Shown here piece after piece: positions 1-42,146 of a stretch of DNA of 42,146 nucleotides. A program made the position numbers and the translations under genes. Source of the DNA: Dehalococcoidales bacterium (GTDB taxonomy: Bacteria; Chloroflexota; Dehalococcoidia; Dehalococcoidales; RBG-16-60-22); NCBI GenBank assembly GCA_034430755.1, contig DAOUDY010000003.1, positions 1-42,146 on the forward strand, read 5' to 3'. Within the stretch, counting starts at the first letter, position 1, and each line of letters starts with the position of its first letter. Below the pieces are notes generated by a model. The model saw nothing but the letters and a program-made list of their open reading frames with translations, did no database searches and was not told where the DNA came from.

Positions 1-232
1 GGGAATAATCTCCTTTCCTCGGGGTACTGAGATGTTTCACTTCCCCCGCTTACCTCCACCCAGCCTATGTGTTCAGCTGGGGGTGCTCAGGTTTTACCTG
101 AGCGGGTTGCCCCATTCGGGAATCCCCGGCTAAGCTTGCTCGACAGCTCACCGGGGCTTATCGCAGCCTTGCTACGCCCTTCATCGGCCCTTGATGCCAA
201 GGCATCCACCGTATGCCCTTACCCGCTTGACC
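1..232 (-). rRNA. rrl: 23S rRNA, 5' ~230 nt (gene runs off the left edge)
   Basis: Reverse complement of 1-232 reads GGTCAAGCGGGTAAGGGCATACGGTGGATGCCTTGGCA ... GGGGAAGTGAAACATCTCAGTACCCCGAGGAAAGGAGA. This is the conserved 5' domain of bacterial 23S rRNA. Confidence 0.9.
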
Positions 233-379
233 TGCTTCAGATTTAATATTAGACCCGTATTCAATTTTTAAGGTGCGAAGCACAATGTAAGGCGGCTTGG
301 TGACGAGCACCAAGCCGCCTGCTTGGTTCTCCTTCACCAGTAAGCCGGACTATTTGTACAGCATCATCATTGCCCTATA

Positions 380-409
380 ATAATACTACTCTCCCATTAT
401 CTTTGTCAA
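380..409 (-). promoter_or_regulatory. Putative sigma70-type promoter for the 23S rRNA transcript
   Basis: On the minus strand, TTGACA (404-409) is followed by an 18-nt spacer and TATTAT (380-385). It lies ~150 nt upstream of the mature 23S 5' end. Confidence 0.35.
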
Positions 410-459
410 TACCGAAAAATCACTATTTTACACGCTTTTTCCTTTTACCAGGCCGATTG

Positions 460-468
460 TGCTATAAT
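460..468 (+). promoter_or_regulatory. Extended -10 element (TGCTATAAT) upstream of argS
   Basis: TGcTATAAT lies ~70 nt upstream of the argS ATG. No good -35 was seen. Confidence 0.35.
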
Positions 469-539
469 TCGAGCGTAGCTCAGCAAATTGAATGCGGCAT
501 CTTGAATTTTACGGCTAAAAATAAATAAATTAAAGGTTA

Positions 540-2195
540 ATGCTGAAACACAAACTGGCCGAACTGCTAACTCAGGCACTCCTTGAAGAACAGAAGTCAG
601 GCAAGCTTCCCACAGTTACTCTGCCTGAGGTCATTATGGAGCACCCGCAGAACCCGGAGCACGGCGACTACGCCTCAAGTGTTTCCCTGAAACTGGCGCG
701 TGCAACCGGTATTAACCCTTTGACCATCGCCACCGATTGCGCCGACCGCATCGCCGCTCCCGAGATTGAGCGTGTTGACGTGGCACCGCCAGGCTTCATT
801 AATTTCACCCTGAGCGCCCAATGGCTGGCCGGGCAGGTAAATTCAATTCTGGAGGCCGGCGAATCGTACGGCAATATCGAAATTGGCCATGGCCGGAGAG
901 TTCAGCTCGAGTTTGTCAGCGTTAACCCCACCGGACCGCTGCACGTGGGACACGGGCGCGGCGCAATTCTGGGCAGCACGCTGGCCAATGCCCTGGCTGC
1001 CGCCGGCTACCGGGTGGAGAAAGAATACTACATCAATGACGCCGGCAACCAGGTTGCCGCCTTTCACCGCTCCCTTTACGCCCGCTACCGGCAACGCCTG
1101 GAAAAAGAAGCCGAAATGCCCGAAGACGGCTACTTCGGCCAGTACATGGTTGACCTGGCCGGGGAGATAGCCGAGCAGAGAGGCGATGAATTCCTCAACC
1201 TCCCCGAAACAGAGGCGATCGAGAAGCTGGGACAGGTCGGTCTGGACAGAATGATCGGTGAAATCAGGGCTGACCTCGAGCGGTTGGGCGTGACCTTTGA
1301 TGTCTGGTTCAGCGAGCGGAGCCTTTATAAAAACGGCCAGTATGACGAGGTCATTTCGCTCCTTAAAAAGGGAGGCTACATCAGTGAAAAGGAAGGGGCC
1401 ACCTGGTTTGTCTCCACGGCACTGGGCGAGGATAAAGACAACGTGGTGATACGCAGCGACGGCTCCCCCACCTACTTCGCCACCGATATTGCCTACCACT
1501 ATGACAAGTTCCTGAAGCGCAAGTTTGATACCGTCATCAATATCTGGGGCGCCGACCATATGGGGCACGTCTCACGGATGAAAGCCGTTGTCGGCGCGCT
1601 GGGTATTGACCCGGAGCAGCTCAGGGTTATCATCTCGCAGATGGTCACGCTGCGCCGTGGCGGCGAGATAGTGCGCGTCTCGAAACGCAGCGGCGATATC
1701 ATCACCCTGCGCGAACTTGTCGAGGAGGTGGGCGCCGATGTCTGCCGCTTCTTCTTCCTGTCCCGCTCCGCGGATAGCCAGATGGACTTCGACCTGGAGC
1801 TGGCCAAAAAGCAGTCGGCGGATAACCCGGTCTACTACGTACAGTACGCCCATGCCCGCATTGCCAGCATCCTGCGCCTGGCGCAGGAAAGAGGCATTGA
1901 CTACCGAGACGGAGACCTGTCGCTGCTGACCACGGAGCCGGAGCTCACCCTCATCCGCAGGATGCTCCTGCTGCCCGAGCTTGTGGAAACGATTGCAACC
2001 ACCCTGGAGCCCCACCACCTCACCTACTATGCACAGGACCTGGCCACCGTCTTCCACAGCTTCTATATGCAGTGCCGGGTGGTTTCAAAGGACGAAGCGC
2101 TCACCAGGGCACGACTGAAACTGGTTGAGGCGGCCAAGATTGTTCTCAGCCGCACGTTGCACCTCATGGGGATGACGGCACCGGAGCGGATGTAA
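540..2195 (+). CDS. argS: Arginine--tRNA ligase
   Basis: 551 aa. Class I HIGH-type motif ([12 protein letters not shown]), a KMSKS-like motif (RVSKRSG), and the typical ArgRS C-terminal anticodon-binding region ending in ...M. Confidence 0.95.
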
Positions 2196-2263
2196 GGTAG
2201 ACCGGCTACTCCTCTTTATTCGCTACCTGTTTCCTCGCCCTTCCGCCAGCGAAGCCCCTCTGA

Positions 2264-2731
2264 CTAGATTACCCTGTCCTCCCGTTTCGCCTTGGCATCC
2301 AGCATCATGCCAACCGCCACGCCGATGCCAATGCCGATTGGTATGCCGGCACCGACACTGTCCATCCCCGCCCCGATGGCCACCCCGATGCCGGTGCCAA
2401 TGGAGGTCCAGATACCAACATAATGCCCCTTGGGCACCAGTTTATGCTGGCTCTGCAGGTGCCTGACGGTCTGTTTGAGCCGCTTGGCGTACTGTTTCCG
2501 CCGCACGTTATCGGCCAGGTGAACCATGTTGCCCAGTTCATTGACATATGAGGTGATTTCCTGCTGGAAGAGCTGGCATTCGCCGCATTCGTCGTAGAAT
2601 TCAGCCACTCTTCTGGTCACCCGTATAAGCAGGTCGAGCTGATATTTTTTACGTTCCTTTTTGCTAAGGCTGCTCTGGTAGGAGCTGATTTTCTCGGCGG
2701 TTTCTCTGTGCCAGCGATTCTGGATTTCCAT
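2264..2731 (-). CDS. Hypothetical protein, soluble N-terminal domain (CGEC motif) plus C-terminal glycine-zipper membrane segment
   Basis: 155-aa ORF. The C-terminus reads GIWTSIGTGIGVAIGAGMDSVGAGIPIGIGIGVAVG. I recognise no family. Confidence 0.55.
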   Translation of the reverse strand: MEIQNRWHRETAEKISSYQSSLSKKERKKYQLDLLIRVTRRVAEFYDECGECQLFQQEITSYVNELGNMVHLADNVRRKQYAKRLKQTVRHLQSQHKLVPKGHYVGIWTSIGTGIGVAIGAGMDSVGAGIPIGIGIGVAVGMMLDAKAKREDRVI

Positions 2732-2757
2732 AATTTAATTTCCAGAGTATTATAAGG

Positions 2758-2835
2758 TAACCCTCCCCCTTTATCCCCCTCCCTATGATTAGGGAGGGGG
2801 AGATATTGGCAAGAGGGGCAAAGCCCCTCTTTAAC
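2758..2835. repeat. Intergenic double-hairpin repeat, copy A (C-rich/G-rich 10-bp stem 2775-2800 plus AGAGGGGC-aaa-GCCCCTCT 2812-2830)
   Basis: It has the same order of parts and similar sequence as 27376-27450. See findings. Confidence 0.5.
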
Positions 2836-2845
2836 TCTCAAAAGT

Positions 2846-3397
2846 TCACGAGTCCAATATATGGCAAATAGTAAATGCCCATATAACAATCACAAGAACA
2901 GGCATAAACTTAGTGTGGAAGCGACGTGGAGACGTGAAGAAGTGTTTAAACCATTCACGACAAGGACCCCACCCCCAAAAAGTAGCTCGGCATCCCCCTT
3001 TCAGCCTTTTAGCACATGATGAACCATAAATCTCTGTGATGCATCTCGCTTTTACTTTGAAACCTTCTACTTCTGCAAGTGCTTCATCTTCAGGGATGTC
3101 TTGCCAGAGGGCACGCAAAACTGCAGAATATACGTCTACACACTTCCCCCTCCGATAAAAAATGTACATGAACTCGAATGCCACTGCTATTCCCAGCCCA
3201 GCAATTATAATGTTGACACAAAGAGGCAACTTCATACTAAATACAGACGCAAAAAACAACGCCTCAAGGCCAATAAAAATTACTATATAGGTAATCAACA
3301 GGGTATCTTCGTGAGCTACACCCTGTTGGCAAATTTGAACTTTTTCAGCCCAGCTGAGCCGTTGCCACTCGCTATCTTCGCTACTACTTGTCATCAC
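2846..3397 (-). CDS. Hypothetical integral membrane protein
   Basis: 183-aa ORF with two to three hydrophobic helices (LLITYIVIFIGLEALFFASVF, VNIIIAGLGIAVAFEFMYIF). No recognisable family. Confidence 0.5.
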   Translation of the reverse strand: MMTSSSEDSEWQRLSWAEKVQICQQGVAHEDTLLITYIVIFIGLEALFFASVFSMKLPLCVNIIIAGLGIAVAFEFMYIFYRRGKCVDVYSAVLRALWQDIPEDEALAEVEGFKVKARCITEIYGSSCAKRLKGGCRATFWGWGPCREWFKHFFTSPRRFHTKFMPVLVIVIWAFTICHILDS

Positions 3398-3404
3398 ACT
3401 ACCC

Positions 3405-4865
3405 CTAAATATTTGGTCTTCTCTTGTGCCAGTCGGTGGACTGCTCGTAGGCGTGGGCGACTTTTAGAATCGTCTCTTCGCCGAAAGGTTTGCCAATTAT
3501 CTGCATGCCGATGGGCAGGCCATCGGCAAAGCCGGCCGGAATGGAAATCGCGGGCAGGCCGGCGATGTTTATGGGCAGGGTGCAGACGTCGCTTAAGTAC
3601 ATCTGGAGCGGGTCGTCCACCTTCTCCCCTATCTTGAAGGGGACGGTGGGGGAGGTGGGGGTTACCAGAGCATCATATTTCTCAAATGCCCCGTCGAATT
3701 CACGCCGTATCAGCGTCCTGACCTTCTGCGCTTTCAGGTAGTAGGCGTCATAGTAGCCGGCCGACAGCGCATACGTGCCGAGCATGATGCGCCTTTTGAC
3801 CTCGGCGCCGAAGCCGAACTGGCGGGTCTTCTCCAGTGACTCCCACATGCTCGGTGCCTGGTAGGAAAAGCCGTACTTGACGCCGTCATAGCGGGCCAGG
3901 TTGGCGGATGCCTCCGAGGGGGCAATAATATAGTAAACGGCGAGGGCGTAGGGGGTGTGGGGCAGCGATACCTCCCAGTCAACCTCCGCCCCCAGCACCT
4001 CAAGCTGATTGATTGCCGCCTTGATAGCGGTCTCCACCTCCGCCTGCATCCCCTCCACAAAATACTCCCTGGGGATGCCGATTCGAATGCCTTTGAGGTC
4101 GGCATTCAGACACTGCGTGTAGTCCGTCACCGCCTGGGGCACCGAGGTGGAATCACGGCGGTCGTAGCCGGCGATGGCGTTCATGACCAGCGCGCAGTCA
4201 GTGACATCATGGGTGAGCGGGCCTATCTGGTCGAGAGAGCTGGCGAAGGCCACCAGACCGTAACGGCTGACCCGGCCATAGGTCGGTTTAAGGCCAGTGA
4301 CGCTGCAAAAACCGGCTGGCTGCCTGATACTACCGCCGGTATCCGAGCCCAGCGCATAGACGGTCTCCCCAGAGGCAACCCCGGCCGCCGAGCCACCGCT
4401 GCTGCCGCCGGGAACCCGGCTCAGGTCCCAGGGATTACGGGTAGGGAAAAAGGCCGAGTTCTCCGTTGATGAGCCCATGGCAAACTCGTCCATGTTCGCC
4501 TTGCCGATAATCACGGCGTTACAGGCCTTTAGCTTCTCCACCACGGCGGCGTCATAAGGTGGCACCAGGTTCTCCAGTATCCTGGAGGAACAGGTGGTCC
4601 TGACCCCCTTGGTGCAGATAACATCTTTAATCAGGACCGGAATGCCCGCCAGCGGACTGACACCGTCATGCGCCAGCAGACGGTCGGCGTCTTCCGCCTG
4701 CTGCAACGCCAGCTCATCGGTTACGGTAACGAAAGCCTGAATCCGGGGGTCTACTCTGTGGATACGTTCGAGATACGCCCGGGTCAGCTCCACCGATGAG
4801 AGCTGCCGGCTCTTGAGCAATTCACAGGCTTCATGAATGGTTAACCCGGTAAGACTGTCTGGCAA
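3405..4865 (-). CDS. gatA: Glutamyl-tRNA(Gln)/aspartyl-tRNA(Asn) amidotransferase subunit A
   Basis: 486 aa. Amidase signature (GGSSGGSAA...[12 protein letters not shown]), with gatC immediately upstream. Confidence 0.95.
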
Positions 4866-4888
4866 AGCTCTCTCTCCCGACAGTTATA

Positions 4889-5176
4889 TCACTCCAGCAC
4901 GGCGCGGACGCGAAAACAGTCCCCTTCCCGGCGGGGTGCGTTGGCCAGAATATCCTCCGGAGGAAGGGACGGGGCTACCTCATCATCCCGCATCACACTC
5001 TGAAGCGTCACCGACTGGGCGGTGGGCGGGACATCCGTGGTGTCGACCTGCCGCAGGATTTCAAAGTTCTCCAGAATATTGGATAGCTGCTCCCGGAACC
5101 TGTCGACGTCCTCGTCGGTAAGCCCCAGGCGGGCAAGGCGGGCGATATGCAGCACTTCTTCACGACTCAGCTTCAT
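4889..5176 (-). CDS. gatC: Glu/Asp-tRNA amidotransferase subunit C
   Basis: I take the start at the internal ATG (MKLSREEVLHIARLARLGLTDEDV...). That gives ~95 aa, the GatC length and N-terminal motif. The longer track ORF (to 5311) adds an unlikely hydrophobic leader. Confidence 0.85.
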   Translation of the reverse strand: MKLSREEVLHIARLARLGLTDEDVDRFREQLSNILENFEILRQVDTTDVPPTAQSVTLQSVMRDDEVAPSLPPEDILANAPRREGDCFRVRAVLE

Positions 5177-5325
5177 TGATGAACTCCGGGTTAAATTTAA
5201 TCGGCCAATTATACCACTCACACTCGATTTCCCGCAAATAAGCCGGAACGGTCGTATTTTCCCGCTAAAGGCTATATAATTGAAGAGATGATAGAACCCT
5301 AACCTGATCAAGGAGGATAACGTAG

Positions 5326-5859
5326 ATGCCCGAGCGGATAATGATATTTATTGACGGGAGCAACATGTACCACTCCCTGAAAAACGTTTACGGGAGGACT
5401 GACCTTGACATCGACAAGTTCTGCCACAAGCTCCTGGGCCGCCGCCAGTTAATCCGGATTTACTACTACAATGCCAGGGTGGGCAAGAAAGAGGAGCCAG
5501 AGCGTTACCGGCACCAGCAGGCGTTTTTCGCCGGGGTAAATGCCATACCGTACCTCGAATTGCGCCTCGGCCGACTGGTCTATTTCAACTGGCCGAATGT
5601 GCCGCCATACGAGAAAGGCACCGACGTTCAGCTTACCACGGATATGCTGACACACAGCTTCAAGGATAATTATGACGTGGCGATTCTGGTTGCCGGTGAT
5701 AATGATTACTTCGGGGCCCTTCAGGCAGTCAAGGATAACGGCAAGCACGTTGAGGTAGCTCTGTTCGGGAAAAGGGGCTCCTCCTGGCAGTTGCGCAGTG
5801 TGGCCGATAGAGTGATAAACATAAACTCGCGGTCTTTGAGTGGCTGCTGGAAATCATAA
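5326..5859 (+). CDS. NYN-domain (LabA/DUF88-like) putative ribonuclease
   Basis: 177 aa. IFIDGSNMYH near the N-terminus and AILVAGDNDY, typical acidic motifs of PIN-like NYN/LabA proteins. Confidence 0.75.
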   Translation: MPERIMIFIDGSNMYHSLKNVYGRTDLDIDKFCHKLLGRRQLIRIYYYNARVGKKEEPERYRHQQAFFAGVNAIPYLELRLGRLVYFNWPNVPPYEKGTDVQLTTDMLTHSFKDNYDVAILVAGDNDYFGALQAVKDNGKHVEVALFGKRGSSWQLRSVADRVININSRSLSGCWKS

Positions 5860-5865
5860 TATGGC

Positions 5866-7455
5866 ATGAACCGGCACGGAGGTAACAGAGCCAAGGGGTT
5901 GGAAATCGGTCTCCGGGAACGCCTTGCCCGGGAAGCAGGCACAGTTATCAAAGACTGGGGCGGCAGATTACCTGTCGCCCTTGTTTACCCCAACAGCTAC
6001 TATGTGGGCATGTCCAACCTGGGGCTGCACGCACTCTACTCCCTGCTCAACGGACGCCGCAACATCGTATGCGAGCGGGTTTTCTGGGAGAGAGAAAACC
6101 AGGAAAGAAAAATCCCCCCATTATCGCTGGAATCAAGACGCCCGTTATCAGCTTTCAAAATAGTGGCTTTCACCGTCTCCTACGAGGTTGACTACTTCAA
6201 CATCGTGTCCGTGCTCAAAGCCAGCGGCATCCCGACATTCTCCGCCGACCGTGATGAAAGCCACCCGCTGATTATCGCTGGCGGGCCCTGCATCACCGCC
6301 AACCCCATGCCGCTGGCCCCATTCTTCGACGGCCTCGGCATCGGGGAGGCGGAAAAACTGCTGCCCCGTATGCTGCCGCCGATAATCGATAATGTAAATG
6401 GGAAACGCGAGGAGCTGCTCAGGTCGCTGTTTCCCGTACCCGGCATGTATGTTCCGCAGATGCCGCCGGCGACTCCCATAATGCGTCAGTGGGCAGAAAA
6501 CCTTGATGAATTTCCGGTCGGTTCGGTCATAATGACAAGAGATACCGAGCTGGGCGGCCTGTACCTGATTGAGGTGGAGCGGGGCTGCCCGCGGCGCTGC
6601 CGATTCTGCCTGGTCAGCACCGCCTTCAAACCGATGCGCTTTCGCTCGGTCGGCACCCTGCTGGCACAGGCAGAGGAAGGCCTTCGCCACCACAAGCGAA
6701 TAGGGCTGGTGGGCCCGGCCGTCTCCGATTATCCTTACCTTGAGGAACTGCTGGCCGGCCTCAACCAGATGGGGGCGCAGTTCTCCATGAGCTCAATGCG
6801 CGCCGGCGGAATCTCGGAAAAAATTACCGCCCAGATCGCTGGCGGGGGCGCACGGACGCTCACCCTTGCCCCCGAGGCTGGCTCGGAACGCCTGCGCCGG
6901 GCGATAAACAAGGGTATCGGCAAAGACGATATCATTGACGCCGTCGAAAAGATTGCCAGACACGGCACGAAACAGCTCAAGCTCTATTTCATGGTCGGCC
7001 TGCCCACGGAGACCGACGAGGACATAGAAGAGATCATCAGGCTCGCTCTCCAGTGCAAGAGCATCCTTGACCGACACTCAAAAGGCGCCCGCCTTTCACT
7101 CAACATCGCCCCGTTTGTGCCCAAGGCTGGTACGCCGTTTCAGCGCCTGCCCATGGCCCCGGCGGCGACACTGAAACAACGGATTATTCGCTTAAAGGGC
7201 AAACTGGCACCGGAGGGCATCCAGCTCAAGTGTGAGAGCCCGGCGTGGAGCCAGGTCCAGGCAGTGCTCGCCCGCGGTGATGAAAGCATCGCCCAGGTTT
7301 TGAATAATATAGAGGATAACTCGCTGGCCGGCTGGCGGAAGGCCGCGGCCAGATGCCATCTGGATACTGACTACTATGCTCACCAGGAGTGGCCGGCAAG
7401 CCAGAGACTGCCCTGGGCTATAATAGATACCGAACTCAACAGGACACCGGAATAA
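5866..7455 (+). CDS. Radical SAM protein with N-terminal B12-binding-like domain (uncharacterised TIGR03960-like family)
   Basis: 529 aa. CxxxCxxC cluster motif (CPRRCRFC) and N-terminal LVYPNSYYVGMSNLGLHALYSLLN. It starts 7 nt after the NYN gene. Confidence 0.8.
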   Translation: MNRHGGNRAKGLEIGLRERLAREAGTVIKDWGGRLPVALVYPNSYYVGMSNLGLHALYSLLNGRRNIVCERVFWERENQERKIPPLSLESRRPLSAFKIVAFTVSYEVDYFNIVSVLKASGIPTFSADRDESHPLIIAGGPCITANPMPLAPFFDGLGIGEAEKLLPRMLPPIIDNVNGKREELLRSLFPVPGMYVPQMPPATPIMRQWAENLDEFPVGSVIMTRDTELGGLYLIEVERGCPRRCRFCLVSTAFKPMRFRSVGTLLAQAEEGLRHHKRIGLVGPAVSDYPYLEELLAGLNQMGAQFSMSSMRAGGISEKITAQIAGGGARTLTLAPEAGSERLRRAINKGIGKDDIIDAVEKIARHGTKQLKLYFMVGLPTETDEDIEEIIRLALQCKSILDRHSKGARLSLNIAPFVPKAGTPFQRLPMAPAATLKQRIIRLKGKLAPEGIQLKCESPAWSQVQAVLARGDESIAQVLNNIEDNSLAGWRKAAARCHLDTDYYAHQEWPASQRLPWAIIDTELNRTPE

Positions 7456-7603
7456 AAAATTTGCGGGAAATTTGCGGAATATGATAATATATTATCTGAG
7501 CACAAGGGACCAACCTTAAACTCCGTTATCCCTCTTTTTATTTTTCGCTATCATTAACTGCGTCTAAACGTGCGCAGTTTGGCAATAGAAAGGAGCAGGA
7601 GTT

Positions 7604-8209
7604 TTGGCACAAGACAAGTCTGCACTCACGGAAACCCTGGTAAAAATCCAGGACACCACGGCCAACCCGGCACCTCTTGGCCTGATGGGTTTCGGGATGA
7701 CAACGGTTCTCCTGAACCTGCACAATGCCGGGCTTTATTCTCTCGGCACCATGATACTGGCCATGGGTATATTTTACGGCGGAATCGCTCAGGTTCTCGC
7801 CGCCATCATGGAGTTTAAAAAGAACAATACCTTCGGCACCACCGCCTTCGGCTCTTTCGGCCTTTTCTGGTTCACCCTGGCGTTCCTCATTATTATGCCC
7901 GCCATGGGATGGGGCACTGCGCCAGAAACCCCGGCCATGGTCTCTTACCTGGTGATGTGGGGCATCTTCACCGGCGTCATGTTTATCGGGACACTGAAGC
8001 TAAATCGGGCGCTTCAGGTCGTCTTCGCCTCGCTGACCATACTGTTCTTCCTGCTGGCGATCGGAGACGGCACCGGCAGCGTGGTCGTAACCAGAATTGC
8101 CGGCATCGAGGGCATTTTCTGCGGCCTGTCGGCGATATATGCCGCGCTGGCTCAGGTACTGAACGGGGTTTACGGGAAAACCGTCCTGTCGCTGGGTCCG
8201 GTGAAGTAG
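7604..8209 (+). CDS. GPR1/FUN34/YaaH (SatP) family acetate/succinate channel
   Basis: 201 aa. The family signature [21 protein letters not shown] and six hydrophobic helices. A TTG start follows AGGAGCAGGA. Confidence 0.85.
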
Positions 8210-8263
8210 CCTGTTGCAAAAGTTAAGTCAGGAGAAAAGGTGGGTGCAAAAGTCAGTTCTAAG

Positions 8264-9028
8264 CTATGACTGCTGCACCCACCTGACTGCATTCTGGAAA
8301 ATCGGAAAGCCGTCACCGTACTGCTTTGCACCCAGCCTGGTCCACTGCGGGTGCTGGATGCCCCTGATGTGTCGCTCGGGGTGGGGCATCAGGGCAAAGA
8401 TACGCCCCGACGCATCACAGATGCCGGCAATATTGTCCACAGAGCCATTGGGGTTTCGGGGATACCCGACCCCGATGTCGCCCCGCTCATCAGCGTAACG
8501 AACGACGACGTTTATACCAGGCAAAATCTCTGGAGCGGCCACGAATTTGCCCTCGCCATGCGCCACCGGAATATACATGTGCTCCATTCCTTTGGTGAAA
8601 ACGCAGGGGCTCTCCCTGCTTACCGCCAGATGAACCCACCGGCACTCGAATTTGCCCGAATCATTGGTCGTCAATGTTACCCGCGGCTGGCGGCCATTGC
8701 CCGGCTCAGGCAGAAAACCGGCTTTGACCAGTACCTGAAAGCCGTTGCAGATGCCCAGAATGAGCCCTCCGGCTTCAAAAAAGCGCGTGATGTCCTCTCC
8801 CAGCTTGAGCTTCAGCTCGTTGGCCAGCACCTTGCCGGCGGCGATATCGTCGCCGTAGGTAAAGCCGCCGGGAATGACCAGTATCTGGTAGTCAGCCAGC
8901 CGCCGTTCACGGCGAATAAGCTGGTTGACGTGAACTAAGTCCACCGTTGCACCGGCCTGCTCAAAGGCAAAGACGGTCTCAACATCGCAGTTTGTGCCCG
9001 GAGCTCGCAGTACGATTGTTTTAACCAT
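8264..9028 (-). CDS. purQ: Phosphoribosylformylglycinamidine synthase, glutaminase subunit
   Basis: 254 aa. Class I amidotransferase nucleophile elbow GICNGFQ and a C-terminal HPER motif. It lies directly downstream of purL. Confidence 0.9.
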   Translation of the reverse strand: MVKTIVLRAPGTNCDVETVFAFEQAGATVDLVHVNQLIRRERRLADYQILVIPGGFTYGDDIAAGKVLANELKLKLGEDITRFFEAGGLILGICNGFQVLVKAGFLPEPGNGRQPRVTLTTNDSGKFECRWVHLAVSRESPCVFTKGMEHMYIPVAHGEGKFVAAPEILPGINVVVRYADERGDIGVGYPRNPNGSVDNIAGICDASGRIFALMPHPERHIRGIQHPQWTRLGAKQYGDGFPIFQNAVRWVQQS

Positions 9029-9031
9029 CCA

Positions 9032-11884
9032 TCACCACCTCAGCGGCTTCTGCCAGGCCTCCTTTAATTCATTTATGGATATAGAAACAATGCCATCGCC
9101 CTTTCGACCGTACACTTCAAGCCTCGGCTCATTCATTAGCCGGCCAATCAGGGCGAAGGGCACGCCGGCCATCGCTTTCTCAAATGCTTCTTTCTTATCC
9201 GGTGACACCTCGGCGATGAACCGGCTGTTCGATTCCGAGAAGAGTATGAAGTCATCGCGGTCTATTGGCTCACCGAGCGGCACCTCTTTCAGATTTATAC
9301 TGGCACCCAGACCGCCGGCAAAGGCCATCTCGGCCACGGCCACGCCGATGCCTCCCTCGCTACAGTCGTGGCAGGCCCTGACCAATCCCTTTCCGGTGGC
9401 GGTGCTCAAACTGTGCATCACCTGCTTGCTCCGCTGCGGGTCAACCTCTGGTACACTATTGCCGATAAAACCTCTTGTCTTTAGATACTCCGAGCCGCCG
9501 AGCTCACACCGGGTGCTGCCCACGATGTAGATGAAATCGCCGGCCTGCTTGAAGTCCATGGATATGGCCCGGCTCACGTCGTCCATAACCGCAATGGCCG
9601 AGATGAGCAGCGTATGCGGTATGGATATGGTCCTGCCTTCATACTCGAACTCATTGTTCAGGCTGTCCTTGCCCGAAATAAAAGGAGTCTCATAGACAAT
9701 GGACATATCATAGCAGGCCTGAGCGGCGCGGATGAGAGCCCCCAGCATCTCGGGCCGGCTGGCACTGCCCCAGCAGAAGTTGTCCAGCAGCGCCACCCGG
9801 TTAAGGTCGCCGCCCACGGCGATAATCTGACGCAGGGCCTCGTCAATGGCCGAGGCCGCCATCCAGTACGGGTCGATATCGGCATAGCCGGGATTGATGC
9901 CGCTGGCGATGATAACGCCTTTTTGAGACCCCGGCACCGGCTGGATGATAGCCGCGTCACCGGGCCCGTCATTGTTCTTCCCCACCAGCGGCTTGAGAAT
10001 GCTGCCGCCCTGCACCTCGTGGTCATACTGACGGATGACCCACTCCTTGCTGCATACATTCCATGAACCCAAAATCGCCAGCAATGACTCATTTAAATTC
10101 GATGGTTCGGCAAAATCGGGTTCGGGGTGGCGGGGCGGTTTCCAGACCACCTCCCTTTGCAACTGCGGGATGCCGCCGTGCAGAAATTCCATTTCAAGGT
10201 CGCCGACCGGTTCCCCTTCGTAGAAAAGTCGCAGGCGGCGGTCATCGGTGAACTCCCCGATAACGGTGGCCTCCACATCTTCACCGGCAAAGAGCGCCAG
10301 CAGCGCATCGATTTTCTCCGGCGGCACGGCCAGAATCATTCTCTCCTGAGATTCCGAAATCCATATCTCGGCGTAGGTAAGCCCGGCGTACTTCAAGGGC
10401 ACCTTATCCAGGTCGACACGGACGCCGGTCTCCTCCGCCATCTCCCCAACCGCCGATGAAAGCCCCCCGCCACCGCAATCGGTTATGCGCGCGTACAGCC
10501 CGCAGTCGCGGGCCTGAAGCAGAATGTCTATCATCTTCTTTTCCACGATGGGATTGCCTATCTGCACCGAGCTGGAAGACGTTGTGGTCGATGCCTCGGT
10601 GAGCTGTTCCGAGGCAAAGGTGACGCCGTGAATGCCGTCTCTGCCCGTCCGGCCGCCAATCAGGACCACCTTATCGCCCTGTTTCTGTTTGCCGCGCCGG
10701 GCGATTTCTTTCGGCAGCAGGCCCAGCGTACCGCAGTAGACCAGCGGGTTGGCCACGTAGCGTTCATCAAAGAGAACGGCGCCATTGAGCGTGGGAATGC
10801 CGAGCCGGTTGGCATAGTCGGCCACCCCGGCCCGCACCCCTTTGAACATACGGCGGGGGTGAAGCACGCCCTGGGGTACTTTCTCGTAAGGCAAATCAGG
10901 CGGGCCGAAACAGAAGACATCGGTGTTGGCAATCGGCTTCGCCCCCAGCCCGGTGCCGAGGGGGTCGCGGATGACACCGCCGATGCCGGTGGCGGCGCCT
11001 CCGTACGGCTCCACCGCCGAGGGATGGTTGTGCGTTTCCACCTTGAAACAGAGCGCCCACTGACCATCAAAGTCGATTACCCCGGCATTGTCCACGAAAA
11101 CGGAAAGGCACCAGGGCCGGTCAAGCTCACGGGTCGCCTTCATCACGGTGCTCTTCAGCAGGTTATCCACCACCCTGTTATCGAGCGTGAACCTGCCCTT
11201 GAATGTCTTGTGGACGCAGTGCTCTGACCAGGTCTGGGCCAGTGTCTCAAGCTCAACATCGGTCGGGTTGCGGCCCTGCTTCTGATAATAATCAACGATG
11301 GACTGAAATTCTTCAGCGGTGAACCCGAACTGCTTTGGCAACGCGGTCTGCTCGCCTTTCAGGATATCGACCGCCTCCAGCTTGAAATGATATTTTGGAT
11401 TCTCCGGGAAGCTCAGCTGTTCGCGCTCCACGACGTGCTGAATAATCGGGTTTACCAGCAGCCGGCTGCAGATGATTTCCAGCTGCTCATCGGTCAACTG
11501 GCCGGCGATAAGATACCGCTTCGTCGTCTTGACGGCTCTGACACCCGCCACTTTCAGGTCCCGAATAGCCTTCAGGACACTGTCCTCAACCGGGTCGGTG
11601 ACCCCGGCGTTATAGGCGACCTCAACGGTATGATACCGGGATTCATCAACCGGCTCAGCCGGTGAACCCTGTCGGTAACGGTAAATCTGGGTGACGGGGT
11701 CGGCGAGCAGGTTCCGCCCGATTGAATCCAGGGTCGCCGCGTCGAGCTCGGCATCAAGCCAGTATATATCCACCACACGCGCATCAGATACGGTGGCAAT
11801 GCCCAGGTCCTGAATGTCTTTGACCAGTCCCTGCCCCCGGGCATCAGGCAGATGGCTTTTCAGCCGGACCTCTATTCGGTGCAT
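9032..11884 (-). CDS. purL: Phosphoribosylformylglycinamidine synthase subunit PurL with two N-terminal PurS-like repeats
   Basis: 950 aa. AIR-synthase-related PurL core (WSEHCVHKTF, VETHNHPSAVEPYGGAATGIGGVIRD), preceded by ~165 aa made of two ~80-aa PurS-like units. Confidence 0.9.
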   Translation of the reverse strand: MHRIEVRLKSHLPDARGQGLVKDIQDLGIATVSDARVVDIYWLDAELDAATLDSIGRNLLADPVTQIYRYRQGSPAEPVDESRYHTVEVAYNAGVTDPVEDSVLKAIRDLKVAGVRAVKTTKRYLIAGQLTDEQLEIICSRLLVNPIIQHVVEREQLSFPENPKYHFKLEAVDILKGEQTALPKQFGFTAEEFQSIVDYYQKQGRNPTDVELETLAQTWSEHCVHKTFKGRFTLDNRVVDNLLKSTVMKATRELDRPWCLSVFVDNAGVIDFDGQWALCFKVETHNHPSAVEPYGGAATGIGGVIRDPLGTGLGAKPIANTDVFCFGPPDLPYEKVPQGVLHPRRMFKGVRAGVADYANRLGIPTLNGAVLFDERYVANPLVYCGTLGLLPKEIARRGKQKQGDKVVLIGGRTGRDGIHGVTFASEQLTEASTTTSSSSVQIGNPIVEKKMIDILLQARDCGLYARITDCGGGGLSSAVGEMAEETGVRVDLDKVPLKYAGLTYAEIWISESQERMILAVPPEKIDALLALFAGEDVEATVIGEFTDDRRLRLFYEGEPVGDLEMEFLHGGIPQLQREVVWKPPRHPEPDFAEPSNLNESLLAILGSWNVCSKEWVIRQYDHEVQGGSILKPLVGKNNDGPGDAAIIQPVPGSQKGVIIASGINPGYADIDPYWMAASAIDEALRQIIAVGGDLNRVALLDNFCWGSASRPEMLGALIRAAQACYDMSIVYETPFISGKDSLNNEFEYEGRTISIPHTLLISAIAVMDDVSRAISMDFKQAGDFIYIVGSTRCELGGSEYLKTRGFIGNSVPEVDPQRSKQVMHSLSTATGKGLVRACHDCSEGGIGVAVAEMAFAGGLGASINLKEVPLGEPIDRDDFILFSESNSRFIAEVSPDKKEAFEKAMAGVPFALIGRLMNEPRLEVYGRKGDGIVSISINELKEAWQKPLRW

Positions 11885-11910
11885 CTAATCTTTACTCTAC
11901 TAACAGAGAT

Positions 11911-11935
11911 TAAAAAGAGGGGCATACGCCCCTCG
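11911..11935 (-). terminator. Rho-independent terminator after yqeY
   Basis: The minus strand reads GAGGGGC-gtat-GCCCCTC followed by TTTTTA. Confidence 0.6.
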
Positions 11936-11970
11936 TGAATACTTAAGACCTTCGTTCTTATTCACCTGAC

Positions 11971-12426
11971 TCACGAACTGAGTAATTCGCTGACTACTTC
12001 GTTGATTTCCCGACCGTCCGCCCGGCCTTTCAGCTGGGCAATAAGCCTGGGCATTACCTTACCCTTATCACCGGGCCCCTCAGCACCCACCTCTGCGATG
12101 ACCTTTTTTGCGGCCAAAACAACCTCTTCCCGGCTCATCTGCTGCGGCAGGTATCCCTGAAGTACGGCCAGTTCCGCCTCTTCCTTATCAACAAGGTCCT
12201 GCCGGTTGCCCTTTTTGAAGGCCTCTATGCTCTCGTGCCGCTGCCTGACCTCCTTGGCGATAACACCGAAGATATCGCTGTCCTCCAGCTTCGCCTGCCG
12301 GGCGATCTCGGCGTTATTTATTGCCGCCATCAGCATTCTTATGGCGCTCTTCTTCAGGGTATCGCCGCTTCTCATCGCCTGTTTCAAGTCATCAGAAAGT
12401 TTCTGCTTCAGGTTTGCTTCTCCCAT
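11971..12426 (-). CDS. yqeY: GatB/YqeY domain protein
   Basis: 151 aa. Typical YqeY sequence (LKQAMRSGD...LKGRADG...) and the conserved rpsU-yqeY adjacency. Confidence 0.85.
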   Translation of the reverse strand: MGEANLKQKLSDDLKQAMRSGDTLKKSAIRMLMAAINNAEIARQAKLEDSDIFGVIAKEVRQRHESIEAFKKGNRQDLVDKEEAELAVLQGYLPQQMSREEVVLAAKKVIAEVGAEGPGDKGKVMPRLIAQLKGRADGREINEVVSELLSS

Positions 12427-12444
12427 ATTATCCTCGTCAATAGA

Positions 12445-12633
12445 CTATCTTCTCACTGCTCTGGCGACACTGCGCCTTTTAACCGCCCTCTTGCGCTTGC
12501 GTCTGACGCTCGGCTTCTCATAATGCTCTCGACGGCGTATTTCCGATAAGATGCCGGTCTGCTGGACACGGCGGTTGAACCGCTTGAGCAAACTTTCAAA
12601 GCTCTCGTTATCGCCCGCCATTACCTCGGTCAA
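12445..12633 (-). CDS. rpsU: 30S ribosomal protein S21
   Basis: 62 aa, very basic, with [37 protein letters not shown]. Confidence 0.9.
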
Positions 12634-12890
12634 ATAGCATCATCCTCCTTCCAAACCCGGATTGCATTATCTCCATCAGAAATAGAGAAATAAGCCACAC
12701 CCGAGCATCCACACCACCGCACAAGACACCATCACATTTTAGTCAGTAGTTCCGCCCGATGTCAAGGAAAAATAAAAACGTCAGACGGCAGATTTTAATG
12801 AAATTTAATCATTATTTTTATGATGGCTTAACGTGGTCATTTTAGAATGAGCATGAAGATATCTGGACAAATGGCCTTTGTCAAGCTATA

Positions 12891-12919
12891 TTGACATTTG
12901 CCAATTGGCGAATTATAAT
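12891..12919 (+). promoter_or_regulatory. Consensus sigma70-type promoter (TTGACA-17-TATAAT) with a GCCAATTGGC palindrome in the spacer
   Basis: TTGACA at 12891-12896, TATAAT at 12914-12919, and a perfect 10-bp palindrome at 12900-12909. Confidence 0.55.
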
Positions 12920-12942
12920 AAGATAAGTTGAGGAGCAAAGCC

Positions 12943-13338
12943 ATGCCACAAATAAATAATGACCTCGGCAGAATAATAAAACAGCAGAGAATCGCCATTC
13001 CGCTGACCCTGCAGGAACTGGCCGCTGCTTCGGAGGTATCTTCTTCTCATTTAGGACGTATTGAGAGAGGCGAGCGCTTCCCCTCAGCTCACATCCTGCG
13101 CCGAATTGCCAAGCCTCTTGGCTTTGACGAGGATGAGCTCTTCACCCTCGCCGGTTTCCTGTCGCCGCACACCTCCACAGTCGCCGAAGAGAGAGGTACC
13201 GCTTACGGCAACCGCCGCCTGGACCCGTATGTTGCCAAAATCTTGGCCGAGGAGCCAATCGAGATTCAACGGGCTATAATCGGCATTCTCAACACGGTGA
13301 AACTTGTGGCCAAGGGAATGGCCAGAGAAAACGAGTGA
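12943..13338 (+). CDS. XRE-family helix-turn-helix transcriptional regulator
   Basis: ATG at 12943 preceded by AGGAG (12931-12935). HTH_3-type motif LTLQELAAASEVSSSHLGRIERGER. Confidence 0.8.
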   Translation: MPQINNDLGRIIKQQRIAIPLTLQELAAASEVSSSHLGRIERGERFPSAHILRRIAKPLGFDEDELFTLAGFLSPHTSTVAEERGTAYGNRRLDPYVAKILAEEPIEIQRAIIGILNTVKLVAKGMARENE

Positions 13339-13377
13339 TATCCTTACGCCCATAAAAATGCACCGACGGCGGTAGAG

Positions 13378-14088
13378 ATGGAAGGCCTGAGACAGATAAG
13401 TGATAAGGATGGTAAAAAGATTGGCTTTGGCGATGCCACCGTCCATGAGCTGAGAACGCTGCTTACGGCCATCATTGTTTCCGCAGAGCTTCTGTCCGAA
13501 GAACTTCAGTCAGACCATAAAGGTATGCCGCTGAGACTTATCCAGAATATAGTTCGCAATGCGCACAGCCTTGATGAAAAATTGACCAACTTTTCAGAAA
13601 TGGCCGGCCTGCTTTCCGGCGAGTTTTCCTTTCAGCCCGAGACGCTTGAGGTTGGGCCGGTCGTTCGCGGCATAACCTCTCAGATCTACCCGATTACGCA
13701 CAGCCGAAAACAGTCATTACACATTGATTTGCCCGCAGCCCTGCCTCATATCCGGGCACACCGCCATTACCTGGAACAGATACTGATTAATCTGCTCACC
13801 AATGCCAGCAAGTTTACGCCTGAGGGAGGGAACATAACGGTGACGGCCGCCAAGAATGACTCCAATCTAATAATCGAGGTGTCTGATAACGGCATTGGCA
13901 TTCCGGCGGATAAGCAGGAACTGGTATTTCAACCCTATTACCAGATTGACGGAGGCAGGGGAAGCGGGCTGGGACTGGCCATCACCAAGTTCCTGGTGGA
14001 GCTTCATGGCGGCAAGATATGGCTGGAGAGTACCCCGGGGAAGGGCAGCCACTTTTTCTGCTCCCTGCCGCTATCGGGACAGAGCTGA
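13378..14088 (+). CDS. Histidine kinase, DHp plus HATPase core only (no sensor or TM region)
   Basis: 236 aa. H-box ATVHELRTLLTAI at residue ~23, N-box LINLLTNASKF, G1 VSDNGIGIP, G2 GSGLGLAI. Confidence 0.85.
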   Translation: MEGLRQISDKDGKKIGFGDATVHELRTLLTAIIVSAELLSEELQSDHKGMPLRLIQNIVRNAHSLDEKLTNFSEMAGLLSGEFSFQPETLEVGPVVRGITSQIYPITHSRKQSLHIDLPAALPHIRAHRHYLEQILINLLTNASKFTPEGGNITVTAAKNDSNLIIEVSDNGIGIPADKQELVFQPYYQIDGGRGSGLGLAITKFLVELHGGKIWLESTPGKGSHFFCSLPLSGQS

Positions 14089-14105
14089 GAGCAGAGGGTG
14101 AATAG

Positions 14106-14798
14106 ATGAAAGTAGTGGTTATTGATGATTCACCGGAAATAATAGAGGTAGTCTCTCTGTGCTTCCAGCTACGCTGGGGGAACACATCGGTGTTTCCCGC
14201 CAGTGATGGCAACAAGGGGCTGGAGCTTGTCGAGAAGGAAAACCCTGATCTGGTCATACTTGATATCGGCCTGCCCGATATGGACGGTTTCCAGGTGCTC
14301 CGTGAGATACGGCGCTTCTCTCATGTCCCGGTGATAATGCTTACCGTGAAGAGCGAAGACACTGATATCGCCAAGGGGCTGGAACTGGGCGCCGATGATT
14401 ACGTTACCAAGCCCTTCAGTCATATTGAACTGCTGGCCCGGGTGCAGGCGGTGATGCGCCGTTCCCGGGGTGAGCCATCTCCCGCTGAGGAACAGCCTTA
14501 CACCAGCGGCAAACTGCACGTTGACTTTGCCCGCAATGAGGTCCTGATCGATGGCAAGCCGGTGAAGCTTACGTCGACAGAGTATAAATTACTCTACCAT
14601 CTCATCAAAAATGAGGGGCGTTTGCTTTCCCATGAAAACCTGCTCACCAAGGTATCCGGCGAAGCATATCGCGACGCCCGTGACCTGCTCCGGGTCCACA
14701 TTCAGCACCTGCGGCAAAAGCTCGGTGATAACGTTGAATCACCCGGCATCATAGTTACCGAGCACGGCATGGGCTACAAGTTTGTCAGTCCCGCCTGA
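14106..14798 (+). CDS. OmpR/PhoB-family response regulator
   Basis: 230 aa. Canonical receiver (DD, ILDIGLPDMDG, MLT, TKPF) and a winged-helix output domain (TEYKLLYHL...GMGYKF). Confidence 0.9.
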   Translation: MKVVVIDDSPEIIEVVSLCFQLRWGNTSVFPASDGNKGLELVEKENPDLVILDIGLPDMDGFQVLREIRRFSHVPVIMLTVKSEDTDIAKGLELGADDYVTKPFSHIELLARVQAVMRRSRGEPSPAEEQPYTSGKLHVDFARNEVLIDGKPVKLTSTEYKLLYHLIKNEGRLLSHENLLTKVSGEAYRDARDLLRVHIQHLRQKLGDNVESPGIIVTEHGMGYKFVSPA

Positions 14799-14860
14799 CC
14801 TCGGAACGGACGGCCCGCCGCCTTCCCGAAAAAATTGCGCTTCTAACCATCCGGCCCGCC

Positions 14861-14940
14861 ATTCTTTACGAAACTTTAATAGAACCTTTACGAAATCTTT
14901 ATTTTTTTTATGCCTGTCTTTATGCTCACGTGTTAGATTA
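14861..14940 (+). promoter_or_regulatory. Conserved cis-regulatory module, copy 1 (two TTTACGAAA repeats 22 bp apart, two TCTTTAT repeats, TG-extended -10-like TAGATT)
   Basis: It aligns without gaps to 23052-23131. It ends ~40 bp before the ATG at 14979. Confidence 0.55.
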
Positions 14941-14978
14941 AAAGCGTAGATATTACGGCAGCTTTAGAGGAGCTGAAT

Positions 14979-15764
14979 ATGGATAAAATAACCGTCTTTC
15001 TGGCAGACTGGCAGGTTCTTTTCCGTGAAGGCATTCACTTTACCCTGTCCGGTGAGGAAGATATGGAAGTGATTGGTGAAGACGTAGGTAACGAACAGGC
15101 ACTGGCTTTTATTGAGACCAATCCACCGCAGGTGGCGATTTTGAACGCGAGCCATGATAAGGTAAACGGTTTTGAGGCCACGCGTACGATTAAACAGACC
15201 CTGCCTGAAGTATCGGTTATCCTGGTCATGGACAATTACAGCGAGGAACAGCTTTTTGAGACCTTGAAAAGCGGTGCCAGCGCTTGCTTTAACAAGGACG
15301 TTGACCCCGATGTCGTGATTAACACGATAAGGGAAGTGGCGAAGGGCAACCAACCGATAAGTGAGGCCATCCGGAAACCGGAGATTGCCTCCCGGATTCT
15401 TGATGATTTTACCGCGTATTCCTCGCTCGGCGAGGAGGCCGGGAAACTGCTGGCCCACCTCACTCCCCGCGAGGCGGAAATCCTGCACCAGATAGCCGAT
15501 GGCAACACCAAGGAACAGATAGCCAGTACACTGGGCATCACTGATGAGGCACTCGACAAGCGGCTTCACTCCGCACAGTACAAGCTGGTGGTCAACGACC
15601 AGAAGCTAATGGTGATTGAGATGGCCCAGAGCGGCCTGCCGGCGATCTCCCGGGTCAGTTTCACCGGCAAACCGGGTACCGAGTATATTACCAAAGAGGA
15701 ATTCGCCGCTTTCAAGGAAAGCCTGAAAGAACGTTTCAAGTTCCTTAGCGGAGATATAAGTTAA
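14979..15764 (+). CDS. NarL/LuxR-type response regulator with atypical (Asn) phospho-acceptor position and C-terminal extension
   Basis: 261 aa. Receiver-like N-terminus and a LuxR HTH (LTPREAEILHQIADGNTKEQIASTLGITDEALDKRL). The position where Asp is expected reads AILNASHDKVNG. Confidence 0.8.
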   Translation: MDKITVFLADWQVLFREGIHFTLSGEEDMEVIGEDVGNEQALAFIETNPPQVAILNASHDKVNGFEATRTIKQTLPEVSVILVMDNYSEEQLFETLKSGASACFNKDVDPDVVINTIREVAKGNQPISEAIRKPEIASRILDDFTAYSSLGEEAGKLLAHLTPREAEILHQIADGNTKEQIASTLGITDEALDKRLHSAQYKLVVNDQKLMVIEMAQSGLPAISRVSFTGKPGTEYITKEEFAAFKESLKERFKFLSGDIS

Positions 15765-15946
15765 TCAAACATGATACAGGGGGGGTGATCAAATGTGAAA
15801 CAAATATTAGTTGTGGACATCATTAAAGATGGTAGGAATTCCTAAAAAGAATGAGCCAAGAGGAAAACCTACCACCCCAGGAAATGTCAACAATATGTTA
15901 TAAAAAGCAAGGGGAAATTTCAATTATCCGAAAGGAGGAGAAGGAA

Positions 15947-16540
15947 ATGAACAACATTGTAAAAGGAGTAATGGGAAACACACTGAGGCGCTATCTTGTT
16001 ATCGCTCTGGTGGCATCCCTGGTGGTCACCGGCGGCATGTTTGCCTATGCCTACACCGCCGCCACCCAGACGATCACCGTCTCAGCCGCCGGAGCTGACT
16101 TTGCCGAAATTGGCGCCGTAGACACGGGCAAGCCTGTTTATTCAGGTAACGGTAAAATATTCGGGAGCTACCGCGGCAAGATATGGGGCGGCATCCTCTA
16201 CAGCGTCAACCTGACCACCGACTATCCCGGCGACGTAGCCATTAACGTCTACCTGGACAACATCGATGAGATGGGCAAAAACTACGGGCTCTGGATGATA
16301 AAGTTAAGGCTCGTTGCCTCCACCGACAATGCCACTGCCGTGGATGTCCAGACAATTGACCGCCCGCTGACCCTCAATAACGGCGTAGTCTCGTTTGTTG
16401 CCAAGGATTTGAGCACCTCTGCCGAATACCAGATTATAGCTCTGGACGGGGTCTACAAGGCACACCCCTATGCATATTGGGGGACCGCGTTTGGCGCGAT
16501 TACGCCATCGCTGACCGCTGAAGTTCTGCAGGCGAAGTAA
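15947..16540 (+). CDS. Secreted subunit paralog P1 with SipW-cognate-like signal peptide
   Basis: ATG at 15947 follows GGAGGAGAAGGAA. The N-terminus is ...RRYLVIALVASLVVTGGMFA|YAYTAAT. The core motif YPGDVAINVYLDN is shared with P2-P4. Confidence 0.7.
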   Translation: MNNIVKGVMGNTLRRYLVIALVASLVVTGGMFAYAYTAATQTITVSAAGADFAEIGAVDTGKPVYSGNGKIFGSYRGKIWGGILYSVNLTTDYPGDVAINVYLDNIDEMGKNYGLWMIKLRLVASTDNATAVDVQTIDRPLTLNNGVVSFVAKDLSTSAEYQIIALDGVYKAHPYAYWGTAFGAITPSLTAEVLQAK

Positions 16541-16561
16541 CATAGCTTGGGGTTAATCCAA

Positions 16562-16589
16562 CGGGGTTGCCTCATATGAGGCAACCCCG
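16562..16589 (+). terminator. GC-rich hairpin downstream of P1 (possible terminator/attenuator, no U-tract)
   Basis: The near-perfect palindrome CGGGGTTGCCTCATATGAGGCAACCCCG starts 22 nt after the P1 stop. Confidence 0.4.
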
Positions 16590-16602
16590 AAGCAGGAAAG
16601 AG

Positions 16603-16631
16603 TTGACAGATATTATGACAAGTGGTAGACT
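16603..16631 (+). promoter_or_regulatory. Near-consensus promoter for the P2-P3-P4 genes
   Basis: TTGACA (16603-16608), a 17-nt spacer, then TAGACT (16626-16631), ~40 nt upstream of the P2 GTG start. Confidence 0.5.
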
Positions 16632-16673
16632 CTGAGCAAAGTAATACCAACTGTCATAAAGGGAGGCGTAAAA

Positions 16674-17201
16674 GTGAAGAAGCTACTTCTGATTGCTTTA
16701 GTGGCATTGCTGGTGGTAACCGGCGGTATGTTCGCCTACACTTTCACCACCGCTACCGCCACCATTGGCGTTACCGCACCGACGTCTGACTTCGCCAATG
16801 TTACGGCGGGCGGCAGCATCAGCGCACCGTCCGTTTTCGGCAAATTCACCGGCACGTGGCCATCAAGCACATTATTCGACATCACCCCGGCGGAGAACTA
16901 CACCGGCGACCTTGTCGTCAAGGTGTACCTGGTGAATACCGGCCAGTTAATACGGCAGTATCACCACATCAACATGACGCTTGAATTCCAGGACAGCACC
17001 GACACTATGTTTGACGAACAGGGAGAAATCCAGGTCCTGAACATGCAAAATGCTGAAGTCCTGTTCACCTGGGAGAACGGCGCCGGCACCAGTCCTTATA
17101 AAGTGGTGCTCACCGGCGGCGGTTTCCGGCTGCACCCGTTTAAGTCACTGACGGGCGGCAGTTACCAGCCGCAGATATGGTGTGAGATAACCCAGAGATA
17201 A
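16674..17201 (+). CDS. Secreted subunit paralog P2 (smallest, core-only; candidate major subunit)
   Basis: GTG start after GGGAGG. The N-terminus is MKKLLLIALVALLVVTGGMFA|YTFTTATATIGVT. The core is NYTGDLVVKVYLVNTGQLIRQY and the C-terminus is IWCEITQR. Confidence 0.75.
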   Translation: MKKLLLIALVALLVVTGGMFAYTFTTATATIGVTAPTSDFANVTAGGSISAPSVFGKFTGTWPSSTLFDITPAENYTGDLVVKVYLVNTGQLIRQYHHINMTLEFQDSTDTMFDEQGEIQVLNMQNAEVLFTWENGAGTSPYKVVLTGGGFRLHPFKSLTGGSYQPQIWCEITQR

Positions 17202-17228
17202 TTTGGCAACAACTTAAAACAGGCATGA

Positions 17229-20200
17229 ATGACCAGACATTGGGACAAAAAGGCAAAGAAAAAACTGTACCTCTTCATCGCACTGGGGCTCGCGCTGATT
17301 CTCAGCAGCGGGACCTTTGCCTATACCTATGTTACCTCCATCGGCACCATCGGTATTACGCCTCCCACCGCTGATGTCGCCACCTGCAACACGGCTGCCA
17401 GCCAGCCTGACTGGGCATCCATCCTGGTCCCTCCGGAAACCACCGGCACCGAGATATTAAACCCCAACGCCGCCGGTGACAAGACCGATATCCAGAGCCA
17501 GATTGGTTCTGGCGCCCACTGGCAACTGGTGGATGACTGGCCCACGGATGACGGCGACAGCACCATCGTTTACACGGGAAATACCAGCTGGGAAGAGGAC
17601 TTATACAACCTGCCCAGCCACACCGCGACCTCGGGCAACGTGACCTACGTCAAGGTTGACGTTGTCTGCCGTGCCGACGCCAGCCCCACGCAGACAAACG
17701 CCTACGTTCACATAAAGACGAACGGCACGGAGGCTAACGGCCCTGAAGTAACCACCGGCACAAGCTACAGCACCTTCTCCCGCCAGTGGGATACCAATCC
17801 AGTTACCGGAGATGCCTGGACGTGGGACGAGATGGACTCACTGCAAATCGGCGTCGGTTTGCGGCAGCCGACGGGCGGTGGTCTGTCAGGATGCACTCAG
17901 GTATACGCTGAAATTGGCTACGGTGAACTTGTCACCACCGGCGACGTGCCCACCGGCGACCTGTTTACCGTGCACCCCAACCCCGGCTACAACGGTGACC
18001 TGCAAATTGGCATCTATCTGACCAACACCGGCCCGCTGATCAAGGCATACCAGTACCTCAATATGCAGGTATACATGGAGGGCTCGGTATCATCAAACCA
18101 GACGCCCAACCACCGTCTCCTCACCCTCCAGAACGGGCAGACCACCCTGTCCCTGGAAAATTTGGCCGGCGTTTCCGATTCATTCTTTCAGACCAGCCGG
18201 TTGGACTTTGAGGGCGGCAACCTGACCAACCTGGACACGTCCACCAGCCCGGACAACGTCATTCTGGACACCTTCGCCGATAATGTGACCGATAATTTCA
18301 CCGATGAGAGCAAGATTGCCTATAAAAATAATGTGGTTGTTAGCAATAATCAGGTAAAACTGGTGGCTGGCGGCGCCGCCGCTACGGAAACCTTCCGGCC
18401 CAATGCCGCCGGCGATGACACCGATATCGCCTCGCAATATCCTGACTCGGGGGCACACTGGGACAAGGTGAATGATGTAACGCCTGATGATTACACGACC
18501 TATATCTATACCAGCAGTGCTTCCACACTAAACTGGTACAGCTCTGAATGGCAATACCGAAAGAAGATAACCATTAATTCGGCCAATGTCTCGGACAACC
18601 TCACTGATTTTCCGGTTTTAGTCTCGGTCACTGATACCGATTTAAAAGACCATGCTAAATCGGATGCTTCGGACATCGTCTTCACCGCGTCCGACGGTAC
18701 CACCAAATTGAAAAGAGAAATTGAAAGCTATGATAATTCTGACGGTACTTTGGTTGCCTGGGTGAAAACAGACCTGTCAAGCACCACTGATACCGAGGTT
18801 TATCTTTATTACGGATATGCCGGAGCTTCCGAGACCAGCGACACCGACACCTGGGATACCAATTTCATCATGATTCAACACATGACGGATGAGACTACCT
18901 CCAGCATTGAAGACAGCACAACTAATAATAACGATGGCACCAAGCAGGGCGCGGGAGAACCTGCCGTCACCGCCAGTGGCAAGATAGGTGATGCGCAGGA
19001 TTTTGACGGCAGCAATGATAAAATCACGGTGAATGATAGCACAAGCCTCAGCTTCACCAATGATGAAATGACCATCGAAGTCTGGGTGAAAGCTGACACC
19101 CTGCCCACGAACGAGACATCAATACTGAGAAAAGATAACCAGTGGCAGATGGCTTTCGTGGACTCGGATACAATTAGGAATCTGATTGCCACAAATGGCA
19201 TCACTGGCTGGACAGCCGCCAATGATGAAGATTACACCTTCTCCACTGATACCTGGTACTACTGGACTTTCGTCTACAACGGCCCGAATGTCCGCCACAT
19301 GATCGATGCCCAGCAGGTCGGCAGTTCCCACACCGTCACCGGCAACATCACCGATAATGCTAATGTCGCCGAGATAGGCCGCTGCAGTTATACGAATGAA
19401 TTCCTGGATGGAATCATCGATGAGTTACGCATCTCCAATGTGGCCAGAAGTGATGCCTGGATAGAGACCAGCTACAACAACCAGAGCGCCCCCGGTGATT
19501 TTTTCAACGTGGGGAGCGAGGAGTCTGCCGGCTATGAAAGGGACCTATATAACATCCCCGACCACAGCACCGGCTCCGGCGTCATTGACAGCGTTAACGC
19601 CTACTTCAGTATTGCCAGAGACTCAGTCATTGGCGATGCTGGCATCTGGCGGGATACCAACAACACCCACACCATCGGAGCCCTTAATGTCTGGACAGAC
19701 GTCCCGTTCAACAGCGAGAATAAAACCAGCGGCAGCTTTAACCATACCAGCGATACCCAGACTGACCTGACCGCCGATGGCTGGTATCTCATCATGTACG
19801 AAATAAGGTCAACCTCCACTTCCAACACCAGACACAGCATATGGGCGCGGGTTACCCTGGAAGGTTCGGCGGTGGAGGGCAGCGAGGGGTTCGGTTACGT
19901 CAGAGACAATGCCAATGATGAAGGGTATACGGCCGGCGCCTGCATCGTCAACGCCAGCGCCAACGATACCGTGGTGGTGCAGTGGCGGCCCTACGGTGTG
20001 AGTTCCTCTGATGTTCTGTCAAACTCCAAGGCTTCGCTCTTCATCCTGAGGCTTCCCGATGATACCGATGTCGCCTATCTGAAGTATGCCGATGACAGCG
20101 ATACCGGCGCCTACGGCGGCACGAGCTGGGCCGGAAACGAGGTTACCTGGGCAGACCAGGTATATGAAACGGACAACAGCGTCATTCAGAAGTCGGCGGC

Positions 20201-21992
20201 CAATGACTACACCTTCACCCTCAAAAAAGTCGCCCGGTATCTGGTCAAGTATGATATCACCTTCGCAAATAGCTCCTCCACCAGGACAGCCAGAATAGCC
20301 CGGGCTACCCTGGCCGGTTCCCCCATACCGCAAAGTTTTGCCTACTGCCATGTTCGAAACAACGTTACTACACCCGCCACATTACATGCGCTCTTTATTG
20401 TTGATAACCCATCACCGAATCAGGACCTCATCATTCAATCCCAGCGAGGCGACTCGCTGGTAGATTCAACGGTAGCCAGGACAGTCAGCGCTTCCAGCAT
20501 CGAGATTATGGAGCTGCCGTCAAGCGCCGAAGTAATCACCACTTATTATACTGATACCGGGGAAGAGATATCCGGTGGTGTAGTGCTGGACTGGGCCGCC
20601 GTGGAAGGAGTGCGTGATGCCAGCTCCTTCACCATTTCTGATAATGAGACCATAGAGGTGGAGCAGGATGATGATTACCTGTTTATGGCCAACGGGTTAA
20701 TCACCGATACTGTCCAGACTTCCGGCACCCGGTTCACCTTCGGGGCCGACTGGTACGTCGATGACAGCATCCAGTATGTGGGCGGTCACGGGAATTACAT
20801 GCGGCATGTCCAGGGCACTGTTGGAGTTTTCAACACCAGTATAAACGCACATAGTATTTTGAATGACCTGGATGCCAACCAGGAAGTGGAAATGCGTACT
20901 ATCAATGAAGGTGATACCGGTACCCCCAACTACGCCCAGCCCGACCAGTGCGGCTTCAGCGCGCTCAGGATAGGCAGCCTGTCAGCGACCAATGCTTACG
21001 CCCGGGCGGCCATCAAGCCCGGGGACACTGTTCATACCGGCACCGAAGAAAGCACCGCCGACGCCACCTTCACCACCAAGTCCTACCAGTGGACGACCAA
21101 CCCTGACACGGGCCAACCCTGGACCTGGGATGAAATAGACGCTTTGCAAGTCGGTGTGGAACTGAAGACAGACAGCACCGAGGACTCTTCCATCTGTACG
21201 CAGGTCTACCTTGAGGTTGATTACACCGCGTACAGTTCGCCGGGAACACTCACCTCGATAAATCTTCTCTCCGGGGAGACGGTGGCGAGTATAGACACGT
21301 TCAATTACGACGCCTCGGCGGTTCCCTCCGGCACGGGCCTGAAAGTGCAGTTCTCCACCGATAACAGCACCTGGTACAACTCGGCGGGCACGCCCGGCGG
21401 CTGGGATACCATGCCCCAGGGGACGGGTAATATCAGCCTTTCCGGGCTGGGCTGGTCGGGGCCCAATCTCTACTACAATACGGAATTCACCTCTGACGGC
21501 TCGGATACGCCGTTGCTCGACCTGATACGCGTCTATTTCTCCACCTACTACTCGACGGGCGATCTGACCTCAGCAACCTATGACACCGGCGATGACCAGG
21601 ACTGGGACTGGGAATATATCTATTTCACCATTGACGAGCCGGGGACCACTGATATCAGGTTCCAGATAAGGAGCGCCTCGACTGAAGCCGGGCTCAGCTC
21701 GGCGACCTGGTACGGCCCCACCGGCACGGGCGACTATTACACGGCCAGCGGCACAGAAATCAACTCCGTCCATGATGGCGACCGCTGGATTCAGTACCGG
21801 GCCGATTTCTCCGGCCCCGGCGATGCCACGCCAACCCTGAGCGATATCGAGTTGACCTACACCCTGGCCTCGGTGACTTACACCGTGGAAATAATCGGCG
21901 GTAGCTACGGGCTGGTCTCGTCCGACACGTCGGACTGGGCGTCGGGGTGGACGATTACCCCAGAGTTTTACTGCGAGGTAACCCAGCGGTAA
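17229..21992 (+). CDS. Giant secreted paralog P3 (1587 aa): subunit core carrying nested DUF2341-like, LamG and repeat-domain insertions
   Basis: The N-terminus is ...LALILSSGTFA|YTYVTSIGTIGIT. The DUF2341-like stretch is WQYRKKITINSANVSDNLTDFPVLVSV...YLYYG. LamG motifs are FDGSNDKITV...EVWVKAD...LDGIIDELRISNVARSDAWI. The C-terminus GWTITPEFYCEVTQR is shared with P4. Confidence 0.85.
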   Translation: MTRHWDKKAKKKLYLFIALGLALILSSGTFAYTYVTSIGTIGITPPTADVATCNTAASQPDWASILVPPETTGTEILNPNAAGDKTDIQSQIGSGAHWQLVDDWPTDDGDSTIVYTGNTSWEEDLYNLPSHTATSGNVTYVKVDVVCRADASPTQTNAYVHIKTNGTEANGPEVTTGTSYSTFSRQWDTNPVTGDAWTWDEMDSLQIGVGLRQPTGGGLSGCTQVYAEIGYGELVTTGDVPTGDLFTVHPNPGYNGDLQIGIYLTNTGPLIKAYQYLNMQVYMEGSVSSNQTPNHRLLTLQNGQTTLSLENLAGVSDSFFQTSRLDFEGGNLTNLDTSTSPDNVILDTFADNVTDNFTDESKIAYKNNVVVSNNQVKLVAGGAAATETFRPNAAGDDTDIASQYPDSGAHWDKVNDVTPDDYTTYIYTSSASTLNWYSSEWQYRKKITINSANVSDNLTDFPVLVSVTDTDLKDHAKSDASDIVFTASDGTTKLKREIESYDNSDGTLVAWVKTDLSSTTDTEVYLYYGYAGASETSDTDTWDTNFIMIQHMTDETTSSIEDSTTNNNDGTKQGAGEPAVTASGKIGDAQDFDGSNDKITVNDSTSLSFTNDEMTIEVWVKADTLPTNETSILRKDNQWQMAFVDSDTIRNLIATNGITGWTAANDEDYTFSTDTWYYWTFVYNGPNVRHMIDAQQVGSSHTVTGNITDNANVAEIGRCSYTNEFLDGIIDELRISNVARSDAWIETSYNNQSAPGDFFNVGSEESAGYERDLYNIPDHSTGSGVIDSVNAYFSIARDSVIGDAGIWRDTNNTHTIGALNVWTDVPFNSENKTSGSFNHTSDTQTDLTADGWYLIMYEIRSTSTSNTRHSIWARVTLEGSAVEGSEGFGYVRDNANDEGYTAGACIVNASANDTVVVQWRPYGVSSSDVLSNSKASLFILRLPDDTDVAYLKYADDSDTGAYGGTSWAGNEVTWADQVYETDNSVIQKSAANDYTFTLKKVARYLVKYDITFANSSSTRTARIARATLAGSPIPQSFAYCHVRNNVTTPATLHALFIVDNPSPNQDLIIQSQRGDSLVDSTVARTVSASSIEIMELPSSAEVITTYYTDTGEEISGGVVLDWAAVEGVRDASSFTISDNETIEVEQDDDYLFMANGLITDTVQTSGTRFTFGADWYVDDSIQYVGGHGNYMRHVQGTVGVFNTSINAHSILNDLDANQEVEMRTINEGDTGTPNYAQPDQCGFSALRIGSLSATNAYARAAIKPGDTVHTGTEESTADATFTTKSYQWTTNPDTGQPWTWDEIDALQVGVELKTDSTEDSSICTQVYLEVDYTAYSSPGTLTSINLLSGETVASIDTFNYDASAVPSGTGLKVQFSTDNSTWYNSAGTPGGWDTMPQGTGNISLSGLGWSGPNLYYNTEFTSDGSDTPLLDLIRVYFSTYYSTGDLTSATYDTGDDQDWDWEYIYFTIDEPGTTDIRFQIRSASTEAGLSSATWYGPTGTGDYYTASGTEINSVHDGDRWIQYRADFSGPGDATPTLSDIELTYTLASVTYTVEIIGGSYGLVSSDTSDWASGWTITPEFYCEVTQR

Positions 21993-22022
21993 GCCTCAAA
22001 TGCAGGCGCAGGTGATAGAGCG

Positions 22023-23042
22023 GTGAATAAAAACGTTATGCTCATTGTAGTATTGGCGGCACTGCTGGCCGTCAGCGGCGGTATATATGCCTACACGTAC
22101 ACCACCGGCCTGGGCGTCATCAGCATCACCGAGCCAACCGGTGACATCGCCACTGTAAATGCCTCAGGTAACCAGCCAGAATGGCTTGAAGTGCTGTCCA
22201 TCGCCCAGGATACAGAAACGCTGAGGCCAAATGCCGCCGGCACATACACACAATGTGACGCGGTTGGCGATACTGCCAACTACCTTTGTGTAGATGAGGC
22301 TGTCAGTGACGGTGACACCACATATGTCAGAACATGGGGCGGTGCTACCGAGCTGGATACCTATAATATCGAGGATCATACCACCGGGAGTGGAAACGTC
22401 ACCGATGTATATGCTTATACACATACGAGAGTTGATTCAGGCACCCACGACGCAGAAGTGGCCATCAGAACGAATAGCACGGACTATTTTGGGGGCTACA
22501 CTTCAGGGGTGCCAACAACCTATACATACTTATCAGCTAACTGGAACAACAATCCATTCACAAATAACCCTTGGACGTGGGCTGAGGTTGATGCGCTGGA
22601 AATCGGTGTCAGACACTATGACCTTAATGGCGGCTACTTATGGACCACACAGGTCTATGCCGATATTGATTATGACTACCTGCCCGTCACCGGAAATGCA
22701 CCCACGGGAGACCTTTTTGAAGTATATGAAAACCCTGACTACAGCGGCGACCTATCAGTAAGGGTCTACCTGACCAACACCGGCTCGCTGCAAAAAGCCT
22801 ATGAGAGCCTTGAACTGGAGCTGTATCTGGAGGACTCCGAGGAGGCGGGGCAATCACCGAATTACCAGGAGCTTACTTTAGAGAACGGGGTGGCCAGCTT
22901 CACCCTGAAAGACCCGGCCAGCGATAACCATACCCTGTCCGTAATCGGGGGCGACTACGCCCTGGTCTCGGACAATATGCCGGAATGGGAGGCGGGGTGG
23001 ACGATTACCCCAGAGTTCTACTGCGAGGCGACACAGCGGTAA
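22023..23042 (+). CDS. Secreted subunit paralog P4 (core plus one inserted module)
   Basis: GTG start. The N-terminus is MNKNVMLIVVLAALLAVSGGIYA|YTYTTGLGVISIT. It is collinear with P3 residues 1-310 and 1546-1587. The C-terminus is GWTITPEFYCEATQR. Confidence 0.8.
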   Translation: MNKNVMLIVVLAALLAVSGGIYAYTYTTGLGVISITEPTGDIATVNASGNQPEWLEVLSIAQDTETLRPNAAGTYTQCDAVGDTANYLCVDEAVSDGDTTYVRTWGGATELDTYNIEDHTTGSGNVTDVYAYTHTRVDSGTHDAEVAIRTNSTDYFGGYTSGVPTTYTYLSANWNNNPFTNNPWTWAEVDALEIGVRHYDLNGGYLWTTQVYADIDYDYLPVTGNAPTGDLFEVYENPDYSGDLSVRVYLTNTGSLQKAYESLELELYLEDSEEAGQSPNYQELTLENGVASFTLKDPASDNHTLSVIGGDYALVSDNMPEWEAGWTITPEFYCEATQR

Positions 23043-23051
23043 CATATCGGC

Positions 23052-23131
23052 GATTTTTACGAAAGCTTAACGGAACCTTTACGAAATCTTTATGTTTTTT
23101 ACGCCAATCTTTATGCCCCTGTGTTACAGTT
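23052..23131 (+). promoter_or_regulatory. Conserved cis-regulatory module, copy 2 (upstream of the signal peptidase gene)
   Basis: By my hand count it has ~61/75 identical positions to 14861-14935 without gaps. TTTACGAAA occurs at 23056 and 23078. Confidence 0.55.
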
Positions 23132-23163
23132 ATATTAGAATGATATAGGGCTAAAGCAACAAG

Positions 23164-24123
23164 ATGAAGGAATTTCTGAATATAATCCTGACCAGATCAT
23201 TCCGCTTCAAGCGCGCGCTCACGCTCATCGCGGTAGCGGCGATAATCCTCGCCGGCTTTATGACGGTACGGGGCACCATGCCGTTTATGCCCGTTTTCGG
23301 TACCAGCATGGAGCCGGAACTCCACGCCGGCAACCTCATCCTGATTACAGACAAGAGTCCGGATGGTGTTGAAGTCGGCGACATTATTGTCTATAACGTC
23401 CCGGCGGCAATCCAGGATTTTTATAACTACCCGGCGATAGTCGCGCACCGGGTAATTGAGGTACGCGATACTCAGTATGGCACTGCCTGGCGTACCAAGG
23501 GCGATAACGCCGGCGAAGACCCGTTCACGGTCCGCGCCAATGACCTGCGCGGCACGGTCAGCACCCAGATTCCCTTCCTGGGCTTCCCCTTCCTCTTCCT
23601 GCAGAGCAAGCAGGGCCTGATGTTCATTATCGTTGCCCTGTCGCTTTTCGCCATCTATCTCTACGCCAATGACATCAGCCGCGGCGGGCAGAAGATACAC
23701 CGTGGCATATTCGCGCCGGTTATCGAAGAGACATTACATGATACCGAAACACTGGCCCAGCGGATGGACGGCACCGAGAAAGTGATGGCCAAGACGCAGG
23801 AAGCGCTGAGCAGCTTCGCCACCGCCATGTCGGAATATGCCGAGCACCTGAGAAGCCATACCAGCGCCATTCAGGGGCTTGCCGAAGCGTCTCACGAACT
23901 CAAACGTGGTGCTGCCGAGCAGAACAAAGCCCTCGAGCACATCGTGGAGGCCCTGCAGCAGCGAAGGCCGCTCACCGAGGTGACCCCGCCTTCAGAGAAG
24001 CCGACGGCACCAACACCAACACCGGCACCGGCACCGGCACGGGAAAAAGGTAAATATCCTCCGGGCTGCGTGAGAAACAGACAGCTGGCTGGCGTGGGGC
24101 AAGACATTTACGGCGCTGCCTGA
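23164..24123 (+). CDS. ER/archaeal-type signal peptidase I (SipW/Sec11-like, S26B) with ~150-aa C-terminal extension
   Basis: 319 aa. N-terminal TM, GTSMEP (Ser48), AHRV (His95), TKGDNAGEDP (Asp114), and a second TM at 150-168. These are followed by a coiled-coil-like segment and a Pro-rich tail (PTAPTPTPAPAPA). Confidence 0.85.
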   Translation: MKEFLNIILTRSFRFKRALTLIAVAAIILAGFMTVRGTMPFMPVFGTSMEPELHAGNLILITDKSPDGVEVGDIIVYNVPAAIQDFYNYPAIVAHRVIEVRDTQYGTAWRTKGDNAGEDPFTVRANDLRGTVSTQIPFLGFPFLFLQSKQGLMFIIVALSLFAIYLYANDISRGGQKIHRGIFAPVIEETLHDTETLAQRMDGTEKVMAKTQEALSSFATAMSEYAEHLRSHTSAIQGLAEASHELKRGAAEQNKALEHIVEALQQRRPLTEVTPPSEKPTAPTPTPAPAPAREKGKYPPGCVRNRQLAGVGQDIYGAA

Positions 24124-24149
24124 AAACTGTCCGTTATCTGGATAACTGC

Positions 24150-24362
24150 CTAAGTATAGACCGCAACCACCACTGCTTCTTTCGGGTTATACTCATCAAA
24201 GAAAATGACCGCCACCTTCCTTCCGGCGGTCATTTCATCTGTCGGGAGGTTGCGGGCCACGGCCACGCCCTCCAGGTAGACTTTGTAGCTGCCCGCCAGT
24301 TGTACGGTTGCCGTGTAGTTGCCGGAATTGAAACCCTTCAAGACACCTTTTTTCAAGCTCAA
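24150..24362 (-). CDS. Hypothetical small protein (last gene of the phage-like block)
   Basis: 70-aa ORF, beta-rich by composition. It follows the 668-aa gene after a 25-nt gap. Confidence 0.45.
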   Translation of the reverse strand: MSLKKGVLKGFNSGNYTATVQLAGSYKVYLEGVAVARNLPTDEMTAGRKVAVIFFDEYNPKEAVVVAVYT

Positions 24363-24387
24363 TTTGACTGCCCTTCTTCGCGCTTAA

Positions 24388-26394
24388 TTAAACTGCCCCC
24401 AGTTGCAGACGCTGGCGATATTCCCCACGGCGCGGGCTGTAAACGAGAACAAAGCCGAGCACCCGCCGCTTTGCCGCATCAAGCCCGGCACGATTGTCCG
24501 TGATATCTATGACGTCACAGAGCTGCTGACCGCAATTGACCGGCACCAGTATGGTGCCGCTGGCCGATGCCACCTCTGCCTGTCTCAAATAAGCGTCGCC
24601 ACGTTCCTGCGCTTTGGCCACGGTGTCTATGTTCCTGTCTTCCAGCTGCCTGATTTTATCGTATAATCGGTCTATCTCATCCCAGGCAAAACGGTCAACC
24701 ACAATCGCCTCACCGCTCCCCGCGTCATAGCCCTCCACCTGGACGCGGTTGAGCTCCCAGGCTCCCTGCCTGTATCTCCCCTCCAGAATCGGGTGCTCCT
24801 CTCCATAGCTGTACAATGAGCTGTCCGATGATTGGGGATTGACAATGTAAGCCGTCGCACCTTCGAGAAACAGCACATCAGGAACAAAAGAGAGCAGTTT
24901 TCGGATGATTGTTTCGCCAAGGTTGCCGGAACTGACGGTAAAGTCGGGATAAAAACCGGTGATGACCGATGACTGCGATTTGACTGCCAGCTTCAGCCCT
25001 GCCCGGGCCAGAACGAAGGCCAGTATATCCTTGACGCTCATTTCCTCCGCGTCCTTGTTCCAGCGGAACTGGTGCCTGGCCCTCCAGCCAGCGATGGCCT
25101 CCCAGCCGTCCCGGGCATGGAGTATGAGACTGGCCGCGCCACCGGCACTGGTATGTTCATATCCCTCCAGGCAAAAATGCTGCCCGGCACTTACCTCATC
25201 GCCGTTGTCTGTGCGGTAGCCGGGACTGAAGTCCAGCTGGCAGCCGATGTTGAGAAGGGATAGTTCCCCCTGCCCCGGCGAGGCGTACTGCCCGGCATCG
25301 TTCCTCAGCTCTACGGTAAGTCTGCCCGATGCCTCTCCTGCCTCCTGCCGTACCGCCAGCACATCATCGGTCAGGTCAAGGCTCTGAACGGTGGCTCCGG
25401 CGCGCCAGACGCCCGCCGGACAGGAAAGCCAGCAGTAGTCCCCGTGGTGCGCCGCGGCCAGGCCGTATTCCGACGACAAATCAAATGGCACCGGTTCCCG
25501 CCACAGATTATCAACGAACCCGGCATCCGGAACCGTATGCGACCAGAAAGGACGGTTGTACATCTGGCTGCCGGAAAATCGCTCCACGAAGAAACCCCGG
25601 TAGACATCAGGTTTATCCAGAAATGGCTGAAGGTACTCAAATTCGCCGCCCGATGGCGCTGAGGCCAGCTCTTTTAACGGCGACCAGCTTCCCGCTGCTA
25701 CATCACCACCATCACCATAAATGAGCGACCACAGTTTAAAATTGCCCGATGAATCCCGGCCGGTGACCAGCAGGTTCCAGTCGTCCTCATAGACGGCGGC
25801 GATGCCGGACAGGTCACCGGTGCTTTTATCCCAGGTGGTGCGTTGCTGCCACTGGCCGCCGATGTTCTTCTTCACATACATCGTCGCCTGGTCAGCGAAG
25901 AATATCGCCAGGTCACCGTTTGGCCTGTAGGCCGCCGCCAGGCCACCGATATTGATGGTCGGGTTATAGTCAATGACCTCGGGGCTTCCCCAGCTAACGC
26001 CGTTATCGGTGCTCTTTATACGCTGGATCTTGCGGTTGACGCCATCTATCCAGAAAATGGAAACCTCAGCCCCCACCGCGGCACAGGCAACGGCGGCGGC
26101 ATTCATCTGGTTGGTGTATATCCACTGGCTGAAGTCGCTTGACGGACCGGGGTCAGACACCCGCTGGCGGTAAAGCCTGCGCGAATCGCCGGGCAGGGTC
26201 GCCCTGACGCGGATGAGAGAGCCATCGCCGGGCATGGCCACCACATGGTAATAATCATCCTCGGAGCCGGTGTACAGCCTGTTCCAGTCAAGCCTCACCA
26301 CGCCGGCAATTTTGTTCCTGGCTTCTACCTTAACACAGGGAATGGCGGCGGCTTCTTTCTGGGCCGCCAGCAATGTCGATGTCAGGTCGCGCAT
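24388..26394 (-). CDS. Phage-like tail/baseplate-hub-like protein with N-terminal BNR/Asp-box (sialidase-like) region
   Basis: 668 aa. One clear Asp-box (STDNGVSW). By eye the C-terminal ~330 aa resembles gpD/Mu gp44/XkdQ-type hub proteins (LTVELRND...ILAFVLARAGLKL...). This is a pattern-level call only. Confidence 0.45.
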   Translation of the reverse strand: MRDLTSTLLAAQKEAAAIPCVKVEARNKIAGVVRLDWNRLYTGSEDDYYHVVAMPGDGSLIRVRATLPGDSRRLYRQRVSDPGPSSDFSQWIYTNQMNAAAVACAAVGAEVSIFWIDGVNRKIQRIKSTDNGVSWGSPEVIDYNPTINIGGLAAAYRPNGDLAIFFADQATMYVKKNIGGQWQQRTTWDKSTGDLSGIAAVYEDDWNLLVTGRDSSGNFKLWSLIYGDGGDVAAGSWSPLKELASAPSGGEFEYLQPFLDKPDVYRGFFVERFSGSQMYNRPFWSHTVPDAGFVDNLWREPVPFDLSSEYGLAAAHHGDYCWLSCPAGVWRAGATVQSLDLTDDVLAVRQEAGEASGRLTVELRNDAGQYASPGQGELSLLNIGCQLDFSPGYRTDNGDEVSAGQHFCLEGYEHTSAGGAASLILHARDGWEAIAGWRARHQFRWNKDAEEMSVKDILAFVLARAGLKLAVKSQSSVITGFYPDFTVSSGNLGETIIRKLLSFVPDVLFLEGATAYIVNPQSSDSSLYSYGEEHPILEGRYRQGAWELNRVQVEGYDAGSGEAIVVDRFAWDEIDRLYDKIRQLEDRNIDTVAKAQERGDAYLRQAEVASASGTILVPVNCGQQLCDVIDITDNRAGLDAAKRRVLGFVLVYSPRRGEYRQRLQLGAV

Positions 26395-26403
26395 TTTTTC
26401 CTT

Positions 26404-26724
26404 TCACACCAGCGCCGCCAGGATATCTGGCAGCGGCTTGTTTCCCTTTCGATAATGTTCCGCAAGATGAAGGGCCGCCCCGAGTATCTCTTCCGGGCTA
26501 ACACGAACTCTTTTACCCGGACTTAACGGGGACAGGGCATTTGCCGCATCGGCAGCCTGACTCCAGTCGACGGTCTGCTCGATATCCAGAAGGCCTTTGA
26601 GAGCCCGGCCAATATTTCTCTTATGATGCGGCAAATGCCAGGTATCTGGATTCCCCACATCGCCAACGATAGCAAATGCCTCGCGGGGCAGGCCTTCTTT
26701 GGTCCGCTTCGTTCCTTCTTTCAT
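26404..26724 (-). CDS. Hypothetical protein (phage-like block)
   Basis: 106-aa ORF, co-oriented, with a 9-nt gap to the next gene. Confidence 0.45.
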   Translation of the reverse strand: MKEGTKRTKEGLPREAFAIVGDVGNPDTWHLPHHKRNIGRALKGLLDIEQTVDWSQAADAANALSPLSPGKRVRVSPEEILGAALHLAEHYRKGNKPLPDILAALV

Positions 26725-26736
26725 GTCTGCCTCACA

Positions 26737-27375
26737 TCAGGGACCATAATCAGTTGACTTTGAGACCACCGGATAGTATGGCTTATACAGGCTGCTGTCC
26801 CTGACCCGGTTTCTCCTTCCCAGGCGCCTCAATTCCTGCCGGAAAAAGTTCAGCCTTTCCCGGCCCCAACCAAGAAACTCCCGGGGCGTGGTATCTCCAC
26901 CAACATTCACCCGATTGACAGCAAAAATAGCCCACTCGACGGCAGCATAACCGGCAGCGCCGGCAGCAACCAGGTCTTCATACCGGCCGGGGATGGTGGA
27001 ACCATCAGCGTCAAGAGTGTGCAGCTTACCGTAGTACACATAAGCATTGGAGCCGTCCGGTATCTCCTCACTCAATATGGTCAGGGTATCTCCCCACAGC
27101 GAGAACCTCTGGTAACGTCTGGGGAACTGGTCCACCGGGTACTCAACCGCCATCATCATTACCCTGTCGGAAAGGTTTGATATATCCAGCTCCCGCAAGC
27201 CTGAGGTCGTAGCTTTCGTCGCCTTCTGCTCGCTTGGCAGATACTCGGACAAATCTTTAACCGCACGGGCAATGTGCCTGTTCAGTTCATCATCAGTCCA
27301 GCGATAGTTACCGTCATCCTCGTCATGGAGGTCACGCCGGACCATGGCTCTCATATCAGTTAAATTCATAATCAC
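26737..27375 (-). CDS. Putative head-tail adaptor/connector-like protein
   Basis: 212 aa. The N-terminus LTDMRAMVRRDLHDEDDGNYRWTDDELNRHIARAVKDLSEYL resembles gp6-like head-tail connector N-termini. The position relative to the capsid gene fits that role. Confidence 0.4.
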   Translation of the reverse strand: MIMNLTDMRAMVRRDLHDEDDGNYRWTDDELNRHIARAVKDLSEYLPSEQKATKATTSGLRELDISNLSDRVMMMAVEYPVDQFPRRYQRFSLWGDTLTILSEEIPDGSNAYVYYGKLHTLDADGSTIPGRYEDLVAAGAAGYAAVEWAIFAVNRVNVGGDTTPREFLGWGRERLNFFRQELRRLGRRNRVRDSSLYKPYYPVVSKSTDYGP

Positions 27376-27450
27376 CTCACCCCCTTAGTCCCCCTCTCCT
27401 TAAAAGGAGAGGGGGGAAATGATTTTTTGAAGGGGGCTTCGCCCCTTCAT
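27376..27450. repeat. Intergenic double-hairpin repeat, copy B (10-bp C/G stem 27390-27415 plus GAAGGGG..CCCCTTC 27429-27448)
   Basis: It has the same architecture as 2758-2835, with similar C-rich flanks. Confidence 0.5.
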
Positions 27451-27463
27451 ACTTCCCTTTTAT

Positions 27464-27544
27464 TTAGACAGCAGCTTTTCTGCTTGCCCTTTTCTTAGAT
27501 AGCAGCTTTTCTGCTTGCCCTTTTCTTAGATAGCAGCTTTTCTG
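27464..27544. repeat. 31-bp tandem direct repeat, about 2.6 copies
   Basis: Units occupy 27464-27494, 27495-27525 and 27526-27544 (TTAGA[C/T]AGCAGCTTTTCTGCTTGCCCTTTTC). The partial unit contains the stop codon and last codons of ORF 27526-27756. Confidence 0.9.
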
Positions 27545-27756
27545 ACCTCCAGTCTTTCCAGCTTGGTGCAGGGCAGGCCTTCATCATGCCGGCATATCTC
27601 AATGTCACAGAATGAAATCTCCTCGTTACTCATGCCCTCATTGATGCTGACGGCTTTACCGCTCAATTCCCGGGCATATTCCATCAGTGATTGTGCATCA
27701 GCTTCGCGGTCAAAGCTCAAATCAACTCTTACCCGATACTTCATCGATACCTCCAC
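27526..27756 (-). CDS. Hypothetical small acidic protein (phage-like block)
   Basis: 76-aa ORF. Its start overlaps the LamG gene stop by 16 nt. Confidence 0.45.
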   Translation of the reverse strand: MEVSMKYRVRVDLSFDREADAQSLMEYARELSGKAVSINEGMSNEEISFCDIEICRHDEGLPCTKLERLEVRKAAI

Positions 27757-28382
27757 TTCGTCGCCAGATAGTTATGTTGGATTTCCAAAAGCGTCAGGGC
27801 ACGGCGGTAAATTCTGACCTCACCGATAAGGCCGTTTAGATAATATGCTGCCGCGGCCCGGCCTAGCTGGACATCGTTTGTGGTAACGTCTATGGTGCCT
27901 GTCACCGAGGTTGCTGGCGTCCGCTCCACGCCGTTGATATACAGGCGCAAATAGTGGCCGCAATAGGTGATAACCGCGTGATGCCACGTTTCCAGCAGCG
28001 CCGTGTAAAAGTACGTAAATCTGGCACTGCCGTCAATCTTGAACCTGCCGTATAAATTGGTGCCGTTCTCGTTTATCCGCAGTGAATAGCTGTCATTTTT
28101 ATCAAGTATGCCCGGCCACTCGTTTGCCGCCGCTGCCGCCGACAGATTCGCCCACGCCTCGAGCGTGATCGAGCTGGTGATATCAAATATCGACGAATTA
28201 CCGCAATTGATTATGTCATCGCTGCCGTCGAAGCTCCTGCCCACGGGCGTCCAGCGGGCTCCGGTCACCGTGCACCGGTGGCCATAGACATCCCGGGACA
28301 TAAACGGGCTGCCATCGATAACCTGAAGCGGCAGATAAAGAACCAAGCTGGGGTCAAAGATAAAGTTCACTTCACACCTCAC
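27741..28382 (-). CDS. LamG/concanavalin-A-like lectin domain protein
   Basis: 213 aa with FDGSDDIINCGNSSIFDITSSITLEAWANL ... YLNGLIGEVRIYRRALTLLEI, the typical LamG edge-strand motifs. Confidence 0.7.
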   Translation of the reverse strand: MRCEVNFIFDPSLVLYLPLQVIDGSPFMSRDVYGHRCTVTGARWTPVGRSFDGSDDIINCGNSSIFDITSSITLEAWANLSAAAAANEWPGILDKNDSYSLRINENGTNLYGRFKIDGSARFTYFYTALLETWHHAVITYCGHYLRLYINGVERTPATSVTGTIDVTTNDVQLGRAAAAYYLNGLIGEVRIYRRALTLLEIQHNYLATKWRYR

Positions 28383-28843
28383 GACGCAGCATACTTTACG
28401 CTTACATAGCTGGAGTTTTTCACCTTGGCCCGGCCTTCGTTTGCTTCATTGCACTGGATGAGCAGCTTGACCTCGAAAGGCAGGGAATTGAAATTGCTGA
28501 CCATCTTGAAGCGGCCGCTCCGCGTCTCCTCGACGTAGCTGGTGCCGATATCGGTCTTGGTGACCGCGCTGTGCAGGTCAACCCAGGTGCCGCCCTGGTT
28601 CCTCGCCTGCCATTTATAGGTGAGGTCGGCCGTGGCCGAGGACACGGCCCGGAAGGCCGCCGTCAGGCCGAACTCGACCTCCATCACCTCGCCCAGTGCC
28701 GGCGGCCTGACGGCGACACTCTCCACCTCGACATCGGTGTCTGGAGTCGTCGTATCCACCTCGGATGACCACTGGACACCGTCCGAGGTCAGGTCTCCCT
28801 TGGCAAAGGGATATTCCGCATGTTCAATTACGGCAAGTACCAT
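28379..28843 (-). CDS. Hypothetical protein downstream of the capsid gene (possible decoration or neck protein)
   Basis: 154-aa ORF with a 4-nt overlap to the LamG gene. An AGGAGG RBS lies upstream. Confidence 0.5.
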   Translation of the reverse strand: MVLAVIEHAEYPFAKGDLTSDGVQWSSEVDTTTPDTDVEVESVAVRPPALGEVMEVEFGLTAAFRAVSSATADLTYKWQARNQGGTWVDLHSAVTKTDIGTSYVEETRSGRFKMVSNFNSLPFEVKLLIQCNEANEGRAKVKNSSYVSVKYAAS

Positions 28844-28860
28844 CTTTTACCTCCTTTAAG

Positions 28861-28883
28861 GGGGGAGGGTAATCCCCTCCCCC
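28861..28883 (-). terminator. GC hairpin between the capsid gene and downstream genes (possible attenuator)
   Basis: GGGGGAGGG-taatc-CCCTCCCCC, a 9-bp stem, lies between the capsid stop (28893) and the next RBS. Confidence 0.35.
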
Positions 28884-28892
28884 ACTGCTTCA

Positions 28893-29813
28893 CTAATCTT
28901 TCACCCCGATCAACGCCGCTGCTTTGACCGAGCTGAAAAGCGCCAGCGAGACGTACCATTTGACCCTGGTCCGGGTGGCGTCCTTGCTCTCCATGGAGCC
29001 GATAGGCTCCACGGTCAGCCCACCGGGGGCAGTCAGGCCGCACAGGGCCCACTCACCGAACTGGACGGCGTAAATGGTGGAGCAGTCGCTGCCGGTGGTC
29101 CCGGTCTCCACGCTGTCGCTCAAGGTGTGCGTGTCCAGTATCCAGTCATTGACGCCAATGGGAATGCCGTCCCAGAGCTGGACAAAGTTGCCCCACTGGT
29201 CACGGTCGTTTTCGACCAGGCCACCGCCAGCCCTGACCAGCGCGTTTAGCTTGCGCCGTGACCGGCGGCTCACAATGAGCATGTCCGGCTTGCCGCCCCT
29301 GACGGCATCGATGAGCTCGTCGAGCATGGAGAGCGTCAGGGTCGCCCCGGTAGGCCCGGCGGCAATAACCTGGTCGCTGGCCGTGGTGGTATCTATGAGC
29401 GTTCTCAGGCCGTCAAACTGCTTTGAGTTTTCCGAGCTATCGCCGTAGATAAAGGTATCCTCAAACTTGTCCTTGACCGCCTTGGCCTTCAGCTCCACCA
29501 CCGCCGCCTCAAGGTCCTGAATATTGCTCCGGGTTGTCTTGAGAAAGTTGTCCACATCGGCATCTCCGCCCATAATCTTCAGATTGGCCGTCTTCTGCTC
29601 GAAGGTGGGCGTGGACTCGTCCCAGGTGTCGTCCACATTATAGAAGTCCACGCTGGGCAGCGTCTTCTCCTGGTTATAGGTCAGCCCGTTGCCGACAATC
29701 TCGATGAAGGGTATTTGCTGCAGGATGGGGGATTCCTTGATGATAGTCTCCACCACCCCCTGGAGCAGCATATCATTGGACAGTTTGCTTGCTTCCGCCA
29801 GTGTTAAAGCCAT
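28893..29813 (-). CDS. Putative HK97-fold major capsid protein
   Basis: 306 aa. Its size, its position after the scaffold-like gene, and its sequence character (LTLSMLDELIDAVRGGKPDMLIVSRRSRRKLNAL; C-terminal WYVSLALFSSVKAAALIGV) fit the phage capsid family. Confidence 0.65.
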   Translation of the reverse strand: MALTLAEASKLSNDMLLQGVVETIIKESPILQQIPFIEIVGNGLTYNQEKTLPSVDFYNVDDTWDESTPTFEQKTANLKIMGGDADVDNFLKTTRSNIQDLEAAVVELKAKAVKDKFEDTFIYGDSSENSKQFDGLRTLIDTTTASDQVIAAGPTGATLTLSMLDELIDAVRGGKPDMLIVSRRSRRKLNALVRAGGGLVENDRDQWGNFVQLWDGIPIGVNDWILDTHTLSDSVETGTTGSDCSTIYAVQFGEWALCGLTAPGGLTVEPIGSMESKDATRTRVKWYVSLALFSSVKAAALIGVKD

Positions 29814-30301
29814 TACCTTTTACCTCCTATTGCATATTCGATTTTCTCCCGCGGAGACAGAACGGACAGATCGAGCGGTGCCCGAGGTGGCGCCCCGGCC
29901 GGCACCCTTGTTTTTGAAGTTTCCGCCTCAATGCCCTGTTTCACCTTATCGACCAGGGCCTGGGCACTCTGCCGGGATTCATCCACGGCGGCCACCGAAT
30001 CGCCGGTTATGAGCTCGGGCGGTATTTCCGGATGCGCCGCCACCACCAGTTCCCGGTAGCTGGCCACCGCCTGAGACAGCAAATCATTTATCTGCACCAG
30101 TTTCTGCTCCGACTCGGCCATGGTTTGCTTCAGGCCAGCAATCTCGGTATCCCTGGCGGCAAGAGCTTCCTCAAGCTCACCCATGGTTGCTTCTCTGGCC
30201 TTGAGCTCACGATTGAGCACCTCTTTTTCCTGCTTCAGGCTTTCCAGTTCCCCTCGAAGCCCTTCAAGCTCATCTGTCTGTTCTTTTTCTTCGTCAGCCA
30301 C
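29813..30301 (-). CDS. Putative scaffolding protein
   Basis: 162 aa, strongly acidic and coiled-coil (ELEGLRGELESLKQEKEVLNRELKAREATMGELEEALAARDTEIAGLKQ). It lies between the portal and capsid genes. Confidence 0.55.
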   Translation of the reverse strand: MADEEKEQTDELEGLRGELESLKQEKEVLNRELKAREATMGELEEALAARDTEIAGLKQTMAESEQKLVQINDLLSQAVASYRELVVAAHPEIPPELITGDSVAAVDESRQSAQALVDKVKQGIEAETSKTRVPAGAPPRAPLDLSVLSPREKIEYAIGGKR

Positions 30302-30319
30302 CGTTATGCCTCCTGCCGA

Positions 30320-31705
30320 TTATTCCTCAACGCCTTCCGCCTGAGCCGTTACCACCCTCTCCCTCTTTTCGTGGCTCGCCGACCTGGCGTTAAGCTGTCG
30401 ATTCATTTTCAAAATGGTCTCCCGCTCTTCAAGCCATCGCCCGAACTCGCTATCCGGGTCTCTGACCCCCAGCTCATCCATGGCGCGCTTTCGGGAATGA
30501 ATGCCGTTCTGGACAAGTATCTGCTCGTTGTTAACCTGGCGGGTTATATCCTGAGGCAGAATCGGGCTCCATACCACCCGCAGATGATTGCCGCCAAGGT
30601 TCACGCCGCGATACTTTTCCAGCAGCTTGAGAATCATCTCATTCCTGCGTTTATACACCGCGCTGCGGATGATCCGCTTCCGCCGCACCTTCTGCAGCAA
30701 CGGGTGAAGTTCAATCTCAAGCGCTACCCCGGACAGGTCTCTCTCCGTCCCGCCAAAGGCAGAGCGGGGCGATTCGGAAATGTCATGCAGGCTACGGTAC
30801 AGCAGGTCAATATAATTGATGTGCAGATTGACGCCGCCGCCCTGAAGCAGGTCGAGCAGGTAGGCCTTGGCATCTTCCGGTATGTTCCACACCGCCCCGG
30901 GCCTGATGGCAATATCATCGGACTCCTCAATGTTCTCCAGGACAGCGATGGGGTTGCCGGACAATTCCAGTATCCGTGATAGCTGGCTCATCGCCCGGTT
31001 CAACTCGCGCTGCGATTCCATAACCTGGGGCAGGTCGGACACGCCCCAGAATTTCTTGGGCTCACGCAGATTCGGATAGATGATGAAGGGAATGAATCCG
31101 TACGGATTTGGTTTCTGCTCCACCAGCATGTTATCCAGGTACAGCTCAAAATCCCGTTCCGTCCATATTTCAATCACCGCTGCCGTCTTTTTCCTGGGCG
31201 TTATCTGATAAAGAAACTCGGCTTCTTCCGCCGATAATATATATCTGGAAGCGACCCGCCATATCCTCGAGGTATCGTCTCCCAGCCACCAGGCGTAAAT
31301 ACCCTGGACATCGGGAGCGGTTATCCTGACCTTCTTCTCCGCCGCATCCCAGATGACCTTGTAACAGGCATCACCGAGTATGGCGCAGTCGATCTCCGTC
31401 TCCAGGTCGAGCTGCTCCAGGTTATTCTCCTCATAAACCCCGTACAGTGCCTCCTCTGCCTGCCGGGCTTTACCCCTCGCTTCTTCCGAGTCCTCCGCCG
31501 CATCGACGGCGAAGTTAATGCCCGACATCAGGTATGAGGTAATCTTATCGATGAACACCTTGGCGTAGTTGAAAGTGAGGCGTCTTTCTCCCCTCCTCTC
31601 CCGGCCTGCCCACTGCTGACCGTGATAGAAATCGAGAAGCTCTTTGTAACCCTTGATACGGTCAAAGTCCAACCTTGACAGTTGCATCGGAAGCGTTTCC
31701 TTCAT
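30320..31705 (-). CDS. Putative phage portal protein (SPP1 gp6-like)
   Basis: 461 aa. The N-terminal FYHGQQW...LTFNYAKVFIDKITSYLMSG pattern is typical of gp6-like portals. It sits upstream of the scaffold and capsid genes. Confidence 0.65.
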   Translation of the reverse strand: MKETLPMQLSRLDFDRIKGYKELLDFYHGQQWAGRERRGERRLTFNYAKVFIDKITSYLMSGINFAVDAAEDSEEARGKARQAEEALYGVYEENNLEQLDLETEIDCAILGDACYKVIWDAAEKKVRITAPDVQGIYAWWLGDDTSRIWRVASRYILSAEEAEFLYQITPRKKTAAVIEIWTERDFELYLDNMLVEQKPNPYGFIPFIIYPNLREPKKFWGVSDLPQVMESQRELNRAMSQLSRILELSGNPIAVLENIEESDDIAIRPGAVWNIPEDAKAYLLDLLQGGGVNLHINYIDLLYRSLHDISESPRSAFGGTERDLSGVALEIELHPLLQKVRRKRIIRSAVYKRRNEMILKLLEKYRGVNLGGNHLRVVWSPILPQDITRQVNNEQILVQNGIHSRKRAMDELGVRDPDSEFGRWLEERETILKMNRQLNARSASHEKRERVVTAQAEGVEE

Positions 31706-32024
31706 TTTCCGACCGGTCTCCTTTTATCAGCGTTTTACCAAGTGCTCTCTGCACCGTCCTGGCACTTACCCCGAACATCAAAGCCAGCTCTTTTATCTCT
31801 TTACCTTCTCCGGTGAACAGCCTGATTATTTCCCGATTCCGCATCGTTTTCAGCCAGCGCTGCTTTCCCCCGGGCTGCTCATAGACACACTGTAGAAAGG
31901 GGCAGTTGAGACAGGAATCGGCAAGGTCGCAGCCCTCATCCCTGTAATGGCAGAATTCTGGCGGTAAGTCGTGCTCATCTTTTGAAAGTCCTTCACTGGG
32001 ATAACCGGATTCCATTTCGCCCAT
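31662..32024 (-). CDS. Cys-rich HTH protein (regulator or small-terminase-like), first gene of the phage-like block
   Basis: 120 aa. Cysteine cluster CHYRDEGCDLADSCLNCPFLQC followed by a sigma-r4/LuxR-like HTH (IKELALMFGVSARTVQRAL). It overlaps the portal ORF start by 44 nt. Confidence 0.5.
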   Translation of the reverse strand: MGEMESGYPSEGLSKDEHDLPPEFCHYRDEGCDLADSCLNCPFLQCVYEQPGGKQRWLKTMRNREIIRLFTGEGKEIKELALMFGVSARTVQRALGKTLIKGDRSENEGNASDATVKVGL

Positions 32025-32072
32025 GTCTGTTCACTCTAGCCATCGGCCCAATACTAAAATCAAGCAACACAA

Positions 32073-32101
32073 ATTTAGCACATATGTTCTATCGCAGTCA
32101 A
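32073..32101 (-). promoter_or_regulatory. Host-type promoter driving the phage-like block
   Basis: On the minus strand, TTGACT (32096-32101) is followed by a 17-nt spacer and CTAAAT (32073-32078). Confidence 0.4.
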
Positions 32102-32122
32102 TGGCCTTTTGTCGCTTTTTCC

Positions 32123-32151
32123 TTGACAGTTGATAGTGGTCTTGTTAGTAT
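32123..32151 (+). promoter_or_regulatory. Promoter for dnaJ
   Basis: TTGACA (32123-32128), a 17-nt spacer, then TAGTAT (32146-32151). Confidence 0.45.
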
Positions 32152-32221
32152 CATAGTAGAGATATTGCGCACGGAAGACATTTTTGAACGCGATTTTAAC
32201 CTGCTGAAATAGGCATTGAAA

Positions 32222-33295
32222 ATGGCGTCGAAACGAGATTACTACGAAACCCTGGGTGTTCCGAGGGATGCCACCGCGGAGGATATCAGGAAGGCGTTCC
32301 GCCGGCTCGCCTTTAAATATCACCCTGACCGCAACCGCGATGACGGAGCGGAAGCGAAGTTCAAGGAAATAAACGAGGCCTTCGAGATGCTCTCCGACCC
32401 CGACAAGCGCGCCCGCTACGACCATTTTGGCCACATTGACACCGACGGCCTTTTCAGCCGCGGCTTTGAGGGCTTTGACTTCGGCGGCTTCGGCGACATC
32501 TTTGAAACTTTCTTCAGCGGCATGAGGCACGCCAGCCGCCACGCACCGCAGCGGGGCAATGACCTGCAATACCAGGCAACCATATCTCTTGAGGAAGCCG
32601 CATTCGGCTGTGAGAAGGAAATCGAAATACAACGCACCGAGCTGTGCACCACCTGCCACGGCACCGGTGCCAAGCCGGGCAGTCAGCCCGTTCGCTGCCC
32701 GAACTGCAACGGCACCGGACAGGTGCGAAAAGTCCAGCGCAGCCTCTTCGGCAGCTTCGTTAACACCACCATCTGCAACCGCTGTCAGGGCGAGGGTCAG
32801 GTTATATCAGAGCCGTGTCCGCAGTGCCGGGGAAGCGGTCGGGAGAAAGGGAAACGCCGCATCTCGGTCAAGATTCCAGCCGGCATACAGGATGGCACTC
32901 AGATACGCCTCAGCGGCGAGGGAGAAGTGGGCCTGAGAGGCGGCTCTTCCGGTGACCTCTATGTGACCATCGGGGTGCTGGAGCACGAGTTTTTCATAAG
33001 AGATGGCGACGACATCATCTACGAATTACCGATTAACTTCGCGCAGGCGGCGCTCGGGGATGAAATGGAAATACCCACTCTTTACGGCAAAGAGAGAATC
33101 AGCATCCCTCACGGAAGCCAGACGGATAGAGAGTTCCGCCTGAAAAGCAAGGGCATCGCTCACCTGGGGCGTAATGGACGCGGCGACCAGATTGTAAGTT
33201 TGCGTGTGGTTACGCCGGAATCGCTGACCAAGGAGCAGCGCAAGCTCTTTGAGGAACTGGCTGATAGCCTTGAACCAGCGAAAAGCGACGATTAA
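32222..33295 (+). CDS. dnaJ: Molecular chaperone DnaJ
   Basis: J domain (DYYETLGV...YHPDRN), G/F region, and four CxxCxGxG zinc-finger repeats. I prefer the ATG at 32222 over the TTG at 32216. Confidence 0.95.
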   Translation: MASKRDYYETLGVPRDATAEDIRKAFRRLAFKYHPDRNRDDGAEAKFKEINEAFEMLSDPDKRARYDHFGHIDTDGLFSRGFEGFDFGGFGDIFETFFSGMRHASRHAPQRGNDLQYQATISLEEAAFGCEKEIEIQRTELCTTCHGTGAKPGSQPVRCPNCNGTGQVRKVQRSLFGSFVNTTICNRCQGEGQVISEPCPQCRGSGREKGKRRISVKIPAGIQDGTQIRLSGEGEVGLRGGSSGDLYVTIGVLEHEFFIRDGDDIIYELPINFAQAALGDEMEIPTLYGKERISIPHGSQTDREFRLKSKGIAHLGRNGRGDQIVSLRVVTPESLTKEQRKLFEELADSLEPAKSDD

Positions 33296-33338
33296 AAATC
33301 GGCTCCTGGCCTGAAATCAGCTGCGTCTAACGGTGCGC

Positions 33339-34403
33339 TTACCGGCTTTTCTGCGGTTGTTTGCGCCGTTTGAATAGAGAGAACAGCCGCCAGCGTCTTC
33401 CGGATAACTCGTGCCGCATATTACCGCCCATCATTTCCGCCGCCACCTCGCGCGGGTCAGTGTTCTCATAGAGGACTCGGTATATTCTCTCCGTAATCGG
33501 CATCTCCAGCCCGAGGTTATGGGCCAGATTGCGGGCCACCAGCGTGGTGGTCACTCCCTCGGCGACGCCGCTCATGGTGCTCACTATCTCCGATACGGAG
33601 CGTCCCTTGGTTAACTCCACGCCAACATAGTGGTTGCGGCTCAAAGGGCTGGCACAGGTGGTGATGACATCGCCCAGTCCGGCCAGCCCGGAGAAGGTAA
33701 GCGGATTCGCCCCCAGAGAAACGCCAAGCGCCGTAATCTCCGTCAAACCCCGCGTCATGAAGGCGGCCTTGGCATTGTCGCCATAGCCCAGTCCGTCGGC
33801 AATACCGGCACCAAGGGCGATAATATTCTTGAGCGAGCCCCCCAGCTCCACCCCGACAACATCCGTATTGGTGAAAACGCAGAGGTTCGAGGTGGTGAGT
33901 AATCTCTGCACCTGCCTCGCCACGGCACCGTCTTCGGCCGCAGTCACCGTAGCTGCTGGCAGGCCGCGTAAAATCTCTCTGGCCAAGTTAGGACCCGAGA
34001 TAACGCAGATATTGCCGTGAAAACGGGGGTTTATCTCCTCGGCAATCACCTGTGACATACGCTTGCCGCTGCCAATCTCCAGCCCCTTGGCGGCACTGAC
34101 CACAAACATTGACTTGGTAAGGTGGTCAGCTATCAGCCTGGTATTCTGCCGCATTGACTGGGATGGCACCACCAGAATTACCGCCCTGGCCCCGTCAAGG
34201 GCTTTCTCCATCTCGTGGGTGATGAGAACATTGTCCGGGAAGGCGACTGCCGGTGTTTCGTCCAGGTCAGGGCCAATTTCCCTCAGCTCATCGGCTTCCT
34301 GTTCGGTGCGAGCCCATAAACTGACATTTATTCCTTTTTCCGCCAGGATGATTGCTAAAGTAATGCCCCACATAGTGGTGCCGATGATGCCAACTTTGAG
34401 CAT
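33339..34403 (-). CDS. gpsA: NAD(P)H-dependent glycerol-3-phosphate dehydrogenase
   Basis: 354 aa. An N-terminal Rossmann-type nucleotide-binding region (LKVGIIGTTMWGITLA) and the GpsA-typical stretch LGGSLKNIIALGAGIADG. It is part of the der-plsY-gpsA arrangement. Confidence 0.92.
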   Translation of the reverse strand: MLKVGIIGTTMWGITLAIILAEKGINVSLWARTEQEADELREIGPDLDETPAVAFPDNVLITHEMEKALDGARAVILVVPSQSMRQNTRLIADHLTKSMFVVSAAKGLEIGSGKRMSQVIAEEINPRFHGNICVISGPNLAREILRGLPAATVTAAEDGAVARQVQRLLTTSNLCVFTNTDVVGVELGGSLKNIIALGAGIADGLGYGDNAKAAFMTRGLTEITALGVSLGANPLTFSGLAGLGDVITTCASPLSRNHYVGVELTKGRSVSEIVSTMSGVAEGVTTTLVARNLAHNLGLEMPITERIYRVLYENTDPREVAAEMMGGNMRHELSGRRWRLFSLFKRRKQPQKSR

Positions 34404-34473
34404 ACCTTATTTTAACTCAATTGCAAGTATTTAGGAAGACTTTGTTTTCTGAAGCTGAAGTCGGCGGCCGATT

Positions 34474-35133
34474 TTACGTATTGACCCGCTCGCCGATCCG
34501 GCGCTCCGTGCCCGCCAGCAGCCGTCCGATATTGTCGCGGTGAACGACGATGATGAATACGGCACCGACGAGCGCATAAACAAGGTATTCAACAGGAAAC
34601 CCGTTAAGCAAGGTAAGAGGAATCAGTATGGCATAGGCAGCGACCGCCCCCGATATCGAACCGAGCGACGCATATCTGGTCAGGCAGGCGCCGAGAAACA
34701 GTATTTCGCCGCCGAAAAGCGCTGCCGCCGGACACAGGCCAAATAATCCGCCGAAGAAGGTAGCCACACCTCTTCCCCCCCTGAAGTGGAGAAACACCGA
34801 CCACTTGTGACCGGCAATCGCCGCCAGCGCCGCCAGGACCTGAGCGCTTCGGGAAAACCACCACGGGCTTGTGCTGCCGGCCAGCATGTATTCGCCATTG
34901 AATATCAGGGCGGCAAACACAACCGGCAGAAAGCCTTTCAGGATATCGAGGACAACCACCGTCCCCGCGGCCTTTTTCCCGGCTACCCGTAATACGTTGG
35001 TGGCGCCGGTCTTGCCGCTCCCGTAGCTGGTAACATCTACTTTTGCGCTCCGCCTCGCTATCATCACGCCAAAGGGGATGGCACCGAGAAAATAGCCAGT
35101 AAAGGCTACGGCGATGAGTTTGGCAGCAATCAT
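34474..35133 (-). CDS. plsY: Glycerol-3-phosphate acyltransferase PlsY
   Basis: 219 aa, polytopic. Motifs GSGKTGATNVLR and HKWSVFLHFRGGRGVAT. Confidence 0.9.
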   Translation of the reverse strand: MIAAKLIAVAFTGYFLGAIPFGVMIARRSAKVDVTSYGSGKTGATNVLRVAGKKAAGTVVVLDILKGFLPVVFAALIFNGEYMLAGSTSPWWFSRSAQVLAALAAIAGHKWSVFLHFRGGRGVATFFGGLFGLCPAAALFGGEILFLGACLTRYASLGSISGAVAAYAILIPLTLLNGFPVEYLVYALVGAVFIIVVHRDNIGRLLAGTERRIGERVNT

Positions 35134-36452
35134 GGCTCTCCCCCCCTTGTCCGGAAGACCAAACGAAGCGGCGTTCCCGTGAAACCAAAGGCCTGACGCA
35201 GTTTGCCCTCCAGATAACGCTGATATGAGAAGTGCACCAGTCTGGCATCGTTGACGAAGAAAACAAAGGTCGGCGGGTTCACCTCCGCCTGGGTAACATA
35301 GAAGATTTTGAGCTGTTTGGGTCCCCGGCGCGGCAACACATGGGAGGCTACCGCCTGCTGAATGACATCATTGACCTCGGCAGTGGCCAATCTCTTTAAT
35401 CTCTGCTGATATATGCGTTGGGCTTCCGGCATTATCCGGTCCACGCCCTCCCCGTACTTCGATGAGGTATAAACAACCGGCGCATAGGCCATAAACTTCA
35501 GCTGACTTCCGAGATACCGGCCCCACTCGACCACGTTTTTCTCTTCCACCAGGTCCCACTTATTGACCACCACCACCACGCCTTTGGTCGCCTGCTGAAT
35601 ATAGCCAGCGATGTGCATGTCCTGAGCGGTTACCATCTCCATAGCGTCCAGCACCAGCAAGACCACATCCGCCCGGTCAATAGCCCGCAGAGCACGGAGC
35701 ACACTGTACCGCTCCACTCCCCTTCCGATCCGTCCCCGTTTCCGTATACCGGCTGTATCAATAAGTAACACACTTTGCCCCTTAAAGTCAACCATGGTAT
35801 CGGTAGCATCACGGGTCGTTCCCGGGGCGTCATCGACGATGGCTCTCTTTTCGCCGACCAGAGCATTGAGCAGCATTGACTTGCCCACGTTGGGCCGCCC
35901 GGCGATGGCCACCTTCATGAGTTCCAGTTCAGCCGCGGTCGGCACCGGCGTCGGCAGCAGAGCGATGATTCGGTCCAGAAGCTCCGCCGTGCCGCCTCCG
36001 TGGTAGGCGCTGATGGCGAGAGGCTCCCCCAGTCCGAGCTGGTAAAACTCCACCGCTCCGGCCTCCAGCTTTTCATTATCTGCCTTGTTGGCCACCAGCA
36101 GCACCGGCTTTTTCCCCCGGCGCAATTTATCTGCCATCTCCACGTCGTCAGCGATCGGCCCGCTCTTTACATCCGTCAGAAAAACAATCACATCCGCCCC
36201 GGCAATCGCTGCCTCTATCTGCTCCTGAACACCATGTGCCACCGGGGAACGGGCGGCAAATTCCAGCCCACCGGTATCGACGGCGGTAAACTCCACATCA
36301 CGCCAGAATACGGAGGCGATGACCCGGTCCCTGGTCGTGCCCGGTAGGTTCTCGACAATCGCCAGGCGCCTCCCCACCATTCTGTTGAGCAATGTGGACT
36401 TGCCCACGTTCTGCCGACCCACAATGGCCACGATTGGTTTGCCTGCCACCAC
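35130..36452 (-). CDS. der: Ribosome-biogenesis GTPase Der (EngA)
   Basis: 440 aa. Two tandem G domains (GRQNVGKST, GRPNVGKSM; DTGG/DTAG; NKAD/NKWD) plus a KH-like C-terminus. Confidence 0.95.
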   Translation of the reverse strand: MVAGKPIVAIVGRQNVGKSTLLNRMVGRRLAIVENLPGTTRDRVIASVFWRDVEFTAVDTGGLEFAARSPVAHGVQEQIEAAIAGADVIVFLTDVKSGPIADDVEMADKLRRGKKPVLLVANKADNEKLEAGAVEFYQLGLGEPLAISAYHGGGTAELLDRIIALLPTPVPTAAELELMKVAIAGRPNVGKSMLLNALVGEKRAIVDDAPGTTRDATDTMVDFKGQSVLLIDTAGIRKRGRIGRGVERYSVLRALRAIDRADVVLLVLDAMEMVTAQDMHIAGYIQQATKGVVVVVNKWDLVEEKNVVEWGRYLGSQLKFMAYAPVVYTSSKYGEGVDRIMPEAQRIYQQRLKRLATAEVNDVIQQAVASHVLPRRGPKQLKIFYVTQAEVNPPTFVFFVNDARLVHFSYQRYLEGKLRQAFGFTGTPLRLVFRTRGGEP

Positions 36453-36457
36453 GCTTT

Positions 36458-37117
36458 TTACCCCACCCTGACGACTTCCTGAGCCAGTTTTACACTCGGG
36501 GGTTCAATGCCGGTTCGGGCGACGCTCCTTAGCTCGGTGATATGGTCGCGGAAGTTCTGGACAAAGGCATTGTATTCCATGACGAATTTTTGGTACTGGT
36601 CGAGTGTCTCCCGGGGGATTTCCACCTTCGTGGCAATCTCATAAAACTGCTCCACAAAGTCGTAATACTGACTGGTTATCTGCCACAGCTCGTTTAAATA
36701 TGTAGACAAGTAATCGGCCAGTCTGGTAATGCCGATGTCGCTTTCCATACGGCCGATGAAGCTGCCACACCAGCTATTGAAAATGCGCTGCGACATATCA
36801 CAGGCCCTTGCCCAGTCCCAAAGTTTCGGATTGTCGATATTGAAAAGGCTGTCGATGATGACGAAGATGGACAGCGTTGAGTCTCCCATAAAGCGGCGAT
36901 GAAAGTATTCGGCCAGCTGCCGCAGCCTGAAAACGGCACGCTCCAGCTGCCGCTCTCTGGCCTTGATTACCATCACCACCAGGCCAAGGGCCAGAATGAA
37001 GATAAGCGCCGGCGCTACCCACTCAATCGGCCAGTCGTAGAGAACACCGAGCACCGCCAGCACTGTTATCAGAGTCGGATACCAGCCACGATTGATGAGC
37101 ATCTTCAGCGTATACAT
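36458..37117 (-). CDS. Hypothetical membrane-anchored protein
   Basis: 219-aa ORF with two N-terminal TM helices and a helical soluble domain. No family recognised. Confidence 0.5.
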   Translation of the reverse strand: MYTLKMLINRGWYPTLITVLAVLGVLYDWPIEWVAPALIFILALGLVVMVIKARERQLERAVFRLRQLAEYFHRRFMGDSTLSIFVIIDSLFNIDNPKLWDWARACDMSQRIFNSWCGSFIGRMESDIGITRLADYLSTYLNELWQITSQYYDFVEQFYEIATKVEIPRETLDQYQKFVMEYNAFVQNFRDHITELRSVARTGIEPPSVKLAQEVVRVG

Positions 37118-37127
37118 TCCATCCCCC

Positions 37128-38069
37128 TTACTCGTATTTCATCAGCGGCAGTTCCAGTCCGCCAAGCATATCCACAAGCAACGCTTTCTGCAAATGCATG
37201 CGGTTCTCCGCCTGGTCAAAGACCACGGACTGCGGACTCTCGATAACGCCCTCCTCCACCTCTTCACCGTGATGAGCAGGCAGCGGGTGCATCAGTATGG
37301 CATCTTCCTCGGCCAGTGACAGAAGTTCACCGTCTATCTGGTATCCAGCAAACGCTTTGCGCCGCTTCTCGCTTTCGGCTTCCTGGCCCATACTCGTCCA
37401 GACATCAGTATAAACGATATCCGCCCCGCGCACCGCCTGCCGCGGGTCCTCAGTGCACAGTATCTCAACCCCGCTCGCCGTGGCATAGCCCCGCGCCAGT
37501 TCGAGCAGGTCATCACGGACTTTATAGCCAGCCGGTGAGGCAATCCGGAAACGTATGCCGGCCATCGCTGACGCCAGCATGAGGCTGTGCGCCACGTTGT
37601 TGCCGTCGCCCACATAGGCCAGGGTCAACCCTTCAAGTTCACCCTTCTTCTCATAAATGGTGAGCAGGTCGGCCAGCGCCTGACAGGGGTGCTCCAGGTC
37701 AGACAAAGCGTTGATAACCGGCACGTCCGCATACTGCGCCAGCACCTCCAGCGTCCGGTGGGAAAAGGTGCGGGCGGCAATGGCATCCACGTAGCGGGAA
37801 AGAACCCGGGCCATGTCCGGCACTGACTCCCGCTTGCCCAGGCCGACCTCCGCAGGAGACAGATAGATAGCGTGACCGCCGAGCTGCTGCATGGCTACTT
37901 CAAAGCTCATCCGTGTCCGCAACGACGGCTTCTCAAATACCAGGGCCAGTACTTTCTCGCTGAGGGAACTGGTCCAGCCTTCAGCTTTCAGCTCAACGGC
38001 GCGGGAGATAAGCAACGGTATGTCCTCACGATTCAGGTCGGCTACGGAAAGCAAGTCCTTACCTTTCAA
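37128..38069 (-). CDS. argF: Ornithine carbamoyltransferase
   Basis: 313 aa. Carbamoyl-phosphate motif SLRTR, the OTC-type DVWTSMG, and HPLP. Confidence 0.9.
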   Translation of the reverse strand: MKGKDLLSVADLNREDIPLLISRAVELKAEGWTSSLSEKVLALVFEKPSLRTRMSFEVAMQQLGGHAIYLSPAEVGLGKRESVPDMARVLSRYVDAIAARTFSHRTLEVLAQYADVPVINALSDLEHPCQALADLLTIYEKKGELEGLTLAYVGDGNNVAHSLMLASAMAGIRFRIASPAGYKVRDDLLELARGYATASGVEILCTEDPRQAVRGADIVYTDVWTSMGQEAESEKRRKAFAGYQIDGELLSLAEEDAILMHPLPAHHGEEVEEGVIESPQSVVFDQAENRMHLQKALLVDMLGGLELPLMKYE

Positions 38070-38194
38070 TATATCCTCCCCGCTTTGCCCTAAAGTATAT
38101 CACGAAAAAAGTTCCTTCAAAAGGGTTTTCCAGCCGATTTCTTGACACATTTGGCGCATCTTACCTAATATGCATTAGGTTCAGGAGGCGAAAG

Positions 38195-38827
38195 ATGACC
38201 GAGCTCATCCTCGTCAGACACGGTGAAACGGAATGGAATGTGGCCGAGGTATTCCGGGGCCAGATTGACATCGGTTTAAGTGAAACCGGGGTAAAACAGG
38301 CGGAACTGCTGGCGGGACATTTAAGCACATCATCGATAGAAGCCGTTTACTCCAGCCCGCTGAAACGGGCGCTCAAGACAGCCGAGGCGATAGCCAAGCC
38401 CCATAAACTAAAAGTTAAGGTCGAGCCTGACCTCATCGACCTCAACTTCGGCAGGTGGCAGGGGCTATCGCATGAGGAGGTGAAGGAGAAATATAAAGAA
38501 CTGTACGCCACATGGGTAACTCACCCCGAGAAGACCAGGATGCCCGACGGCGAGACCTTGGATGATGTCAGGAAAAGAGTTACCAGATTGGTAAACGGAA
38601 TAATAGAAAATCACGGGGGTGCTGTAGTGATTGTCGGGCATCGGGTGGTGAACAAAGTCATGCTCTGCGCGCTGCTGGGACTGGACAACAGCCACTTCTG
38701 GAAAATAAGGCAGGATACCGGCGGCATATCCACCTTCACCTGCCAGAGCGGGCAGTTTATACTGACCAAACACAACGATACTTCCTTCCTCAAACCGGTT
38801 GCCGGAGCGCCGCCGGGCGACTTTTAG
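38195..38827 (+). CDS. Histidine phosphatase family protein (phosphoglycerate mutase/alpha-ribazole phosphatase-like)
   Basis: 210 aa. Catalytic LVRHGETEWN motif and a downstream GHR motif. Confidence 0.85.
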   Translation: MTELILVRHGETEWNVAEVFRGQIDIGLSETGVKQAELLAGHLSTSSIEAVYSSPLKRALKTAEAIAKPHKLKVKVEPDLIDLNFGRWQGLSHEEVKEKYKELYATWVTHPEKTRMPDGETLDDVRKRVTRLVNGIIENHGGAVVIVGHRVVNKVMLCALLGLDNSHFWKIRQDTGGISTFTCQSGQFILTKHNDTSFLKPVAGAPPGDF

Positions 38828-38903
38828 CCGAACACCTCTTTACATTGCCTGTCCGAATAGCTACAATGTTATGGTAATCTGTTTTCAATGGAGGTAATAA
38901 CCA

Positions 38904-39191
38904 GTGGGTATGGAATGGTTCCGTGACTTGGCGATAGTAATCCTCGGCTTTGGCGTTACCATCGTGGTCATTTTCATCGGCATTCTGGCTTTCATGCTGT
39001 ATCTCAAGCTGAGGCCGATACTGGACTCGGCAAAGTCAACCGTCAAACGGGTTGAGAATATTTCCGCTACCCTAGAGGAGGAGGTATCAAGGCCACTGGC
39101 ACAGCTGGCGGCTTTTGTTCAGGGCGTGCGACAGGCAGTTAGCCTGTTCAGTGGCTTTGCCAGAAGAAAGGAAGGAGGTAGAAATGGCTGA
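38904..39191 (+). CDS. Small membrane protein (DUF948-like)
   Basis: 95 aa. GTG start 8 nt after GGAGGT, one N-terminal TM, then a helical segment. It is paired with a YtxH-like gene. Confidence 0.5.
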   Translation: MGMEWFRDLAIVILGFGVTIVVIFIGILAFMLYLKLRPILDSAKSTVKRVENISATLEEEVSRPLAQLAAFVQGVRQAVSLFSGFARRKEGGRNG

Positions 39192-39426
39192 AAAAGATAC
39201 TGGTGCCAGTTTCGCTGTTGGATTTCTTTTCGGAGCCGTGGTTGGGGTGGCAATTGGCTTTCTATACGCGCCCAAACCGGGACTGGAAACCCGGGCCATG
39301 TTGAAGGAAAAGGCTGAGACCGCTGCGGAAAAGGCAAAAGAAACCGCAGAAAAGGCCAAGGAAGCCGCCGTCGCCGCCGAACACCGTGTTGAAGAAAAGC
39401 TGGGCCGAAAGAAACCGGACGAGTAG
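39184..39426 (+). CDS. YtxH-like protein
   Basis: The internal ATG at 39184 follows GGAAGGAGG. The 80-aa product has GFLFGAVVGVAIGFLYAPKPG plus a charged Ala/Lys/Glu-rich helix, typical of YtxH. The longer track ORF start (39115) lies inside the previous gene. Confidence 0.6.
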   Translation: MAEKDTGASFAVGFLFGAVVGVAIGFLYAPKPGLETRAMLKEKAETAAEKAKETAEKAKEAAVAAEHRVEEKLGRKKPDE

Positions 39427-39506
39427 CCAACCGGCTCAGCAGCCTTCACCTTGAGCCTGCTGCCTGAACTTACCCCCGGTAAGTTAAGAGGAGAACTTTA
39501 TCTGCA

Positions 39507-40601
39507 ATGACTCACTTCTTAAGCCGACACTGGAAACTGGTCGCTCTGGTACTGGGCACGGTTATATTCTTCTGGGTCCTTTACCTTCTGAGAACGGTTA
39601 TCCTGCCATTTGCTCTCGGGCTGGTGCTCGCTTACCTGCTGGCTCCCCTTATCAACTGGCTGGAATCGAAATTCCCGAGACCAGAAAAATGGCCGGGAGG
39701 CAAGCGCGTCCTGTCCATCCTCATCGTCTTTTTCCTTCTTTTAGCGCTACTGGCCGTTTTCTCCTACGTAATCGCTACCGCCGTTATCGATGCCTCCGTG
39801 AGTCTGGCCACCGGTGCTCCCTATTTTTTGAGTAAGAGCCTTTATCAGATACAGGAATGGCTGGAAGTGGTACGCCAGCAATTTCCACCGGAGGTCCGCA
39901 ACGAGGTGGACAGAGCGCTCCTGGAAGCCGGCGTGGCCCTGGGCAATGCCATTCGGGATGCCCTTTTCAAGGGCGTTTCCTTTATGCCGGAGACCTTCAG
40001 CATCGTGCTCGGTCTGGCGGCATTGCCGCTGTTCCTCTTCTACGCCCTGAAGGATTCTGATAAATTGAAAAACTATTTTTACTCTGCCTTTACCCCCGGA
40101 ATCTCCGAGCATATCAGGAATCTGGTCAGCATAATCGAAAGAGTCCTCGGGCGCTATATCCGTGCCCAGTTGATGCTCGGCCTGATTGTGGCTTACCTCA
40201 TTTTCATTGGCCTGCTGATACTGGAAATCCCATTCGCACCGGTACTGGCGATTCTGGCCGGCATTGGAGAGCTCATCCCGACGCTAGGACCGTGGTTCAG
40301 TGGTGCTGTGGTGGCGATAATCGCTCTGGCCCTGGTTCCGGACAAGGTAATCTGGGTGATCGTTCTTTTCCTGGCTGTCCAGTTACTGGAGAACAGCCTG
40401 CTGGTGCCACGAATTCAGGGAGGTTACCTGCGTATCCACCCTGCCGTCATGATCTTCATGCTTGTCCTGGGTGCCTATATTGCCGGCTTCTGGGGACTGC
40501 TGCTGGCGGGGCCATTGACCGCCACCGGCGTTGAAATCTACCAGTATGTCCGCCGGCACTACCAGGAAGAGGAGACACCGCAGCCGACCGAGGAGGATTG
40601 A
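39507..40601 (+). CDS. AI-2E family transporter (PerM/UPF0118)
   Basis: 364 aa, ~8 TM helices, with a conserved ELIPTLGPW-type motif. Confidence 0.85.
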   Translation: MTHFLSRHWKLVALVLGTVIFFWVLYLLRTVILPFALGLVLAYLLAPLINWLESKFPRPEKWPGGKRVLSILIVFFLLLALLAVFSYVIATAVIDASVSLATGAPYFLSKSLYQIQEWLEVVRQQFPPEVRNEVDRALLEAGVALGNAIRDALFKGVSFMPETFSIVLGLAALPLFLFYALKDSDKLKNYFYSAFTPGISEHIRNLVSIIERVLGRYIRAQLMLGLIVAYLIFIGLLILEIPFAPVLAILAGIGELIPTLGPWFSGAVVAIIALALVPDKVIWVIVLFLAVQLLENSLLVPRIQGGYLRIHPAVMIFMLVLGAYIAGFWGLLLAGPLTATGVEIYQYVRRHYQEEETPQPTEED

Positions 40602-40651
40602 CCCCCTCCTTATCCCTTCTTTACCATCCCCCACTCTGCTATAATTTAATT

Positions 40652-42146
40652 ATGAAACAGCCTCTCCTCGTTCTGTTTGACGGCAATGCCATCATCCACC
40701 GCGCCTACCATGCCTTTCAGACAAGCCGGTCGCCGGTGAGACTTACCGTGAGCAAGACCGGCGAGGTTGTCAGCGCCGTCTACGGCTTCACCCAGATGCT
40801 GCTCAAGACCCTGAACGAGCTCAAGCCCACGCATTACGCCATCGCCTTTGATAAGAAAGGCCCCACATTCCGCCATCAGCTCTTTGACCGGTACAAGGCA
40901 CACCGCCCCCCGGCTCCTCCAGAACTCATCAGCCAGATAGACCGGGTGAAGCAGATGGTTGAGGCCTTCAGCATTCCCATCTTTGAGCTTGACGGCTATG
41001 AAGCGGACGATATACTGGGAACGCTGAGCACCCAGGCCAGCCAGCAGGACGTTGACACCATCATCGTCACCGGTGATGCCGATACCATGCAGCTGGTTTC
41101 GCCTCATGTGAAGGTGCTCTATCCGAAGGCGGGCCGTTCTTTCAGCGATACCACGCTGTATGACGAGCCAGCGGTAAGCAACCGGTATGGAGTGAAACCG
41201 GAGCAGATTGCCGACCTCAAGGGACTGATGGGCGACCCCTCGGATAACATCCCCGGCGTCCCCGGCGTGGGGGAGAAAACGGCGGTCAAGCTGCTCCAGC
41301 AGTTCGGCACCGTGGAAAACATTTACGACCATATCGACGAGGTAACGCCCCCCAGGCTCCAGGAGACACTGCGCCAGAACGAGGAAGCGGCGCGCCAGAG
41401 CAAGCAACTGGCTATCATTGTTACCGAGGCACCGGTTGAGCTGAACCTCGACCTCTGTCAGGCGGGCCAGTATGACCGTGATACGGTCAACGAGCTTTTC
41501 CGCGAGCTTGAGTTTGTCCGGCTGCGCGACAGACTGCCTGATATTGAAGCTGAGGAAATGGCCTCTGAGGCACCAGCCAAAGTGAAAACCGGGCCGCCGC
41601 AGGGAGATTACCATATCGTCAATACCCCCGCTGACCTTGATGATTTGATAAACCGCCTGGCAGAGTCCGGGTCATTTGCCTTTGACACGGAGACGACCAG
41701 CCTGAACCCGATGCACGCCGAGCTGGTCGGCCTCTCGTTTTCACCGGCACCGGCCGAGGCGTACTACATCCCGGTGGGACATACCAGCCTGCAATCAGTG
41801 GCGCAGCTCCCCCTGGAGCAGGCCATTGACCGGCTCAAGCCCGTTCTGGAAGATAGCAAATTGGCCAAGCTGGCCCACAACGGCAAATACGACATGACCG
41901 TGCTGGCCGAGCACGGCGTGAGCGTGAATAACCTCACTTTCGACACCATGGTTGCCGCCTACCTGATGAGCGAGAAATCACTCGGCCTGAAAACCCTCGC
42001 CTTCAGCAAACTGAATATCGATATGACCCCTATAGCCGAACTTATCGGCACCGGCCCCAAACAGCGGCCCATGTCCCAGGTGGAGATAGAAAAGGTGGCC
42101 GATTACGCCTGTGCCGATGCCGATATGACCCGCCGCCTGGCAGACC
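40652..42146 (+). CDS. polA: DNA polymerase I, N-terminal part (continues beyond the window)
   Basis: This is not in the ORF track because it has no stop in the window. Translation from ATG 40652 gives MKQPLLVLFDGNAIIHRAYHA...GYEADDILGT...GDPSDNIPGVPGVGEKTA (5'-3' exonuclease/FEN domain), then 3'-5' exo-like motifs (FAFDTETTSL). It replaces the antisense ORF 40646-41614. Confidence 0.93.
   Translation, partial: MKQPLLVLFDGNAIIHRAYHAFQTSRSPVRLTVSKTGEVVSAVYGFTQMLLKTLNELKPTHYAIAFDKKGPTFRHQLFDRYKAHRPPAPPELISQIDRVKQMVEAFSIPIFELDGYEADDILGTLSTQASQQDVDTIIVTGDADTMQLVSPHVKVLYPKAGRSFSDTTLYDEPAVSNRYGVKPEQIADLKGLMGDPSDNIPGVPGVGEKTAVKLLQQFGTVENIYDHIDEVTPPRLQETLRQNEEAARQSKQLAIIVTEAPVELNLDLCQAGQYDRDTVNELFRELEFVRLRDRLPDIEAEEMASEAPAKVKTGPPQGDYHIVNTPADLDDLINRLAESGSFAFDTETTSLNPMHAELVGLSFSPAPAEAYYIPVGHTSLQSVAQLPLEQAIDRLKPVLEDSKLAKLAHNGKYDMTVLAEHGVSVNNLTFDTMVAAYLMSEKSLGLKTLAFSKLNIDMTPIAELIGTGPKQRPMSQVEIEKVADYACADADMTRRLAD

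Follow-up and report, generated by a model that had tools for sequence, protein, structure and literature searches.

A Dehalococcoidia Gene Cluster Most Likely Encoding an Undescribed Surface Fibre with Subunits Related to Archaeal Cannula Proteins

Introduction

N-terminal donor-strand complementation is the mode of polymerization of CanA/CanX, AbpA, AbpX and TasA, and loci of the TasA-like type frequently encode, besides major, minor and tip subunits, a signal peptidase I and regulatory proteins (10.1101/2024.12.30.630787; PMC9245690; 10.64898/2026.01.04.697558). CanA, CanX and Hyper2 of the Pyrodictiaceae (PDB 7UII, 9H8B, 9BAB) constitute the CanA-like family of the TasA superfamily; their hosts are hyperthermophilic archaea, and the cannula loci are reportedly without dedicated peptidases and accessory subunits (10.1101/2024.12.30.630787). 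In Bacillus subtilis, the tapA-sipW-tasA operon couples fibre subunit(s), TasA being a jelly roll, with a dedicated Sec11-like signal peptidase and has a regulator gene adjacent. The AbpX loci, known from archaea and bacteria (bioRxiv 10.64898/2026.01.04.697558), and the bundling pili that Pyrobaculum forms from AbpA (PMC9245690) follow a common logic of major subunit, subunit-like minors, tip protein, signal peptidase I, histidine kinase and transcription factors, in hosts with an envelope that has been called monoderm or archaeal-like.

The locus described here follows the same logic. It lies in a window of 42,146 nt from a Dehalococcoidales bacterium, for which an earlier note had proposed a secreted fibre built of paralogous subunits with a peptidase of their own. 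All sequence features listed there proved real, namely the four paralogous subunits, the Ser48/His95/Asp114 peptidase, the regulators and a duplicated cis element. Because its small, highly conserved subunit P2 resembles archaeal cannula and bundling-pilus proteins, the most likely product of the cluster is a bacterial surface fibre that has not been described before. We consider it probable that this fibre is a Sec-exported filament on the cell surface that belongs to the TasA superfamily and assembles by donor-strand complementation, its subunits being a new bacterial relative of CanA/CanX, and our verdict on the P1–P4 family is that of a new, bacterial, cannula-like branch of that superfamily. 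The novelty suggested earlier thus holds for the subunit family; the locus layout has already been described for AbpX/TasA-like loci (bioRxiv 10.64898/2026.01.04.697558), which makes this a new family and not a new kind.

Gene Order and Conservation of the Locus

The cluster, which belongs to uncultured Dehalococcoidia, comprises nine genes; they encode the four related secreted proteins P1–P4, an archaeal-type signal peptidase dedicated to them and four regulators (Table 1). In a synteny comparison its order was found to be kept across 16 Dehalococcoidia species genomes. The entire neighbourhood, purL and yqeY included, is syntenic as well. Directly downstream lies the head/portal/adaptor block of a phage-derived module with a LamG protein, which is co-conserved with the cluster.

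Table 1. Features of the cluster, in window coordinates
Feature	Position	Strand	Description
Sigma-70-type promoter TTGACA-17-TATAAT, perfect	12891-12919, within 12889..12920	+	overlaps 32-nt palindrome just upstream of XRE gene
XRE-family HTH regulator	12928..13338	+	136 aa; Pfam HTH_31/HTH_3
Soluble sensor-less histidine kinase	13378..14088	+	236 aa; HisKA + HATPase_c only, no TM segment; synteny kept
OmpR/PhoB-type response regulator	14106..14798	+	DD and D53 phospho-acceptor intact
Cis element, copy 1	14865..14935	+	upstream of LuxR-type gene; TTTACGAAA repeats at 14865 and 14887
LuxR/NarL-type regulator, pseudo-receiver	14979..15764	+	Asn55 for phospho-acceptor Asp; single acidic residue for DD pair
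P1	15851..16540	+	229 aa; core-only paralog; ~46-aa N-terminal extension ahead of TM segment
GC-rich palindrome (hairpin), perfect, 28 nt	16562..16589	+	after P1; kept with compensatory changes
P2 promoter TTGACA-17-TAGACT	16603..16631	+	TG upstream of -10; conserved 5'UTR and SD (GGAGG) follow
P2	16674..17201	+	175 aa, mature ~154 aa; putative major subunit, jelly-roll core
P3	17229..21992	+	1587-aa giant subunit; putative tip or side adhesin
P4	22023..23042	+	339-aa minor subunit; family core + one CBM-like insert
Cis element, copy 2	23056..23126	+	upstream of peptidase gene; TTTACGAAA at 23056 and 23078
S26B (Sec11/SipW/archaeal-type) signal peptidase I	23164..24123	+	319 aa; adjoins subunit genes in all contexts examined

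Distant members of the subunit family, including one of a Desulfotomaculum MAG, still adjoin the same peptidase clade. Co-occurrence of the family with S26B peptidases had been set beforehand as a refutation test, and the pairing was found in the Dehalococcoidia loci reaching that far and in five distant contexts, which include Desulfotomaculum sp. and three other distant contigs; the smallest module seen (locus L021) consists of one subunit and the peptidase.

Could the cluster belong to the adjacent phage-derived module and encode tail-fibre or host-recognition proteins? The downstream block with its LamG protein, co-conserved as it is, invites this reading. Its adjacency is nevertheless uninformative because the whole neighbourhood is syntenic, remote members of the family accompany the peptidase in the absence of phage genes, and the combination of signal peptides with a signal peptidase in the membrane implies export by Sec, which speaks against cytoplasmic virion assembly. 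We regard a phage origin as very improbable.

The Subunit Family

BLASTP among the paralogs gave E values of 8e-15 (P1–P2), 2.5e-13 (P2–P3), 8e-12 (P2–P4) and 5e-60 (P4–P3). P1–P4 are therefore true paralogs, and the motifs that they have in common are not due to chance. The ORF translations bear out the core motif Y-x-GD-[LV]-x-[IV]-x-[IV]-YL-x-N in 4/4 subunits and the C-terminus [WY]CE[IVA]TQR in three of them (P2, P3 and P4), as had been claimed; P1 ends in ...AEVLQAK and so is without CExTQR. Both motifs are kept across the wider family, and the C-terminal one, [FY]CEVTQR, distinguishes it from CanA/CanX. In P2, the N-terminal strand is YTFTTATATIGV and the C-terminus WCEITQR; few segments are as well conserved in the paralogs as this strand.

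Each subunit has one N-terminal hydrophobic segment, which is followed in the four ORFs P1–P4 by VTGGMFA/YAYT, VTGGMFA/YTFT, SSGTFA/YTYV and SGGIYA/YTYT, respectively, the slash marking the putative cleavage after GG-x-[FY]-A. Met at position −3 of a signal cleavage site is unusual. The earlier note had taken these segments for SipW-cognate signals: motifs of the GG-x-[FY]-A type are indeed present in all four, but no NCBIfam match to TIGR04088 was obtained, not even when the N-termini were searched by themselves at E ≤ 10. Apart from Laminin_G_3 and BclA_C in the P3 inserts, P1–P4 match no Pfam or NCBIfam family model.

Weak and non-significant N-terminal profile matches to archaellin (E = 0.14) and archaeal pilin (E = 1.2) would fit subunits of the type IV pilin or archaellin kind, whose mature filament still contains the hydrophobic N-terminal helix. 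Such subunits are highly unlikely here, as the N-terminus has no class III [KR]G/hydrophobic motif, the neighbouring peptidase is of the S26B type, the globular domain is CanA-like, and a prepilin peptidase (A24), an assembly ATPase and a platform protein are all absent from the window.

Conservation follows the order P2 > P4 ≈ P1, with orthologs at syntenic loci 66–88%, 44–62% and 29–56% identical, respectively; among the 120 matches listed, P2 homologs are 68–97% identical. P4 carries its CBM-like beta-sandwich domain at residues ~60–220. In P3 the family core is split (residues ~1–65 and 236–316, then 1545–1587), and the middle holds CBM-like 'RPNAAGD' domains, Laminin_G_3 (593–745), a BclA_C/C1q-like domain (815–942) and other inserts; its size and middle domains differ from genome to genome.

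Relation to Known Fibre Proteins

The AlphaFold model of P2 (pLDDT 82) was compared with the PDB, and its six best matches are CanX, CanA (three times), Hyper2 and, in sixth place, AbpA, each of them a donor-strand filament subunit from the TasA superfamily. The top match, CanX, has E = 1.1e-4 with TM-scores of 0.54/0.62; the TM-scores of the matches are moderate (0.45–0.62). Jelly rolls are common folds, and generic CBMs rank after the filament subunits (ranks 7–20), with E values at least 100-fold worse. The family profile gave CanA (E = 2.5e-5) and CanX (8.6e-5) in the PDB, and another family-profile search gave 1.1e-4 and 1.6e-4, respectively. These two are the only significant PDB matches of the subunit-family profiles, over a stretch of only ~65–75 residues, which is the strand-helix-strand V-x-V-x-L-x-N-x-x-x-L-x-x-x-Y-x-Y-L, the most conserved core of the family. 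Size is similar too, and in both CanA and P1–P4 an N-terminal beta-strand comes after the Sec-type N-terminus; that of CanA serves as donor strand. The earlier note could not link the subunits to TasA/camelysin beyond the signal peptide; a link to known fibres has now been found, through CanA/CanX rather than TasA.

The differences from CanA/CanX are the bacterial hosts (Dehalococcoidia and at least one Bacillota MAG), the constant pairing with a dedicated S26B peptidase, reportedly absent from cannula loci (10.1101/2024.12.30.630787), and the additional minor and giant adhesin-bearing paralogs with the four-regulator set.

As to TasA itself, both of the HMM searches suggested earlier (TIGR04088 and TasA) were negative, PF12389 (TasA) matching 0/55 family members, and the locus has no TapA-like protein. 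An hhalign comparison with a TasA alignment spans no more than 9 columns, those around the site of cleavage, and has a probability of 1.5%. The cleavage region of TasA reads GGGTWA/AFND, its mature start being confirmed by 8AUR, compared with TGGMFA/YTFT here, and its C-terminal strand ...FEATQW compared with ...YCEATQR in P4. In BLAST comparisons AbpX groups with TasA, whereas the P1–P4 family does not.

The jelly-roll cores and the P4 and P3 inserts look like carbohydrate-binding modules, P3 has LamG and C1q-like domains, and the fibre reading depends on a polymerization that we infer. P1–P4 might then be peptidase-matured lectin/CBM-like surface proteins, secreted or membrane-tethered, that form no fibre and serve, for example, as envelope or S-layer-associated glycan binders. 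We think this improbable: filament subunits and not CBMs are the best matches of the P2 model, and in sequence only CanA/CanX are matched. The strand next to the cleavage site is kept in four paralogs, a core-only P2 of 154 residues at the identity among the listed matches given above is hard to explain as a glycan binder, and the close link with a peptidase of their own matches TasA-like systems. In the monomer model of P4 the N-terminal strand is undocked (pLDDT < 50) while both domains are confident; in that of P2 it is placed within the fold. TasA monomers likewise place their own N-terminal strand in the fold.

If the subunits do polymerize, the product could be a higher-order assembly instead of a thin pilus, such as a hollow tube of the cannula type, a 2D sheet or a para-crystalline matrix. 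Donor-strand exchange would then be joined by lateral, possibly Ca2+-mediated contacts, after the model of CanA/CanX tubes and AbpX lattices. In fold and sequence, CanX, CanA and Hyper2, which form tubes, are closer than the pilus-forming AbpA, P2 is near CanX in size (154 vs ~149 residues) and acidic (pI 4.8), and its very high conservation fits several packing interfaces. On the other hand, adhesin-domain minor subunits and a giant tip-like protein suggest a polar linear fibre, cannula loci reportedly have neither dedicated peptidases nor accessory subunits (10.1101/2024.12.30.630787), and the D+E content of P2 is 8% against ~15% reported for AbpX-like proteins (10.64898/2026.01.04.697558). 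We regard such an assembly as unlikely, and a surface filament remains our preferred reading.

The Signal Peptidase and Proposed Assembly

The Ser48/His95/Asp114 arrangement noted earlier was substantiated by a score of 85 bits on TIGR02228 (archaeal-type signal peptidase I; cutoff 51.9) and by alignment of S48, H95 and D114 onto the catalytic residues of human SEC11A. The peptidase has two TM segments (15–40 and 143–172), compared with ten TM helices reported for AbpX-associated peptidases (10.64898/2026.01.04.697558), and a conserved cytoplasmic helical tail (~175–265) with a Pro-rich end. It differs from Bacillus SipW in this long tail and in its 52.6 bits on the SipW model, well below the cutoff of 190.

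In the proposed mechanism, P1–P4 would enter the membrane via the N-terminal hydrophobic segment, and the two-TM Sec11/SipW-type peptidase would cut behind GG-x-[FY]-A. The cut would expose the conserved amphipathic beta-strand Y-T-[FY]-T-T-A-x-x-T-I-G-V, which would fill the incomplete jelly roll of a neighbouring subunit, as in CanA, CanX, AbpA and TasA, and give a polymer. The secreted fibre proposed earlier from paralogous subunits and a dedicated peptidase gains support from the P2 model and CanA/CanX profile matches.

The shaft would be built of P2; the role of major subunit assigned to it earlier fits its conservation, the highest of the family, its core-only build and its own strong, conserved promoter and SD. 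P3 and P4 have the same N-terminal strand and core and therefore could be incorporated into the fibre, where P3, probably a variable giant adhesin with many lectin-like domains, and P4, probably a minor subunit, would act as tip or side adhesins that display binding domains. The P4 insert and the LamG and BclA_C domains and size variation of P3 agree with the adhesin roles envisaged earlier. P1, with its cytoplasmic N-terminal extension and divergent C-terminus, is a candidate minor, anchor, base or initiator subunit. No anchoring protein is evident for the proposed fibre, and the window holds no SPI-accessory protein and no sortase, SLH or LPXTG partner.

The Dehalococcoidia envelope is described as peptidoglycan-free, archaeal-like and bounded by an S-layer. 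An envelope of this kind, if so, would suit a chaperone-free donor-strand fibre.

Regulators and Cis Elements

The XRE regulator, whose adjacency recalls the regulator gene of tapA-sipW-tasA, has syntenic orthologs 72–89% identical in 12 loci and a weak match to the SlrR model; the promoter and palindrome ahead of it are likely an autoregulated promoter/operator. The LuxR-type regulator is atypical, as the earlier note had it, and its Asn55 is invariant in 15 orthologs.

The two copies of the cis element form a 71-nt repeat, 85% identical, and link the regulator and peptidase genes as had been noticed; they occupy the same positions in other genomes. The window has two occurrences of the core TTTACGAAA-N13-TTTACGAAA, with 0 expected, and TTTACGAAA direct repeats precede the LuxR-type and peptidase genes in nearly all loci. 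A degenerate middle copy between the repeats of copy 1 gives an 11-nt period. The soluble histidine kinase may phosphorylate the OmpR-type regulator, which would bind these 11-nt-period repeats ahead of the pseudo-receiver LuxR gene and the peptidase gene, with further control possibly added by the LuxR-type and XRE proteins.

Within the subunit genes, the gaps P2/P3/P4 are just 27–30 nt, and the three appear to be transcribed together; their stoichiometry would therefore need to be set at translation. The hairpin after P1 is likely a terminator or stabiliser. The P2 promoter that follows has the consensus TTGACA-17-TAAAAT among orthologs, and this promoter and the SD are phylogenetically conserved.

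Organization of the Cluster

The cluster is made up of nine ORFs, all on the + strand, and the coordinates of its genes and other features are collected in the table. Upstream of it lie purL, purQ and yqeY, and farther off other housekeeping genes, namely argS, gatCA, dnaJ, gpsA, plsY, der and argF. A perfect TTGACA-17-TATAAT promoter is found just upstream of the XRE gene, where it overlaps a palindrome. The P1-P2 spacer contains a perfect 28-nt GC-rich palindrome with no T-run; the hairpin is kept in 10 loci with compensatory substitutions and is probably a terminator, an attenuator or an RNA-stabilising element. A conserved P2 promoter (TTGACA-17-TAAAAT, with TG before it) lies 3′ of this hairpin and ahead of the leader, and both the P2 leader and its GGAGG SD are conserved as well. 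The P2-P3 and P3-P4 gaps measure just 27-30 nt and are terminator-free. No accessory gene was found between P4 and the peptidase gene or downstream of the latter, and no sortase or SLH/LPXTG protein was found in the 42-kb window.

Features of the locus (nucleotide positions in the window unless another contig is named)
Feature	Position	Strand	Size or remark
XRE regulator	12928-13338	+	136 aa
Histidine kinase	13378-14088	+	236 aa
OmpR-type regulator	14106-14798	+	230 aa
cis element, copy 1	14865-14935		upstream of LuxR gene
LuxR-type regulator	14979-15764	+	261 aa
P1	15851-16540	+	229 aa
P1 N-terminal extension	15851-15988		46 aa
GC-rich palindrome	16562-16589		P1-P2 spacer
P2	16674-17201	+	175 aa
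P3	17229-21992	+	1587 aa
P4	22023-23042	+	339 aa
cis element, copy 2	23056-23126		upstream of peptidase gene
Signal peptidase	23164-24123	+	319 aa
Peptidase region past second TM	23686-24123		residues ~175-319
Its counterpart in related contig L017	1391-2086
Its counterpart in related contig L021	1941-2537
Its counterpart in related contig L025	2630-3502
C-terminal motif			P2 170-175, P3 1582-1587, P4 334-339; similar TasA strand 228-233 (residues)
Phage-derived head/portal/adaptor block	24388-32024	-	directly downstream of peptidase gene

Paralogy and Terminal Motifs of the Subunits

The signal ends quoted in the earlier note (VTGGMFA/YAYT, VTGGMFA/YTFT, SSGTFA/YTYV and SGGIYA/YTYT, the slash marking the proposed cleavage point) were recovered in the translations, which also carry the proposed core Y-x-GD-[LV]-x-[IV]-x-[IV]-YL-x-N in P1-P4 and the proposed C-terminus [WY]CE[IVA]TQR in P2, P3 and P4. 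In BLASTP comparisons, P1 matched P2 at 8e-15, P2 matched P3 at 2.5e-13 and 7e-9 and P4 at 8e-12 and 9e-10, and P4 matched P3 at 5e-60; judged by these similarities, the four subunits are true paralogs. Each has one N-terminal hydrophobic segment, and the N-terminal strand is conserved across the paralogs. In many family members, the C-terminus reads [FY]CEV-x-Q-[RAK] and the signal end GG-x-[FY]-A-[YF]-T is retained as well; the subunits would be cleaved after GG-x-[FY]-A.

In the C-terminal strand x-C-E-[AVI]-T-Q-R, the Glu and Gln are invariant in the window-centred family alignments A1-A3 and the Cys is often replaced. The invariant C-terminal E-x-x-Q, together with a conserved Thr-rich putative donor strand, might form a new inter-subunit lock; a metal site or a cross-link of ester or isopeptide type would be examples.

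Fold of P2 and Its Relation to Cannula Proteins

AlphaFold2 models the putative major subunit P2 (pLDDT 81.9, pTM 0.72) as a beta-sandwich in which a single short helix follows the conserved YLxN strand. In the Foldseek comparison of this model, the top PDB match was the P. abyssi cannula protein CanX (9H8B, 1.1e-4, TM 0.54/0.62), followed by CanA (7UII, 9DLO and 9HDI, 1.2e-4 to 2.4e-4), the Hyper2 tube (9BAB, 3.8e-4) and AbpA of the Pyrobaculum bundling pilus (7UEG, 2.5e-3), while generic carbohydrate-binding modules ranked below AbpA (E>=0.019). The same relatives were reached from sequence profiles. An HMM of 55 diverse members gave CanA (1.1e-4) and CanX (1.6e-4) as the sole significant matches in the PDB, and hmmsearch with a 92-member profile gave CanA at 2.5e-5 and CanX at 8.6e-5, again with no other significant match; the matches span ~65-75 residues. 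Built from close P2 orthologs alone, the A1 profile had no match in the PDB; only the diversified alignments A5 and A6 reached CanA and CanX. The family hallmark D-Y-T-G-D-L-x-V-x-V-Y-L-x-N-x-x-x-L-x-x-x-Y-x-Y-L-N...L-T-L-x-N-G aligns with CanA KDQVNDVKLKVTLANAEQLKPYFKYLQIQI...VISLDNPS, and the secondary structure of the aligned segment agrees as strand-helix-strand. The profiles and the predicted fold support P1-P4 as a bacterial family related to CanA and CanX.

CanA, CanX and Hyper2 polymerise through N-terminal donor-strand complementation reinforced by Ca2+ (10.1101/2024.12.30.630787; PMC12518558), and the subunits described here would likewise polymerise by donor-strand exchange. Within the same chemistry, the main rival holds that the subunits build a tube or lattice instead of a thin pilus. 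The nearest structural relatives speak for this reading; Ca2+ sites at subunit interfaces and tubular assembly are features of cannulae specifically, and P2 has a pI of 4.8 with 8% D+E. The preferred reading is still that of a donor-strand surface filament.

Over the TM segment and first strand (profile positions 14-84, P2 ~1-60), the profile weakly matched an archaellin (9I5H, E=0.14) as well as an archaeal pilin (6W8U, E=1.2), in neither case significantly. For TasA-superfamily proteins, similarity to archaeal flagellins at the level of subdomains has likewise been reported (10.1101/2024.12.30.630787).

Minor Subunits and Proposed Roles of the Subunits

Pfam and NCBIfam scans gave no family for P1, P2 or P4; in P3, Pfam recognised Laminin_G_3 (593-745) and BclA_C (815-942). 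The P4 model (pLDDT 81.2) has two confident beta-sandwich domains and resembles tandem carbohydrate-binding modules of CBM16, CBM22 and CBM51 in Foldseek; the alignment places the extra domain as an insertion after the first core strands. Residues 15-41, which include the whole conserved post-cleavage strand YTYTTGLGVISITEPTGD, are unplaced in the monomer model (pLDDT<50), and in this model the strand behaves as expected of a donor strand without its partner. The main rival outside the donor-strand chemistry, a set of non-polymerising surface lectins, has the CBM-like folds of P4 on its side and this unplaced strand, along with the cannula-like core, on the other. Under the preferred filament reading, P2, which is the most conserved subunit, is core-only and has a conserved promoter and SD, would be the major subunit or shaft, P1 a base or initiator, and P3 and P4 adhesins. 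P3 has the signal, the strand and the first core half, is 43% identical to P4 over 300 residues, then inserts more than 1200 residues and ends with 41 residues that are 61% identical to the P4 C-terminus. Its length and middle domains differ between genomes, and such variability of the middle is typical of adhesins.

The second CBM-like 'RPNAAGD' domain of P3 (within residues ~383-1350) is seemingly split by nested insertions into N-terminal (~383-430), middle (~770-818) and C-terminal (~1258-1332) pieces with the LamG and BclA_C/C1q-like domains in between. Residues ~440-530 of P3 look DUF2341-like by eye; DUF2341 was undetected by the Pfam scan.

The Signal Peptidase

The peptidase scored 85.2 bits against TIGR02228, the model for archaeal-type signal peptidase I (cutoff 51.85), and just 52.6 bits against the Bacillus SipW equivalog (cutoff 190). 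A phmmer search with it found human SEC11A (3.9e-10). The Ser48/His95/Asp114 arrangement proposed earlier is correct, since the catalytic Ser, His and Asp of SEC11A are matched by GTS48MEP, AH95RV and KGD114N, respectively. With an HMM score above the cutoff and Ser-His-Asp instead of Ser-Lys, the enzyme qualifies as an S26B signal peptidase I. A hydropathy scan revealed two hydrophobic segments (15-40 and 143-172), and going by this two-TM topology the tail that follows would be cytoplasmic. The helical tail (~175-265) is conserved even in remote homologs as F-[AS]-P-V-[IL]-E ... Y-A-x-H-L-x-S-H-T-x-A-I-Q-x-L-A, and it might couple secretion to regulation. A regulatory role of the B. subtilis SipW C-terminus would provide a lead for the tail.

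In Pfam, the tail has just a weak MCPsignal-like match (0.0034). In the Dehalococcoidia peptidases, a Pro-rich end comes after the conserved tail.

The Regulators and the Duplicated cis Element

The kinase consists of HisKA and HATPase_c, with TM and sensor domain absent, and the OmpR-type protein has an intact DD pair and D53. The description of the LuxR-type regulator as 'atypical' proved justified because the protein is, by alignment with NarL, a conserved pseudo-receiver: Asn55 stands where NarL has the phospho-acceptor Asp59, one DD-pair residue is left, and Asn55 is invariant among 15 orthologs.

The duplicated cis element said to tie the regulator gene to the peptidase gene is real, being a 71-nt direct repeat whose copies are 85% identical. 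The core reads TTTACGAAA-N13-TTTACGAAA; a degenerate copy sits in the middle and yields an 11-nt period, and the element of the related locus L013 has three clean copies spaced 11 nt. The core pattern occurs 2 times in the window against 0.00 expected and is found again in most related genomes, at the same two places. A classical OmpR/PhoB site consists of tandem direct repeats with an 11-bp period and, by analogy, the OmpR-type regulator would bind the cis repeats.

Conservation and Distribution

Among 5.8 billion proteins, P2 has 270 detectable homologs; in the best 120, identity is 68-97% and length 169-183 aa. Only a few are named; these belong to Dehalococcoidia, Dehalococcoidales or Chloroflexota MAGs or to a subsurface metagenome, with 'hypothetical' as their annotation. 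A search of GTDB species representatives recovered 16 loci, all in Dehalococcoidia MAGs, and by tblastn the order XRE-HK-OmpR-LuxR-P1-P2-P3-P4-peptidase is complete wherever the contig is long enough. Identities are 55-93% for the regulators and peptidase, 66-88% for P2, 44-62% for P4 and 29-56% for P1. Locus L003 (4153-5982) has P1-P2, a short subunit-like fragment and the peptidase, with P3 and P4 missing, and in L014 P3-P4 are displaced from HK-OmpR-LuxR-P1-P2-peptidase (182-3172 vs 6460-11471). These two loci indicate that the core module can do without the adhesin-bearing subunits or be separated from them.

The subunit family is small; a profile search of 1.84 billion representatives returned just 300 clusters, of which 191 reached E<=1e-10. 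For four distant members the encoding contigs were located, namely a Desulfotomaculum sp. MAG (L017/L018), L021, L022 and L025, and in all four the same peptidase clade lies directly downstream at 36-59% identity. Extra divergent paralogs occur in some of these contexts, and at its smallest, in L021, the module consists of one subunit and the peptidase. The co-occurrence of the subunits with S26B peptidases in other genomes, which the earlier note had named as a check, holds in the Dehalococcoidia loci that extend far enough and in the traced distant members, and the tight subunit-peptidase linkage spans two phyla. Under the bolder proposition set out below, the CanA/CanX-related family would be common to Thermoproteota and to monoderm archaeal-like bacteria (Dehalococcoidia, some Bacillota), possibly by cross-domain transfer.

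Comparison with Known Surface Systems

The tie to TasA that the earlier note had drawn from the signal peptide found no statistical support. PF12389 (Peptidase_M73) matched neither P1-P4 at E<=0.1 nor the 55 diverse members at E<=1, so that the proposed check with a TasA HMM was negative. TIGR04088, the model for SipW-cognate signals, gave no match with full proteins at E<=0.1 or with isolated N-termini at E<=10 in a library that may not include TIGR04088; nor did any other signal-peptide model match the isolated N-termini. For a direct comparison, a 34-sequence Bacillus TasA alignment was built; throughout the mature protein (residues 28-261) the TasA sequence used does not differ from 8AUR, and this agreement confirmed that mature TasA begins after GGGTWA. 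With hhalign, the family and TasA aligned over nine columns alone, iTGG~FAYt with VGGGTWAAF, at a probability of 1.5%. Membership of TasA/camelysin by sequence is rejected, because PF12389 is absent and the hhalign match is confined to the cleavage motif. The likeness of the cleavage regions (GG-x-[FWY]-A) is real to the eye but statistically unsupported. Shared with TasA/camelysin systems is the gene linkage to a SipW/Sec11-type signal peptidase. The last core strand of TasA (...FEATQW) also resembles the end of P4 (...YCEATQR), a likeness that hhalign did not pick up and that may have arisen by convergence or been left over from a common ancestor.

Loci with major, minor and tip subunits, signal peptidase I and regulators have already been described for TasA/AbpX-type systems, and AbpX homologs and PF12389 proteins were noted in Chloroflexota (10.64898/2026.01.04.697558; PMC9245690). 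AbpX-type loci reportedly encode a ten-TM signal peptidase I and an SPI-accessory protein, whereas here the peptidase has two TM segments and no accessory gene was found next to it. A type IV pilin or archaella reading was rejected, as the peptidase is of the wrong kind and no A24 prepilin peptidase, assembly ATPase or platform protein is present in the 42-kb window; the class III [KR]G-hydrophobic motif is also absent from the P1-P4 N-termini. No Pfam families of periplasmic chaperones or outer-membrane ushers were found in the window.

A phage tail-fibre reading was rejected in view of the Sec signals and the distant members without phage genes. The phage block downstream of the peptidase gene encodes a 668-aa protein of no known family, an SU10-type adaptor, a 213-aa LamG protein, an SPP1-type portal, a sigma70_r4-like small protein and an HK97-type major capsid protein (phrog_212, 7.5e-76); neither a large terminase gene nor any tail gene was seen in it. 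Orthologous blocks occur in L002-L007, L010, L012 and L013. The block looks like a domesticated, GTA-like element and not a sporadic prophage, because it is conserved in position across species as strongly as purL (MCP 83-98%, the 668-aa protein 68-87%). Since the whole neighbourhood is syntenic, no functional link between block and cluster is drawn.

Novelty and Implications

Dehalococcoidia are abundant in subsurface and marine sediments, matter for organohalide respiration and are mostly uncultured, and to our knowledge almost nothing is known of their cell-surface biology. A full-text literature search for Dehalococcoidia with TasA, cannulae or appendages returned no relevant paper describing the family. 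What is new is a subunit family without a Pfam model, related to CanA/CanX yet bacterial, its obligate pairing with a Sec11-type peptidase of two TM segments and a conserved, putatively cytoplasmic tail, and a four-regulator module with its putative operator. The ~300 representative clusters are 'hypothetical' and belong to no Pfam family; therefore, the result defines a new protein family for annotation. If true, a regulated, conserved fibre whose lectin-like adhesins are variable would be a candidate means by which cells attach to particles or to partners, with relevance to syntrophy.

We know of the cannula-like TasA-superfamily branch from hyperthermophilic Thermoproteota only. The present reading, if true, would extend this branch into bacteria, tied to a dedicated Sec11-type peptidase, and would support donor-strand TasA-superfamily fibres as a general feature of monoderm and archaeal-type envelopes. 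A bolder proposition, which we regard as improbable, is a first bacterial cannula-type system in which CanA/CanX-related subunits form chaperone-free tubes or a matrix linking cells, with the C-terminal lock and the coupling through the peptidase tail. Recombinant expression and cryo-EM have been accomplished for CanA and for Hyper2, the latter from a MAG, and mature P2 with its 154 residues could be approached in the same way.

N-Terminal Extensions

The N-terminal extension of P1 is conserved in several orthologs. Many family members, often of ~250 aa, have a ~70-residue extension ahead of the TM/signal segment, for instance P0283 (L025 518-1276), P0250 and P0258. Going by its position the extension would be cytoplasmic, and it resembles a small beta-grasp/ThiS-like domain, with a single weak Pfam ThiS match (E=0.14). 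Cleaved signal peptides seldom have n-regions this long, which suggests an anchor or a feedback role of the cleaved fragment.

What the first reader, a model, noticed from the sequence alone, without database searches (positions are those of the whole stretch)
17229..21992. 1587-aa paralog built by nested (matryoshka) domain insertions into the small-subunit fold
Direct comparison of the translated paralogs shows three levels.

Level 1: P3 residues 1-310 and 1546-1587 are collinear with all of P4. Examples are TGDVPTGDLFTVHPNPGYNGDLQIGIYLTNTGPLIKAYQYL vs TGNAPTGDLFEVYENPDYSGDLSVRVYLTNTGSLQKAYESL, and IIGGSYGLVSSDTSDWASGWTITPEFYCEVTQR vs VIGGDYALVSDNMPEWEAGWTITPEFYCEATQR. About 1235 residues (nt ~18159-21863) are therefore inserted before the last strands of the subunit core.

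Level 2: a ~155-aa module is present once in P4 (res ~65-217) and once intact in P3 (res ~74-232). Its landmarks are [LF]-x-PNAAGD...HW..V[DN]D...Y[IV]YT ... DLYN[LI]P.H..SG ... W.TNP.TG..WTW.E.D.LQ.GV...CTQVY.E[IV].Y. Relative to core-only P2, it is itself an insertion.

Level 3: a second P3 copy of this module is split in three pieces (res 386-432, 770-800, 1253-1335). The first gap holds a DUF2341-like plus LamG unit (res ~441-755). The second gap holds three tandem ~145-aa repeats (res ~800-1252). Two further ~100-aa repeats (res ~1335-1545; ...RFQIRSAS...WIQYRADFSGPGDATPTLSDIELTY) follow.

The series P2 < P4 < P3 looks like stepwise decoration of a polymerising core with display domains, as expected for an adhesin or tip subunit.
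Basis: seen in the sequence. Interest (0 to 1): 0.7.

Follow-up and report, generated by a model that had tools for sequence, protein, structure and literature searches.

The report
Giant filament subunit with nested domains
A 1587-residue protein of an uncultured Dehalococcoidia bacterium is a small fibre-building subunit with extra domains inserted into its loops, and more domains inserted into those, probably to display binding modules on a previously undescribed bacterial surface filament.

Summary
P3 (17229-21992) has the complete core of the 175-aa paralog P2. About 1230 residues are inserted in the last core hairpin, and a 165-aa jelly-roll module sits in an N-terminal loop.

A second module copy is cut into three collinear pieces (aa 378-432, 769-799, 1255-1338). 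DUF2341+LamG (336 aa) fills the first gap and three ~150-aa units, the first a BclA_C/TNF-like domain, fill the second (455 aa). Spliced together, the pieces align end to end with the intact copy (45% identity, E 3e-37).

The positional orthologs in other Dehalococcoidia genomes include a form with each of these sites empty, and a ~640-aa form with the module intact. This settles the question without a structure model.

The core's best PDB fold matches are archaeal cannula subunits (CanX/CanA), then AbpA. These are TasA-superfamily subunits that polymerise by donor-strand complementation. An archaeal-type SipW signal peptidase gene closes the operon.

P3 is most likely a sparse, decorated minor subunit. 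Polymerisation, position in the fibre and ligands are inferred only.

The same module is widespread, has no Pfam family, occurs in phage proteins and nests inside itself in giant type IV pilus-associated proteins. Rating: new variant of a known kind.

The parts
12928..15764 (+). Upstream regulator genes: XRE-type HTH (12928-13338), histidine kinase (13378-14088), OmpR-type response regulator (14106-14798), LuxR/GerE-type response regulator (14979-15764)
   Evidence: ORFs. The same four genes precede the operon in the syntenic Chloroflexota contig L001, with Pfam HTH_3, HisKA/HATPase_c, Response_reg+Trans_reg_C and Response_reg+GerE.
15851..16540 (+). P1, a divergent core-only paralog. The likely true start is ATG 15947 (197 aa), behind an AGGAGG Shine-Dalgarno sequence.
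   Evidence: coreN and coreC HMM hits. 30% identity to P2 over 168 aa, E 8e-15. Start codon context. Orthologs are 185-201 aa in most loci.
16563..16631 (+). Hairpin (16563-16588) followed by a promoter-like site (TTGACA-17-TAGACT with TG, 16603-16631) in front of P2. P2 has a strong AAGGGAGG Shine-Dalgarno sequence.
   Evidence: These are consensus matches only, not shown to function.
16674..17201 (+). P2, the 175-aa core-only subunit and putative major subunit
   Evidence: 270 homologs, the 120 listed 68-97% identical and those that carry a name from Dehalococcoidia/Chloroflexota. AF2 model pLDDT 83.5. Best PDB fold matches are CanX, Hyper2 and CanA, then AbpA.
17229..17408 (+). P3 aa 1-60: signal peptide, conserved N-terminal strand (putative donor strand) and first core elements
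   Evidence: P2 2-48 = P3 12-58 (45%, E 7e-9). coreN HMM i-E 7.5e-26.
17409..17933 (+). P3 aa 61-235: intact jelly-roll module (modA) inserted in an N-terminal core loop
   Evidence: Module HMM hit at aa 72-232, i-E 5.5e-58. Absent from P2 and from most P3 orthologs.
17934..18176 (+). P3 aa 236-316: central core strands
   Evidence: P2 59-140 = P3 237-316 (35%, E 2.5e-13). coreC HMM positions 3-82, i-E 4e-29.
18177..18359 (+). P3 aa 317-377: conserved linker, start of the large insertion in the last core hairpin
   Evidence: 48-76% identical in all P3-type orthologs. No Pfam match.
18360..18524 (+). Module B, piece 1 (aa 378-432)
   Evidence: 50% identity to modA 66-120, E 6e-8. Module HMM positions 4-53, i-E 3e-14. 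Junction 432|769.
18525..19532 (+). Insert at module site 1 (aa 433-768): DUF2341 plus Laminin_G_3 (ConA-like lectin fold)
   Evidence: PF10102 35.3 bits at aa 479-549; PF13385 78.8 bits at aa 593-745. Absent at this site in P0002-5 and P0007. GC 0.49 against 0.52-0.59 in the flanking module pieces.
19533..19625 (+). Module B, piece 2 (aa 769-799)
   Evidence: 42% identity to modA 118-141 (E 4e-4 to 0.012). Contiguous with piece 1 in P0002 and with piece 3 in P0006.
19626..20990 (+). Insert at module site 2 (aa 800-1254): three ~150-aa units. Unit 1 is BclA_C (C1q/TNF-like), unit 2 is its homolog, unit 3 is of uncertain relationship.
   Evidence: PF18573 45.8 bits in the whole-protein scan and 41.6 bits for unit 1 scanned alone (cut-off 38); unit 2 15.9 bits; unit 3 none. 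hhalign unit 1 vs unit 2 97%. Unit 3 not significant.
20991..21242 (+). Module B, piece 3 (aa 1255-1338)
   Evidence: 46% identity to modA 151-231, E 4e-15. Module HMM positions 85-166, i-E 2.5e-24.
21243..21866 (+). Two tandem ~100-aa beta-rich domains t1 and t2 (aa 1339-1546), unassigned fold
   Evidence: hhalign t1 vs t2 E 7e-5. Alignment with 10 invariant columns. No PDB match. Weak F5/8 type C match, E 0.03. At least one such unit is present in every complete P3-type ortholog: one t1 and one t2 in most, three t1 in P0009, t2 alone in P0007.
21867..21992 (+). P3 aa 1547-1587 plus stop: last two core strands, ending in the conserved ...YCEVTQR C-terminus
   Evidence: 61% identity to P4 299-339, E 6e-12. 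coreC HMM positions 78-119, i-E 9e-15.
22023..23042 (+). P4, 339 aa: core with one intact module in the N-terminal loop
   Evidence: 192 homologs, mostly ~345 aa among the 120 listed. AF2 model pLDDT 88.6. Module matches phrog_6368 with E 2e-9.
23164..24123 (+). Archaeal-type / SipW-like signal peptidase I with a ~150-aa C-terminal extension
   Evidence: TIGR02228 85.2 bits (cut-off 51.85). SipW model NF046067 52.6 bits, below its 190-bit cut-off. Follows the subunit genes in every locus that reaches that far.

Best explanation
P3 is the giant, decorated member of a four-paralog operon (P1, P2, P3, P4 plus a SipW-type signal peptidase) in a Dehalococcoidia bacterium.

All four proteins share three features: a Sec signal peptide with a TasA-like GG-x-[FY]-A motif, a conserved N-terminal beta-strand, and a small jelly-roll core. 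The core's closest solved relatives are the archaeal cannula subunits CanX and CanA, then the bundling pilin AbpA. These are TasA-superfamily proteins that polymerise by donor-strand complementation.

Inferred mechanism:
- After export and SipW cleavage, the N-terminal strand of one subunit completes the jelly roll of the next.
- P2 forms the bulk of the fibre. It is highly conserved, has its own promoter-like site and a strong ribosome-binding site.
- P3 and P4 keep every core element, so they can be built into the same fibre. They carry extra domains in two outward-facing loops.

In P3 the last hairpin of the core holds linker, module B, t1 and t2. Two loops of module B in turn hold DUF2341+LamG and three BclA_C/TNF-like units. 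A second module sits in the N-terminal core loop. P3 therefore works as a sparse subunit that displays lectin-like and TNF-like binding domains for adhesion or matrix binding.

The decoration evolves by cassette gain, loss and exchange at a few permissive loops.

Shown: the nested architecture, the insertion sites, their polymorphism among orthologs, the fold similarity and the operon. Inferred: polymerisation, donor-strand exchange, stoichiometry and ligand binding.
For: Architecture:
- Pairwise and HMM matches define all pieces.
- Empty-site and filled-site orthologs exist. Seven species have a ~640-aa P3 with an intact module. Three have a propeller-like array at site 2 (956-1011 aa). Two have modA plus three BclA_C-like units (1236-1251 aa). 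One has a site-1 insert containing DUF2341.
- P0014 is the positional ortholog, with identical synteny.

Core:
- AF2 model of P2 has pLDDT 83.5.
- Foldseek against the PDB ranks 9h8b CanX, 9bab Hyper2 and 7uii/9dlo/9hdi CanA first (probability 1.0, E 8e-5 to 3e-4, TM 0.45-0.62). Then come 7ueg AbpA (E 3e-3) and FimA.
- CanX and CanA are the only PDB sequences hit by the core profiles (E 0.17-0.24), on a shared motif: VkVyLvNtgeLikaYqyLnmeL against KLKVTLANAAQLRPYFKYLQLVL.
- SipW-type peptidase TIGR02228 scores 85 bits.
- In the P4 model the segment after the signal helix has low confidence, as reported for unpaired donor strands of cannula-like proteins (PMC12518558).

Major versus minor subunit:
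- The 120 P2 homologs listed are 68-97% identical, while P3 changes architecture between genomes whose P2 is 60-85% identical.
- P2 has its own promoter-like site and a strong Shine-Dalgarno sequence. P3 has a weak one.
- Three loci have P1-P2-SipW only.

Display role:
- LamG, BclA_C and CBM-like folds.
- The same module, with the same nested DUF2341-LamG, occurs in giant proteins with a pilin-like N-terminus inside a type IV pilus cluster.

Cassette exchange:
- In L014 the P3 modA and the neighbouring P4 module are 100% identical over ~110 aa, within flanks of 60-76% identity.

Published parallel:
- P. abyssi CanX paralogs with 'substantial domain insertions' were proposed as minor subunits (PMC12518558).
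Against: - No filament has been seen, and no multimer model could be run, so donor-strand complementation is untested.
- Sequence similarity to CanX/CanA is marginal (E ~0.2). No member of the family hits Pfam Peptidase_M73/TasA. TasA itself is not among the top 50 fold matches.
- TM-scores of 0.45-0.62 are moderate for a small beta-sandwich.
- Expression arguments rest on consensus motifs only.
- In P. abyssi, decorated paralogs were not detected in native cannulae. Incorporation of such subunits has therefore not been shown for any TasA-superfamily filament in the papers read here.
Confidence: 0.6

Rival explanations
1. P3 is a dedicated tip, nucleator or anchor subunit (like TapA, FimH or RrgA), present once per filament rather than scattered along it.
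For: Its bulk (about 1400 aa of decoration on a ~175-aa core) would clash if neighbouring subunits were all P3. There is one P3 gene per operon, with a weak ribosome-binding site. Loci lacking P3 and P4 still keep P1-P2-SipW, so P3 is an accessory. From my own knowledge, not checked here: tip adhesins such as pneumococcal RrgA also have nested domains.
Against: P3 retains both the N-terminal putative donor strand and the C-terminal strands that would form the acceptor groove. Known terminal subunits lack one of the two. P3 has no anchoring motif or C-terminal transmembrane segment, since the protein ends with the core strand. Position in the fibre cannot be read from sequence.
Confidence: 0.2
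2. The P1-P4 proteins do not form filaments. The jelly-roll core is only a scaffold of monomeric, SipW-processed surface or S-layer-associated proteins, and P3 is a stand-alone multidomain binding protein.
For: Small beta-sandwiches resemble each other easily. TM-scores are 0.45-0.62 and sequence E-values about 0.2. There is no Pfam TasA match and no experimental data for this clade.
Against: The five best fold matches, and the only two sequence matches out of 177,635 PDB sequences, all belong to one filament family. Two further donor-strand pilins (AbpA, FimA) come next. An operon of several paralogs plus a dedicated SipW peptidase is the signature of TasA-like systems (PMC12518558). The N-terminal strand is conserved in all four paralogs, and the P2 homologs listed are 68-97% identical. 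That fits a self-assembling subunit better than a monomeric scaffold.
Confidence: 0.15
3. The architecture is an artefact: chance recurrence of motifs, or a chimeric metagenome assembly.
For: P3 with both module gaps filled is seen on one contig only. The DUF2341-LamG stretch has lower GC (0.49) than the flanking module pieces (0.52-0.59).
Against: The three pieces are collinear and together cover the whole module with E 3e-37. All junctions are in frame and fall in loops. Each insertion state is found independently on other contigs and in other species, including a site-1 DUF2341-containing insert in L016 and in P0023, P0024 and P0029.
Confidence: 0.03

Closest known systems
Archaeal cannula subunits CanX, CanA and Hyper2 (Pyrodictiaceae; PDB 9H8B, 7UII, 9DLO, 9BAB), a divergent family of the TasA superfamily
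   Same: - Best structural match of the P2 core and the only PDB sequence hits of the core profile.
- Sec signal peptide, N-terminal strand and jelly-roll core.
- Several paralogs per genome, some with large loop or domain insertions that were proposed as minor subunits (PMC12518558).
   Different: - Bacterial (Dehalococcoidia), whereas CanX-like proteins were reported mainly from Thermoproteota.
- About 10-12% identity.
- A dedicated SipW peptidase sits in the operon here, while CanX loci lack one.
- Ca2+ sites and tube formation were not examined.
- Three-deep nesting and cassette polymorphism have not been described for cannula proteins.
TasA/TapA/SipW of Bacillus subtilis and the archaeal bundling pili AbpA/AbpX
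   Same: - Operon logic: several paralogous subunits plus an archaeal-type signal peptidase I.
- Signal-peptide end GG-x-aromatic-A resembles that of TasA (my reading of the sequences).
- AbpA is the 6th fold match.
- These systems are monoderm-type matrix or bundling fibres assembled by donor-strand exchange (PMC9674648 and PMC9245690, listed).
   Different: - No PF12389 (Peptidase_M73) match for any member.
- TasA is not among the top fold hits.
- No TapA-like protein is recognisable.
- No domain-inserted subunit was mentioned for these systems in the passages read here.
Flagellin hypervariable region and giant flagellins
   Same: - A conserved polymerising core made of N- and C-terminal segments, with an out-and-back topology.
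- Surface domains inserted in the middle.
- Stepwise growth by duplication and further insertion, giving proteins of more than 1000 aa (PMC6248924).
   Different: - Unrelated fold and assembly machinery (type III export, helical coiled-coil core).
- Giant flagellins form the whole filament, whereas P3 is probably a minor subunit.
Two-domain or nested pilus adhesins (FimH/PapG of chaperone-usher pili; RrgA of pneumococcal sortase pili)
   Same: A pilin-type domain joined to binding domains. From my own knowledge, not checked here: RrgA has domains inserted within domains.
   Different: - FimH and PapG carry the lectin domain as an N-terminal fusion and lack a donor strand.
- RrgA is polymerised covalently by sortase.
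- P3 keeps both strand-exchange elements and uses loop insertion only.
Phage protein families phrog_6368 and phrog_2448 (unknown function), for the module only
   Same: - P4 aa 65-197 matches phrog_6368 (E 2e-9).
- The BFVD fold search gives TMt 0.82, rmsd 2.1 A to a 173-aa phage protein. It gives rmsd 1.3-2.4 A to the matched part of 320-365-aa phage proteins, which is their C-terminal part.
   Different: - In phages the domain is terminal and unsplit.
- Its function is unknown there too.
- There is no Pfam family for it.

Membership tests
TasA superfamily (donor-strand-complemented matrix or pilus subunits) | Jelly-roll/beta-sandwich core structurally similar to TasA, AbpA or CanX | tested here: met
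   P2 AF2 model against the PDB: CanX, Hyper2 and CanA rank 1-5 (probability 1.0, TM 0.45-0.62) and AbpA ranks 6. TasA itself is not in the top 50.
TasA superfamily (donor-strand-complemented matrix or pilus subunits) | Match to Pfam PF12389 (Peptidase_M73, the TasA family proper) | tested here: not met
   No hit for P1-P4 at E <= 0.1, nor for any of 28 core sequences at E <= 10. The proteins are therefore not filed as TasA-family members, only as superfamily-like.
TasA superfamily (donor-strand-complemented matrix or pilus subunits) | Sec-type signal peptide and a dedicated archaeal-type (SipW-like) signal peptidase I gene next to the subunit genes | tested here: met
   TIGR02228 sigpep_I_arch scores 85.2 bits against a cut-off of 51.85. 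The gene is conserved after the subunit genes in other loci. Hydrophobic N-termini are seen. The cleavage site itself is inferred.
TasA superfamily (donor-strand-complemented matrix or pilus subunits) | N-terminal strand of one subunit completes the fold of the next (donor-strand complementation); filament formation | not testable with these tools
   No multimer prediction or experiment was available. Indirect evidence only: an N-terminal strand conserved in all paralogs, with low confidence in the P4 monomer model.
CanX-like (cannula) family | Significant profile-level sequence similarity to CanX/CanA | tested here: inconclusive
   CanA (E 0.17) and CanX/CanA (E 0.24 each) are the only PDB hits of two core profiles, on the same motif, but they fall below significance.
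CanX-like (cannula) family | Calcium-coordinating residues at subunit interfaces; assembly into tubes | not tested
DUF2341 (PF10102) | Score above the Pfam gathering threshold | tested here: met
   35.3 bits against a cut-off of 23.4 when aa 433-595 was scanned alone. Not reported in the full-length scan.
Laminin_G_3 (PF13385, ConA-like lectin/glucanase) | Score above the Pfam gathering threshold | tested here: met
   78.8 bits against a cut-off of 27.6, aa 593-745, covering the full profile length.
BclA_C (PF18573, C1q/TNF-like) | Score above the Pfam gathering threshold for each of the three units | tested here: inconclusive
   Unit 1 passes: 45.8 bits in the whole-protein scan and 41.6 bits scanned alone, against a cut-off of 38. 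Unit 2 scores 15.9 bits (below the cut-off) but is homologous to unit 1 by hhalign (97%). Unit 3 has no match.

The most novel reading that the evidence does not exclude
Dehalococcoidia, which lack a conventional cell wall, build cannula-like/TasA-superfamily donor-strand filaments that were so far reported mainly from archaea. These filaments would carry a natural plug-in display system.

A widespread jelly-roll module without a Pfam family has three permissive loops, at about positions 26, 50 and 85-90 of 167. These loops accept whole domains, including copies of the module itself. The module is swapped as a cassette between fibre subunits, giant type IV pilus-associated proteins and phage proteins.

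The three BclA_C-like units, always exactly three, would form a single-chain TNF-like pseudo-trimer inserted in one hairpin.
Probability: 0.35. Interest if true: 0.78.

Novelty: new variant of a known kind. Interest (0 to 1): 0.62.

Why it matters
- It would extend cannula-like/TasA-superfamily filaments to Dehalococcoidia, an environmentally important, mostly uncultured bacterial class. CanX-like proteins were reported as largely confined to Thermoproteota.
- It gives an unusually clean natural series showing how a polymerising subunit acquires display domains. The forms run 175, ~640, ~1000, ~1250 and 1587 aa, with each insertion site seen both empty and filled.
- The loops identified as permissive could guide engineering of self-assembling protein fibres that display folded domains.
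- It points to a very common uncharacterised domain: 13,045 representative proteins at E <= 1e-3, with no Pfam family. The domain is shared by cell-surface proteins, pilus-associated proteins and phages, and deserves a family definition and a ligand.

Tried and rejected
- Pfam and NCBIfam scans of P1, P2 and P4 found no family for the core or the module.
- phmmer of P3 against PDB sequences found nothing.
- BLASTP of P3 against itself returned only the identity hit. I redid it with masked segments.
- Foldseek of the whole P4 model against the PDB gave only generic CBM-like jelly rolls (CBM16, TMt ~0.5), because two domains were searched together. The core was resolved only with the P2 model.
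- Unit 3 of the site-2 insert could not be shown to be homologous to units 1 and 2.
- t1/t2 had no PDB match and only a weak discoidin match.
- tblastn of the module against GenBank phages gave one weak, unannotated hit.
The question of whether the pieces reassemble was answered through orthologs with empty sites instead.
- Chance recurrence and assembly chimera were considered and rejected (see rival explanations).
- A linear P2 -> P4 -> P3 descent was rejected, because most P3 orthologs lack the P4-type N-terminal module.
- Seven literature searches timed out. One search for Dehalococcoidia + pili + TasA returned no papers. Absence of a prior description is therefore only weakly established.

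Full report
**1. What is in the sequence**

The + strand carries five genes in a row:

| Gene | Coordinates | Length |
|---|---|---|
| P1 | 15851-16540 (probable true start 15947) | 229 aa (197 aa from 15947) |
| P2 | 16674-17201 | 175 aa |
| P3 | 17229-21992 | 1587 aa |
| P4 | 22023-23042 | 339 aa |
| Signal peptidase | 23164-24123 | 319 aa |

- The last gene matches archaeal-type signal peptidase I. TIGR02228 scores 85.2 bits against a cut-off of 51.85. The SipW model scores 52.6 bits, below its own cut-off of 190.
- Upstream lie an XRE-type regulator, a histidine kinase and two response regulators.
- Flanking genes are ordinary chromosomal genes (ArgRS, amidase, PurL, Der, GpsA).
- The whole arrangement, from purL through the regulators to the peptidase, recurs on a 114-kb Chloroflexota contig.

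**2. Checking the observation**

Core and large insertion:
- BLASTP shows P4 3-299 = P3 11-313 (43%, E 5e-60) and P4 299-339 = P3 1547-1587 (61%, E 6e-12).
- P2 matches P3 at 12-58, 237-316 and 1551-1587.
- P3 therefore has a complete P2-type core with about 1230 residues (aa ~317-1546) inserted.
- Mapped onto the AlphaFold2 models of P4 (pLDDT 88.6) and P2 (pLDDT 83.5), the insertion lies in the hairpin loop before the last two strands.

The module:
- A ~165-aa module lies between the N-terminal segment and the rest of the core, in P4 (aa 61-219) and in P3 (aa 72-232). It is absent from P2 and P1.

The split second copy:
- It is in three collinear pieces: 378-432 (E 6e-8), 769-799 (E 4e-4 to 0.012) and 1255-1338 (E 4e-15).
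- Joined in silico, they align end to end with the intact copy (45% over 170 aa, E 3e-37) and with the P4 module (40%, E 3e-18).

Content of the gaps:
- Gap 1 (aa 433-768) contains DUF2341 (35.3 bits) and Laminin_G_3 (78.8 bits).
- Gap 2 (aa 800-1254) contains three ~150-aa units.
  - Unit 1 passes the Pfam BclA_C threshold.
  - Unit 2 is its homolog (hhalign 97%).
  - Unit 3 has the same size and register but is not significantly similar.
- The two ~100-aa domains that follow (t1, t2) are related to each other (E 7e-5; 10 invariant columns) but match nothing known.

The description is therefore confirmed, with two corrections. The third 'repeat' is unproven. The intact module is a parallel insertion at a second core site, not a level nested inside the big insertion.

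**3. Natural controls**

Homologs of P3 and 22 species-level loci, all from Dehalococcoidia, Dehalococcoidales or Dehalococcoidaceae MAGs, give every intermediate state.

| State of the P3-type gene | Where seen | Length |
|---|---|---|
| Ground state: core, linker, intact contiguous module, t1, t2, last core strands | L005, L008, L012, L013, L015, L017, L021 | ~640 aa |
| Propeller-like array of ~48-aa repeats at module site 2 | L001, L007, L011 and many protein clusters | 956-1011 aa |
| N-terminal module plus three BclA_C-like units at site 2, with site 1 empty | L010, L014, P0002-5, P0007 | 1100-1251 aa |
| DUF2341-containing insert at a third site (module position ~26), with site 2 empty | P0006, P0011 | 1098-1277 aa |
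| Insert containing DUF2341 at site 1 | L016 | truncated by contig end |
| No P3 or P4 at all (P1-P2-SipW only) | L006, L018, L023 | - |

- The window's P3, with both module sites filled and the extra N-terminal module, is the most elaborate form seen.
- These comparisons show directly that the three pieces belong to one domain and that the inserts are discrete units. Chance recurrence and misassembly are thereby excluded.

**4. What the core is**

- No Pfam or NCBIfam model matches it.
- The P2 model's five best PDB matches are all cannula subunits: 9h8b CanX, 9bab Hyper2, and 7uii, 9dlo and 9hdi CanA (probability 1.0, TM 0.45-0.62). They are followed by the bundling pilin AbpA (7ueg) and FimA.
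- Independently, CanA and CanX are the only PDB sequences hit by profiles of the core (E 0.17-0.24), on a shared strand-helix-strand motif.
- Cannula proteins, AbpA and TasA form the TasA superfamily. Its members are secreted by Sec and polymerise by insertion of an N-terminal donor strand into the neighbouring subunit. TasA and AbpX genes are often next to a signal peptidase I gene (PMC12518558).
- All four paralogs here share a conserved N-terminal segment after a GG-x-[FY]-A motif.
- I therefore place the family in the TasA superfamily, nearest to the cannula-like branch, but not in the Pfam TasA family.
- Donor-strand exchange itself could not be tested.

**5. What the module is**

- A profile of P4 searched against 1.84 billion representative proteins finds 13,045 at E <= 1e-3.
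- About 100 of the 150 hits listed match best over the module positions alone. These proteins are 169-2707 aa long, with one to seven matched stretches.
- Some combine the module with S8 protease, Big_2, fn3, cohesin or CARDB domains.
- There is no Pfam family for it.
- It matches the C-terminal part of phage families phrog_6368 and phrog_2448 (unknown function).
- It superposes closely on uncharacterised phage proteins (TMt 0.82, rmsd 2.1 A).
- Its PDB neighbours are carbohydrate-binding modules.
- Across the proteins retrieved, split copies cluster at three profile positions: ~26, ~50 and ~85-90 of 167.
- In P0023, P0024 and P0029 the order of module pieces is N-half, full copy, N-half, DUF2341-LamG, C-half, C-half. 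That is a module inside a module, with DUF2341-LamG inside the inner one.
- P0023 has a pilin-like N-terminus and lies in a type IV pilus cluster (PilB, PilC, PilM, pilins, prepilin peptidase). That cluster is convergent with a SipW-like gene and a P4-type gene.
- Module copies cluster by type rather than by host protein. In L014 the P3 N-terminal module and the neighbouring P4 module are 100% identical over ~110 aa, within flanks of 60-76% identity (87% DNA identity over 870 nt). This indicates recent gene conversion, or less likely a collapsed assembly.

**6. How it most likely works**

Inferred:
- P2 is the major subunit. It is highly conserved, has its own promoter-like site and a strong Shine-Dalgarno sequence.
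- P3 and P4 retain all core elements and co-polymerise as minor subunits.
- Their loop insertions project outward and present lectin-like (LamG, CBM-like module) and TNF-like (BclA_C) domains.

The size of P3's decoration argues for sparse or terminal incorporation. Retention of both strand-exchange elements argues against an obligatory tip position.

Architectural turnover between genomes whose P2 is 60-85% identical suggests diversifying pressure on what the fibre binds, or on what binds it, for example phages. This parallels the flagellin hypervariable region. Giant flagellins grew stepwise by duplication and insertion in an out-and-back topology (PMC6248924).

The closest published parallel is the set of P. 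abyssi CanX paralogs with 'substantial domain insertions', proposed but not shown to be minor cannula subunits.

**7. Novelty and limits**

- Domain insertion into polymerising subunits is a known principle.
- Not described, as far as I could check, are three things: the bacterial cannula-like family, the three-deep nesting with a full set of natural intermediates, and the self-nesting, cassette-like module. The literature check was weak: the one completed search gave no papers and several others timed out.
- Nothing here shows a filament, ligand binding or expression.
- P3 itself was not modelled.
- Rating: new variant of a known kind, interest 0.62.

Noticed in passing
window 24388-32659 (- strand): There is a phage-like head-gene cluster directly downstream of the operon. 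It includes an SPP1-type portal (30320-31705), a major head protein of phrog_212 (28893-29813, E 7.5e-76) and structural proteins (26737-27375, 27741-28382). There is also a 668-aa ORF with no family (24388-26394). The syntenic contig L001 has different genes at this position, so this looks like an inserted prophage remnant or a capsid-forming element.
   Followed up: partly
window 23164-24123: The SipW-like peptidase is 319 aa, about 150 aa longer than typical archaeal-type signal peptidases. Its C-terminal part gives weak coiled-coil-type matches (aa ~186-297) and ends in a proline-rich tail. The 284-337-aa length is conserved in the other loci.
   Followed up: no
window 15851-16540: The P1 ORF probably starts at ATG 15947 (AGGAGG 8 nt upstream), giving 197 aa like most of its orthologs, which are 185-201 aa. 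The longer ORF adds a non-conserved leader.
   Followed up: partly
window 16563-16631: A perfect 11-bp stem hairpin (GGGGTTGCCTC ATAT GAGGCAACCCC) follows P1 and has no T tract. After it comes the best promoter-like site of the region, in front of P2.
   Followed up: no
L002 10001-14275 (protein P0023), and P0024, P0029: These ~1420-aa proteins have a pilin-like N-terminus (…KGQALAIVLALLAIG…). P0023 is encoded in a type IV pilus gene cluster. They contain the same module nested in itself, with DUF2341-LamG in the innermost copy. A SipW-like gene (56% identical) and a P4-type gene lie convergent at the end of the same contig.
   Followed up: partly
L014 6208-10946: The N-terminal module of the P3-type gene and the module of the adjacent P4-type gene are 100% identical in protein over ~110 aa. 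The flanks are 60-76% identical, and DNA identity is 87% over 870 nt. This indicates recent gene conversion between paralogs, or an assembly collapse.
   Followed up: partly
L006, L018, L023; L025; L009: Three Dehalococcoidia loci have only P1-P2-SipW, with no P3 or P4. L025 has a P2-like gene plus two short core fragments. In L009 the P3-type gene is split into two overlapping ORFs (288 + 394 aa), which suggests a frameshift, a pseudogene or a sequencing error.
   Followed up: no
window 17190-17198, 21981-21989, 23031-23039 (C-termini of P2, P3, P4): All three proteins end in ...[WY]C-E-x-T-Q-R-stop. Q and R are invariant or nearly so at the very C-terminus across the P2 and P4 families. The Cys is usual but replaceable by A or L in some P2 homologs. 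This might be an interface or a processing signal.
   Followed up: no
protein P0324 (489 aa); P0008, P0010, P0012-P0019 and L001, L007, L011: A P4-type subunit can also carry a 152-aa insert at module site 2 (P0324). Many P3-type orthologs carry six to eight ~48-aa repeats at that site (GDVYAIAY.G.G.DGWL.TVEI..SGNITDTVIDTLEFD). This array is probably a beta-propeller and has no Pfam match.
   Followed up: partly
window 18525-19532: The DUF2341-LamG insert has lower GC (0.49; GC3 0.60) than the flanking module pieces (0.52-0.59) and the core segments (0.55-0.61). It is 64-66% identical to the corresponding unit of P0021, P0023 and P0024. This is consistent with acquisition as a cassette.
   Followed up: partly

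Follow-up and report, generated by a model that had tools for sequence, protein, structure and literature searches.

The head-neck-hub operon of a probable domesticated, GTA-like particle system in uncultured Dehalococcoidales

The locus poses the question of what a compact set of phage-like head, neck and hub genes is doing between dnaJ and a signal peptidase gene. In the window (the whole stretch of DNA analysed, 42,146 nucleotides) these genes form an 8-kb block of eleven co-oriented ORFs, all on the minus strand (32024→24150), as an earlier note on this DNA had described; its account of the two flanking genes, of the 26 bp between convergent stops and of a base composition like that of the flanks (GC 0.51-0.60 in the block, 0.49-0.61 elsewhere) was likewise borne out. 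That note left three readings: a decayed prophage remnant, a domesticated particle, or a partner of the adjacent fibre locus. Our analysis favors the second, in that the block is probably the head-neck-hub operon of a two-operon, domesticated, vertically inherited, GTA-like, DNA-packaging particle system in uncultured Dehalococcoidales (Chloroflexota), and looks like a previously undescribed element of that kind. Its features are as follows.

32216-33295, plus strand: dnaJ, flank of the block
32072..32113, minus strand: promoter/operator, from sequence reading and a promoter scan
31662..32024, minus strand: g1, small regulator with Cys-rich HTH (Pfam Sigma70_r4_2, 9.5e-5; phrog_836, 9e-6)
30320..31705, minus strand: g2, portal of SPP1 type, 461 aa (PF05133, 4.5e-26; phrog_64, 1.4e-41)
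29813..30301, minus strand: g3, coiled-coil scaffolding-like protein, 162 aa (portal-capsid position; coiled-coil matches; weak phrog_233, 0.0027)
28893..29813, minus strand: g4, HK97-fold major capsid, 306 aa (phrog_212, 7.5e-76; Pfam GP7, SU10_MCP, Phage_capsid)
28379..28843, minus strand: g5, beta-rich accessory protein, 154 aa, variable slot
27741..28382, minus strand: g6, accessory LamG (concanavalin-like lectin) protein, 213 aa (PF13385, 4.2e-24)
27526..27756, minus strand: g7, accessory protein, 76 aa, kept where present
27376..27544, minus strand: g7-g8 spacer, hairpin and tandem repeats
26737..27375, minus strand: g8, head-to-tail adaptor, 210-212 aa (PF24175 SU10_adaptor, 5.8e-9)
26404..26724, minus strand: g9, conserved protein, 106 aa (aligned WxLPHH...HLAxHY motifs)
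24388..26394, minus strand: g10, beta-propeller and putative hub, 668 aa (Asp-box; AlphaFold model with Foldseek)
24150..24362, minus strand: g11, beta-rich protein, 70 aa, last gene of the operon, kept in 46 loci
23164-24123, plus strand: archaeal-type/SipW signal peptidase gene (TIGR02228, 85 bits)

Family profiles match the HTH, portal, capsid, LamG and adaptor proteins, in agreement with the earlier calls. The g1 protein combines an N-terminal five-Cys cluster (C-x6-C-x6-C-x2-C-x4-C) with a C-terminal sigma-70 region-4-like HTH, and the motif DLPPEYCxYRDEGC...CLxCP...C...GVSxRTVQRALK is kept throughout the clade; phrog_836 is annotated 'late transcriptional activator', and the start codon may lie a few codons further downstream. 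The portal (dN/dS 0.13) has its nearest phage relatives in the portals of BCD7, BRock-like Streptomyces phages and BS162P1. Capsid homologues exceed 5300; the best 120 share 82-94% identity, and almost every one has a length of precisely 306 aa (dN/dS 0.06-0.10). The scaffold call for g3, kept in 48 loci (dN/dS 0.27), takes its basis from the coiled coil, the position and the weak phrog_233 match.

In the neck, the g8 adaptor profile scores 37 bits (cut-off 27), with a weak PDB match to 7wmp, 'Adaptor protein gp12' (dN/dS 0.16). The g9 product, which found no match in family, PDB or phage searches (dN/dS 0.18), is by position alone a candidate stopper or neck ring. The description of g10 as a BNR protein with a hub gained moderate support: one Asp-box, STDYGASW, can be read in the N-terminal beta-propeller, and Foldseek on a low-confidence AlphaFold model (pLDDT 55) returned beta-propeller lectins/sialidases and Mu gp44 / gpD / XkdQ-type hubs, in moderate support of a gp27 / Mu gp44 / gpD-like hub domain. 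Pfam, PHROG, NCBIfam, PDB-sequence and phage tblastn searches with g10 gave no match; its 1410 homologues are of conserved length (dN/dS 0.12-0.16). The g11 protein, exactly 70-71 aa in 46 loci (dN/dS 0.13) and matchless in a PDB search, is a speculative candidate for a hub cap or spike.

The accessory slot is the variable part, complete systems holding from zero to four such genes. The g5 gene, which 33 of about 60 loci carry (dN/dS 0.11) and which lacks matches among families or in the PDB, possibly encodes a capsid decoration protein. By comparison, g6 is hypervariable, with 25-54% identity in loci whose neighbouring genes share 75-94%, and in many loci it is absent or unrelated genes stand in its place; g7 has no family match (dN/dS 0.16). 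The g7-g8 spacer holds a GC-rich hairpin with a 12-bp stem (27389-27416) and three 31-nt tandem repeats (27452-27544) that copy the last g7 codons and stop, and could be an attenuator inside the operon or an RNA-stability element.

Overall, the intact operon is found in about 69 Dehalococcoidales species representatives, with thousands of metagenome proteins besides, and core gene order is kept throughout these species-level genomes (L001-L069). The earlier claim that the ORFs are intact, against simple decay, holds well beyond the window, lengths being conserved in 46-65 of the species, and NG86 dN/dS values of 0.06-0.27 across all eleven genes, those of 70-106 aa included, reveal purifying selection. 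Module proteins are as conserved as der, gpsA, dnaJ and RR230, with which portal pairwise identities correlate (r=0.92, 0.87, 0.84 and 0.86, respectively). Upstream neighbours vary by lineage and are housekeeping genes (dnaJ, enolase, radical SAM, ADH); the insertion context is conserved on the g11 side. At least two genomes hold broken versions, one without g9-g11 (L028) and one in which some 8 kb separate the scaffold gene from the capsid gene (L058). All host genomes are MAGs of uncultured bacteria; contaminating contigs common to the bins, as an artefactual source of the conservation, are disfavored by the differing host flanks.

The TTGACT promoter proposed earlier proved real, has an extended -10, and recurs in all the related loci that were examined. 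Along the minus strand, GACAAAA (32113-32107, read from the sequence) lies upstream of the -35 TTGACT (32101-32096, promoter scan), and a near-palindromic operator, TAGAACATATGTGCTA (32091-32076), overlaps the extended -10 TGcTAAATT, which ends at 32072; 34 of 34 related loci show this same architecture. The operator is a Cheo box with one mismatch, which falls on an invariant position of the canonical GAAC-N4-GTTC box. The composite GACAAAA-N14-15-TAGAACATATGTGCTA is common to the head operon and to a terS/terL operon, and 110 of 122 operator sites in metagenomes lie upstream of one or the other (head operon in 72, terS/terL in 38); 11 are unclassifiable, the contig end being too near, and one precedes something else. 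No tube, tape-measure, fibre or lysis gene was found in this metagenomic regulon.

The conserved terS-like/terL operon of the relatives bears out the suggestion that packaging functions lie elsewhere, and argues against a non-packaging nanocompartment; 'without packaging', as the block had been titled, is true of the window but not of the system. TerL matches Pfam Terminase_6C (29 bits, cut-off 22.6) and PHROG terL families, aligns with the Bacillus phage vB_BboS-125 terminase (33% identity, 94% of length, 7e-41) and BCD7 TerL (1e-34), and has conserved Walker A/B and nuclease Asp motifs (dN/dS 0.087); the best 120 of its 4028 homologues are at least 80% identical. Its structural model (pLDDT 43) is too poor for fold confirmation, and comparing its profile with that of FA70-type TerL gave no significant match. 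The TerS-like protein matches phrog_1889 (1e-8). The terL and portal genes share their phage ancestry: both find their relatives in the same phages, where they lie side by side. Among relatives the terS/terL operon lies directly upstream of the block, across host genes, or unlinked to it (L077 and L078). The lack of terL beside the portal, flagged earlier, is true of the window, but the phage relatives and two contigs in which both operons are contiguous (L209, L222) have this adjacency. Searches of the 42-kb window, and of 10 kb around the operon in the window's closest relatives, turned up neither terS nor terL; the window's own genome presumably carries terL outside the window, and we infer that in this lineage the head operon must have been relocated beside dnaJ, with the terS/terL operon elsewhere. 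The complete system spans about 10.3 kb and comprises 10-13 genes (terS-like, terL, g1, portal, scaffold, capsid, accessory, adaptor, g9, beta-propeller+hub, g11), contiguous and in classical phage order in some genomes, with host genes between terL and g1 in others.

Terminase, protease, integrase, tube, tape-measure and lysis families are absent among the window's scanned ORFs, and the window holds no tRNA, as had been stated. Not every absence on the earlier list is an anomaly, since scaffold-using capsids of this type are not known to need a prohead protease. A PHROG scan of 96 large flanking ORFs matched 46 families, the 25 commonest of which include no integrase, replication or tail family; true prophages, with terL adjoining portal, served as positive controls (L070-72).

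How such a system might work, from trigger and particle assembly to DNA content and transfer, can be proposed from its genes. A DNA-binding regulator would sit on the operator, the candidates being the g1 Cys-HTH protein or, because the operator is a one-mismatch Cheo box, a LexA-like repressor. Once the operator is freed, procapsids would assemble on the portal with help from the scaffold, TerS/TerL would load them with DNA, and adaptor, g9 and hub (with g11) would close the portal to give a short-necked particle without a tube, a short hub in place of a tail being the best reading. The hub beta-propeller and accessory LamG protein would then attach to cell-surface glycans. The genes are immobile and often unlinked, and the particle should therefore be unable to propagate itself; most likely it packages and transfers host DNA, and is hence GTA-like.

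A selected particle with some role other than gene transfer is the least improbable alternative, though still unlikely. Possible roles include capsid-based killing or acting as a decoy, a defence that ties up or competes for the components of infecting phages, a stress-made capsule for DNA export/eDNA or DNA storage, or a head that is completed by tails from a co-resident phage. The tube-less, lysis-less operator regulon, the lectin/sialidase-like hub propeller, and a LamG/unknown-protein slot that evolves fast, in the manner of conflict or recognition systems, are compatible with these; however, a TerS/TerL pair under common control and strong conservation implies that DNA is packaged, the built-in adaptor and hub remove the need for a helper's tail, and the family searches revealed neither toxin nor effector domains. 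A tie to the adjacent SipW/fibre locus (15851-24123), whose fibres would be part of the particle or its receptor, is very improbable: the two adjoin and converge in 16 of the 42 cases where enough sequence is available, and both encode LamG domains, but the fibre proteins have SipW-type signal peptides and their own signal peptidase, and are therefore secreted cell-surface proteins, while the fibre locus lacks the operator, and many genomes with the capsid operon do without it.

Equally doubtful is a functional mobile temperate phage or cf-PICI-like satellite with its remainder outside the window. Phage-like order, with terS/terL contiguous in some contigs, the viral classification of about 24 such contigs in IMG/VR, and one contig with the same operator beside an HNH nuclease and an integrase-like gene (L173) point that way. 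Against this, across about 69 species the 10 kb around the operon contain no integrase gene and none for replication, lysogeny or lysis, the g11-side context is conserved, divergence follows housekeeping genes, the two operons can have host genes between them, the whole system is so small, and it has its own TerL, which cf-PICIs lack. The missing tail and lysis genes and the two broken copies would suit a functionless, decaying prophage remnant, the least probable reading of all given the intact ORFs, the low dN/dS even in the smallest genes, and the conserved promoter/operator. The conservation of an intact operon under purifying selection argues instead for the domesticated, GTA-like particle.

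As a functional class, GTAs (RcGTA of Rhodobacter capsulatus, BaGTA, VSH-1, Dd1, VTA) resemble the Dehalococcoidales system in several ways: structural genes of phage origin are fixed in the chromosome, passed on vertically and held under purifying selection; an integrase or replication module is missing; many genomes have the genes split among separate loci; and conserved regulatory sites of host type serve for expression. The Dehalococcoidales system differs in being much smaller, apparently tube-less and hosted by Chloroflexota; no sequence-family kinship with RcGTA is seen, and the prohead protease, tube, tape-measure and megatron genes of RcGTA are absent. The phages Bacillus BCD7 and vB_BboS-125, Streptomyces BRock-like and Bacteroides BS162P1 share homologous TerL (29-33% identity, nearly full length), portal (24%) and the ancestral order terL-portal-scaffold-capsid, and one BCD7 protein matches the g10 hub domain by fold (low-confidence g10 model); yet each of these is a full virus of 58-115 kb that also encodes sheath/tube, tape measure and baseplate as well as replication and lysis functions, and none of those genes has a counterpart here. 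Like cf-PICIs, the element has a compact capsid, portal and connector set without a tail, but those are mobile (integrase, replication, helper-induced) and borrow helper tails, whereas the Dehalococcoidales element does not move, encodes a TerL and a hub itself, and diverges in step with its host. Encapsulins, too, are HK97-fold shell proteins kept by selection in cellular genomes, but they enclose protein cargo and have no portal, adaptor, scaffold or terminase, all of which the Dehalococcoidales system possesses.

All eleven open reading frames that the earlier note had proposed as a compact phage-derived module are present and run co-oriented along the minus strand, 32024 to 24150 (the head operon, g1 to g11), and the flanking genes were confirmed as dnaJ and an archaeal-type (SipW-like) signal peptidase gene (TIGR02228, 85 bits). 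The features on which the following discussion depends are these.

Window 32113-32072, minus strand: promoter/operator, from sequence reading and a promoter scan.
Head operon, minus strand: g1, the first gene, encoding a five-cysteine cluster followed by a sigma-70 region-4-like HTH.
Head operon, minus strand: SPP1-type portal (PF05133, 4.5e-26; phrog_64, 1.4e-41).
Head operon, minus strand: HK97-type major capsid protein (phrog_212, 7.5e-76; also Pfam GP7, SU10_MCP and Phage_capsid).
Head operon, minus strand: LamG protein (PF13385, 4.2e-24).
Head operon, minus strand: SU10-type head-tail adaptor (PF24175, 5.8e-9, exceeding the cut-off).

The putative scaffold gene between portal and capsid is assigned from coiled-coil content and position. 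The g10, g9 and adaptor products yielded zero tblastn matches among 50,697 phage genomes, and PDB profile searches returned no significant match for g5, g9, g10, g11 or the large-terminase (terL) product of relatives, and a single weak match, to an adaptor, for the adaptor profile. The 668-aa g10 product matched no sequence family, PDB entry or phage protein in profile, PDB and phage searches. Its AlphaFold model (pLDDT 55) is usable domain by domain only and, at this low confidence, resembles beta-propeller lectins/sialidases and, separately, baseplate hubs of the Mu gp44 / gpD / XkdQ type; an Asp-box is also present in the sequence. The earlier label of "BNR+hub" is therefore plausible from the Asp-box and the Foldseek matches, and is not firm, given the low-confidence model and the absence of a sequence-family match.

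Family scans of the window bore out the reported lack of terminase, protease, integrase, tube, tape-measure and lysis families, and the base composition of the block is, as had been judged by eye, not distinct from that of the rest of the window. No tRNA occurs in the window, whose opening stretch (1-232, minus strand) belongs to the 5' end of a 23S rRNA gene (Rfam LSU_rRNA_bacteria, 174 bits), confirming a chromosomal context. The same strand carries, at 9032-11884, the gene for an FGAM synthase of 950 aa in which PurS domains are fused to the PurL N terminus. Within the operon, in the region 27376-27544, a 31-nt sequence comprising the last six codons of g7, its stop and 12 nt beyond is repeated three times in tandem, adjoined by a GC hairpin with a 12-bp stem (27389-27416) immediately ahead of the adaptor gene; this region is possibly an intra-operon attenuator or a product of slippage.

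Homologues of the capsid protein number more than 5300; the best 120 of them show 82-94% identity, are nearly all exactly 306 aa long and, where named, belong to Dehalococcoidia/Dehalococcoidales; the top phage match reaches 41% identity only. When each prokaryotic species was represented by one genome, a scan recovered 69 loci of Dehalococcoidales type, the genomes compared all being MAGs, together with four unrelated prophages. In essentially all 69 the order g1, portal, scaffold, capsid, variable slot, adaptor, g9, g10, g11 is kept, and the ORFs retain their lengths in 46-65 species. Pairwise Nei-Gojobori estimates of dN/dS range from 0.06 to 0.27 across module genes (capsid 0.06-0.10, portal 0.13, g10 0.12-0.16), being low also for the genes encoding 70-106 aa (0.13-0.18), and denote purifying selection. 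Pairwise identity of the portal correlates with that of der (r=0.92), gpsA (0.87), dnaJ (0.84) and the neighbouring response regulator RR230 (0.86), and the module proteins are no less conserved than the products of these genes. Such a pattern is consistent with vertical inheritance under selection. Neither decay, which the earlier note had entertained as a prophage remnant, nor recent mobility fits the intact lengths, the low dN/dS and the tracking of housekeeping genes. Integrase, replication and lysogeny modules were looked for in the window and up to 10 kb away in the approximately 69 related genomes, with no match, and true prophages used as controls behaved as expected. Individual departures occur. 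In one closed chromosome (L028, CP070842.1, 7768-11640) the operon ends after the adaptor gene, a GAF gene follows, and g9-g11 are not near the operon. In L058 (1603-10001) the scaffold gene stands approximately 8 kb away from the capsid gene, the match to which begins at residue 23. Both are broken versions of the module.

The packaging functions that the earlier note had supposed might lie elsewhere were found in relatives as a terS/terL operon (Pfam, PHROG, tblastn). A PHROG scan of 96 large flanking ORFs from all loci flagged a terL family in two; one of these genes (L015, 1141-2538) exceeds the Pfam Terminase_6C threshold, and its orthologues (68-79% identity) lie on the same strand, 5-6 kb upstream of g1, in eight species loci. 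The alignment to annotated phage large terminases covers 94-95% of the length (vB_BboS-125, 7e-41; BCD7, 1e-34), and in the protein the Walker A-like ARQGGKNE is invariant, with a Walker B (hhhhDE) and three Asp motifs of the nuclease also retained. Its dN/dS among 17 full-length copies is 0.087, and the best 120 of 4028 homologues show at least 80% identity. The preceding gene encodes a 116-aa protein matching small-terminase families (phrog_1889, 1e-8). The best phage relatives of the portal are BCD7, BRock-like and BS162P1, in which terL abuts the portal gene, and TerL and portal thus share an origin. The same scan found terL beside the portal in the control prophages (L070-72) and would hence have found it in Dehalococcoidales loci had it been there. 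The AlphaFold model of TerL (pLDDT 43) gave only weak Foldseek matches to generic RNase-H-like folds, and profile comparison with FA70-type TerL (hhalign) was not significant; since neither is decisive, the assignment rests on the Pfam and PHROG profiles, tblastn to phage terminases and the catalytic motifs. Abundant genes of approximately 600 aa upstream of the operon, considered as terminase candidates, were rejected as encoding TIG/Ig-domain proteins.

The relative placement of the two operons varies. They are contiguous, in phage order, on a 10.9-kb contig with all thirteen genes (L209, the system itself taking up 10.3 kb) and similarly on L222, and in several further contigs terL lies directly upstream of g1 without an intervening TIG gene. 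One to three divergent TIG/Ig-domain genes split the operons in 25 of 56 loci (L015, L064, L078, L108 and others), more than any other upstream context; because the palindromic operator lies in the intergenic region shared with these genes, it could affect them too. The operons are unlinked in L077 and L078, where no module gene lies within 10 kb of terS/terL, and in the subclade of the window terL was absent within 10 kb of dnaJ-flanked head operons, implying an unlinked terS/terL in that lineage. In L077 (15200-21400), beside the TIG gene and at the usual place of the head operon, an element encoding a serine recombinase, HTH/RHH regulators and an MCM/AAA protein is probably the insertion that split the two operons. 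The g11 side is more stable, with the SipW locus adjoining in 16 loci and a response regulator/histidine kinase pair adjoining directly in 12.

In the window this neighbouring SipW-type locus (15851-24123, plus strand) includes the signal peptidase I gene (23164-24123), whose product has a long coiled-coil/Pro-rich tail. Proteins of 229, 175, 1587 and 339 aa have a common N-terminal signal (..GGMFAYT(F/Y)T..), the latter three also a common C-terminal end, (Y/W)CE(V/I/A)TQR; the 1587-aa protein carries LamG and BclA_C domains, and a 101-nt repeat occurs at the 3' ends of two of the genes. The locus looks like a secreted fibre or appendage system of Dehalococcoidales.

One promoter/operator is common to the two operons. 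In all 34 loci with enough sequence, g1 is preceded by (C/T)GACAAAA, 6-7 nt, TTGAC(T/G), 5 nt and TAGAACATATGTGCTA, the 3' end of which forms an extended -10. The identical 16-mer precedes terS/terL, with GACAAAA 14 nt upstream, no -35 box and a longer palindrome, ATAATAGAACATATGTGCTATTAT. The motif was absent elsewhere in approximately 1 Mb of related DNA. Among the 122 sites listed in a metagenome scan with the composite motif, 72 lie ahead of the head operon, 38 ahead of terS/terL, 11 at contig ends (too close to classify) and 1 elsewhere, from which the regulon would comprise the head and terS/terL operons. A distant relative (L067, capsid identity 55%) keeps the operator with two mismatches. 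The sole other context among those sites, in L173 (Ga0172362_10111226, 560-1700), places GACAAAA-N15-TAGAACATATGTGCTA before a small Zn-ribbon ORF and an HNH endonuclease gene divergent from an integrase-like gene; possible readings are a mobile relative and a phage with the same regulator. A high-GC IMG/VR contig (L280, GC 0.65, 1-3514) encodes, in a different order, a capsid protein (62%), an adaptor (52%) and a 367-aa protein to which a g11-like domain is fused, with the exact 16-mer operator and no GACAAAA box, and may represent a related system in another Chloroflexota lineage.

The box GAAC-N4-GTTC is the LexA site in Gram-positives and Dehalococcoides. The operator, GAAC-ATAT-GTGC, differs from this consensus by one mismatch at an invariant position, and the mismatched base exactly creates the TG of the extended -10, which makes SOS (LexA) control of both operons an attractive hypothesis. 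Neither SOS genes nor canonical LexA boxes were found in the 0.97 Mb scanned. Alternative candidate regulators are the g1 Cys-HTH protein and the neighbouring two-component regulators: the window encodes a histidine kinase, an OmpR-type and a LuxR-type response regulator (13378-15764, plus strand), and in most species such genes stay close to the g11 end, whether or not a SipW locus intervenes, making them candidate regulators of the particle system.

The slot between the capsid and adaptor genes holds 0-4 genes and is empty in about ten species. The content seen in the window (g5, LamG gene, g7) is common to many loci; elsewhere the slot encodes unrelated proteins of 130-670 aa, and ten of these alternative proteins, when scanned, had no Pfam domain. 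The LamG protein shows 25-54% identity where neighbours reach 75-94%. A diversity-generating retroelement acting on it was rejected, as no template/variable repeat was found. Slot genes may supply exchangeable surface decoration or recognition proteins.

Taken together, these observations indicate that the operons very probably specify a domesticated, selected, DNA-packaging particle system. In the scheme we propose, a regulator bound to the operator would keep both operons silent; upon induction, procapsids would assemble from portal, scaffold and capsid protein, DNA would then be packaged by TerS/TerL, and the portal would be closed by adaptor, g9, hub and g11. As no tube, tape measure, sheath or fibre gene accompanies the operator among the sites listed, the particle neck is predicted to be very short. 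Dehalococcoides-type cells are reported to be without peptidoglycan; if so, the absence of an endolysin is less surprising. The genes being immobile and frequently unlinked, the particle is presumably not a self-propagating virus, and packaging and transfer of host DNA would be its most economical function; were this so, its particles would be expected to carry essentially random host DNA into recipient cells. A strict gene transfer agent (GTA) function could well apply, and we stop just short of calling it probable. Only tentatively, and as a rather unlikely composite, do we envisage an independently domesticated, order-wide, minimal and tube-less DNA-packaging organelle of Dehalococcoidales, its portal closed by an adaptor, a small ring protein and a lectin-bearing hub/spike, its two operons under one dedicated and possibly stress/SOS-responsive operator, constituting a new architectural class of GTA or else a capsid-based device for DNA export or storage with no known counterpart.

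Members of the Dehalococcoidales, most of them uncultured, abound in anoxic sediments and aquifers and carry small, streamlined genomes; a particle system would give them a concrete mechanism of DNA exchange. That a 10-kb system is kept order-wide, conserved like ribosome-associated GTPases, implies a strong benefit. Its small gene set (as few as ten genes, no tube) makes it a tractable candidate for reconstitution, and it tests the minimum needed for packaging and delivering DNA. About 24 such contigs are entered as viruses in IMG/VR through detection pipelines, so that counts of "Dehalococcoidia phages" are inflated.

Several known systems invite comparison. A functional temperate prophage carries integrase/att, immunity, replication, full tail and lysis functions, none of which occurs in the window or around its relatives. 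The cf-PICIs have an integrase, a replication/regulatory module and TerS without TerL, and depend on a helper, whereas the system described here lacks integrase and primase, has its own TerL in relatives and is not mobile. Encapsulins are HK97-fold shells without portal or packaging machinery, while portal, adaptor and TerS/TerL are encoded here. The RcGTA-type cluster has a prohead protease, tail tube, tape measure and distal tail/hub/megatron proteins; no such families emerged from Pfam/PHROG scans of the eleven proteins and flanking ORFs, and it is by family profiles that the two are set apart. By lifestyle, as read from its genes, the system matches the GTA class: phage-like structural genes belong to the cellular chromosome, modules for integration, replication or lysogeny do not accompany them, and they are vertically inherited under purifying selection across a host clade. 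The particle genes are dispersed in some genomes and contiguous in others. An operator common to both operons and an often adjoining two-component system may reflect cellular control. To our knowledge, few independent domestications of phage capsids into GTAs have been recognized, and none in Chloroflexota; a limited literature search found no report of a GTA or capsid module in Dehalococcoidia. We rate the system, on its sequence features, as an apparently tube-less, independent and unusually minimal domestication in the Chloroflexota.
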